A stretch of 64,000 nucleotides of DNA, from assembly GCA_002633005.1 (NCBI GenBank), contig NMRA01000404.1:271394-335393 (forward strand), given 5' to 3'. Position 1 is the first letter of the stretch. Every line of letters starts with the position of its first letter. The translations under genes and the position numbers were made by a program. Below are positions 1 to 64,000 of the stretch, in pieces. This DNA comes from Phoronis australis (lineage: Eukaryota > Animalia > Phoronida). The notes beneath the pieces are model-generated. The model did not search any database, was not told the DNA's origin, and saw nothing but the letters and a program-made list of their open reading frames with translations.

Positions 1-164
1 TAATATTGAACAGGAAATTACCCTACATTTTCTGCTGAAGTATGCCACAGTTCCACATCTCAGGCGAGGCAGTCCAATCAAGCCTGTTGTACTATTAAGA
101 GGAAATGCATGGTCTGTGTTGTCTTATTCATTATCTTATGTCTTTTTAGATCACACTTTTCATC

Positions 165-222
165 ATGGATAAATTTGTTGTGGATCTCGACAAAGTGCTG
201 GATGACCTTGAACTTAATGAAG
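165..222 (+). CDS. ZFYVE9: ZFYVE9/SARA coding exon 1 ([19 protein letters not shown])
   Basis: Acceptor tttttag ends at 149, ATG at 165, donor G|gtgaaa at 223; resembles the conserved SARA/endofin N-terminus. Confidence 0.85.
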
Positions 223-3200
223 GTGAAATATGTAAATGCTTGCCTAGACAACCATTTGTATACTAGTCATATAAAACTTTAAAGGAGAGAGCAACTGCTT
301 TTGGTGTTACCTTTACCTAAAATAAAAATCCTTGTTTATATTTGAGACATTTTCAGCCTTAATGTTTCCCTAGCCCACTGTGAATCTGCACTTAGAAAAG
401 TGGCATGTCCTAAGTCTTCATTGTTTAGGTTTATGTATATTTACTACAATATGCAATTTGAAAATGAAAATTGAGCAGGAAACCTGCGCATGTATCATTT
501 CCATCATAACAGCAACGGCGTCTTCCCATTTTTGGACATATTCAAGATATTCTGCGCCATCTGCTGGCCATTTTATGATACTAATGAACAAGCCTGTAGG
601 TAAAATGTTCGTAGTGCAGTCGTGGGAACATTTCAAGGCTTTGTATTGCTCTTCTTAAAAGTAAAGGTAACATCAGTTGCATTTCCCCTCCACTGGGTTA
701 GTTTGGTTATTGACCCACATTTGAAGCTGTAGGCAGTAATGTTCAATACTGAGGTGGAGTTATGTGATATCTTGTTGCAACATGTCCAACATTGCTTTAG
801 GCGGTAATGTTCAATACTGAACTGGAGTTATGTGATATCTTGTTACAACATGTTTAACATTGCTTTAGGCAGTAATGTTCAATACTGAGGTGGAGTTATG
901 TGATATCTTGTTATCAACATATTTAACATTGCTTTAGGCAGTAATGTTCAATACTGAGGTGGAGTTATGTGATATCTTGTTATCAACATATTTAACATTG
1001 CTTTAGGCAGTAATGTTCATGGAGTTATGTGATATCTTGTTATCAACATTTTTAACATTGCTTTAGGCAGTAATGTTCAATACTGAGGTGGAGTTATGTG
1101 ATATCTTGTTACAACCTGTTTAACGTTGATGTAACCACGTCTTGTTTGTTTATTGAATATATAATCTGAATAATTTGCTTTATAGTTGTTGGTCATTCTA
1201 TTTTTACTTGCAGTAACATGGACCAGGCTTTAACTATTAGTTTGAATGTAATTAATCAGACATTTCCAAGACCTTTATAAATGCATTTTATCAGCCTGAA
1301 AATGTATTGATCAGGGTTTTATAAATAATTGAAAGTACTGATTGTATTTATTATTATCAGAATGGAGTTCTTCATCAATGAATTATTTTTTCATTAGAGA
1401 ATTCATTAGAGAAGGAAGGTGAATATTAGACTTTCTTGTTCCAGACATATCTCAATGCATTATTTAGATTCATGTCATGATGTGAATCAAAGCGATTCAG
1501 TAGTAGTTCTCTGTTTTCAGATGAGCAGAATGTACCAGGTGCTGGCAAGTCTCAGTTGCTTCAGGGTACTATGGACAACCCTTATTCAGCTCTGAATGAA
1601 CCCGTCATTGCCTCGTCTACAATGCCCAGTCATATCATCAAGACAGATTCAGTTGACAGTACATTGAGTTATGATGCTCCTTACAGCCCCTCACAGCCTC
1701 TCGATTTGTCAGAGGCAGATTTCGGCCCGTCCCCACCTAAACCTTCACTGTTGGATTCCGACGTGTTTAGCCCTGTGCCCACCCTCCTGCCATCCCTGTT
1801 GCCACTGACGCCATCTGTTGTTGGTTCACAGCCCAATGCATCACTGTCTTCACACATGGAGTCCTCACCAACAGTGAGTACTAACACTGTGATGTCTGAG
1901 GCAGATCAAACTGCTCAGTCATGCTTACTGACTAGTGCACAGGACTTAAACAATATGAATTGTGCAGTGGACAGAGGGAGTGAAGAGAAATATTACACAC
2001 ACGCTGGTATTGTGACTATCGATTCTCAGTCGTCCACAATGCAACACAATTGGGCTGACCTTGACCTTGGTATGAAGGACACAGAGAATGTAGAATCAGA
2101 GCGACAGGAACCCATCGGTCAGGACAACTCACCCAGAGGAGGCTCGTCACCTACCAGTTTGACTGATTTTCAGTCAAGTTCTGCCCAGCAACATATAGAT
2201 ATTAACACACTGACAGGTATAGACACCCAGGCTGTTCTACAAAAAACTAGCTCTGGTTGGTCAGAGTCAACCACTGCTGCTCTAGCATCACTGTCAGCAG
2301 GAACTCCCCTGGCTAGTGACACAACTTCACCTTGTGACCAACCTACTGATGACATTGTACATGACAATGTGATGGAATGTCTTATGCAGTCCAATGTGTC
2401 CCCTTCAGATAGGCATTCATCTGAAGGTATTAATGACATTGCCTCTGCTGACATGAATGAGTCAAATGTTGGAAGTGAAACTTCTGAGAGACGACCAATT
2501 GACACCTTGGGATTTGGTGCAATGGCTGGGTTTGGTAATGCTGTTGGGTTTGGTGACACCTTAGATGTGGAGGTGGATGATGGCATTGTTGATGACTATC
2601 TGGGTGATGGTACAGTGAGTGGCCTTGATGTGTCGCAAGTAGAGTCACAGGGTTCAGTTGGAGTGGTGGGCAGTGTGCAGGACACTCTGTCACTGCTGGA
2701 CCCTTACCTGTCAAAGCCCTCTCCTACAGAGTCTGGGGGAGTGTCCCCTGTGGTTGAGAACGGTAACATGGAAGTTGTGCATGTAAAGGGTGTGTGGAGC
2801 AGTGATCAAACTAGAAGTGTTGGGGACATGGTGAGTGTGGCAGGGGAAGAGGAGGGGGCCAGCTCGTTGATGCTGCACCCCTCAGTACCAAAAGAGTCAC
2901 AATTGAATGGTGTTGGTGAAGGAAATGTTGTGGAGTCGTCATCTCCTGGCAGTCTGGGTATTGGTGCCCGCCCTAAGGAGCCAACGCAGACCAAACGCCC
3001 TAGTAGTCTGCTTGGTCTGTCTACTGTAATGCTGGATCCAGCCAACAGGCGGCCAACGCCACCACTACAGCTGAGTAATGACCACCAGGTGGCAGCAACA
3101 GAAACCTCAAATGATGTCATCAACCGACAGCTGGCAGAGGCCAATAAGAACACACTGTTAAAGAAACAAATGAACGTGGAGATCAAGAATCAGATTCAGC

Positions 3201-6200
3201 AGGTATTGTGGTGGGGGGTTAAAGTTAGGAGGTCAAGGTTCAAATTCTAAGCTTCATCTGGAGGGATACATTTATGTTTTGTTCTTCCTGTTGAAGACAT
3301 ATTTCTAATGTATAGTTATGATTATGTGGTGGACATTTATCAGCATTCATCAAGGTGATGAAAACAAATAGAGATTGTAGTCTTCTAAAACAACTTAGTT
3401 TTTGGAGATAGATAGGCGGAACAAGTAGCAATGTCGAGAGAATACATTAAAGACTAGATTAATTTTTCGCATGTGTTCTGAAAAAAATTCTAAATACATT
3501 TCAAGTTTTAAATTATTGTCAGTGGCTCGGCTGTCATGTTATATGACATTTCATTTTGAATTGGTTGTATAGGGAATTTCATTATTATTATTTGTTATTT
3601 TTATTATACTTATTGATTATTATTTCGTTATTATTACCTTTACTACGTCTGCTACTGCTACAGTTGCTACGATCATTCTTATTATTAGGAGATGTTGGCT
3701 GAAGACCCTACTGATAATCGATATGTGGAGGAATGTCAGAGCAATACGTGGCTTGCTGCGAGTCCAACAGAAGAGACCCCTGGTGGTAAACAAAGGAGGC
3801 CAAACAGTTTGAACATACCGAGGCGTCCTGAAATCAGTAGCGCCAGTACAGAGGGGGAGGAGTGTACTGAGAGCAGTGAGTTGAACGTTGACATGACCGA
3901 CTCACCTTCACAAGATGATGCACCAGGTAAGCTGTGGGAGGGCTCATGTTGTTAGACATGTAACTTGTAATGAATGATGGAAGCCTGGCAAGTGGCAGAT
4001 GCATGAGCTTAGCCACTGGATGGTTAGCAATTCTTCCAAAATAAACTATTTAAAATTCTTACCAGCAGTATTTATATGGAGTAAATTTCGTCTATATAAA
4101 TTAATGTCTTCTGAAATTTGCGTAATTTTTGTGTGTCCTCATTAATTGCGGTGTACAGTAGTTTTAAAGAACTGTGACAATTTTCATTGAAGTTAATCTG
4201 ATTTTGTTGAAAAATAAGACTAAATCATTAGGGGGAGACTTTTGCTTCCAAATTCTGGTGATGTTCCATGAGAAGACATATCACCAACATTTTGTGTGAA
4301 ATTAATGTAAAGCTGTGGTGTGATCCTTTCAGGATATTTACTGCATTCTTTAGTCGTTCACATGGCCTTTAGTCGTTCACATGGCCTTTAGTCGTTCACA
4401 TGGCCTTTAGTCGTTCACATGGCCTTTAGTCGTTCACATGGCCTTTTTCACCCATTCCCTACCTTTATTGGTCACACAGTTCACCTGGCTTTCCCTGCAG
4501 TTGTTCAAACTGTTCATCTGGCCTGCCCTACAGTTGTTCATACTGTTCACATGGTCTTCCCTACAGTTGCTTATACTGTTCACATGACCTTCCCTACAGT
4601 TGTTCATACTGTTCACATGGCCTTCCCTACAGTTGTTCACACTGTTCCAGAGTCATCGGAAGATTCAGTTCAGCGTGCAATAATACAACAGCAGTATCAG
4701 CAACAGATTGCACCACAAGCGGCACCCTCTAGCCAAACACAGGCTGAGGTGGTGGCAGGGTTGGACCGCAACCTGGGAGTAGTTCCCCCAGTGTGGATTC
4801 CTGACTCTGACGCGCCTGCGTGCATGGCTTGCCATTCAAAGTTCACATTCACCAAGAGGAGACACCACTGTCGCTCCTGTGGCAAGGTAATGCTGTATTT
4901 TTGTAAGAACTGACATCGTGTATAATTTTCTCTTAATACAAGGTTTGGAATTTTCTTCTTTTACGAAAATTTCCTCTTTGGTTTCGATTTCCTCTTTTTT
5001 GGTTTCCAGTTTCCTCTTTTTTGATTTCCAGTTTCCTTGTTTTTCATCTCTTTTTTATTGTTATTTTGACTTTATTCATGCAAAAACATTTATTTCAGTT
5101 AAATTTTACAACACAAAAATGTACTTCTATCACACACACCTATTTATTTGTGGAACGATACATCTCCTGGAAAACTTTCCTCTTTTTTGTCATTGGTCAT
5201 TCCATGTCCTGTTAATATCAGAAGTTTCTGAAATTTTGACAAAATGTAGACTTATGGGCTTATGTGAGAAATATAGCGACACTCGCATTTGTTAGATTTG
5301 CATAATTTGAATTTGTCCTTACAACACATACAAAGATCTGCTGTATGGTTGGCCTTCTGATAAGTTTGATTTCCCCGAATTCTGGTAATATCTCATAGTC
5401 TATTGGATTTGCCGTATCCTACTTCTACTGTAGGGGTCTGTAAGTAGACAAGTACACTTGCTTAATTTATCACTTGATTTACTATTTTCAAAAGCTTGCT
5501 ACACTGCTGCCAACATTCACCTATTGACATGTTGCTTGGGGGCAAGTCATTTATTTTTATTATAAATTTGGAAAGCTGAATATAATTTCAATTTTTCAGC
5601 TTGTTTGTAGAATCTTGACTATTTGTTTGAGCAGGAACAATAGTTCTCAGTGGTCTGTATATTAGTCTCCTAAACTGGACACTGCATGACCATTACTGAT
5701 CTCTGTTAGGGACATAGACTGCCTCATTAATTTTCAGGTTTATGAATTATTTTCCACATAACTAAACTTGATATTGTTTATGAATTATTTTCCACATAAC
5801 TAAACTTGATATTGTTTATGAATTATTTTCCACATAACTAAACTTGATATTGTTTATGAATTATTTTCCACATAACTAAACTTGATATTGTTTATGAATT
5901 ATGGTATGTTGGCTTCTCATCCTGTTCATTAGATTGTGAACTAAGAGTTTGTCTGTGTTTTGCTATTAATACTGTGTGTTCTACTGACAGGTGTTTTGCA
6001 ATACGTGCTGTAAAATGAAGAGGAAGCTGCAGTACTTGGAGAGTAAAGAAGGACGTGTGTGTAGCACGTGTTACCAGACTCTCTCAACAAGTGAGTAATT
6101 GTGTTGGACTGATGGCTGCTGTCCCCACATGTAATGGACATCTTTTGTAAAGGTTGTCATGGTCTGGTTTTCTCGTGATAGCTGTGCTGCATGTTGAGTG

Positions 6201-9200
6201 TGTCGCCACCTGTTGAGCAGGACCATGAACTGTTTTGCACCATGTTTGGGAATCTTGATCCATGTTTGAAAAGTCTGGTTTGTAAGTTGTGTTTTATAGT
6301 GGTGCTTGTCTTTGTTATTATCCAGTGAAATGACAGTTACGTGCTCAGCAAGTGTTAATGTGATGCTGTAGTGTGCTATTTGTGAATGAACAGAATATGG
6401 AGGATTAGGAGGAGAAAACGTAAAGCACTCTTTGCAGCATGTTTGAATTTTTGCTTGAGGAGAACCTTGCTATCATGCAAACTGTACTTGTTAGTATTTC
6501 TGATGCTTTGTTTGATTTAATATTTGTCGTAATGAATTTCATATCTGTTACTATCCTTAAAAGAAAGTGTCATTATTTTCCTGGTTATTTCAACTGTATT
6601 ATGTTGGCTTTGGATCAACTCATTCAGTCCATGTTCTATAAGCTGCAAAGTTATTGTCTTACTAGTCCTTGTTTATGGTTTATCTTTCCTTTAGTCGAGG
6701 CAGTGGACAAGCTTAACACACCCGGGTTTAGCCCTAATCCTAACAACCCAGCTGAATATTGTTCTACCATCTCACCATATCAACAAGCCCAGGCAAACGT
6801 GCCGCCCCCTAGTGTCATTATACCGGCGGGCGTTCTCAAGAGAGAAGGTAGTATCAGTGCCGTTACGAATGGTTCACTACTCATAGAATCAGGCCATAAA
6901 TGATTGCAGTTTCTGATAGTGTTACCTTATCAGTTAGGAATGGAAATGGATTTAGATGTTGTCAGGCAAAAAGAATACCTCTTAAAAAGTGCTGCAAATG
7001 ATTTACAGTGCTTTGATGTAAATCATCACTTTGAACAAGCTGAAACCTTCTCTGACATCACTGCATGCATGTGACAATGGTGATTTCAATGTGGAAAATA
7101 CAAGATGAAATTGATATTCATTCACACCTCAGACATGAGTGTTGATAATTGTGTTGTGACTGTTTTTTTTTTATTATTGTATTGTGATTGATTGAGATGG
7201 TTGATAACTGTATTGTGATTGGTTGAGATGGTTGATAACTGTAGGTTGAGATGGTTTGTTGAATTCAATCTTACTGTCCTAGTATAACTAAGTATGCTTT
7301 GATCTTTATACAAGTCAACAAGGAATAATCAATAGCTAGTGAGTGAGTCAGCAAAATAATTCTATGGGCACCATGAGTGTTTGTAATGTGACTGTATAGT
7401 ATATGTGGACATGTGAGGAAGGCAGTGTTGTGAAGTGTGTAACTTTTATTTTGGGTCCACTGTTATTCATTATTTTGTCTGCTATGTATCTCAAATGCAC
7501 TAATTGTTATTCAGGAAGCCAAAAACGGGGAGAGGGCAAGTCTGTCATATTCTCTGATGGGATCCGGCCGGGCGGTGATCTGACAGAGCTCGACTCGACC
7601 TCTGATGTACCTTACAGGAAATCGTCAGGGCGACCTCACAAGAAGGTCGAACGACTACCCCCAGATGGCGCAGGTAAGGGGTAGCTTTTAGCTCAGATTC
7701 TTAGGTAGTCACATCATTTTAATGGCTGCAATTATGTATTTTAGACAAATTATCATTTGCTGTTCATAAAACTTATTATGAAATACATTTTCAGGCTTTT
7801 CGTAATGACGCTATGAACTTACCTTCTTTCAAAAAGTACTGTTTGTATTTAGACTCATTTCTGTTATAAAAATGGTTTCAACATGTTCGTTACTCAGACT
7901 AGAAGCTATGCTATTTGTGGCTATGGTCGGCACATGAAGTCACACACTGTGTGGGTAAAGGGGGGGGGGTGTGGCAATGACGAGCTGTCTGGTCTTCCTG
8001 AGGCCAGGAGTCTATTTCATAAAAAGTGACTTTAGAGAAGACTTTGATCTTACGCACCCACTTAATGTTGAACTGTGTAATTATTAGCACAACACGGCTT
8101 GGAAATAATTTGGACAAATTTTCTCAATAATTAGCAATTATGAGTATATTCTCCGATGCTGTATTCATTTGCAAAAATGAGTTTTTAATTATTTTTCAGA
8201 AATAGTTACGTGGAACGTAAGACCAAATTTCTGTCTTAAGTCACTGTTCATGAAGCAGCCCCCTCAGACCTAATGTGCATTTGGATCCTGTCAAGTAAAA
8301 TTCAACTATAAGTAGTCTAGATCAAAAGTTATTTTTTGATAGAAGGTGGAGTTGTAGGACATTTAACTAGTGAAATTTAGATGAGTTGGGAAAACTGAAA
8401 TTAATAAGCCTTGTTGTGATGTAACTTGTTTGTATTTCAAATCCTGTTTGATGATCAAATATTCCAAACAGGACTCATAATACTGTCAATTACAGCTCCA
8501 GAGAACGGGGATGAGGGTTTGTCTGCCGTCAAAACACGTATGGTGAAAATGAACGATAAAAATCAGTGTTTAATTCCTGTGGGTGGCCTGCCACCTGTGG
8601 TGTCTGCAGAGTCAGGTGACTGTGAGCCTTGTGGCGCCACCTCTTAGATTAGCTTCACGTCTGCTGTGTTTAGCTGTGTAGCCTGTATCTGTTTAACATG
8701 GTGGTTCTCTGTCGGCTTGTAGACATTAAGTGTAACATGGTGGCTCTCTGGGTTTTTAACTGCATGGCTTGTTTGCCTGTGATAATGCTTGTTTAAAGCT
8801 GCATGGAACGTAGGCCTGCCTTTGTTTCTGTTTGAGGTCCAGTTTCAAACCTGTCGTACTGTTACATGAATAGAGTATCTCAAACTGATCATTCAGGGCG
8901 TCGGCAAGCAAGAGAAGCTATCTAATTTGACAGTATAGGCCCACCGTTACTATATCGGGCCACTTCAAACCTATTGTTGGAAATCTCTCAATTTCTGTGG
9001 ACTTTAGAAATTAATTGGTATCGGAGCAAATAGGACAAAAATTTCCCTTTACAAATGTAGGCTTGGGAAGCACTGACAGTTTGTTACTAAGTGAGAACAA
9101 GCTGTGCACATGAAATAAGCCAATTTGTAGAGTCTGCAGTCAAATCATTAGGAACACTCTGTTGTGGCAAACCCCTTGAAATTATTTTGAAGTTGATTAA

Positions 9201-12200
9201 GGAACAAAACAGTAGAGACTATTTTCTTAAATGCAGGTGGTCTAAACCAATCAATGGTTTTTAGGTAGGGCATGTTTACAACACCTTTGAAAAGGCGCCA
9301 CGCAAAACGGGAACCAATTTAATGATGGCAAATTTTTAAAGATAGCAATCCGTTGGTCCAAAAGTATTTGCGAGATATTTTTACGATTTCTTCATCAACA
9401 AGAATTTGTCCAATTTTACAGAAGATACACTTTTTGTGTGTAAATAGATTGAATGAGGCAATTAAATCAAAACGAAACCTGGCTCTTCAGCTTTACAATA
9501 TCCGTGTTCAAACTTTTGTGACAATAGTGCAGTTTTGTTTTGAGAGGCTAAAGTTGATAAGATATGTGGTGGCATTGTTGAATACACAAAGGTGTTGAAG
9601 CTCAGTACACCCTGCAGATAGCAGAACAAGCTGTTAATATTGGCTTGTGTGTTTGGTGCTAGACAAACTATGCTTAAATTGTTATTGTTTGTAGAGGCTA
9701 AATGAGCTAAATTTGAAATTTATGCATTTCTTTGGTTTTTGATGATATTGGTCACTACATTTTGTGAGGTCACTAATTTTACAATGGGGACCGTGAACGC
9801 AGGATTTTGTTGATCAAATTTGCATTATTCTAACATTCTTTTTTCTCGAAATGGTAAATTCATCCATGAATAAATTTGCATAAGTTTGCTTCCTATTAGC
9901 ATGGTGGTTTTGCTCTTTCGTGTTTCTGGTCGTGGTTTTCCCAGCTGCAACATATCAGCTACTTCTGTTTCATTAATGCCAGCTCCACCTAGTGTCAGGT
10001 TTCTCATCTCTACTGTTTGCTTCAAGTTGTGTGCTACTGTGTGCACGGTATAGTGCTCTGTTTCAGATGTGAGTTATTAACTTGTTGGACATTTTTGATT
10101 GCCCGGAAAACACACCTCTTTGTAATGATGTTGATGGTTTCCACATCTCTGAAACATTTGACCTTTGGTCAAGTTGGCTGACCATGATAACAACTACGAG
10201 TCCAGTGGCCTACTTCTCGAAGAGTTTAATGGAAAGTTGTTTGGTTTGCCTTTTGTCGTCTAGTCTGCTCCCGAACAGTCACATTTCTGTCTTTTGGTTT
10301 CCAGGTGTAGACAGATTTTTGTGACTTTTAACCTTACCATGATTTCATAAAACAGGCTAAGCCATCCAAAAGTCAAAGGACAATTGACTCTTCAAGAAAT
10401 AGCCCCTGGGGAATCTGAGACTGTGTGGATTTAAACAAAAGAGTAGGTGCTTGGCCCTCCTATGGATGTATGGAAACATATGCAAAATGTATTGTGGGAA
10501 ATCATGCTTCACAGCTGACTAAACACATTAATTGTTTCCAGTCTTTAGAGCCATTGACCACCAAACTTTACTGGACACTTAAGTTGAAAATTGACGAATT
10601 GCATGCCAGACTTAGACTAATTTTTCCAATTTCATGCACTGTGATTTGTTGGTTTTTAAATCAAATGTCAAGTAAAGTTCTTAAAATTCTTAAAAAAAGT
10701 AAAGTTCGGTTGTCGCGAGCCCAGGTGGATAAAGGGAATGGTGTCCTGTCAATCTGTACCATATTTTGCAAACGTATCAGTTTTGGCTCTCCTTACAAAG
10801 GTTCACGATATTACAAAAGGAAATTGACGAACATACTACACACTCTCCAAGACTCATGTTTGAAAACACCAGCAAGTGCTGCCCCCTATTAACTCACCAG
10901 ATATTCACCTAGTGTTGTCAGGAAGCATGAGCCCTTGACCTGTCAGCCACTGTGTTCTGAAAATGTCCAATTATGTTTATAATTCACAACCAAAACAGAG
11001 TGTGTGCTCAAAGCAGTCTACATATTTATATAAATGTATTCAGTGTGGGTCTTTGCATGTGTGCGTGTGTGTGTGTGGCACTTGGTTTTCTGTGGTGTGC
11101 CCTCTGTTGTTGGCTGTGCCAAACAATGCTTCTCTGAGGTGCTGTACTTCACTAGAGATAGTCATGTGACCCCAGTAGCGTAGTGAACATGAAATGTTGG
11201 CAAGGAGCAATCTGTGAAGTGCACTCAATAGTGTTGTCATTCACCAGATTCTACTGTTGACGTATCATGGAATACTTGACCAGCAAGTCATTCAAGCAAT
11301 TACAGTGGAGGTTGTTTTGCCCCGTTTTTCACTTGCAAGTATGGTTTCGTACTCACAAATCTGTTGTGTGATCTTGTGTTACACTAGCATGGTCCCACCT
11401 AACACTAGTGTAGTGCCATGTTACACTAGTGTGGTCTGGCCAAACTCACCAGATACTCACACTATTGACTGCACTCCTGGTTAGCTAACAGTTTGTGTAG
11501 AACGTTATCTGATAGTTCTTGATATGAAACAATCCTGATGAATGTCATATTGTTATCATTCCTGCAAAATGCCAACAAATAAAGACTGAAGTTCAAAATT
11601 ACATAAGCTATCAAAACTGAAATTAAACATAAAATGTGACATTTTAACTGTCTCTATGAAGTTGGTGATAACGAGATTGTAAATCGTATCTGTGTAAAAT
11701 AGTTTGTCTCGGACTACATCAGGTAACATTTGTTATCTTTCAAACTTTTCCTTTCTGTAGATGGTCAGGCTAAAGAAGATCTGATGGAACAGATAAAAAG
11801 TAAGGTTTACATTTTGGTATTCTTCTTTAAAGGCAAGAGAAATGGAATCGTAGCTTTTGTGTTGTAATTAGTGTCAAATTTAATGAAGAAGAAAAATATA
11901 TTTTAATGTTTTTTAGTGTACAAGCCTAACTGGTGTTGAATAATTTTCAAATACAGGTTTTGTATATTGATTATAACTACTTGAGTGTTGCACAAATTTT
12001 CATTTCAGGCTTGAGGTGCTGAATGCTTTTAACAATGTGGTTAACAATGTATATTTGATTGGTTTTCTCAACATTCCTTTTCAGTGGAAGATGCGCCACC
12101 TGTTGTCTTTGCCATTAACAAAAACCTGTTTGTGTTGGTGAAGATACTCAATTGTAAGTGTCTATTGCCAGTTTTATTGTTGTCTCAGTGCCTTAGAGGT

Positions 12201-15200
12201 TTAGGTCAGCAAGTGACTATATATATTGAGAGATAACTTGTTCAGTTGTTCAATATTTTAAGCCGTAACTATGGAGATGTAGAGTAAAACTTGTTTCCAT
12301 TGGTTGTCAAAGAGTTTGCAGGATTTCTGTTCTGCATTACATTTTATTTTTGACCAAAATTCTGGTAAAATTGCTTGGATAACTGTAAGGTTTTTAATGT
12401 CCAAATTTTTTTAATGTCCAAATTTTTTTTTACTATAAAATAACTAAGCAGAATGAATGACGTATTAGACAACATTTGGGTAAATTTGTTTCTGTGTGGT
12501 AGACATTGTGATGTAATGATTGCAGTGGACTGCTGTGTCAACCGGACGTGTTGGTGCTTCACCACCAGGGGTCTGTGCACGGTTGGACAGGAAGAGGTGG
12601 TGATAGTACTAGAGTGTTTGCCTGATGAGAGTCAGGTCCCCAGAGATATCTTTGTACATGTCAATAAACTGTACCAGGATGCTAGTAAAGGTGAGATCTG
12701 CGCTGAGGTAAAGAAGCGTCACTCGTGTTGTTGTAGACTTAGTCGCTGATCTATCGGTCATACCCCGTTCACATGAATCTATCGGTCATACCCCGTTCAC
12801 ATGGATCTATCACTCATACTCAGTTCACATGGATCTATCACTCATTCCCTGTTAGTGTGGCCCTTTATGCAAATTTTATTCATATAAACAAGCTGTCTAG
12901 ATTGTATGTGAATGCCACCTTTCTTTTAAGTAATCAAATTGTGTTACTGTGAAAGTCAGAAATGCTGTTTGATTTGTGGACAGTTTGTTTTGACAAAGTG
13001 TGTAACTGCAACTCACTGTATGCTTATTAAGCAAGCATGTGATAACCAGACTGTTCACTGCAATTAGATCTATCTGGAAATCTCATAAGTTGTATGTTGA
13101 CAATGGAATGAGGTTCCCACTCAAAAACAAATCTTAAATCATTCAGTTAATTAAGACATATCTGTTCTTAAATAACGTGTTTCTCCCCACATTAACCCTT
13201 AAATAACGTGTTTCTCCCCACATTAACCCTTAAACAACGTGTTTCTCCCCACATTAACCCTTAAACAACGTGTTTCTCCCCACATTAACCCTTAAATAAC
13301 GTGTTTCTCCCCACATTAACCCTTAAATTCTCCCACCAGGTGTCAAAGTTAGTCACATGGGTCACTCAATAGTGACTCAACCCTTCCTGGACAGTCGGGA
13401 CCATTGTGGTTTCCTCTACCTACACACCACATTCCAGTGTCTACAGAAGCTGATGCTGCCTGAGCCCCCCTACCTCTTCGCTGTACTGCTCCAGAAGTGG
13501 GAGACGCCGTGGGCCAAGGTGTTCCCTCTCCGACTAATGCTGAGGCTGGGTGCAGAGTACAGATGTAAGTTATAGAGTGAATGGAACACTTCTAAATCCT
13601 TGCTGATACATGATATAGGGGTTATTGGCCCTTTTCCTCGTAGTACCAGAATTTTTTCCTGGCTTCTGCATCTGGCTAGATGGATTATATCCTACTACTA
13701 TTGTTGATAAATGCTAAAATAGTCGTCCTTTGGAAATCTGTATTTCTTTGTTTATCTGCTGCTGCTTGCTCCTTCATTTTACTTGAAGATTTCTCATTCC
13801 CCTATTCTGTGGTGGCCATGGGCTCCCTGTTTTTTAAACCCAATTTGAGCTGTTCCTGTTGACCTTCATTACAGACTACCCATGCCCAGTGATCAGTGTG
13901 CGTCACCGTCGGCCCGTCTACTGTGAGGTGGGTCACACCATTATGAACCTGTTGGCTGACTTCAGGAACTTCCAGTACATGTTACCTCACATACCCGGGG
14001 TGACTGTTCATATGCAGGACAAGAAGACGTATATTAACTTTCCCAGGAATAGATACGACCAGGTACTCACACCTCCAGTCATATACCCTAAAAATCTGAC
14101 CAATGTCAGATGAAAATAATTGTCAAAATTGATCTTTTTTTGTTTTTCAATGGCTTTTAACATTTTTGTCAAAGTCCACAATTTCGGAAAACATTGGTAT
14201 AGAACTTAAAAATGATAAAGCATTTATTCATTGCTATTTATCTTTTACAAAAAAATTCTCTTGTTGACTTGGAAACATTTTATATCATGTTGTATAATGT
14301 TGAATTTTACGATAATTATCAAAATATGGCGTAAGCCCTTTCACACTTCATCAATGAAGCTGGGTTGGCATGCCATTGTATTACTAATAAATATAACTTA
14401 TATGTCTAGCATTGACTAGGACAAGTTGGGTGTTCAGTTCTTGAGGATCAGGTGCCCAAGGATTTTGTCTCCAAAGATTTGTATGTCGCTGTATTGTATA
14501 GTACTGTATTTGTATTGTGGGGAGTTGCATTAAGATTTGGACTTCTTTTCTTTTGCATTATTGTTATTGGTTTTGAGCAAGTTGTCTGCTCCATTTGAAA
14601 ATTGCAAGTTTTTTCCTGTTTACCTCATGTATATAGCACCATTTTTCACTTCACCTTCCCTTCAGATCTGCAAAGTGGTTAGTAACTGTAATGACCACGT
14701 GATGGCGCTGGCAGCAACGTTCAGTATGGAGGCTGATTCCCACTTGGTGTGTATACAGAATGATGAGGGCACCTATCAGACACAGGCCATCAACATTCAG
14801 AATAAGCCAAGGAAAGGTGAGCTGCCCTTACTGCAATTGTAACATGTGTATATTCATTACTTACTGTATTGATGGTCCAATTCATGCAGTTTGTAAGTAG
14901 ACATACTTGCAAGTTGAGAACATTATATGGTTCATCTATGTTGCCTTCAACAAAATGTTCATAAAGCTGTGAACAAAACTTCACAGTGTGTTTCTTAGGT
15001 GCAAGAATTTCCTGAAAAAGCAGGATCACGCAATGCATACTGTAGCAACATGGTGGCCAGTGATATGATTGGTCGGCGAGGTTGGAATATTGAATTATGG
15101 GTTTGAGTGAACCGTTCTCATTCCATTAGTGAGGATGTTTCTTTGCAAGTATTGTCTCTTCATTGATGAAAGTCTTTCTTTGTTCTAAACTGGTCAAAAT

Positions 15201-18200
15201 AAAGGACTGGTTGCTTTCATTGTGTTCATGCCAGTCATTTGTGAAAAACGTACAATAGTGAGAAGTTCCTCTCATTCAATTCAAATATTGAACATTCCAC
15301 ATTTATGCACTATTTCCTCCCATATTTCAACACTGCAGTGAAGTCAATCACTGGCGGCCATCTTGTTGGTGGGTTCTGCTGGGATCAAGAGGTTATGCCT
15401 GGTCTTGTCTTACTTATGTGTGAACTTATGTTATGTTGCCTAACTTTGACGACACTTACCTCGTTCAGTTTGTCCTCGTCGCAGTGTAGTATGAAAACTA
15501 ACATAAATTTTGGAATTTTATTTTTCTCAGAGATTTACCTGGGTAGATGAAATATTACTGAGTGGTTCCATAACTGTAAATTCTTTTTTCTCCGAGATTT
15601 ACCTCGGCAAACGTAATATAACCGAATGATTTTGTTCCTGCAAATTTCTTTTGATTGGAGATTTAACGTGGTCCTTGAACTAATGCCATAATTCTGCACA
15701 CACACGATATGACTAACATGTGCAGCTGTCAGTCAGTCTTTAAATGGGCAATGAACCTACCCATTGTATCAAAAATTGGCTTCAGATTCATGTCATATGC
15801 TGCTATAAAATTAGTCTCAAGTTGCTCCTGGCTCAGATTAGAAATAATTTTATTCTAGAGAAGAGCTCTCAGGTCATTATGTTGCATTTCACGGTGATTG
15901 TTTGGAATTCAGGACAATTTATTGTAATCAATTTCAATTCAAACAAAGGATAAGAATGCTGTGACATGGCTTTGGAATAGTGAGCATAGTTTACAGAGGT
16001 TTTAAAGATGTGAGACGCATTAATCAGTAATTTTTTGTGCGAAATAGTTGAAGAATTGCCATACTTCATGTAAATTTGACTCTTATCATCAGAACCTTGT
16101 GAAAACCAGCGTTCAATAGTTCAGAAGGTTACCCAAAATAGATAAACTTTTCAATATTGAATTTTCAAATCTCTTGTTATTGTCTTAGTGACGGGGGCGA
16201 GTTTTGTGGTGTTCAATGGAGCCCTGAAGGCCAGCACAGGTCTGTCAGCTAAGTCTAGCATTGTGGAGGATGGCTTGATGGTGCAGATCACTCCTGAGAC
16301 GATGACAGCGCTGAAACAGGCCATACACGAGATGAAAGACATGACAATAAACTGTGGTGCTATAGATGCAGTGCAACATGATGAGGCAGTGCAGGTCACA
16401 TGGACTGAGGATGATAAGAATGTGAACATAGGGTAGGTATCACATCTGAGGCAGTTAGACATTATATGTGATGTGTTGGTAGACATCACATGGACTGAGG
16501 ATGATAAGAATGTGAATATAGGATAGCTGTCACATCTGAGGCAGTTAGACATGATATTTGATGTGTCTGTTTAAGTCATATACAGTTAACTAAGCCAAGT
16601 TGAAGTGATCAGCTTCATAGTGAAATGGATCATTCACACAAGTGTACGGCCTGGTAAATGCCATCTCAGAAACAATCAATGAACTTTATTAAGAAACTCG
16701 GTACTACCATCTACAAGTAAGAATTCAAACTTGTATAGACATTTATTTTACATGAAAGCAAAGGTTTCTAAAAATCCCTGTGTGTCTTTAACATCTTACA
16801 CAGTTACTGAAGGAGTATATTTCTGACATTCTGCTCACAGTGTGCACAGTTACTGAAGGAGTATATTTCTGACATTCTGCTCACAGTGTGCACAGTTACT
16901 GAAGGAGTATATTTCTGACATTCTGCTCACAGTGTGCACAGTCCCATTGACAACAANGTTAGACATTATATGTGATGTGTTGGTAGACATCACATGAACT
17001 GAGGATGATAAGAATGTGAACATAGGGTAGGTATCACATTTGAGGCAGTTAGACATTATTTGTGATGTGTTGGTAGACATCACATGAACTGAGGATGATA
17101 AGAATATGAACATAGGGTAGGTATCACATCTGAGGCAGTTAGACATTATACGTGATGTGTTGGTAGACATCACATGGACTGAGGATGATAAGAATGTGAA
17201 TATAGGATAGCTATCACATCTGAGGCAGTTAGACATGTTATTTGATGTGTCTGTTTAAGTCATATACAGTTAACTAAGCCAATTTGAAGTGATCAGCTTC
17301 ATAATGAAATAGATCATTCACACAAGTGTATGGCCTGGTAAATGCGATTTCAGAAACAATCAATGAACTTTATTAAGAAACTCGTTACTGCCATCTACAT
17401 GTAAGAATTCAAACTTGCATAGACATGTATTTTACATGAAAGCAAAGGTTTCTAAAAATCCCTGTGTGTCTTTAACGTGTTGCACAGTTACTGAAGGAGT
17501 ATATTTCTGACATTCTGCTCACATTGTGCACAGTTACTGAAGGAGTATATTTCTGACATTCTGCTCACAGTGTGCACAGTTACTGAAGGAGTATATTTCT
17601 GACATTCTGCTCACATTGTGCACAGTTACTGAAGGAGTATATTTCTGACATTCTGCTCACATTGTGCACAGTTACTGAAGGAGTATATTTCTGACATTCT
17701 GCTCACAGTGTGCACAGTCCCATTGACAACAAGCTGATGGATGGCATTCCTAGCCTCAACATCCACAATGCTACAGACTTCATTGGTGAGAACCACACAA
17801 TACGATGGACGGAGGTGTTCTTCATCCGTAACCAAGACGACGGCCACCACGACCCCATTGACCTGAGTAGGTTGGCAGAGATGTTGGCATCGGCATGCTG
17901 TATCGCTCTGACCCCTCACTTGGACAAAATGAAGGAAGCGGGTTTAACAAAGATAGGACTAAGGTGCAATATAGACTCTGACTGTGTAAGTAATCACTTG
18001 GTTCATTCTAAGATGTTGTGCTTCTGTGAACAGCTGTATGTGGGTGAGCTAGCAGTGTCTCATGATCACATGTCATGTTGCTGTTAAACAGTGGAGAGGA
18101 GATTGTGCCACAAAGTTTGTCAGATATTTTAGAAAACTTCCTTCATTACTGCTCATCAGGTGAATTTTTCTTTTGTATTCATTTAAATACGTAATGCTTT

Positions 18201-18464
18201 TTATATTTTATTCAATGTTTTCAATTGACTTTAAACTTGAAGCAAATTTAAATGATAATTTCGAGTGTGAACTTGTTCAATTTCAGCAGACGTTTTTTAT
18301 TTTCCCTCCAGGTGGGGTATGAGGTGGGTTCATGTGGCGCCACCTTGCCACCGTACTACATGACAGACTTGGACAATGAGATGATCCCAGTCATTCACAA
18401 CGCTGCCTCACAAAGTCACACTGGCCCTGTCGTCTTAGAACTTATTTTCTACGTGATTGCATGA
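165..18464 (+). CDS. ZFYVE9: SARA / zinc finger FYVE domain-containing protein 9 (ZFYVE9/ZFYVE16 family), complete 17-exon gene
   Basis: Phase-consistent GT-AG exons: 165-222, 1521-3202, 3689-3926, 4651-4886, 5991-6090, 6695-6847, 7515-7673, 8496-8615, 11761-11799, 12085-12153, 12526-12690, 13340-13564, 13875-14062, 14666-14816, 16189-16432, 17709-17985, 18312-18464. Motifs: N-terminal [10 protein letters not shown]; FYVE ([29 protein letters not shown]); Smad-binding [14 protein letters not shown]; PP1-binding KSVIFSDG; C-terminal DUF3480-type region ([43 protein letters not shown]). Confidence 0.93.
730..1125. repeat. Minisatellite, ~58-bp unit, ~7 copies
   Basis: taggcagtaatgttcaatactgaggtggagttatgtgatatcttgtt... 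repeated. Confidence 0.9.
1521..3202 (+). CDS. ZFYVE9: ZFYVE9/SARA large Ser/Asp-rich disordered exon
   Basis: ttttcag acceptor in phase 1, open frame (564-aa ORF), donor CAG|gtattg. Confidence 0.88.
3689..3926 (+). CDS. ZFYVE9: ZFYVE9/SARA exon (EMLAEDP...QDDAP)
   Basis: Acceptor ttattag in phase 0, donor G|gtaagc; RRPNSL motif echoes KRPSSL in the previous exon. Confidence 0.8.
4349..4650. repeat. 19-bp x5 array followed by a 33-bp x5 acceptor-containing array
   Basis: catggcctttagtcgttca; then ttccctacagttgttcatactgttcacatggcc. Confidence 0.9.
4651..4886 (+). CDS. ZFYVE9: ZFYVE9/SARA FYVE domain, first half
   Basis: [33 protein letters not shown], donor gtaatg. The 5' boundary is ambiguous because in-frame AGs also end at 4500, 4533, 4566, 4599 and 4632. 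Confidence 0.9.
5738..5901. repeat. 38-bp minisatellite, ~4 copies
   Basis: gtttatgaattattttccacataactaaacttgatatt. Confidence 0.9.
5991..6090 (+). CDS. ZFYVE9: ZFYVE9/SARA FYVE domain, second half
   Basis: [31 protein letters not shown]; gacag acceptor, gtgagt donor. Confidence 0.92.
6695..6847 (+). CDS. ZFYVE9: ZFYVE9/SARA Smad-binding domain exon
   Basis: [20 protein letters not shown]...[14 protein letters not shown]. Confidence 0.92.
7515..7673 (+). CDS. ZFYVE9: ZFYVE9/SARA exon with PP1c-binding RVxF-type motif
   Basis: [16 protein letters not shown]; ttattcag acceptor, gtaagg donor. Confidence 0.88.
8496..8615 (+). CDS. ZFYVE9: ZFYVE9/SARA exon ([12 protein letters not shown])
   Basis: ttacag acceptor; donor at 8616 (gtgact) or 8622 (gtgagc), both phase 1. 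Confidence 0.75.
11761..11799 (+). CDS. ZFYVE9: ZFYVE9/SARA 39-nt micro-exon ([13 protein letters not shown])
   Basis: Strong polypyrimidine tract plus tag acceptor, gtaagg donor, phase 1-1. Confidence 0.7.
12085..12153 (+). CDS. ZFYVE9: ZFYVE9/SARA exon ([22 protein letters not shown])
   Basis: ttttcag acceptor, gtaagt donor; resembles SARA PLVFVLNANL. Confidence 0.88.
12526..12690 (+). CDS. ZFYVE9: ZFYVE9/SARA exon ([29 protein letters not shown])
   Basis: Family-conserved motif; ttgcag acceptor, gtgaga donor. Confidence 0.92.
13168..13327. repeat. 31-bp minisatellite x5 abutting an acceptor
   Basis: ttaaataacgtgtttctccccacattaaccc. Confidence 0.9.
13340..13564 (+). CDS. ZFYVE9: ZFYVE9/SARA exon (GFLY...[22 protein letters not shown])
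   Basis: Highly conserved motif; ccaccag acceptor, gtaagt donor. Confidence 0.93.
13875..14062 (+). CDS. ZFYVE9: ZFYVE9/SARA exon (YPCP...[16 protein letters not shown])
   Basis: Conserved motif; ttacag acceptor, gtactc donor. Confidence 0.93.
14666..14816 (+). CDS. ZFYVE9: ZFYVE9/SARA exon ([20 protein letters not shown])
   Basis: Conserved motif; cttcag acceptor, gtgagc donor. Confidence 0.93.
16189..16432 (+). CDS. ZFYVE9: ZFYVE9/SARA exon ([26 protein letters not shown])
   Basis: Conserved motif; cttag acceptor, gtaggt donor in phase 2. Confidence 0.93.
16397..17735. repeat. 90-bp donor-spanning and 46-bp acceptor-spanning arrays, present twice around a single N at 16957
   Basis: Direct inspection; the intron is duplicated with scattered substitutions. 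Confidence 0.85.
17709..17985 (+). CDS. ZFYVE9: ZFYVE9/SARA exon (VHSPID...IRWTEVF...ALTPHL)
   Basis: Conserved motif; ctcacag acceptor, gtaagt donor. Confidence 0.92.
18312..18464 (+). CDS. ZFYVE9: ZFYVE9/SARA terminal exon (VGYEVGS...LELIFYVIA*)
   Basis: ctccag acceptor, TGA stop; conserved C-terminus. Confidence 0.92.
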   Translation: MGYEVGSCGATLPPYYMTDLDNEMIPVIHNAASQSHTGPVVLELIFYVIA

Positions 18465-19005
18465 CACGCCACCTGGTGTCTGTTGGTCTGCTCAAACAAT
18501 GAACTATTTACTGCTGGAGGAGTGATTTCACACTATTTGTTCCCTTTACTACAAATATTAAAACAAAACATACAGTGGAAGTGTCCAATTAGTTGTATTT
18601 TCAGTAAAGTCTCACCAATTTAGGGCAATAACAGTTGCCGAAAATTACCTTTTTTCATTTTTCAAAGGCCTCTAACAGTGTTGTGAATACCATCATTTTT
18701 TCAAAATGTCAGATGACAGCTGTGTTGCCAAACTCATGCATATGGAGGAGCATTTAATTGGGTGCTACGTAATGTTTCAAGGAAAAATGATAAAGTAAAA
18801 TTTAGCTTATCAGCCATATTGTGTCCTAAATTGGTGACGTATTAGCATAATAGTTAGTCGCACATTATTTTGTCAACTGCAATGCTAAAAATGCAGCAAA
18901 ATCCCTTTCTTAAAAGAGTTTAATGTAAGGGAATTCTGTGTTATTTTTGTGCATGACAGTGAAGACTGATGTCGTGTTGTGGTAAAAGTCGGATATAAGA
19001 TGCCT

Positions 19006-19064
19006 GCATTTTGAGAACCAGTTTTCTCTACTGAACAATGAGCATCAAACTGGTTCTCAAAATG
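19006..19064. repeat. Short hairpin interspersed repeat; second copy at ~46201-46258
   Basis: attttgagaaccagttt...aaactggttctcaaaat stem-loop found twice, in opposite orientations. Confidence 0.7.
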
Positions 19065-21238
19065 TGGGCACGTTATATCCAACTATTGCCCTGTGGAATG
19101 TATCATGTGACTCGAGAGTGCTGTAGTACACGTCTGATGCAGGCATATTTTACAAAGTAAAGTTTGTCTTGTTTTGTTGCCAGACTTGGATACTATGACA
19201 TACATATCTATAAAATTTTCCAACTTTCTTTACTACAATGTGGCTGATGCTATTTCCATGGTATTTATTTTACATTTTTTGGAAAACAAAAATTATGCAG
19301 CAGTCTGAAGTGTGAAGCTTAAATTTGCATACGGAGCATAACATTGACATTGTATTAGTGGAAGTCAGTGAGGCCAGTGTGTGCCTTTTACTAGTCCCTG
19401 ATATGTTAATTTGAGATGTGTGGTAATCTATAATTTTGTAATCTAGGTGATGTCAGTGTAGCATCATGCTTACGTTGTCATGGCGACCTTTTATTGCGTC
19501 GTGTATTTTGCTGAGTTTGATTCGTTTGAAGCGTTTATCTGTGTGTCCTATGAACATTGTTGTTGCCGTGGCAATGTCACTCCCGTCACATTTTGTTTTG
19601 TTTATGTCTATGACTAATTTGATTGCAGGAGTCTGTCGACGACTGAGTTAAGCTGTCAACCAGAATTACAGCCTTGTGCAAATTGTCATTTGATGCCTAT
19701 CAACTATATGACATGTGTTTAATGATATTAAGATAGAGTCTGCTTGGATTGTGCTCTACGTTTCATCGTCTTTCCTACAGGTGTCGTTGTGGGTGGCCAT
19801 GTAACAGGTCTCTGTGCCAGATTACCAATACAGGTTGCAACAACTGGTGATTAAGACTAGCAGCTTGTTTGGGTTTACTGAACACTCGCTCTGTAGATGA
19901 ACATGCTGTCTGGAAAGCATTGTAAAGTTTATGTATTTGCCTGTTACAGAGCCTTCATTTGCCAGTGTAATAGTCGAACATTAAAATATTTTCCAGAATG
20001 TTCATCATCGTATACAAATTACAAATAATCCACTTGGTGATATTTACTGTTCTTTTTGTTGTCCTCCAATCTTGTGAAATAACTGAGCCTGAGTTTGGGT
20101 AGTGCTCAAAGAGTAGTCTTGCTGAAGTTAAAGCTTTCTTATAGTGGCGGGGGAACTTGTGCTGTAGAAAGGCCAGTCTAACAGTCTTGAAGTGGACTGA
20201 CAAGTCAGCTCAAATATTTGGTTATAGTCTTCTAATGCTGTAGTTCTAGTACTTTGCCACAAAATTGTCAAATATTGATAATTGGATACCAGTTGTGTTC
20301 TTTAAATTGCAAAAATTATATGTAAATTATTTAGAGTCAAATATTTTCAGATTGATTTTATAGTGAGATGCTTTCAAAATTCAGGATTTAACATATTAGT
20401 CAATTTTGAAAAATTGAATTGTGCGTGCAATATTTTATGTGATGTCAGTAGTAGTTATTAGATTCTACGACAGTGGAATACAAACAGTAATACACGTTTC
20501 ATATTTGGAAGGTTGAACATTCAACTCTAATTGGCCGGCTATGGACCATTACTTCTGTGTGAAATTAGTTGAATGTATACTGTTACGTCCACAGATACAG
20601 ACCGTCAGTATAGGGTAAATAAGAAAATGATCTATAATTCTACAAGTGCGAAATATTTTAAGTTCTTTTATTTTTTGCCAACAGCGAAAGTGGAGAACAG
20701 TTTGTCAGCGAAATTGGTTTCATCATGATCAGTTCTTGAATTAGTTATGTCTGTATAGTTACTTCTGATATATTTTGTTGCTTTCAAACCCAGACCAGCT
20801 TGCTTATCAATAATCAGGTAAAAAATGTAAATAAATATACATATATTGCGATAATTTTTAATTCTTTTTTGGTTTCTTTGTGGGCAGGCAATGACATGGT
20901 TTTATTGTTAACTGCCCAAGTGTGTTGTGCCATCTTAGTGGCAAGTTAAGGTTCCTGGTATGCCCCATGTACTAAATTTTTGATCACATTGTCGTTTAAG
21001 ACGGTAGTAAAGGATCCTGTGTTGAGTCACAATAAAGTTGCTTTTCTAGAAGGTATGGAGTGGCATGGACTAAAAATGTTATCCAAGTTCAAAGTTCATT
21101 TTTATCTGAGTCAGCATTAGGGTGTATACGGTACTTTGTACTCCACTGTTAGAGAGTCATGCACACCCGCCCCTCGCGATAATGGTTGACATGACTTTCT
21201 TATGACGGTTAGATACCTATCGTTTTTGTCACTACTAT

Positions 21239-21639
21239 CAGGAAGAGATAACCCGATCAGGTAGAACTGCGTTTCAAGTCACACCATAGGCACTTGACGG
21301 CTCGCGTCGTATGACGTCGTATGACGTAGGCGATACAAGCCTCATTTGCATATGTTAGTGACACCTGTTGGTTCAAAAAAGAGGATCATGCCCGAGTACA
21401 TGCCTGGGAAGAGGCATCTTTTGGAAGGGTAAAACATGTCGTGTTCAAAGCATCCCAGTGCCAGTAATATGCAGTCTTTGGGGACCAAAGTGGTGTCATT
21501 TTATAGCTAAAGAGTTAATCTTTCAAACATAATGCTTTGATTTCAGATAACTTGAACATTTACTTTTGAAATCATGTTTGAAGTCACGGGGAGCTAAAAT
21601 GCGCTAAAACAGTTGTCCCTTCCTGGTTATCTCTTCCTG
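21239..21639. mobile_element. Non-autonomous DNA transposon (MITE), P-superfamily-like
   Basis: Perfect 15-bp TIR caggaagagataacc/ggttatctcttcctg with a 7-bp TSD ctactat (21232-21238, 21640-21646). CA termini plus a 7-bp TSD are P-like (inference). Confidence 0.8.
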
Positions 21640-23599
21640 CTACTATTGACATGTTTCCCTGCTAGATCTGCAAGTGTTCTACTGGAGTTTTCTGATTAGC
21701 GTCCTATCTGCAAACATGCCTAGCGTATAAAAGGAAATTATACCAGAATACCCCTAGTGCGTGCATGTGGATTAAGAGCTTTCCATTGATAAACTAAGCT
21801 TTAGTTAAAAACCATAGTTTCCTGCAAAATAGAGTAACTTTAAAATTTTTCAACACAGACACAAGTTGTTATTTACAAGTTTTTTTTTTTAATTTTTTTA
21901 GCACACTGGCTCAAAGGAGCAACTATGATAAGAAACCACGCCTTGGCTTTTAGCAACGAGTTCACTATTGCTTTCAGTAATCAGGACTTGATTTAGATCG
22001 CTTGCAACAATAAAATCGGCCTTGTTTCGTTCCCTACAAGTGCTAAAAATGATATTATGCTGAGACGAATTATTGCCCAGTTCACACCGACGTTTTCACG
22101 GCGGGCTAGTGTCTGTTGTCTAGGCGACACTAAGTGGCCGCGGGGAATTACTACAGTAACTGTAACCAATTTCAGGTTAAAATTATAAAAACGCGATGAC
22201 GTCGCTTTGGAAGAGTAAATACCCCAATGGGGAAAGATAACTTGTTTTTTTATAATCATCCGTTTTTGCAACACCAGACATAACAGAGGGGCCGGTATGA
22301 CTTATTTTTTCACGGAGTTAAAATTGTGTTTCATACTGCTAATACAGATTAACGAAATAACATTCACTGATAAGATAAGCGCCTCCCAGCAGGCCCGTTT
22401 GGAATCTTCACTCCTTTGTTCGAGGCCCCTGTCTTACAACATAACAGTTTTTCGTCGAAGCGATTTTCACGCATTAGGCCAACAAAACTGTAACCAGAAT
22501 GCAAACTGCAAGCGTTGAGAAGTCTCTGATGTGTTCCTCTAAACACAGGGATACGACGCTTGCCGCTGAAATGAGTAAAAAATCACGTTCTGTTTCTCTA
22601 CGAAAAAGTACCTTTTCTGACAAAGTTTCCTACGAAGTTGTGGGTTTTCCGACGAAAGTCCTGAAAAAAAATTTACACGGGGAGGTCCAAATAATTAGGG
22701 TCCATTTTCTCCACTAGACCACGAAAGTAACTATTATGTTTATTTGTATAATATAGCTATTTCTTAATTGTCTCTCAAGTTTGTTTTACAAGTCATAATT
22801 GTGATAGCTGCACGCAAAGCCACAAGGTGGTGATTAACATATTAATTTACTTGATTGCTGGACAAAAATACGCAACCACTTGCTGCCGGCTTCGGTATTT
22901 GGGAATACTATTCAACCCAGAAAGTGAAGAGCGTGGTAATGTTGTTAAAACCCCCAGATGCTTGGTGTACAGCTAAACAGTAGTGAAATGTCCTTACAAA
23001 CTTAACAAAAACACGATCATGCTGCTAAAATAGCAAATACGGACACCGGCAAATAAATAATTCATAAATAATAAGTGCAATAAAAATAGGGCCTACTTAG
23101 CTGTTGTTATAACGCAACTGACACGTGCTGAAATAGATTGAAATCAATAGTCCTTCAAGCATAGCATTTAACCATGACTTTTGATTTAAGAAAAGTTAAA
23201 CATTTAAACTAGAAGTTAGAACCAGTGAAAGGACGGCGTTTTTCATGAATGCGGAAATGTTCTTCCTCTATAGCTCGATAGGCGTGGTGGGCCTCAACCA
23301 CCAAACGTGATTGTTAAATTCATCATTTTCCCCACTTGTGTATTTTTCACAATTTGTTTGAAATTGATGCCACTATGTCGCCTGGGAGTAATATACATGG
23401 TCCTAGGTTTTCACCGAGTAAAACATTTTCATTGTCCTTACACTCCACTATGAATGGTGTGATTTTACCTCCAGACACGTTGCACCATGACTGTTCTATG
23501 TATACTGTTTCTCCAATGGGGCTAAACATATTCTACACTTCCCCAGCTAATCACCTTGTTTATCGCTGTTTACATTTTTCAAAAAATCTTGTTTACCAT

Positions 23600-23845
23600 C
23601 ACGGCGATTTCAGGTAAACCGCTCTGTCCGATGAACCGCTGTAATTTCTTGTTTGCCTCAGGCAAACAGCACCTGATGACGTCACACAGTCCCGTACGCA
23701 CCTTCCGTGACTATTGGGGGTTGACTGTCAGTGTTGGCTCTGCGTGTCCCACGTTTGTACTGTAAATTTATTACCGTCAGTGTCGGTTTTCACGTGATAG
23801 TAGTTTCATGTCGCTGTTGAAGATGTTTCACTAATCGATACTAAA
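23600..23845 (+). promoter_or_regulatory. Putative promoter/5' UTR for EFCAB14 module A
   Basis: Locally CpG-rich, with a perfect CRE palindrome TGACGTCA at 23677-23684. Confidence 0.45.
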
Positions 23846-23988
23846 ATGGACGAGAAAGACGATCTTGCGTTCAAGCCCCACGAAAACGGATCTACTCAGC
23901 TGCTGCTGCAATCGGGCAGTGACAGCGATCAAGTGGAACAGTTTTCTCTGCCTGGCATATCCAAAGGCAAGAAGATTCGACACTCGAA
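23846..23988 (+). CDS. EFCAB14: EFCAB14 alternative first exon A1 (MDEKDDLAFKPHENGSTQLLLQSGSDSDQVEQFSLPGISKGKKIRHSK)
   Basis: aaaATGG start context, open frame, strong gtaagt donor in phase 2, CpG-rich surroundings. Confidence 0.7.
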
Positions 23989-26900
23989 GTAAGTAGTACT
24001 TTTATTTATTTCATAGTTTCTTGTCGTCAAGTAGAATTTGCTTGTATTCGAGTGATAATTGATTCAGACTCGAGTGAAATTTCCTTGACCAGTGGCTGTC
24101 CCATTTCCAGTCAATGCCCGACCATAGTACTTGAATTGTACCCTCAAACACAAGGGTCGACCAGCCTACCTGTTGTGCGCAGTATATCACAAGTCCGGGT
24201 CCGTCGTAGCTGTTGCATGTTATGCCTGACTGGTGAACCGTGAGAAAAACTTCCACATCACTTGAAATCGTTTAGCTTAATAACACTGTTCAGTTTGTTT
24301 TTTAGTTTTTAAATTTGAAACTTATTCAAAGTTGGGAACCCAAATTTGGGGAAAATGCAAGGTGAAACGGTGAAACTTTCAGATATCCATGACAGTGTTA
24401 ATATTAAAATATATATTGTCTGCACCATGTAAACAATTGTTTAATTATTTTATTATACACCTTTAAAAAGGTCTATAGATGACTATTACATTGGGACATC
24501 TTATTTCACCCAATGGTGAATGTTACATTGTGATAAATTAATTTTGCAATGTTCTTGAAAATCTGATCATGAAATAAAGAAAGTTAATCCTTCTGTTTTT
24601 TGGCAAAAATAAACTAATTCATTCTCATTTTATCTTATTTTGAAGATGGCAATTTTTGTTGCTCAATGTAACTATAAACTTGCCTTCCATTTTAAGAGTG
24701 ACTCCATATAAAAACCAACAGGTAGAGTCTATACCCAAAATCACCGATTTTTTTGAAACTTAGCACATGAGTTTGGTTTGTTGAGAAGTAGAAAAATCTC
24801 ACTTTTTAAGAATTTTCATTCATTATTTTTCTTTTTATGACCTGTACCTCCATTTTGCAACAAAATTGGGCGTCGAAGTAGGCATGTTTGAATGCATTTT
24901 ACTAGCATGTATGATACGGTCAAAACAAATAAATAATACCAATTGAAAGGGCAATGGCTGAATAATTTAATGGCATAACTTTCAAAATCCATTTTTAAAT
25001 TGATACGTTTTGAATTTGTGAGGCAAAAACGGCTATTTTTCAGGTTTTCACTGAAGCCATTTTCGGCCACATTTGGCACTCTGTAGCAGCCATAACGCAC
25101 CTTTCCTGAAATTGACTTTATAATAATTTGTTAAGTCATTCCTAACCTGTTCATAATCTAAAATAAAAAATCTTGCCTCTAATNNNNNNNNNNNNNNNNN
25201 NNNNNNNNNNNNNNNNNNNNNNNNNNNNNNNNNNNNNNNNNNNNNNNNNNNNNNNNNNNNNNNNNNNNNNNNNNNNNNNNNNNNNNNNNNNNNNNNNNNN
25301 NNNNNTTTTGTGATTTTTTGAAGAATAAACTTTAAAGGAACATGAAGGCCCATCGACACCGTCCGCCATTTTGTCTTTTTAAAATGCACTTGCTTGTCTC
25401 AAAACCAGTTATTACAAATATCAATTCTTACTCGTTTAATCTTAAAGGCATTTATTTCCATTCAAAAGTTCTACAGAGTGTTTAAATTAACGTGATTATG
25501 TAAAAGAAATGAAAGAATACGAGAGGGTTACATGAACATTTTTTATAAATCCTCAAGCTTTAAACCTCAACTGACTCCCTCAGTGGGCAAAGGTCATCGG
25601 GTTCAGTTTCGATACTAGCCGCGTAATAAACCCGGAAAACATCTTGTTTTCATTTGAAAGACTTTAGACTTGGTTTCTATAACTATTTAAAGCAGACTTC
25701 TTGCCTAAAAGTTTGTTCAAATGGTCTGTAAACTCTGCTCGTCATTTACAAACTATGAAAATAGACAGTTTTGCAAGACAATTTTCACTAAAGTGCAAAG
25801 TTGAGGCAAGATTTTTTATTGCTCAGTCATCAAGACTAACTCCTTAACTGTATGTTCAAAACGTCACATAAGGCTACAAGGTGTTTTATGGCAGTAAGAA
25901 GGTCACAAAAATGGCCACTAAAATTAGCCCCAAAAAGTGGTCTGTGGATTATCTCCCCTGTCTAGCACAAAACTGTTAGATTTTAATAAATGGCACAGAA
26001 TTATGCACAGTATACGTTGATTATTTCAGCCACCAAAATATAGCTTTTGATCTATTTTGTATGTTACTCATTTTTGTTGCTGAAAACATGCGATTTTTGA
26101 GACAGCTAATTTTCCCAATTGTGCCAATTTGTGTTATCATGCTCCAGCGGCGAAATTAGGGGTCATTGAGTGCACAAAATTTGGCATTTGAGTTTTTGTT
26201 AGGATACCTACCCATGTACAAAAAATGAAGTTGTTTTAAATTTTGACGTATAGACTGATTTTTGAAAATCTACTGGTTTTTATATGGACTGCCTCTTAAA
26301 AGCCAACATTTGGCTTGAGTCACGTTTGAAGTTGGCCTCAACATGCACCTCAGTCAAATTGGCTTCGTGCCAAGCGTGACCTCAACAAACCCAAAAATCC
26401 TTCTCATCAGGGTGGCAAACTGCTTTAAAAATCCTTTCAGAACATGTTTCACATTTTTTTACTTTGCTTTCTATGATCCGAAAATTTGATTTTGCACTTT
26501 GTAGGAAGGCTGATTACAGTCGACTAGTGGACACGGGATACAAGACTAGTAAATCATGTTGTACCCTGGGAAGATTTGTGCTGGTCTTGTTGTTTGCCAT
26601 CATTTTCCTGTGTCTGGCCGGAGTAGTCCTCCTGTATTACAGTCTATTGGTGGAGATGAATGGACTCAAGCTGAAGATGGACAACTTGAACTCAGATATT
26701 CACTTGGGTAAACATGGTATGTTCTCATCAGAGGCTTCTTCACACCTCCTCTAACTACATGGGTTGTCATTATTTTCAGTTACTATGGTATTTATCCAAT
26801 TATTTCACGCAGAAATAACTGTCAAAATGATCATTTTCCCATTTATCTTTGGTTGGTTAACTTTTTGGAAATTATGGAAACTTGAGCAAATGTTGTTTTA

Positions 26901-29900
26901 TGACATCATGGCTAGAGCACTATGCATCTACACACTGCACATACTGGCACTAATAGACAAAAATATTCTAAATCTTTATATTTGTGAGAAATTTAACAAT
27001 TTAGAATTTTGGTTGCCGGTCATATTGTTTGCTAAATAAATAAAAATTATTGTAACATTTCTTAAACTGAAACTTGATCACTTGATCGCCAATTCCTTAT
27101 CTCTGTGATTGCTTGGTTAAATTAGTTAAAACATGTAAATATGAAGTAGGTTAAAATTGCCTAATGTTCTTATTAAACAGTTTTGTGGCAAAAATGCTCT
27201 GCCGCGAATCACTGAACCATGTCCAGTAGTGCTGGGTAATAACACTGCATGACAAGGCTATGTAAGCCCTCAAGGTATGTCATTAGTGCAAAGAACACCT
27301 ATGTGCAGAATTTTTATTTTCACATTTACAAATTGTCAATGAATACAACTGAACTTTGTTTGGCATAGATTATGTTAAAATAACATTGTAATTTAGTTCC
27401 TGTTATCCTTTAGTATAGTTAGGGGAATGCGAATACATCTTTAATTTAAGAAATAACTGGTTCATGACAAAAAGTGTAAACAGTGCTACTTTATTAGTTT
27501 GGCAAACATGTTTTGTAAACCGCCAAAATCAAAACAACAATTTTACAGACAGTAATTCAAAATTTACTGATTCGGTAGTGACACCTAACAGTCATTTTGA
27601 AAACAACACATTCTTAAGATGCTTTCCCACAGTGGTATCCCAAATGACATTATTGTAAATGCCCTTTCCCATACAATTAACTTCACTACTACCGAAGCTT
27701 CAATGTTAACTGTGGTTAACTGTAAAGTTAAGTGTCAGTGTTCCTAACAGCTTCTGAATTATAGTTCAGCAAATTTATCGCAGGGCTGCGCTAATGTGAC
27801 TGTCAAGGCCATATGACCAGTCATGTGACCAGTCATATGACCAGTCATATGGCCTTGCTGTTTTTGACAGTGCTTGCCATCAGAAGTGGCAAGGAATTCT
27901 CCCTCTCCCAAGATCAAAACTAAAACATCAACCTCACAAGGCAGCCAACGGTTGCCACATTGGGACAATGACGATGTACTAAAAATGACATATTAAAAAG
28001 TTTTACTCTTGAGCACGTTAACTGAGCTGATCCAAACAAAGGCGGTATGGCAAGGCACTAACTTGTGCATACACTTCACGTTCAATGATTTTTTAATTTA
28101 AAGAATCCAGAAAATACATGGATAAATTGAAACAGAATGCCTATAACACCAAAATAATATTCATCAGAACAAAATATTTCCAAATGGTAACCAGTCACCA
28201 CCTGCTGTTGGCAAACACAGGCATTGTTTCGGTGCAACACCAAAGCTTTGGTCAATTTGAACAACAGGTAATGCCCTTTAAGTCAGATGTGGTACATGTA
28301 GCCTATCTCTGCCTCTTTGTTACACAGGCTGTAAAACTGACGTTAACAACAAGGGCTGAAAGTCATTTGTCACTGGATTTGTAAATTTTTACATTTAACA
28401 TTTATGGCCTGCTTGATGGGATGTTGGTAGTTGTTTGATTTCAATATCGGGGTCAAGAGTTTGGTGAGAAATCGACCCATTTTTATAGGGAATGTGTGAA
28501 TTAACATTTACATGAATTAGTTGCCCCTTCTGTTGTGTTTTTGCTGAGATCAATACACCTGCAAAATGTGATCTTAGAGAACATTTTCTGTATGCATCAA
28601 GATTGTGTACTTTTGAGCATAACTGATATAATTAACAACATGCAATTAAAGTGGTTCTAATTAGCTTTTAACAATTCCAGCCTTTAATTTAAATTATTGA
28701 TGGATGCCTCTCAGCCAATTGAACTGACCATTGATCTTGCAAACAAATGTCATTCAAAATCAAATATTTGTCCTAGTTTTTCTTCCTTTGGTATTTTCGT
28801 TGTGCTATTGATTTCTTGTTGTTTGGTCTCTGGTCAATTTATCCTGGAGTATTTCTGCATTTATCTCAGACTGTCCAATTACCAAGTGTAGTATAAAAAC
28901 AATGCACATTTTTCTTAGTTTGCTTAACACAGTTGTGTCTGGACATTTTATATCATGATTCATTGCACCACTGTTAAAAATAATATTAGTTTCATGAACA
29001 GGATAATCTACTTGCAACATAGTTTCATGGTAGTTTTGTGTCGCAGTTGTTTTTTTTTTTTGAAATGCTAAACTGGATTTCCTTTTATTCCACTGCCTGA
29101 ATAACCAAGATCCACACTAGAGCAGATATCGTTAGGAAACCAACAGTGCATGTTTCCAGCCAAATTGCAGCTCAAGTGAAGCCATTGTAGGTGACCAGCT
29201 TTACTCTCATTCTGCTGCAGTGTGTTCAATGTCATGTGAAGGTAGTGATGGAACAGGCGACAGTAGTTGGCCATATTACTTAAATTTTCATTTTGTGTTA
29301 AATTAGTAAGGGTCGTTATCAGGAGAAGAAATTCTGAAACCATCCTCAGCATGGAATCGGATCTGAACCCTGGCGGTCACTGTCTATTGCTTTGCTGGCG
29401 GAGATAAAAGTCCACTCCATAATTCCAGACTATTTTTGAAGCCTATTTAATTTAACTGGTAAAGTTGCTGGCTTAGTTTCTGCAAATGTCTGACTGACAA
29501 ATGGCAAAAATTGTCTATTTGTTATAAAATTGCAAAAACACAACAGATTTTGTTGTTTTATTGCTCTTTTCAAAGCGAATATTTTCAAATATATTCCATC
29601 CTTGAAAAAAAGATAACGTGGCTTTCTTATGTTGAAAATGTGTATTGTTACGGGGTTCTGTTATAGCTAGTTTTTAAATTAAAACTTTCCATGCAATTCA
29701 GCAGTGATAATGAGTCAATGGGGTGTTTATAACACGATCTCTCAGCTGGGCGTTGACAAACTTTCAAATTTACTGGTGCATTGCGAAGAACTCTACGCAT
29801 GGCTCGTTATATATTGTTCCCGACGCCTCTCTTGTGAGGGTATCTATCAAAGAAACTTGACATGATGCTCTTGACAAGCCTTGTAAAGTGAAATGTTATT

Positions 29901-32900
29901 GGCCACTGTAAATGAATAAATTTATTTGCTATTTACGTTTATTTTGTCCCAGTGGTGTGGTAGATGCATTTTACTCACTCAGATGATTTCAGCGTCGTAC
30001 ATTTTGTAAACCGTGTACACGATGTTTATTAGGCTTTGTTAATTTTTGTATTAACATAAACCTGTTCCGGGATTTATAACGGCCAATAGAAACCTGCGGT
30101 ACAAACTACACTCGGAACTAGTTAAAGTTTCCTTCGTGGACTTGGGACACTTGGCGAGAGGAACTGCGCTGTTTTACTTTTTTTAAGTACGCAAGTGAAC
30201 CAATCTTTGAAGTTAGATGTATACGTGACAGCGAATTCATGGTGGAACCCAACGGTGCGGCTGAAGTGGAATATGTGCAAATGAAAAAGATGAAAAAACG
30301 TCGTGAACTTGACGCACTCGTCACGAACGGTAAAGCCAAAATGGGCATTGGGAAACGAAAGAAGAAAGGTCACCATGAACTGCTACAGAATCAAGACTCG
30401 GGATCGTCAGAAATTGACGAATTTAGTATAGACACGGAAAAGGCATTTGTTAGAAAGTATGAGTGAGCTGTCATTGTTTTCAGTTACTGTCAAATGTGTT
30501 CGGAGAGTTGAAGCCTGACTAATAAGGCCATATTTTATGATTGTTTTTATCAGGTGTTTATGGGCCATTAGATAATGTTGCCATTGGGATGTAGGTTTTA
30601 TTAGCATTTTGACCTGAGAAGTTAATGTTTTGTTTCAATAGGCAAATAGGAAGAACTTCATTAATTATGATTCTGTTTGTTTTCATTTGAAAATTAAACC
30701 ATTGGCTTGTAATTTCAGTTTAAAACATAATTCAATAAAGTTAAATGATGATATGAAATGGCAAAAATATGAAACTTCAAAGTTGAGCGTTTAGAATTTT
30801 TGGTTCTTGTGTTTTAGAGAATGATATTAGGAGATGTAAATGATTTTTGTCACTGATTATCTGTGTGAGACTGGTCGGTAAATAGCAACTGGTACTTTTT
30901 AACAAATGCCGTTATCGTTGTTGATGCGTTGTCGTTCTTGTAGCCGGGGCCGGAGGACAGAATCGAAAGTGTGCTCAAGATGTATAACTGTAGTCACCTG
31001 TTTGTTATCAGTGCTGTGCATCATAGCATGTGCAGGTCTTGCCTGGGTTCACATTGAACTTAAAAAGGACCTCGACTCTGTCCGTGTAAAACTTTCAAAA
31101 GGTATGAACGGCTACTTAGCTGCCTATTTTCCTATAAATATTCTTCATTGCTGGTGTTTAGTGCATTTGTAGGGTCAAGTTGACAGAATGAAGTCGAGAG
31201 TCTTCATTCTCACTAAGTCTTCCAGTGATGGCTTATGCCAGCTGTCTTGAGCGAACTTTTATGATCTCGCATGTATTATTGGTAGTCACATGTTAGATGT
31301 CTTGACACGAATGTATGTCATTTAGGTTCACTGATTACATTGGGTTACACTTGTAACAACCAATTTCAGGCAGAGATATGGAGCTTAAGAGAGGGGATGA
31401 AACCATAGTTCAAACTGTCATTATTTTACATTGAACACAAACTTGTCTTTAACTCTCTGCATAAATCAACTCTTTTCTTGAGCTTTTTAAGGGAACCTAT
31501 CTTTCTTAAAGTATTGTTTTGGATAAGTGGATGGGAAAGTTGTTTCAGTGTCTTTTAGTAGGCCAAAATTAGGTTTGGTCTCCTCTGTTTCAACTGAGCA
31601 CTAGTCATGGTCACTGGTTCAGTAGGAGGTGAACATAAAGCGCCACCTATGTTTTCCTTTGTGTAACACTTGGTTGCATCTTCATTTACATTTTGCCTGC
31701 TGGGATAAAAAAGAGTGTGAGTGGTCTGATTTGATGCGTCAGACTAGTGCACGCCTTCTGGTTGGACTCATTGCATAAAACAGCTGAGCTAAAAACACGA
31801 AAGCCCTGTTATCAATCAATGTGTTTTTCGTGAATGAAGTTTTCAAGTCTGCCCATCTCCTTTTAGAAAAGGGACAAACTTTTCCATTTGTTGCCATGTT
31901 GTAGGCGTGTAATGGTGTCCTGCAACAGTTTACTCCTTAGCTCATTAAAAGCTGGTCAAGCCTCTACCATGTGTTTAATGGTTTCAACGCCAATGTGGAT
32001 GCTCATATTTGAGTTTTTATCTTTGAAATATTTTTGAGAAAAGTTAACTGGTAAGTAAAATAAATTCAGTTATAAGTAAAGTGTCGAAAGGTAGTTCTTA
32101 ATGATCATTCCATTTTTCTTTCTCATCTGAAGAGTGATTCCTGCTGTTTGATTCTTGACCTCTGTTTCCTTTTTAGTGGAGACCAAAACCAAAGGGACTG
32201 TCATTGATGACAAGGAGCTTCAAAAACAAGTGAAGACTGTTTTTCAGTCACTAAGTAAGTAAACCTGTTAGGAATAGTGGTGCTTGGTATTAGTTACTAG
32301 TTGTGTGGAGACCTTTGAGTAAAATGTGTTTTCCTGTAGAATGTGAGTGTATCTGGTATTCTGTTAAAAAATCATTTTTGTTCTCAAACTGTGTGCATCA
32401 AGTCTCAATATTCTGTGCACCCAATAAACTGGCACGTATTGTAAACTCATCCAAAAATATTGGAATTTGAACTTTTAAGGCTTAACACCATTGGTTTCTC
32501 CTGTGGTATTGAATCACCCATACTGTTTTAAAACCATTTCAGGACATCTCGGAATAAACAGCCTGGCAATTATGGGCACGTTTTTCATGAAAGGCCCAGT
32601 GTCCAGTTGCAAGAAACAGTCCCAAATTGGGACACAACTACATATCTTAAATCTGTTGTGTATTTGTGGACTTCTGAAAACACTTATTGTCTTTTCTTGT
32701 GTTATTTTAGTTTTACTACTAAAAGTCAGTTTTTGAATTTCCTACAAAACCAGGGTGAACTCTAGATGGAATTATCAATGTTATTGTAAAAAGAATTGAA
32801 GGAAGGGGTTCAATTTTTTGTTATATTTTAGAAAACGCAGCGTTTCCCACTCCTTTTTGACCCTGCCACTTATAAATCATGCCCAAAGTGGCCGCCACAC

Positions 32901-35900
32901 ATCTATTCGTGACGGGGAAAACTTCACTGCCACCCAAAAGTCGCTAGTAAAAGTAATCGGTTGTAATAATGAATACGCACAAGTCACATGGCTACTTTCA
33001 TCGTTTGCGGATCGAATGGGAGAAATAATACATAATCGGATTTTGAATTTGCCCCCGTTAAACACTATCATTATATTTCCTTTCGTAACTTGCATTCGCT
33101 TGGTGACCGCAATTCACCTCTGCCTGGTTATCTGACAATGCACAGCAACTAAATACGGTCGGATACCAGGTAATGACCTTGACACTAGTTTTCTAAAATT
33201 GTGAAGCGCTATTGAAGTGCATGGAGAAACGATAAGCTTTCTTCATTTCATTGTGTCCGCGTTTACAAAAAAAATTGTACAGCAGTGTGACTTAAATTGC
33301 ACCAGACATTTAACGGTTTAATGAACCATAACCCAGCGCCAAAATGACTATATTGAATAGAAATCAATCTCAGATATGTCTGCATGGACTGGATTATACA
33401 TCATCTGCATAACTAATGCCGATTTATGTTGAGCAAGATCATTTCAACAAAAGTTTCATTATACAAATTGGTTTATTACACCTAAAAAGTTCTAATTTTT
33501 CCGTTCTATGTACATCACGTCATTGATGATGGTCACGTTAAGGTCGTGTGTATGATGAGTAACTTGTAGAATACACCAGTCTGCACCAATTGTTTAGTTT
33601 TCTCCTTTCAAAACCTCACAGTAAAGATAAAGTGACGGAAAAATATTCATCTGTTAGAAAAGAATGCAAAATATTTGTGGATTTTAGTTGAATCTCAGTT
33701 TGGGACTGTTTCATTATACTCGCCACAGGATTCTCTAACCCAAATATGACTCAAACTGAATGTCCTGTTTTAAAACATTGTGTACTTCTCTGCTGATACT
33801 CCAGTTAAGGCATCCACTCTTATTGAACTTGTCAGCAAGGTATAAAAAACTGAGTACCATAATTATGTAACGGTATGTCAAACTGTGCACCATAATGATG
33901 TAATGGTATGTCAAACTGAGTACCATAATGATGTAATGGTATGCCAAACTGAGTACCATAATGATGTAATGGTATGTCAAACTGAGTACCATAATGATGT
34001 ATTGGTATGTCAAACTGAGTACCATATGATGTAATGCATTAATTATTCATGTTTCCGTAAAGCAAAAATAAGCAGAAAAAAAACTCAGGCATTTCAAAGA
34101 TAGCTGAAGTTTTCTAGATATAGCTCGGGACTTTTTGAACATAGGTCAGGTGTTTGTTTGAACACCTGTAGGATGAACAGTAATGAATTGTCAGTTACAC
34201 TGTGTATGTTAGCACTCTGTTCCTTACAGGTCCCGTTTCTCAGTTGCAAATATAAAAATACGACTTCTGCGTGACTGCATTACCGAGGATACTCAAGTCC
34301 TCGCTTTTTTCTGTATTGATCGTTGTTTGGTTGATCAACTCGCTCACATCTAAAAGTGATTGGTCTCTGGAGATTACTCAAGTTGTTTAAATACTAATCT
34401 AATTCTATGCCATGCTGCCACTCTGTCTGTTCAATAGATGGATCTCTTCCAACTTAATAAAGGACTTAACCACTGTGTTGTTTGTAATGGGCAAGATACT
34501 CATCTGTCCATCTACAAAACATGACTTGAATCATAAGATATGTTTGCAGTTTTTGTGCCGTGTGTGTCGTGGTATGTAATCTTGTGCCGTGTGTGTCTTG
34601 GTATGTAATCTCAGTTCTGCATTACAGCCAAAGCTGGAGCACCGTTTGATTTAGAAAAAATGAAGAAGTCTTTTGATGAAGGGGTCAAGGAGGCAACAAA
34701 AGATCTTACTAAAAAGGTAACAAGATAAAACAAATCTGTACGCATAGTGAAGCATGTTTCTTCTAAACTATCCTTGAGAAATTAAGCAGATGGCTGACAT
34801 TCCTAAATGTTGTTGAATTTTCCCACTAGGTGACGTGAAAATAATGCATTTTATGTTGGACTTAGTTGGTGATTACCCTCATGTCTATTGGTGGCGTCTG
34901 TTTGATACAAGAGCACTCCCTCACTGAGTCACAGGACATCTAAATAATGTGAGATAATTCTAACTACTTCCTTCTGGAAAGTTGGCATGAACCAAACTTC
35001 AATATGCACTTTACATTCCTAAAGACATTGTTTACCATGTACATCTTGGTTGTTGCTATTAGTCTGCTTTATTTACCTAATTCCAAGATCCTCAGAGACG
35101 TGTCATTTCCATCAATGATGTTTACTGCTAGTGTCGGAAACTCTGGTCACATGGGATCTCTTTTGCCTGATGACATTGTCAGTACTTTCATTCTATGTGG
35201 ATGGCGCCACCTACCCTTAATTGTCAACATCTTTTCGGTCTGTATGGAAAGAAGGATGTCTGCCCTGCCTTTGCTGTATATGGTGAAAGGGGACACATAT
35301 TTCTTTATGTGTACATCAGTAGCTAGTTACAGAGTAAATAGTGTTTCGGGGGATCTCCCGAAATTTGTTACTAATAAATTTGTCTTTCTCTTGCTGCTGT
35401 TTACAGTATCGTGCTTAAGATGGTGCCGCACTTTAGTTTTGGCGTTTGTTGACAGGTGACTGAGCTAGAAGGTGAGGTAGAACGTCTGAAGGAGAGTGTT
35501 AAGTCGGCCCCTGCACTTAAAGCATTACCTGACAAAGTGGACACCTTGACTCAGGTATGGTGGAATAGTTGTAATGGGACTGTGTAATAGATGTAAATGG
35601 ACTGTGTAATGGACTGTGTAATGGATGTAATTGGACTGTGTAATGGATGTAATTGGACTGTGTAATGGATGTAAATGGACTGTGTAATAGATGTAAATGG
35701 ACTGTGTAATTGATGTAAATGGACTGTGTAGTGGATGTAAATGGACTGTGTATTGAATGTAAATGGACTGTGTAGTGGATGTAAATGGACTGTGTATTGG
35801 ATGTAAATGGACTGTGTAATGGATGTAAATGGACTGTGTAATTGATGTAAATGGACTGTGTATTGGATGTAAATGGACTGTGTATTGAATGTAAATGGAC

Positions 35901-38900
35901 TGTGTAATGGATGTAAATGGACTGTGTAATATATGTATGGGGACTGTTGTAATTGGGCTGTGTAATAGTTGTAATAGCAAATTTTCAAATAATAGCCTGT
36001 CGATTTGTCATGTGGGACCGGTTGTTAATAGCTTCAAGAGAACGAGGTGGCAATTTCACTTTTGTTTAAAACACACCATGTCTTGTACCGTGCATTGTAA
36101 GAGGGTGTTTTTGCAAAGTCCGGTATGTTTCCTCCTATGTCACTTGCTTCAAAGAAGAAGTACCTCTTGGTACAGCCAGGTGGCAGTAAGAGTCACTGAT
36201 CCTACATGGTCAGGCCTCGTAGGTTCTTGAGAGTCTCTCATTGGACAGTATTTTTCTGAAAGTCTCTCACTAGCCTGTGCAATAGTTGTAGTTGAACTTT
36301 GTTTGCAATTTGAAAATGCATTAGCTGTAACAACACCGTGTAGTAGTTGTGAAAGGCCTGGACTGCAGGCAGTCTCTTTGACACATGTATCCTGTCAACG
36401 TTCTGATTGCTTTTGCCAGGATACTTTTTCAGGAGTTTCATCAAAAGCTGTAAAAAGTTGTGTTTGGTCGTTTGTGCTGCCCCAAACTTGCTCTCACTGG
36501 TATGTTGTCTTGTTCTCGTATTTTTGTGCTTCTTGGTTACATGAGGATATCAGACCAGATGTCGTGACAGAAAATGCACATTGTCTTGTTTGTAGAGTGT
36601 TGCCACGGTGAAAGGTGACCTTCGCACTGTGTCCGACCTAGTTAAGAGTGTGAGTGACAAAGAGGCACAGCTTGAGAAGAACAGCAAAGTGATCCAACAG
36701 AGACTAGCAGTTATGGAGAGTAGGGGTGTGTCTGTGGACAAGAAACAAAATGCTGAAACAACCGTAGGGGAGGGAAATGACAAGGTCAGTATAGTGTAGC
36801 CTGAGTGTGTTTGCACAGGATTCTCCTGGGTCATGTTACATATTGTAGTTCTGACCGTACCGTTGTATGATCTTGAAAATGGTGGAGAGGAACATGAACC
36901 TTGTTAGCGGTGTTGCATTCAAGCTGTGCGTTCTCCATCCAAATTTTCCTGCTTGTGTTTGTCCCTGGTCCATTTCATCTTGATGTTCTGACTGGCTCAG
37001 ATGACCGAGAACAAGTCTGGTGAGACATGGCCTTAAGTGTGAAGTTAGTCAAATGCTGTTTTAGCTAATCGCACACATGCATATCAATTTCCCCAAGATA
37101 AGGAAATAGAAGGTGACTAATTTTGAGTCCAAGATTATAAAAGCCACGGACATTCTTGGAACATGATGCAAAAATATTTTGGAGTGACTGATAGCTGTAC
37201 TGAGACTTTATTATGTGCTACAAAGGCTACAAAGTAACCAGCGGTCACTATTTAACAGTTGGTTGTTCGTGACCCACAAACGTTCCCAGACACTTCAACC
37301 AATAGTGTTGTTGAGAAGAGTTGCTGCTACAGTACTTAATGACCACTTACCGACACATTACCTTATCTGTTCTAGAACTTGACTGTACTAAGTACTGTGC
37401 AAGCTTCTCTCAAGACAATACAAGATGCAGTTAGTAGTAATCGGGTAAGTCTTCCTATTCCTGTTGTCAGATATTAAAAAGCCTTGATAGAGAGAATTTG
37501 GAATTGGTGAGAAGTGTGCCTTTGATGTCATGAATTTCCCTTCTGGTCACATGTTGTGTCAGCCTTGTTGTATCAGTTGTATGCCTGTCTTTAGTGTCAG
37601 TTGTCACACATATGTCCTGATCGGGTTATAAACAAAATTGTCTTGGCTGAGCAGACCTCAACTCTTCATCAAGGATCTCAACTGGCTGAATGTTTAGTAC
37701 CCCCCTGGTAGCTTTAGGCCTGATATGTCCCAGTTATCTCTGGTGTTTGTATGTCCATACACTCTTATCATTTAGATCCTATTAAATACATACGAATCAT
37801 ATTCTTACGCAACGTGTTCATTAACTCCTTAAAATGAACTGCATGCTAGTAAAAATCAGAAATAACAATCTTTGCTGCAACCTTTGATATGGCTGGCCCA
37901 CGTTTGACAAAATGATCCAAAAGTGTAATTGTCTTTTTTTTACACTTTGTGTTTTGTAAGTAAAGCTCAACAATGGACATTTCAGTTTCACCTGGAACAT
38001 CTCGACAATGTGACCGAGGGTTTAACCTTGAGGTTGGAGTTACTGGAACAGCAGGGTTCACACAACACGGCTACAGACCAGAGTACAGTACCTGACTGGG
38101 CCAGTATTGTCAACACAGCTGTAGAGAAGGCGGTGAGTGTACAGGTGAAACCTTTCACTAGATGCGAGCTAGGGTTAAATGTTGTATTAAAGTTGCACTT
38201 AGCCAACACATAACCGCCTCCACTGTAACACAAACTTAGTGGTGCTTCAATCCCCTTTCCGAAGGCAAAGACAAAGCCAAGCTCTTTCACATATATATTA
38301 TTGAGAATCTTGTAATTAGTTACGAAAATTTAACCGATTTCCTTAGTGCTTCAAAAGATGTCTCACTTCCAACTATAATTAGCGATATAATGACCCTTAC
38401 TTTATAAGTTGAAGAATGGCTTTTTTTTCTTGTCAGTTGAGTTTCAATTTCCACTTTTTGCCCCGTGTCCCTCATGCACTCATACATTGTCTTGTTTCAG
38501 TTGGAGAAAGTGTCCAACAAGAGCATTCCTATTTCTCAGTCTGTTAACAGTTCTACGGCCGTCTCTGGTGACGCTCTCAATCAACTGACTGTAAACAATT
38601 CTACGGCCGTCTCTAGTGACGCTCTCAATCAACTGACACAACATATGGCTAACATCTCATCACAACTTGTGATATACAAGTCAGAGGCAGATCAGGTCAG
38701 CCTGAGGCAATGTTGTCTTCATCAGTTTTCAGTCAAAACACACACACCTTTAGGCTACATTGTCAACCTCTCTGTTCAGACTGTAATCTATGATGTCATT
38801 ATAGTGAAAATGAGCACCCTCTGTTGTTTCTCATCTTGAATGTGTTGTTGAATGGGTCCAATGTCTGCTGACAGCTGTTTTCGTTCGTACATCTAATTCA

Positions 38901-41900
38901 ACTTCTGATTAAAATTGTATATGTATTTTAACTTTTTTTTTCTAAATGCATGTTTTTAACGCTATGCCATGTGCCTTTTCAGATGAGACATGACTTCAAC
39001 CTGGCACACTCCAGCCAGGACTCCAGTGTATTTAATGCCACTCAATCAGAGCTTATTACTAAGATACTTTATGGAACATTGGAGGACTACAAAAATAAAT
39101 ACAATATGGATGTGCAGGTAAACACTGTTACACCAGATTGGAGTGTTATGTGCTAGTCAGATATTACTGAGATTGATTTGTTAAAGATAGACCTCACTTC
39201 CCCTTAATCGATTTCATTTGTGGTTAGCATTCAGTATGGAGACAGTGTGCATTTTGTGTGCATTCAGTATTCAGCTAGTAGGCATTGCGTATACATTCAC
39301 TGTGCATTCAGTAAGTATTTTGTCAGCAGAGTTACTTGTATGTTACAGGCTATCAACGAGTCTGTGCAGTCACTGGGTTCTGCTTTGCAAACCCTTACAG
39401 TACGTGTGACCTCCAATAATGCCCAGATAATAGCATTGGCTACCACAATACAACAACTGGCTCAGTCATCCGTCCACAATGTTTTAATGCCTGGCCCGGC
39501 CCTGGTGACCGGTGAGTAAACTAGTCAATCTCTGTCTTCAGGGGGTGTGGTCAGTTGCATGACGAAGTCCAACTTAGTGGACTTAACAAAGTCACCAGAC
39601 TAACATGGGGTGTCCCTGTCAAGGTTACAGGAAGCTTTGCAGGGTCCCTATCTGGGAGCTTTCTCTAATACAAGGGAAACTGTCCTCATCAACATAATTC
39701 TTGACATTCTCGAGCACTTCTGGTTGGTTTGATCATCTTTAAAATTTCTTTTGTTAATGGCTCAATTTAGGGATTTAATTTCTATCGGTAAATGCTATAC
39801 ATATTTGAACCAAAATCTGGGGGCATCCCCTAACCTGAGAGGCTGTTTTGTGTAACTGGGTGCTGGTCTCATACATATTGTAATGGTGTGGTTTAAATGT
39901 TCTTATAAGGTGAATTGGGAAGAAATGAATTGTTGTTGGTGGTTTATCAAACATTGATGGAAGAGGGTGCTTCTTTCATGCATGGTTTAGTATTGGACCT
40001 GTAACAATATTGTTTTGGTTTTCAGGTTTTGTGTGTGTCTAACTGGCTAGTGACCTACTTAATTCAATAATGTTTTCACTAAACCTTTAAAGTTGCTATG
40101 ATCACACATTTCGCCTGATTTTTACCTTTTATTTAGATTACTTATGAAATCTGTCTAATATTATTTTGCCAAGCAATGGGTAAAAAATCGCGCATCATTT
40201 TTGCTCGTGTTTGGTGGATATTCTTGATTGTATTGATTGAATAGTGTTTGGTGGATATTCTTGATTGTATTGATTGAATAGTGTTTGGTGGATATTCTTG
40301 ATTGTATTGATTGAATTGTGAGCAACTGAAACAATACTGCACCACCAACTTGATTTTCAAAAAAAACAGGGCGAATCAACTACGCTTTTTAATCTTGCCT
40401 AACATTTTCAAATTTCCATTTCATGTCTCAAATCTTTTCTATTCAGTAGCAAAACAAACGACATGTAGTTCAGTTCTGGTCGTTCCCTTCCAAAATTCTG
40501 GAGAAGGTAGTTAGAAATGGTCGAGCTGTTGTAGTGAGTGAGTAGGGTGGACACGATGACACATATTGTTCAAAGAACATGTCTGATGATGCAGGTGAGA
40601 GCAGGGGTCCCATTACAGGTGAAGGTGATGATAACAAAACCCCTTATAATGAGGACAAGCATCAGGAGGTACACAATATCTCTGATGATAGCAATGGTCA
40701 CATAACAGATGTGAGTGATGACAACAAGACCTCATATAAGGGAAGGCATCAAGAGGTACACAGCAGTCCCTCTAGTGATAACAAGGGTCACATGACTGAT
40801 GTGAGTGATGACAAGTCCCCTTATGGTGACGGCAAGTACCAGGAGGAACAGTACAATCCTGCTAGTGGTAATATGGACATGGGAGAGAGTAGACCTGCAT
40901 ATACTGGTGGGGGTCTACAGCGTGAGAGGATAGGTATGCCTGAAGGAGAGGAGACAGACACACTGAACAAGGGAGAGACACCAGCATACTCTACTGGTGG
41001 TCTTCAGCGTGGGAGGCTAGGTATGTCTGAAGGAGAGGAGACAGGCACACTGAGCAGAGAGTCTGGTATGAAACACGAACATGGTGATGTGCAGACTGAA
41101 GCAGAGAGTGCTGATGATGTGCGGAACAAAAGCATTTGGCCTGAAGAAAACTATGGCACTTCACAGGACATTCCAGGTCACTCCCTAGGTGGCAGTGCAA
41201 GCAACAATAAAGTGGGAAAAGGTAGCCATCCTGTGAAAGGAGTCAAAGCCAATGGAGGGAAGTCCAAGCAGCAGATCAAGTTTCATGTGGGTGATCTGCA
41301 AGGGGTTCGTGGTAACTCTGAGGTAGATGAGAACCAGTTGAAGACTGGTGCTGGACATGTTGACAATATCGATTACGGTGTGGGGTATAAAGAGGAGAGG
41401 AAACAACAGAACTATGGCCTGCCCCCTGGTGACAGTGTCACGGATATGAAAGGGAAAGTAGGGCACGGTATGTTCAGTGATGATGATGATGACGTCACTG
41501 CGCAGCATCAGGCTGGAGGTGATCATGACCAGAATGGTGACTTGCACGCTGGCCGGGATTTTGGACAACTGGGTGAAAAAGACAGCTTGCCGGATGAACC
41601 TGTAGAAGCCAGCGACATTCCTGGTCAGTGGTTACATGCTTCAGCTGGCTTACTCTCTTACGACAGCTAGCTCCTCCTATGTGTGTATGCTGACAACTGT
41701 CTAGCCTGTCTCACAGCTGCTTGTCTTTATAACATCAACTCTATGAACACATCTTAACTGCATTGCATTAGTTCCTCCTTTGCTTTAAGCTTACAGTGGT
41801 TGCGGTGGAATTGTATCAGTCATATTGCAGTGTGCTCTCACGTGCTCGTGTTCTGTTTTATCCTATGAAGCTCATAGGGTCTCTGAGATCATCCCTACTC

Positions 41901-44793
41901 GCATTAATAAACAATAATTATGGATCACTACTCATGTACTGAAAAGGAAATGTCTTTAATAATACCTGTAAAATATTATATTATTTTACTTGATTATGGC
42001 AAAAGTTTGAAGTGTTCTTCATCATTGTTTACATTTTCCATCATCATTAAATTACAACTAGGACTAATATCATCGCATGTCACTAATGTTGACCAAGAAA
42101 GTAGCTAATTTTCCAATGATGATGATGAACTGTCACTTGATCAAATGTCACATGATCAGCTGTCACATGATCAGCTGTCACATGATCAGCTATCACATGA
42201 TCGGCTGTCACATGATTGACTGAAGAAAGCTACAATACATTGTGGCTGCTCAAGATTTACTTACTTACTGCAGTCAGACAGTGATGATGTGCTTGAAAAG
42301 TAGATTAAGGTTGTTCGCTAGCATGGATTTTAATAGCAAAATAGTGTTCTCTGACACATAAGAATTACCTGAAACTCCTCTTCTTTCTGTGACCTTGTAT
42401 TTTAATGTGTTAAACGTCAAGTTATTTTGGTTGTGATATGTTGTATGTTCAGCTGTGTCAATTATTCATTGTAGACCCGAATTCTGGTGCACAGGCGCCA
42501 TCTACAGAGGTAGGCATGAGTCAAGAAGTACCCAATGATGTCACAAAAAAACCCAATCCCAATGTGCCCACAACACTAGAGCCTGAGGGTACCACGAGGA
42601 AAATAGTCAAATTTTGGAGCTATGACACTCCACAAAGTAAGCCTCAGTCTCCCATGCTTGTGTAATTGTCTATGTTTACAGTGTTAGTTGTGTATGGGGA
42701 GGAGTTTTTACAAGAAAAGAATTGAGAGCCTTGTTTTGTATAACCAACATCAGTTTATGCTTGCGGCAAAACTCCTCGTTTATGGAACAGAAATAATGTA
42801 TGAATTCTATACCATAATTCAACATTCCAACCTCACCAACCAATCATTTAAGTGGACATCATTTTGTAGGACAGGGTAGTAAGCTCCCGAGCATTCTTTT
42901 GAAACTCGTAATTTTTTGACATCTTACTTTACGGGCAAGAAACTTGGTCTATGGCACACTACACAATTTGTTCCTATGTGGAAAGTCATTTACAGTTGAT
43001 TTGCACTGGATTTTCATCTGTCATTTACTGCTTCTCGTGTAGAGTTACATCAACACAACCTACCTTCTGTTGTAAGAAGTAAAATTCTTGGTTTCTTGTT
43101 CAGCGACATGTTTTTCAATGTATCTTAAACCGGCAATGTAGCGGTAGTTTTTATTTAGGGCTGTTCCAGCAAAATTTGTGTGGGGGACGGCAGTTGAAAT
43201 AAAAATTAATGGATGATTGTCTTCTGAAACAAATTGAAATTATGGGTGGCCCTTCTTCAAAGAAGAAAATTGATAAAACTAGGTGGTATTTTTTGTCCTG
43301 AAAATGTTGACAGACGGGTGAGTATTTTCAGAAAAGAACAATCTCAGTAGCATCTGAAATAATTCAAACTCAAAAAATCACTTGCCCCATGCCCAAAATT
43401 TCCCCAAAACAAGACAAGCCCGTGTTGCTAGTGTACAGAGTGCAATATGTACACTATGCCAATACTCAAGTCATGGGCAACTTGATTACAGCTACTTGTT
43501 GAACAGCCATATTAGAATGAAAATTAGTGCAACACTAAACTGGTGTTAAACATCTAATGAAATCTTATAAATTTTTTAATAAAAAAGAATGAATCAGATA
43601 GATGAGTTCCACTATTCACTTGCTGGTAACATTGTGGACCCTAGCTATATGGATAAACAATAACGGTCAGTTTTTGTTCAAGTCTAGACATTACTTTTAA
43701 TTTAAGCAAGGATCAAACTAAGACCTGTTTTGTATTGATACGCAGTCTAAATCAAGAGTTTGTTTACTGAAGGTGGGTACTTGGCAGCTAAGCATCATCT
43801 GATTCAGTTAACAAAACTCCTAAAAGGTGGCAGTCATAATGACACACAACCACTGTCGCCATCTGTGGAGAGTTCATATACTACAGTAATTTCTCACCAA
43901 TTTCTGACAAAATTATTGCAAAAAATTGACCTTTTATTTTCAAAAGCTAATATTGTTGTGAATGTCCATTTTTTCACAATTTTTCAAAATATTGACCGAT
44001 GGAAGCTACTGTGTAGAACTTGAAAATGATGAAACATTTACTATTTGGTGAATGTTATGAACATGAATTAAAGAGGGGTTTGTTTGCCAGATTGTGCCTT
44101 AAAATGATGAGATCTTAGCGTATATATGTATTTTATCCCAAAACGTTGGTGAACCTTGCAGAACTGGAGGTTGGTCACTCCCGCTGGGATAAAAATGGAG
44201 ACGGGAAAGTTGATCCCGCTGATCTGCCAGACTTCTTTGGACCTCACATCACAGAGGAAGATCTGGACAACTACAGGAAATTTGACATGGACAACGACGG
44301 TCTGCTCAACTTAGACGAAACGATGATGGCCGCGGGGTTCAATCCTCCGTCAAAACAAGAAGACACTACTGAGAAGTTGTCAGGTACTGTGTTCATGTGT
44401 TGAGGCAATGACGGTCCTAAATAATGGTGTTAATGCTAGAAACCAACTCGTTTTTATAAACTTCAAGTTAAAGTTAATTGCTTGGTGTGTATTTTTGTTT
44501 ATTCACTACATCGCTTCACCACAGGACCTTACAGTTGCAAGTCTAAGTTTTTATATAAGATTGCACAGTTCTGCACGGTAAAAACTGTTTTTTGTCACAG
44601 AAGCAACTCCAGTCTTGCTAGATCTTGCATAAACGGTCTTTACATTTGTCGTAAATGTAGTACACGGGGACTGTTACCTTACACATCTATGTCTACTTTT
44701 GAATTAGTCTTTCCTCAGTTTGGTTTTGCTACTCTGAATCATTGGTTTGATTATATTTCTATTACAGGTGTTCTCGATGAGGTCTCCACCTAG
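23846..44793 (+). CDS. EFCAB14: EF-hand calcium-binding domain-containing protein 14-like (type II TM, coiled coil, C-terminal EF-hand pair), with two alternative 5' modules
   Basis: Module A: 23846-23988 + 26505-26707. Module B: 30239-30456 (or 30462) + 30944-31101. Common exons: 32177-32254, 34628-34716, 35456-35554, 36596-36784, 37376-37444, 37986-38132, 38501-38695, 38983-39117, 39349-39511, [~40595-41623], 42475-42636, 44162-44383, 44768-44793. MKKRRELDAL, ACAGLAWVHIELKKDLD and KSAPALKALPDKVDTLTQSVAT resemble EFCAB14/KIAA0494; EF loops DKNGDGKVDPAD and DMDNDGLLNLDE. Confidence 0.85.
24696..26295. mobile_element. TTAA-flanked non-autonomous DNA transposon (Kolobok-like), spans the N gap
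   Basis: Left ttaa|gagtgactccatataaaaacca and right tggtttttatatggactgcctc|ttaa form an imperfect ~22-bp TIR. Confidence 0.65.
25184..25305. other. Assembly gap (N run)
   Basis: Run of N bases. Confidence 0.99.
26505..26707 (+). CDS. EFCAB14: EFCAB14 alternative TM exon A2
   Basis: tttgtag acceptor in phase 2 matches A1; SCC followed by hydrophobic FVLVLLFAIIFLCLAGVVLLYY and a heptad segment; donor G|gtaaac in phase 1. Confidence 0.7.
27090..27447 (+). repeat. Interspersed repeat (~360 bp); second copy at ~46283-46646
   Basis: Shared colinear blocks aattccttatctctgtgatt, ctgggtaataacactgcat, gcatagattatgtt, atacatctttaa. Confidence 0.75.
30239..30456 (+). CDS. EFCAB14: EFCAB14 canonical first exon B1
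   Basis: MKKMKKRRELDAL...KKKGHHELLQNQDSGSSEIDEF resembles the vertebrate EFCAB14 N-terminus; donor at 30457 or 30463, both phase 2. Confidence 0.85.
30944..31101 (+). CDS. EFCAB14: EFCAB14 canonical TM exon B2
   Basis: CSRCITVVTCLLSVLCIIACAGLAWVHIELKKDLD; ttgtag acceptor, gtatga donor. Confidence 0.88.
32177..32254 (+). CDS. EFCAB14: EFCAB14 first common exon (VETKTKGTVIDDKELQKQVKTVFQSL)
   Basis: Strong tttttag acceptor in phase 1, gtaagt donor. Confidence 0.8.
33848..34033. repeat. 33-bp minisatellite, ~5.5 copies
   Basis: aactgagtaccataatgatgtaatggtatgtca. Confidence 0.9.
34628..34716 (+). CDS. EFCAB14: EFCAB14 exon (KAGAPFDLEKMKKSFDEGVKEATKDLTKK)
   Basis: ttacag acceptor, gtaaca donor, phase 1 to 0. 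Confidence 0.78.
35456..35554 (+). CDS. EFCAB14: EFCAB14 coiled-coil exon (VTELEGEVERLKESVKSAPALKALPDKVDTLTQ)
   Basis: gacag acceptor, gtatgg donor; family-like KSA..L..LP..V..L motif. Confidence 0.82.
35575..35945. repeat. 22-bp minisatellite, ~17 copies
   Basis: ggactgtgtaatggatgtaaat. Confidence 0.92.
36596..36784 (+). CDS. EFCAB14: EFCAB14 coiled-coil exon (SVATVKGDL...)
   Basis: tttgtag acceptor, gtcagt donor, phase 0-0. Confidence 0.8.
37376..37444 (+). CDS. EFCAB14: EFCAB14 exon (NLTVLSTVQASLKTIQDAVSSNR)
   Basis: ttctag acceptor, gtaagt donor, 69 nt, open frame. Confidence 0.65.
37986..38132 (+). CDS. EFCAB14: EFCAB14 exon (FHLEHLDNVTEGLTLRLELLEQQ...)
   Basis: tttcag acceptor, gtgagt donor, phase 0-0. 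Confidence 0.75.
38501..38695 (+). CDS. EFCAB14: EFCAB14 exon with internal 48-bp duplication
   Basis: tttcag acceptor, gtcagc donor; VNSSTAVSGDALNQLT-like unit x2. Confidence 0.75.
38983..39117 (+). CDS. EFCAB14: EFCAB14 exon (MRHDFNL...NMDVQ)
   Basis: ttttcag acceptor, gtaaac donor. Confidence 0.72.
39349..39511 (+). CDS. EFCAB14: EFCAB14 exon (AINESVQSLGSALQTL...)
   Basis: ttacag acceptor, gtgagt donor in phase 1. Confidence 0.75.
40207..40315. repeat. ~37-bp tandem repeat x3
   Basis: gtgtttggtggatattcttgattgtattgattgaata. Confidence 0.85.
40595..41623 (+). CDS. Large Asp/Gly/His-rich low-complexity exon, probably an EFCAB14 cassette exon
   Basis: 363-aa ORF at 40579-41670; phase-1 donor G|gtcagt at 41624 fits the next exon. 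Acceptor uncertain (AG ending 40594 or 40618, both phase 1). Confidence 0.6.
42145..42217. repeat. 15-bp tandem repeat, ~5 copies
   Basis: tgtcacatgatcagc. Confidence 0.85.
42475..42636 (+). CDS. EFCAB14: EFCAB14 exon (DPNSGAQ...RKIVKFWSYDTPQ)
   Basis: ttgtag acceptor, gtaagc donor, phase 1-1. Confidence 0.75.
43158..43630. mobile_element. Truncated copy of the Harbinger-like MITE
   Basis: Left TIR gggctgttccagcaaaatttg; interior (cagagtgcaata...caagtcatgggcaacttgatt) is shared with the 58962 copy; no right TIR seen. Confidence 0.65.
44162..44383 (+). CDS. EFCAB14: EFCAB14 EF-hand pair exon
   Basis: WDKNGDGKVDPADL and FDMDNDGLLNLDE EF-hand loops; ttgcag acceptor, gtactg donor. Confidence 0.88.
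44768..44793 (+). CDS. EFCAB14: EFCAB14 terminal micro-exon (GVLDEVST*)
   Basis: attacag acceptor in phase 1, TAG stop. Confidence 0.65.
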
Positions 44794-46282
44794 TACCATG
44801 TCTGCTTGTCAAGCCATTGAACAGTGAACAAACTGCTTCGTGTGAAGTAAAGTATAAATACATAATTATAAGAAACTAGCCATGGAGAGTTGGTAATCAA
44901 GTTTCCTGTCATCTCAGTTTTAGAGCACGTTTTTTATTTCACCTAATTTTATAGTGTGAGAAAAAGACAATTGCATGACATTTGTTACTTTGAGTGCAAG
45001 TCAAGAAAATTTGTTTAATATGTCATGATGTGCTTCTTGGAATTGTGCGATTTTCTTGGTTTCTCAAATTAATGTTTGTGCGAGAACTATGATTCATTAT
45101 GAATGAGAGTTCATTGTTCAGTGTTTTTGTCAATTTTATGTTGTCATAGAAGAACTGTTTTCATTGAATCTATTCATTACTATTGGTTGTACCCTCAAGT
45201 AATGTCGCTCAAGTTGTTACAGAGATTGAGTGATTTAAAGTATAATAAAGAACATTAATTGTACCATGTACATAATTTATTACTGGATCATCTACTTACA
45301 TATGTTGTAGTACTGTGAAAATGGTCATTATTTAATCATGCTTCCTTCTCTATTGTGGTCAATACTTGTTCATGTTCTAAAAGTACCAATATGGTGTGAA
45401 CCCTCAGTTTTATTTTGTTAAACAGAGGTGGCTTGGAATTTGAATGCAATCTGTATTTCTGGCTTGCTATAGTTACGGCCACCAATGTTCCTTTTTGGTC
45501 AACTGCCCAGGCATTAATGCCAAATATGATCTTTTCTCACCAACAGTGTGTTGAAAAGGAATGCAGTTTGTAAGAACTGTTTCTTAGAAAATAACTGCTA
45601 CGCACGAGAAGGGAACTACAGGTTGGTAGGCAATGAGTGCTGTTAGTGAGAATCCACACTGGTTGGTGGGCACAGAAACCAGTGTTTGTGTCAGAAGTAC
45701 ATCTGTGATTATGTAGTGTTGATTGGGTCATTAGGAGTGTGACTTGCATTAATGAAGAGCTGGTAATTCTGTTATCTTGTGTAAAGTTTCATTGGATTGT
45801 GTATTGTAAATAGAATGGTGGTAAAATAAAAATTAATTTCCATTAATATGATTTTGTGTTATAGTGGTGAGGAATCGAAAAACCAAACAAAACTCAAGCG
45901 GGTAAACAAAATTTGGTTTCTGTGTTGGGTCATTTTCCACAGATGATCTTTGGCTACTACAGTGCATGCCCATAGCTGGGATTTCGATGATGTTGATAAA
46001 ATGAAAAACATTGACATACAGTATGTATGAATTAAGACATAGTGTGTCTTGAGTTTTTAGAAGTGGTTTACAGTTGAGAGATGGTGATCCGAGTATTCCT
46101 AGAATTTGGAACTTAACCATGTAACACCTGAGAAGATACCAAGCTGACACAGAAGTATTTGGGTATCTCACAAAGTAATAAGTCATTTACAGGAGCTTCA
46201 GATTTTGAGAACCAGTTTGATGCCAGCTGTTCAGCAGAGAAAACTGGTTCTCAAAATCCAGGGGCCAGTGGAACTTGCAGGC

Positions 46283-46646
46283 AAATTCCTTATCTCTGTG
46301 ATTATTTGGCCAAATTAGAAACACAACATATAACGATAATGTGAATATGAAGTTGGTAGAAAATTGCTAAATGTTTTTAAGAAGCAGTTCTGTGGCGAAA
46401 ATGATCCGCTGCAAAGCACTGTGTCCAGCAAGTATCGTGACGTGGTGCTGGGTAATAACACTGCATTATGCGAGCCCCCAAGGTACGTCAGTGCAAAGAT
46501 TACCTATTTGTATAATTTTTTGTTTCCACATTTACTAGTTGTCAATGAACTCAACTGCACTTTGTTTAGCATAGATTATGTTGCAAAAGCATTGTCGTTC
46601 AGTTCCTGTAATTCATTAGCATAGTCGGGAGCAAATACATCTTTAA
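46283..46646 (+). repeat. Interspersed repeat, copy 2
   Basis: Homologous to 27090-27447. Confidence 0.75.
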
Positions 46647-47482
46647 GTTACCATTACTCAAATATCAAAACATTTTGACAGCAGTTGAGTTTCAAGTTCT
46701 CAAAACAATGTGAACGTTTTATTCTGTTTAATCTCATGCCATAAATGAACAACTACCATAGTGAACATAAAGCTTAGAAAAGTTATTTCAACTGCAACAC
46801 CATATGGTCACAATACATATTAAGCTGAAGGGAGGTAACTAGACTGTTGTAACAGCATATTACACATACAACCTCGTGAAAATATTTTCTCCAAAACGGC
46901 TTGTTAATGAGAATATGCTTGAATTATTGAATTTTGTTTTTGTTCCAATTTGGAGAAACTTCTGAATGCCCTCATGCATTGAAAAAGCAAAAGCTACCGC
47001 CTACCAAGAGGTAATAATTCCATGTGCCACCAGGTGGCACAAAGTGTCCTGCATGAACAGTCACCACTACAACATAAGTCTCATTTAACTGTGCAGCATC
47101 TATGAACCTGCTTTAACTCTCAAAAACTCGATTTTCATTCACTTTCGGTTATAAAATTGGTCCTTATTGACATCAGAAGTTCTGGGTTTGGGAGAACACA
47201 AAGTTGGTTAAAACTGAAGACCAGTTTAAATAGCTTGATCCACTGGGTCATTTACAACCGACTAAGACCAGTCCTTCCAAAGCCTAGAAATAACTTAGTT
47301 ACAAACATGAGACGACCAGTCTCATAACAGTACCTGTGTCTAAATCAGAATTCTTTTTTAGAGAAGACAGATTCAAAACAATGTTCACACAATTTTCCAT
47401 TCTCGGTACAACGCACAGGTATAGACAGCCGACTCCACAAGTGCCAGGGATGACCTCAGCAGCCAGTCTGACACCTCATATA

Positions 47483-47662
47483 TTAGGTGCCAGAAAAGGG
47501 CTCCAATACCAGTTCGTAGTTGGCATCCTTTTGCAGGGGTCTCTGCAGGGGGTGTGCCACCAGCTGAGCTAGGTAATCGAACAATTTTGTTGTATTCTTG
47601 GAAACTTCGAATACATAGGACAAACCTTTGTGGTCAAGATTGCATATTGTGTCAAATATAGC
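47483..47662 (-). CDS. BABAM1: BABAM1 terminal exon
   Basis: LDHKGLSYVFEV...LAQLVAHPLQRPLQ, TAA stop. Confidence 0.92.
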   Translation of the reverse strand, partial: AIFDTICNLDHKGLSYVFEVSKNTTKLFDYLAQLVAHPLQRPLQKDANYELVLEPFSGT

Positions 47663-50600
47663 CTGCAAAACAAAATTCAGACAACATCACGTCTGTAAAA
47701 TATTGGGTTCATAAAGATCATGAGTAATGGCTTACCAATTATACAACAAATAAATATACACTTTTGACAACAGATTGCATTACTTGAAAATACAGATCTT
47801 AAAGTAGACTTAAAGGAGCATGCCACCCAAAAAACAACCTAATTTGTATTAATTTAGATCGAGTAGTTCTACTCCATAACGACACGTACGGTTGCGTTAC
47901 CTGACACCTGACGGCAGACGGAGGTGTTGAAATTATCCAATGACGTCATCGGTTTCACACGCAGTTTGTTCAGCAGTTCACAACACGGGTTACTGGTGTC
48001 GGCTTATCGCTTGAAGTCATCGTTTAACACCAATAAATCATCTAACTTCGATGCAAAACCCTTAAAAATACATCGAGTTCTTATAAAAACGTGTTGTTTT
48101 ATTTCGCTCTTACGGATTTATTGGTATTTGGACACACCGTAGCCTACAAAGTTCGACAGGCCAGTAAGGTCCGTAGCAGGAGTTTGGAGTCAGTTCGGAG
48201 ATAATTTCGAAGTATTTTCCGTGAGATACAGACATGAGAACCTAGATCTGTGTTGTTTAGACTTGTGATTTTTTGATTTCTAAACACAAAACGCTTGTTA
48301 TCCTGCCGCCAGTGGCTCGGAGCCAGATTAGGCCCGTCGCGGCCGGCCGCGGGATTTTAAGTTGTTATCCCGACCAGTGGCTCGGAAACTGATCAGACAT
48401 CACGAACATAAACCAGCCGCAGTTCAGTGGAAACTAAACTTCCAGTCAAGAAAATACTATACTAGTGAGCCAAAGTAATGTGCACCTGATTATGTTGGTG
48501 AATTAGCCACGAAACTGTAAATCTACATACTCGTCGGGGGCCGTGAATTCAGGTACCGCTTTGGCCACAGCACCGTCAGGGCAGAAGTTGTACACTGACA
48601 ATCATTATTTGAGTAATGTAAAAGGAAATAAAGATTCCCCTAACACCTGGCCGTGGGATGGAAATCGAGTTGTTTCACAACAGTTTCTGCCAGAAAACAC
48701 TAAATTAGCATGAACTCACACGGCCTCGGCCGTCCCGTCAGTTTTATTGCACCTAAAGCCGGTAACGCAGTGATTTATTCATTGTTGGCTTCACAAATCA
48801 TTTGCACTCAAGAACACTCCAAAGGCATTAGAAATTGCATCTAATGAGACAGACTTTGTTTCGGTTTTATTGGTTAGGGTGAGAATAATTCATTCAGTAA
48901 TTCATAGCGGGTCAACATGGCAACTCCCAATCCCGACTTACTAGGACGAGCTAGAGCTCATCAGTCCCGACTTCGCAGGTGGATCGTTAAGTTTTACAGG
49001 CTATCAATTCGAAAAGAAATACAGTGATGAAGAAATACTAGAGAGGCGCCGTGAACATGCTCAGACAACGGAACGTATGGAGTTATTTGATAAGCCGGCA
49101 TTCGTGTAGGCACTGTCGACGTCTGCAGGCCAGACACGGAGATGTTTCACGGCCTCGTACTTGCTAATTACAGCGTACATTTCATTCTTCACTACCATGA
49201 GCCACTTCCTAAGCATTTTGGACTTTCGAGGAAGTAAAAAAAAATGGTATACCCGCTTTCCTCGCAGCTGCTTAGTTCGCACAAGCGGGGGAACCATGCA
49301 CCGCAACATAGCGGCATTCACTCTGCATATGAACCACCGACGTCGCTAGCGTCGTTTCTCACCTTCCTCACAGGTTAACGCGACACCTCTTGGCAAGGTA
49401 AGGTCGACCGTATGCGAGGCGTTGTGGATATAGACCGATTAAGACGTCAAAAAAGACTAATTAAATCGGGTGGCATTCGCCTTTAAATGCTTTCAAGTAA
49501 TTGTGTAATTGTCAGTTCAGAAAGCCAGCCGAGACAGTCAACAACACCAAACAAGAGTGTGCACAGTGTAACAAATCTGGTTTCTTCATATAAGCGTTAT
49601 ATTAAACCAAAGAACTTTAACACACTATCAAAGATAAATAGTCTCTATTCTCAGTAAGGGCTGTTCCAGTAAAACCTGTATGGGAGGGGGGGAAGGCACC
49701 TATTTTTCGCACCCACCACCCATATTTTTCATTTATTTCTTCAGCCTACCACCCGTAATTTTTTATAAGTTTGAAATGCAACCACCCGTAATTTTTTTGT
49801 TCTTGTGGTTAACTGCACAGGCGCTTGAGTTTATCTGTTCCTCCATCACCACTAACGTCATTCATTACTAAGAAAACACATGTTTCTTATAATAGTTATT
49901 AGCCATCGAGAAATTCGAGCACCTGTGGTTAAATGGTGTTATGGGCATGCCGATGAGGAGATTGGAGGGAGTGGAAAAGTCGGAGCTTTTTGCAAGTTGC
50001 ATTTTTGTTTCAGTTTTTGATTCTGTGCGGATTGTTTATAAAATTTACTAAAATTACCCACCATCAAACATTTATGGCCCAATGAAACAACAACGACCTG
50101 TAAATTTTTATTTTTGAAGTACGACCACCAGCCATTTTGAATTTAAATCAAACGCAACCACCAATAAATTTTTATTTCAGTTGCCTTCCCCCACTCCCAC
50201 ACAGATTTTGCTGGAACAGCCCTAACCAAAACAAAAGAGTGCTAGACAAATTTCATGGGAGATAAGTCTAATAACACAACACTGCTGACTAATAACACAA
50301 CACTGCTGACTCACCTCACACTGGTTGTCCTCTGAGGGAGACTTGTGTAAGTAGAAGGCATCTAGGAAGAAGTGTACAGAGGACTGGAGCATGTTGAGAG
50401 ACTGCAAGGATACACAGGGGAGATTATATCATGTTGAGAGACTGCAAGGATACACAGGGGAGATTATATCATGTTGAGAGACTGCAAGAATACAAAAGGG
50501 CTTATAACATGTCAAGAGATTGTAAGGATACACAGCGGTTTGTAACATGTTGAGAGACTGCAAAATACACAAGGGATAGTTCTAACACTAGGACAGATTA

Positions 50601-53600
50601 ACTAGTACTGACCTGTTTACGCAATACCCAAAACAGAATGTAAACTGTTCATACCATACACCACAAAAATGTTGTCATTAATATTGCTGAAGGTAAAAGT
50701 TTATTAAAAAGAGTGCGACTTAAATTAAACAAACAACTTAAACATAAACACAATAACTGACAAGAAAGCCATAACACTTTCACCATTTCATCTTGTTTAA
50801 CTAGTCCCCTATTCACTTACCTCAGTGTTTCTTAAAACCGGCTGACAATGTGATCGTCCATACAACAATATCACTCTCACAATATATGGAGGGGGTATGG
50901 TAGAGGGGTCCTCCAACAAGGGGAGAGACACTTTATTGAGACTGCAAGGTATAAACAAGAGTCAGAAATTTAAATAATTATTCTAAATAAAGGAACTCAG
51001 GAGTATTTATGACCTAACTTCATCTATTGGCCACGCATGCAACTAAACTTCAAACGCTAACAAGGAGAAAGGAACTTTCAAATACATCAATGGAGACTAT
51101 TCATGCTGTGGCAAAAAGTGATACAAAAAATTCATAAAACTTTACTGGACTTACTTGTCAAAGCAACGTTTCGGCGACACCTATTGGTGTGTGCCCATCT
51201 TGAGAAAAACTGCGGCAAACTTTGAATACAACCCTGTGCGATGTATATGACAGGTTTGAACATGGTATGACAGGATGAACTTTTGAAAGATTCAAATATC
51301 TTTGCTTAAACACAAAAGTTGGACTGAGATTTAACCCAGGGCAAACATAGGACTGGGTTTAGTTCACAGTTTCTCGCCTTTTGTCTCAAGACTGACACAC
51401 TGCAAGAGACTTCAAAAAGTCAGAAGTGGCCGACAGAACGTGGATTTAAATTCTCAACTAAGTCCAGTGAAGATTTTATAATTTGTCAGTATCAAAGTTC
51501 CAACAGTTTACTGATAGATGTTTAGTGAACTAAACAAGAAACCAATAACTCACATGACGTCAAAAAGAGAAGAAAGGTTAAACTCGTCACAGTCGTCAGT
51601 CTGATCTTCAAGATCATGTAAAAAGTCAACAATTTCACGGGGATCAGACGTGAAGTCCTTCACCTGGATAAACAACATAGAAACACAGACATTAACATGA
51701 CCTTTGTACTCTTCATCGATGGTGCATGAAGACATGTACACGATGAATAACTATATTATTAATCACCGAGTCATTACTCACTCGTTCCAAATGAGAGATG
51801 GCTACAGAAAATCACAGCCCTCTGATCAGCAAACAATACTCTATTAGCGAAAAAGATCAGTGCAATGTTTCGCCAACACACTGAAAATGGTAACGTGCAC
51901 TGTTGCATGACAACTTTCATCCCCTAGAAGATACTGAAACCGTCACACGTACAAACAAACGATAACTCATGAGCTAAACGATAACTCATGAGCTAAACGA
52001 TAACTCATGAGCTAAATGATAACTCAAGAGCTAAACGATAACTCATGAGCTAAACGATAACTCATGAGCTAAACGATAACTCATGAGCTAAACGATAACT
52101 CATGAGCTAAAGGATTACTCATGAGCTAAACGATAACTCATGAGCTAAACAATAACTCATGAGCTAAACGATAACTCATAACTAAAGCTAAACGATAACT
52201 CATGAGCTAAACGATAGCTCATGAGCTAAACTATAACTCATGAGCTAAACGATAACTCATGAGCTAAACGATAACTCATGAGCTAAACTATAACTCATGA
52301 GCTAAACGATAACTCATGAGCTAAACGATAACTCATGAGCTAAACGATAACTCATGAGCTAAACGATAACTCATGAGCTAAACGATAACTCATGAGCTAA
52401 ACGATAACTCATGAGCTAAACGATAACTCATGAGCTAAACGATAACTCATGAGCTAATTGATAACTCATGAGCTAAACGATAAAGGACTGAGTACAAGTA
52501 ACTCATGATTAGGGATATAACTCGATTTATTTATTTATTTATTAATGTAATATTTACAATGAGGGTAGCCCCATCAGTTCGCAGTTAAATCTGGTTAATC
52601 GTCAACTGGGCCATTAGCTTTCAAATCTTAGGAGCCTGGACTAAAATTTGGCGGGTCCAGATTTTCTGAAGGATAGTTTTGGCAATCAAATGTGCGCCTA
52701 ACATAATAGAGTCGCATCTTAAATCTGAATACTAACCTCAATTGACGAGCGTACTTAAGTACATAGTTTTCAATAAACGTAAAAAAGGGTATTTATAAAC
52801 AAAAACGTACAACTTAAGTACGTTCACGGGAATCTTGAAAAAAATATTTAAATTTCATGTGCAATTAAAACAACGATCATTGAACTCGTGAAATACTAAT
52901 CTGGTCATGCCAATACTGTAAATTCTTCATTCTCAAAAATGGTAGTACCGTAGTACAATATAGAAAAAATGTCTCGTTTATTCTGATTTCGGCTTTAATC
53001 GTTTTTTGCCTTTGCGATCCCAGTCATCAAGAGGAAATCACAATTTCATGGAAAAATTTCATTTCCTGTGATAGAATTCTAATGAAATCAATGAAGTGTT
53101 CTGTTGTGCGCTTCACCTTGACAAAAATAATAACATTATTCTCAAAAAAATGGTAGCAGTACATAGTCATAAGCCTAATAAAAACACCGGTCATGCTTTG
53201 TGTAGGTCTACTTGAAGGTGGTACGCCTGCTGCGGACCCACAAACAAACTGGAAGTTGGTCACCCTTTCAGTAAAATATTTCAGTTCCTGCCATACAATT
53301 TTCCTTTAAATAAACAAAATAATGAAACATTGTGACAAGAAAGTCTAAAGCTATTTTTTACTGCAAAATTGGTGCACTTCATGCTGTCAGTGTTACCTGT
53401 CTGTCCTACACATGTGATTAAGTTTCACTAGTGAGGTATGAATGAACTGTTGAAGTGTAGGAAGAGTCAAGACTACACAACAATACTTCAGCATGGATTA
53501 ACCACAAATTGTATGAAAGAGAAGCTAGATCATCTCTTAAGTGAAGGGCTCTCACACGCCAATATTTACAATTATATATTAAATAGTTGGAGCTAAAGCT

Positions 53601-55905
53601 ACACAAGACCCATTGCTGTCTTACCCACACAGCCTCGTGGAGCAGCAACACCAAAGCATACTCATGTCGCTCATCCAAGAAACGCTTTGTTTGGAAGAAA
53701 ATGGGCAAGGCTTGCTTCAGTAATTTCATGGGTGACAAGCGCACACTGAAATGAACAATACATCAATACTTATAAAGGAAATCTCAAACCTCACTCACAA
53801 ACAATTGTCCCTTTTTACAATATTTCACATGCATAGAGAAATACCTAAATCTTCATTCTCGGGAAACTTCAAATACGAAAGATAAACCGTGTAGCAAGAA
53901 AAAGAGACTTAGCAGACCCACCAGGGAAAATCACAACATGTGGAAATTTGTTCACTATGTATCCGAGGTCAAAGGTTACAGGACTGTCACTCAAATCGAT
54001 ATCTAATGCCAGGCACAGAGCAGCTCTGCATGTACCCTCAGTCCTTTAATTTACCCACTCGCCATAATATTAAGTCAATGACGTGTACACATGATAGAAA
54101 AGATGCCGGGGAAAACGAAGACAAAACATATCTTTGAACCCGAGCGAGTTGTGTGTCTCCGTTGCTCACCAATAAGTGCTTTAAATTAAATGTAAAAGCC
54201 ATGAAGATAAAAACAACAATGAATTTAAATCGGCTTGACATGTTTGATGTTTATTAAAAAAACCATCTTCAGAAGCAAAAACAGTGGCAACCTTGAGTGT
54301 ACACACAGACTTATCTGCAACAAAGAAGTCATTTATAAGTTACTCACAGGTACAGTAATTTACTTAAACCTTACCCTGCTCGAGATCGGAATGACTTTTC
54401 ATTCATTTCAGGATGCAAGTCGAGACAAATTATCTACAACATAAAGAAGTTAAAATCAATGCAGGACATTTATTGTGCTAAGTGCTTATAATGAAGTATT
54501 TGTCTATTTCAATAACAAGAATGGTAATTACGTGAAACATTTCTGATGAATAACAGCTGTTAGTGGTTGTCACCATTTTCTGACTTTTGTTAAGTTTTAA
54601 AGGCAAAGACAACCTTTTTTCATGGCATTTTTAGCAAAAATAAGGTTCGTTGATTATCTCAGGCATATTTTTCACTTAATTACAGCTTTTTGTAATTTAA
54701 ACAACTACTCGTCTACTACTCCGGAAGTGACGTTTTGGGAGGCAAGAATTTCATGCCAATTTCTTTTCATATAGACCAACTGTTAGAGCTGCCGAGTCAG
54801 TTATTGCTCTACCTCAGTTGTGATAAGTTCGGTCGCTACTTGCTTTTGTTTATGAGTCAGTCAACATGCCACACTGTTGCTGCATGCTGGGATGTACTCA
54901 TTATCGTCTCACGGACAGAGGAACAACTGTCCCACTTGCCCGAGTGTCCCTCGACACACTCCCACTGGATGGTTACCTTAGCACACAAACTGCTTACATC
55001 CCGTCGTGTGATTCCCTAACCACATACCTGGCACCTTCTAAATAGTTCCAATACTTTATACAAGTCCACAATGAACATATCAATGCTGGGTTCACCGATC
55101 TATTCATTGGACGACGAACTGTCCTCTTCACTCGGTGTTTAACAGGGCCTCTACCACTAATCAACATCGCAGCAGGGCTGCTTACAGGCTCTGGGCGATA
55201 AGGAGTACATCCCGGTATGCAGCAACAGTGTGGCATGTTGACCAACTCGTAAACAAAAGCAAAGGACGACTGAACTTATCACAACCGAGGTAGAACAATG
55301 ACTGACTCGACAGCTCTCACAGTCGGACTATATGAAAAGAAATTGGCGCAAAATTCTTGTCTCCCAAAACATCACTTCCGGAGTAGAGGACGAATTACTA
55401 ATTAAATTGCAAAAAGCAGTAATTAAGTGAAAAATATGACTGGGATAATTAATGAACATTGTTTTTGCTAAAAATAACATGACAAAAGGTTGCCTTCCCC
55501 TTTGAACTGTAAGACTACCAAAAGTACCGATAAGTACTGGGAGTAAGAGATAGAACTAACAATTTTTTCTTGGCAATTGACTTTTGGACAGGCACACTCC
55601 ACCACATGTTCTTCTAAATCTTCAGCGGCAGAAGAGCTATCCTCGGAACAGTTCGATCCCGACACTTCACGTCTTGGTGGATACTGTTCCATATCGTTGG
55701 TTTCCTTTTCTGGAACACCGGTATTGTATTTTTCTTTTTCAATGTTTTTTAAACTTGGTTTCGCTTCATTTTGTATCTGGCTGTCGTCTCTATCATTGGT
55801 GATACTTTGCTCACTCGAAGCAATCGGGTAACCAAAATCAATGCGGTTTAAATTGCTCTGGAATTGGTCCCGAAATTCATCTGACGTCTGCTCGGTGTTT
55901 TCCAT
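47483..55905 (-). CDS. BABAM1: BRISC and BRCA1-A complex member 1 (MERIT40/NBA1), 7 coding exons
   Basis: Exons (minus strand): 55905-55561, 54433-54375, 53745-53625, 51663-51554, 50941-50821, 50401-50315, 47662-47483, all phase-consistent. Motifs PKVNCQEKIIICLDL, FFQTK..D..HEYALV, FTSDPRE, TIPPPYIVRVILLYGRS, FFLDAFYLH, LAQLVAHPLQRP fit the MERIT40 vWA domain. The start could be the upstream in-frame ATG at 55983. Confidence 0.92.
47814..49482. mobile_element. Kolobok-like deletion derivative in the last BABAM1 intron
   Basis: Left ttaa|aggagcatgccaccc and right gggtggcattcgcct|ttaa; CpG-rich interior with a degraded THAP-like ORF (minus, 49061-49321) and a KolX-like YQFE..YSDEE peptide (plus, ~48945-49109). 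Confidence 0.75.
49658..50222. mobile_element. PIF/Harbinger-like MITE
   Basis: Left taa|gggctgttccagtaaaacctgt and right acagattttgctggaacagccc|taa; TAA TSD. Confidence 0.8.
50315..50401 (-). CDS. BABAM1: BABAM1 exon 6
   Basis: HFFLDAFYLHKSPSEDNQCE; cttgcag acceptor, gtgagt donor. Confidence 0.88.
50390..50572. repeat. ~40-bp array spanning the BABAM1 exon 6 acceptor
   Basis: catgttgagagactgcaaggatacacaggggagattatat, ~5 copies, degenerating. Confidence 0.85.
50821..50941 (-). CDS. BABAM1: BABAM1 exon 5
   Basis: DPSTIPPPYIVRVILLYGRSHCQP; cttgcag acceptor, gtaagt donor. Confidence 0.9.
51554..51663 (-). CDS. BABAM1: BABAM1 exon 4
   Basis: VKDFTSDPREIVDFLHDLE...FNLSSLF; atccag acceptor, gtgagt donor. 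Confidence 0.9.
51957..52483. repeat. 19-bp minisatellite, ~28 copies
   Basis: aacgataactcatgagcta with palindromic core ctcatgag; no spacers. Confidence 0.95.
53625..53745 (-). CDS. BABAM1: BABAM1 exon 3
   Basis: FFQTKRFLDERHEYALVLLLHEAVW; tttcag acceptor, gtaaga donor. Confidence 0.9.
54375..54433 (-). CDS. BABAM1: BABAM1 exon 2 (IICLDLHPEMNEKSFRSRAG)
   Basis: ttgtag acceptor, gtaagg donor. Confidence 0.88.
54601..55502. mobile_element. Foldback MITE with ~310-bp inverted arms (Kolobok-like ends) in BABAM1 intron 1
   Basis: 54601-54910 is the diverged reverse complement of ~55195-55502; ends ttaa|agg and cct|ttga. Confidence 0.75.
55561..55905 (-). CDS. BABAM1: BABAM1 exon 1 (acidic N-terminus ... 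CPKVNCQEKI)
   Basis: Lies within the 171-aa ORF; donor gttagt. Confidence 0.85.
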
Positions 55906-55983
55906 TTTTATACCGGACACGGAAATGAACAGTCTAGTCTTAAATCTTTCATTAAATTCCCTAAAACACGCATTTTGCGTCAT

Positions 55984-57140
55984 TTAAAAGCAAAAAATTT
56001 CAATTTATTTTATATTTAAAGCACTAAAGACTGAAAATAAACACTTTAATAATATATTTTGCTTTTATACTTAGGTAGTTGTTTGTTTGGAGGCTAACGC
56101 ACTTGATATCAAAATGGATGCTGCATTACGTTTTCGTGGCTTTCTGGAAAGAAAATTTTGTATTTTATGGTTGGTCCGTTGTGGTACAATGGGCTTCTAG
56201 CCATCCACTAATCTGTTCTTCACTTTTTCGTAAGGTACGATTTTGTATTCGTCCGTGAAATCTGAATTTGTTTTAACCTAACTCCTGAGACTGAGTCCTG
56301 GCTATCTCAGTCAGGAGCCTTTCGCTTTGCTCATTAGATTAAGACAGGTTGCTGCCTGCGCTGCCCCTTCTCGGGGTGGCTGGCAGACGGGTGACCGCCC
56401 CATAGGCCCCTGCACATTGACTGTAGCCGGCATTACTGTGGAAAAAATGAAAGAGTGTTGTTCAAGTTGAAGGATTTACAGACTGCCTCCAAACATGTCC
56501 ATCGAGACTCGAAAGTGCACCTAGTCCTAGTAGTTAACATGAATATAGTTTAGCCAGGGTGGAGGTTGACAGCAATTTAATGAAAATATTCCTGCATACA
56601 CTACAAGATTGATTAAGACTAGGCAACACGTAGCCCCTCGGTTGGCCAGTAGGGCTACAATACTTCCCATTGCTTTCTGTACGAAAATTCGGCCACCGAT
56701 TTTGAGTTTTCACTTCGTCAGAAATACATTCCACACTTAAAACTATCACTTAAAAAAGCGCTTACTTTCTTCGTTGGTCCTTTCTACTTCTATACATATC
56801 TTCGATGAAGCTTAGTCGTGAGAATTAAGGTGACTTTGGCGAAGAATTCCAACTCCACTTTTTTGGTTGCCATTAACTTTTTCACCACGCACGCACGACA
56901 ACCACAAAGTATGTCAACTGAGTCATGCGAGTTAGGCAAAGGTTAGCGCGAGACTGAGCATGAGAAGGTATCAGGTGAAATTTGTACGATGTGTGTCCCT
57001 TTGACTTTTTATTCGTCAACATGCGTGATTTCACGTAACTTCCTCAAAATGGCACCTAGTAAGAGAAACTCAGGCAAACTGCGACAGATTTTCATCGACT
57101 TGTTCAAATTATCTTGACTGAATCGTTTCCAGACTTATGG
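55984..57140. promoter_or_regulatory. Putative divergent promoter region BABAM1/TMEM259
   Basis: Head-to-head genes; CpG-retaining region; YY1-like caaaatggc near 57045; candidate 5' UTR donor g|gtatga near 57140. Confidence 0.5.
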
Positions 57141-57348
57141 TATGAGTTGTTTATAACTCCATGTGCATATATGCATGTTTCATTTGATTTTATTTCCTGT
57201 AAATGAAATGAGTAACTTTTTGTGGGAATGTACTATCGCCCCTGCATCAGGGCAATGTAATTGTCTAGATTAGGATATGTTGCCACTTTGGTACACTCGG
57301 ATTGAGGCTGAGTAAACTAATAAGAACACAGTTTAGCCTGCTGTAAGC

Positions 57349-57405
57349 AGTGCCATTCACAGGCGTCCTCAACTTCTGACCGTCCCCAACACACTATATA
57401 GTATG

Positions 57406-57442
<37 letters not shown>

Positions 57443-57485
57443 TATTGGCGACGATCAGAAGCTGACAACGCCTGTGAGTGGCACT
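57349..57485. mobile_element. Small palindromic element with a (TA)n centre
   Basis: agtgccattcacaggcgt...acgcctgtgagtggcact, ~50-bp arms around a TA microsatellite. Confidence 0.65.
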
Positions 57486-58141
57486 AAGGCCCGTAGATCT
57501 GAATTTTCTTAGGACATTCGATCAATTCCAAATTGAATGAGTTATGTCAAACATGTTGGTGGTGTGGCTGTGACGCTATAGTTGGGCAATATTTTAGCTC
57601 TTGCAAATACATTTGTTTACTAAAGGAAAAGTGTATTTTTAACGAAATTACACAAATCAATCTTAATCTGTGTATTTATACAATATTGGGCTAAGGCTAG
57701 CTCAGGATTAGCCAGTGGCACACCATCATGTAGGTGATGGCACATCCCAATACAGCCGGTATACTGGAAGATTGTTCGTACTGGCTTCAGTGGCGAAGTT
57801 GAGTTACTATGCGTACGTTTTGAGCGTAAATAAACACCTAACTTGTAAGCAGTCGGAGTTTTTAAATCACTCCAACTCATACAAACTATACCTCCTCAAT
57901 CAACATGTTAAAATTCTTAGTAGTCCCTCATTTGGTCAAGGAAATAATGAACTGAGGTCAGGCATTTCTGTTTTGATCGTGCATGTCTATAGCATGCAAT
58001 TTATTCACCACATTTAGGCTGACCTCCATGATCTTGGCATGTCAAATTTTATCCCAATTGCAGCCCCTTCGGATGAAAAAGTATAGATGCTCATGTGTAG
58101 TGTTATATCTCTCCTTGCTCTTGTTTCTGTACTTGATGTGA

Positions 58142-63879
<5,738 letters not shown>

Positions 63880-63918
63880 GTATGTACATTCATTTACATG
63901 TTACTCTTGATTGATAGA

Positions 63919-64000
63919 ACTCTGTAGGTGATCGGTCATTACTCTGTAGGTGATCGGTCATTAGTCTGTAGGTGGTCAGTCATTAATCTGTAGGTGATCG
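63919..64000. repeat. 22-bp tandem repeat running off the window end
   Basis: actctgtaggtgatcggtcatt. Confidence 0.85.

Follow-up and report, generated by a model that had tools for sequence, protein, structure and literature searches.

The EFCAB14 gene of Phoronis australis splices one of two alternative exon pairs onto a single common exon chain. We refer to these pairs, A1–A2 and B1–B2, as "head A" and "head B". In our preferred explanation, which we consider reasonably probable when taken as a whole, two separate promoters would give rise to transcripts starting at A1 or B1, and either pair would be joined to the common exon at 32177, followed by the shared body. One luminal coiled-coil/EF-hand body would receive one of two cytosolic tails and anchors, routing the protein differently in the Golgi-endosome system depending on the head. 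The two heads would stem from one duplication that predates the split between protostomes and deuterostomes.

One exon chain with two heads

The gene lies within a window of 64,000 nt, i.e., the whole stretch of DNA that was analyzed. Its exons are as follows.

23732..23988, plus strand: exon A1, with which head A begins; its ATG at 23846; 5′ limit given only by where an RNA contig stops
26505..26716, plus strand: exon A2; RNA joints 23988>26505 and 26716>32177; donor in use, 26716
30178..30456, plus strand: exon B1, with which head B begins; its first ATG at 30239; 5′ limit given only by where an RNA contig stops
30944..31101, plus strand: exon B2; RNA joints 30456>30944 and 31101>32177
32177..32254, plus strand: first common exon, acceptor for heads A and B; RNA joints
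34628..39511, plus strand: eight common exons, predicted luminal coiled-coil body; RNA joints and frame
40595..41623, plus strand: optional 1029-base exon encoding 343 low-complexity residues, included or skipped; RNA joints
42475..42636, plus strand: common Pro/Thr-rich linker exon; RNA joints and frame
44162..44383, plus strand: EF-hand pair exon (Pfam EF-hand_6, E 3.5e-6, above the cut-off); RNA joints
44768..45820, plus strand: last exon, with the stop codon and 3′ untranslated region; RNA joints

The eight body exons are located at 34628–34716, 35456–35554, 36596–36784, 37376–37444, 37986–38132, 38501–38695, 38983–39117 and 39349–39511, and the transcript probably ends at 45820, where reads pile up. 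Inclusion of the optional exon is supported by 13/4/0 reads at 39511>40595 and 56/32/7 at 41623>42475, and skipping by 21/21/49 at 39511>42475. The open frames comprise 642 or 985 aa with head A and 649 or 992 aa with head B; the reads are short and do not link the heads to distant exons.

The original prediction was of two interchangeable modules of tail plus anchor on one body, and the RNA joints bear this out. Across runs X2/X3/X4, head A is supported by 33/22/33 reads at 23988>26505 and 28/27/30 at 26716>32177, and head B by 17/22/16 reads at 30456>30944 and 26/22/16 at 31101>32177. The same four joints are present in contigs of run X1. Head A and head B joints thus occur at similar levels in all three raw-read runs, with head A accounting for 28/54, 27/49 and 30/46 of the reads at acceptor 32177. 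All five predicted head and common-start exons were found, each with GT/AG ends on inspection of the sequence, and the predicted joint 31101>32177 was seen. The end of A2 had been misplaced, however: no reads are listed for 26707>32177, and the RNA instead uses a donor nine bases downstream, at 26716, in the same frame. The predicted phases hold, with A1 and B1 ending in phase 2, A2 and B2 ending in phase 1, and both pairs in frame into 32177.

Among the joints listed, for which 3 reads from 2 starts were required, none connects A2 to B1 or A1 to B2, which rules out serial inclusion of both heads as well as A1–B2 mixing. Serial inclusion had originally been discounted on the basis of the AG ending at 30187. 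Reading on from this AG does lead to a TGA and is not in the frame of B1, but two weak AGs, at 30158 and 30212, would be open and in frame with B1; hence, it is the RNA, not the sequence, that rules out serial inclusion.

Several features identify the gene as EFCAB14, which is also known as KIAA0494 and corresponds to CG3907 in Drosophila. It encodes a conserved basic N-terminal motif and a tail similar to those of named EFCAB14 proteins, followed by a single N-terminal helix, a long coiled-coil body and a C-terminal EF-hand pair, with similarity over the whole length. B1 matches an EFCAB14-like protein of Haliotis rubra (E 1.6e-9, 54%), the B head scores 118.6 bits on the B profile, and the B isoform shares 29% over 651 aa with database protein P0001 (E 2e-64). 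In its B head, its coiled-coil body and the EF-hand pair at its C-terminus, the P. australis protein matches EFCAB14-like database proteins. Our literature search found no paper on the function of EFCAB14 and no description of alternative heads.

Heads A and B in other animals and their predicted routing

Database gene models, our source for isoforms outside P. australis, place A and B isoforms on one locus in nine other species: four molluscs (Haliotis cracherodii, Liolophura, Mizuhopecten and Saccostrea), the brachiopod Lingula, the echinoderms Patiria and Anneissia, the millipede Chamberlinius, and the insect Nilaparvata. The bodies are identical after the switch point in eight of these nine isoform pairs. 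Head A is present in amphioxus too. The order found in P. australis, with A ahead of B, recurs in three serial gene models, those of Branchiostoma floridae (P0111), Nucella (P0015) and Lottia (P0055). Automatic annotations file A isoforms under assorted names. In abalone, a third first exon is spliced onto A2. The ESM Atlas contains unnamed small arthropod clusters and one named match at 0.75, which we treat as leads only.

The vertebrate, tunicate and Drosophila records retrieved show head B only, unlike P. australis, a weak absence of head A. There are no vertebrates among the nameable A-type proteins, and none of these proteins has a vertebrate-type best match. All 19 matches in an A-head word search are Branchiostoma isoforms or A-type proteins already known; this search recovered only 5 of 17 input proteins and says little on absence. 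We discarded a count of 22 "vertebrate-like" rows as circular, since the rows had been chosen by B-type motifs.

EFCAB14 is predicted to be a type II membrane protein, and its coiled-coil and EF-hand body is likely luminal: basic residues precede the predicted helix, and 12 bodies contain 109 N-glycosylation sequons versus 61 expected. In the PMC10193996 supplement, human EFCAB14 is 2.4-fold enriched in Golgi-IP; in a HeLa organelle map, it is classed as "Large Protein Complex", and the supplements of PMC5807400 have no EFCAB14 row.

In P. australis, A1 encodes LL, a Ser/acidic cluster, F-S-L-P and a basic run, and A2 a Cys pair, the predicted transmembrane helix and the start of the coiled coil. 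B1 encodes the MKKRRELDAL motif, HELL and a Ser/acidic cluster, and B2 a Cys-x-x-Cys, a Cys-rich predicted transmembrane helix and the start of the coiled coil. Both tails therefore keep LL, a Ser/acidic cluster, a basic run and Cys. Heads A often have an acidic residue four places ahead of LL: an acidic dileucine at the shared LL occurs in 13/24 A heads versus 7/79 B heads (86 minus 7 without an LL-plus-acidic site). B heads have dileucine-like stretches too, a strict match anywhere in the tail occurring in 33/86 of them versus 12/24 A heads. The A tail of P. australis itself has no acidic residue at −4. Among 16 A and 16 B heads, whose rows are related to one another, L-P(P) follows the cluster in 13 versus 3. 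The very conserved basic N-terminal motif is confined to B heads, as had been proposed for MKKRRELDAL, and the helix span contains 1.1 Cys in A and 3.0 in B. We consider it likely that the two tails and anchors send EFCAB14 to different places in the cell.

Alternatively, the heads could be duplicates with the same job, kept because their promoters cover different cell types or stages. They do share one architecture and an equal mean uncharged span (24.3 versus 24.4), leaving no difference in helix length; CK2-type sites follow LL in 13/16 A and 15/16 B heads, and B alone seems to suffice in vertebrates and flies. However, the two head types differ by signatures that each retains across phyla (L-P(P), the N-terminal motif and helix Cys), and both heads are expressed in the same three samples, with no tissue split visible. 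We consider this reading unlikely and favor different routing.

Origin of the heads and their starts

The original prediction also proposed an old duplication, and the same-locus pairs in nine other species, a tree and a profile match all support it. In the tree, 16 A rows separate from 16 B rows with support of 96/92 (96/94 for the shared core). AU tests reject a deuterostome-only clade, and with it separate protostome and deuterostome duplications (p 0.002), as well as grouping of A from the window with B from the window (p 0.003). The A and B profiles align over 72 columns (probability 97.8, score 65.8), and none of 60 segment shuffles scored as high (maximum, 28); for the tail alone, the value is 91.6, again with 0/60 shuffles as high. 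The control for this comparison consisted of shuffled segments, not of unrelated type II proteins. Since the profiles align over this length, the heads are likely paralogous. Head A of P. australis reaches 55.7 bits against an A profile from which it was left out and 18.1 against the B profile; sequences compared singly across the two heads score ~16 bits. A–B identity is 16–29% in 9 of 10 pairs, excluding the Nilaparvata pair, which did not align (5 columns). The heads likely arose by a single duplication before the protostome/deuterostome split, and the pair is much older than first supposed.

Could head A instead have been captured from the 5′ end of a different gene for a type II membrane protein, resembling head B through convergence on sorting signals? 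A–B identity is low, LL, an acidic cluster and a helix together make a generic arrangement, one A head has a weak match to herpesvirus Us9 in Pfam (E 0.008), the Atlas lists unnamed arthropod proteins of 99–121 aa at 0.84–0.91, and no single-head outgroup was found, with no cnidarian or other outgroup homologue identified. Nonetheless, the profile match is collinear, the heads share the two-exon layout with phases 2 then 1, head A is positioned in tandem immediately before B, at most 2 of 19 A rows match any one Pfam family, and the A-head search returned nothing but Branchiostoma isoforms and known A-type proteins. We regard capture as highly improbable and duplication as the better account.

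Two candidate promoters precede the ATGs of the first exons.

23500..23845, no strand assigned: probable promoter A; CpG-retaining, with TGACGTCA at 23677 and low antisense transcription upstream
29900..30238, no strand assigned: probable promoter B, within the A2 intron; CpG-retaining, with CCAAT at 30083

The predicted CpG-retaining patches exist (at the starts, observed/expected is 1.02 for A and 1.21 for B, versus 0.33–0.37 in gene bodies). They are supportive but not specific, since values are equally high in an upstream intergenic stretch (0.97) and at 32.9–33.6 kb (1.06). Sense read depth is 0–0.06 over 21974–23434, which excludes read-through from the upstream SARA_C gene. We infer that heads A and B are likely expressed from two separate promoters. 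Less probable still than capture is a single promoter region with an internal B1, reached from an unseen upstream exon or a trans-spliced leader and chosen by splicing: a strong acceptor-like T-run precedes the AG ending at 30187, but no joint into B1 (or A1) is listed, the B contig already starts before that AG, at 30178, and agrees with the genome all the way to its end, and B1 lies in a separate CpG-retaining patch that contains a CCAAT box.

Comparison with known systems

It is uncommon for alternative starts to be conserved in both protostomes and deuterostomes. In EFCAB14, the choice of start swaps the entire cytosolic tail and anchor. It is possible, though we would not count on it, that the last common bilaterian ancestor had a two-address EFCAB14 with one luminal, calcium-binding coiled-coil body, whose promoter-selected heads bound different sorting machinery, with the pair retained in molluscs, brachiopods, arthropods, echinoderms and amphioxus, and A lost on the tunicate–vertebrate line and in flies. 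The conserved A/B differences point to residues that matter in human EFCAB14, and the two heads account for isoforms dispersed under odd names in databases and for gene models fused in error there.

Isoforms a–d of ECE-1 provide a functional model. In PMC2567069, the type II protein ECE-1 has alternative promoters that give it different cytosolic N-termini and, through them, different locations, surface versus endosomes; the EFCAB14 tails, judged here by motif counts, may act similarly. Drosophila Dscam exons 17.1/17.2 (TM1/TM2) are described in PMC7685093 as internal, mutually exclusive transmembrane/juxtamembrane exons chosen by splicing. EFCAB14 likewise has two alternative transmembrane/juxtamembrane units on one protein. 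Unlike those described for Dscam, its units are first exons and contain the whole cytosolic tail, and no joint from a common upstream exon feeding both alternatives is listed.

The closest organization is that of vertebrate GCNT2 above all, and of UGT1 and the clustered protocadherins, in which, according to PMC1885805, tandem paralogous 5′ units with their own promoters are each spliced to constant exons. In GCNT2, the N-terminal transmembrane segment is part of every variable exon. In P. australis EFCAB14, the RNA likewise has 5′ units spliced separately to common exons, and the units are probably tandem paralogues too, judging by a remote similarity with shuffles as the only control. Variable first exons are already known from GCNT2 and protocadherins. 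EFCAB14 reveals no new molecular mechanism. It differs in that each unit is not one large, highly similar exon but two exons with 16–29% identity, and, compared with GCNT2, in that there are two copies, each holding just the tail, the anchor and the first coiled-coil turns. Finally, the same source describes the Ugt1 and Gcnt2 clusters as vertebrate-specific and subject to birth-and-death turnover, whereas the EFCAB14 pair has been kept from molluscs and arthropods to echinoderms.

Two alternative heads spliced onto EFCAB14

EFCAB14 in Phoronis australis has two alternative heads, each a predicted cytosolic tail plus membrane anchor, that are spliced onto one common body; the arrangement is real, expressed and deeply conserved. 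The features in the window are as follows.

up to 18464, + strand, upstream neighbour with a SARA C-terminal domain, ZFYVE9/ZFYVE16-like
23732-23988, + strand, exon A1 of head A
26505-26716, + strand, exon A2 of head A
30178-30456, + strand, exon B1 of head B
30944-31101, + strand, exon B2 of head B
32177-32254, first common exon, acceptor for both heads
40595-41623, optional exon of the body, 343 low-complexity residues, inclusion varying between samples
59855-62837, + strand, exons of a membralin (TMEM259-like) gene

RNA was mapped on 21000-35600 from four same-species runs (one of contigs, three of raw reads, with about one-fifth of each raw run used) belonging to at most two studies, and a splice joint was called when at least three reads with at least two different starts supported it. 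Across the raw-read runs, the A1-A2 joint had 33, 22 and 33 reads, A2-32177 had 28, 27 and 30, B1-B2 had 17, 22 and 16, and B2-32177 had 26, 22 and 16; all four are also present in the contig run. The original prediction had placed five exons here, and canonical splice ends and compatible phases were found for them in the sequence. Of its two proposed junctions onto 32177, that of head B exists as described, and that of head A starts from a donor at 26716, not 26707. At this threshold, no joint across 21000-35600 connects A to B or leads into A1 or B1.

Sense-strand RNA depth is 0-0.06 across 21974-23434, meaning that head A is not a continuation of the upstream SARA-domain gene. Low antisense transcription at 21974-23921, upstream of A1 and clearest in raw-read run X4, is the pattern expected of a bidirectional promoter. 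Two further observations concern the surrounding sequence. A CpG-retaining patch (1.06) with almost no RNA lies at 32900-33600, in the intron that follows the first common exon; it may be an enhancer or else a young repeat. In 16396-17718, further upstream, pieces of an exon end recur and there is an N, which may reflect duplication in the assembly.

The common body and its predicted topology

In a second RNA mapping, joints connect all exons from 32177 through to the one at 44768, which is the last; among them are an EF-hand exon and the optional 1029-base exon. Pieced together from short-read joints, which do not link a head to distant exons, the open frames comprise 642 or 985 residues with head A and 649 or 992 with head B. 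The form with head B matches mollusc EFCAB14-like proteins along its length. The optional exon, which has no match in Pfam, was included (41623>42475) in 56, 32 and 7 reads and skipped in 21, 21 and 49. Sense reads also run on into the intron after exon 39349-39511 (39692-40290), with a pile-up at 40290 in one run, possibly a shorter form ending before the EF-hands. Basic residues precede the predicted helix, and 109 N-glycosylation sequons occur in 12 homologous bodies versus 61 in shuffles; together, these features fit a predicted type II protein whose body is luminal.

Conservation and origin of the heads

Searches with B-type proteins returned many matches with an EFCAB14-like body but an A-like head. 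Database gene models place A and B isoforms at one locus in nine species: the molluscs Haliotis cracherodii, Liolophura sinensis, Mizuhopecten yessoensis and Saccostrea echinata; the brachiopod Lingula anatina; the echinoderms Patiria miniata and Anneissia japonica; and the arthropods Chamberlinius hualienensis and Nilaparvata lugens. The isoforms of each pair switch at an equivalent residue, and their bodies are identical in eight of the nine species, the Haliotis pair diverging further down. Database models with A-type heads exist as well for Branchiostoma species, Owenia, Lineus, Dreissena, Candidula and Solemya. In three gene models (Branchiostoma floridae, Nucella and Lottia), A precedes B in one chain; we read these as prediction artefacts that preserve the same gene order. 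A third alternative first exon is present in Haliotis cracherodii isoform X4 (database protein P0226). It may be another copy of exon 1, in which a Tyr-x-x-Leu stretch, a Ser/acidic cluster, L-P-P and a basic run replace the LL version. Since this exon is joined to the A2 part, the first intron of head A lies in the basic run, as it does in the window. In Branchiostoma EFCAB14 (P0061 and other database proteins), a thyroglobulin type-1 domain follows the EF-hands.

Only head B was found in some lineages: for Drosophila in all 15 members listed from a cluster of 20, and in tunicates in three of three Styela records and the sole Ciona record. No vertebrate is among the named A-type proteins. This is weak evidence that vertebrates, tunicates and Drosophila lack head A, because other clusters could hold an A isoform and only 5 of the 17 input proteins were recovered by the A-head search.

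Within one species, A and B heads share 16-29% identity, and single-sequence cross scores are ~16 bits. Profiles of 24 A and 86 B heads, trimmed 12 residues past the helix, align over 72 columns with a probability of 97.8 and a score of 65.8; 60 shuffles, each confined to the tail, helix and post-helix segments, reached at most 28. The tail-only comparison gave 91.6, higher than all 60 shuffles. E-values from these profile comparisons are pairwise. Convergence is an unlikely source of this likeness, even though there is a weak resemblance between one A head and herpesvirus Us9, and the controls consisted of shuffled heads. In an unrooted tree with 16 heads of each type (11 A/B pairs plus five extra A and five extra B, four branches being long), one branch parts all A from all B heads (96/92; 96/94 on the shared core). 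Constraints uniting deuterostome heads (AU p 0.002) or joining the two heads of the window (p 0.003) were rejected; the window's A head clusters loosely with Lingula and Owenia (83/69), which makes a spiralian source probable. The simplest reading of these sequence comparisons is that a single duplication before the protostome-deuterostome split would have given A and B.

Tail signals and known systems

Each tail has an LL and a Ser/acidic cluster, the latter with CK2-type sites in 13 of 16 A heads and 15 of 16 B heads, as well as a basic run and cysteines close to the helix. The dileucine consensus is [DE]xxxL[LI]. The shared LL fits it in 13 of 24 A heads versus 7 of 79 B heads. A tails are more basic beside the membrane than B tails (8.9 vs 5.0), and helix cysteines number 3.0 in B versus 1.1 in A. 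PMC5584140 describes dileucines, and acidic clusters that bear CK2 sites, as signals of AP-1 cargo. Human EFCAB14 shows 2.4-fold enrichment in Golgi immunopurification (PMC10193996), while a HeLa organelle map (PMC4959882) finds the protein mostly organellar and assigns it to "Large Protein Complex". By analogy with ECE-1, we favour the reading that the choice of head would steer EFCAB14 along different routes within the Golgi-endosome system. The main rival is that A and B are equal in function under two promoters. A simple sorting story is opposed by three observations: the window's own head A does not fit the consensus at the shared LL; strict dileucine matches occur in 33 of 86 B tails, mostly from B's N-terminal motif; and uncharged spans are equal (24.3 in A vs 24.4 in B).

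Among the papers listed for EFCAB14, KIAA0494 and CG3907, with subscription journals mostly outside the range, none deals with how the gene is built or with its isoforms. The A/B isoforms are already present, unrecognised, in automatic annotations. Three aspects appear to be new: a tail-plus-anchor unit made of two exons, the age of this unit, and its apparent disappearance from the main model animals. Mechanisms of this kind are already known, the closest counterparts being the GCNT2-type variable first exons, Dscam TM1/TM2 and ECE-1, the last of which serves as our functional model for routing.
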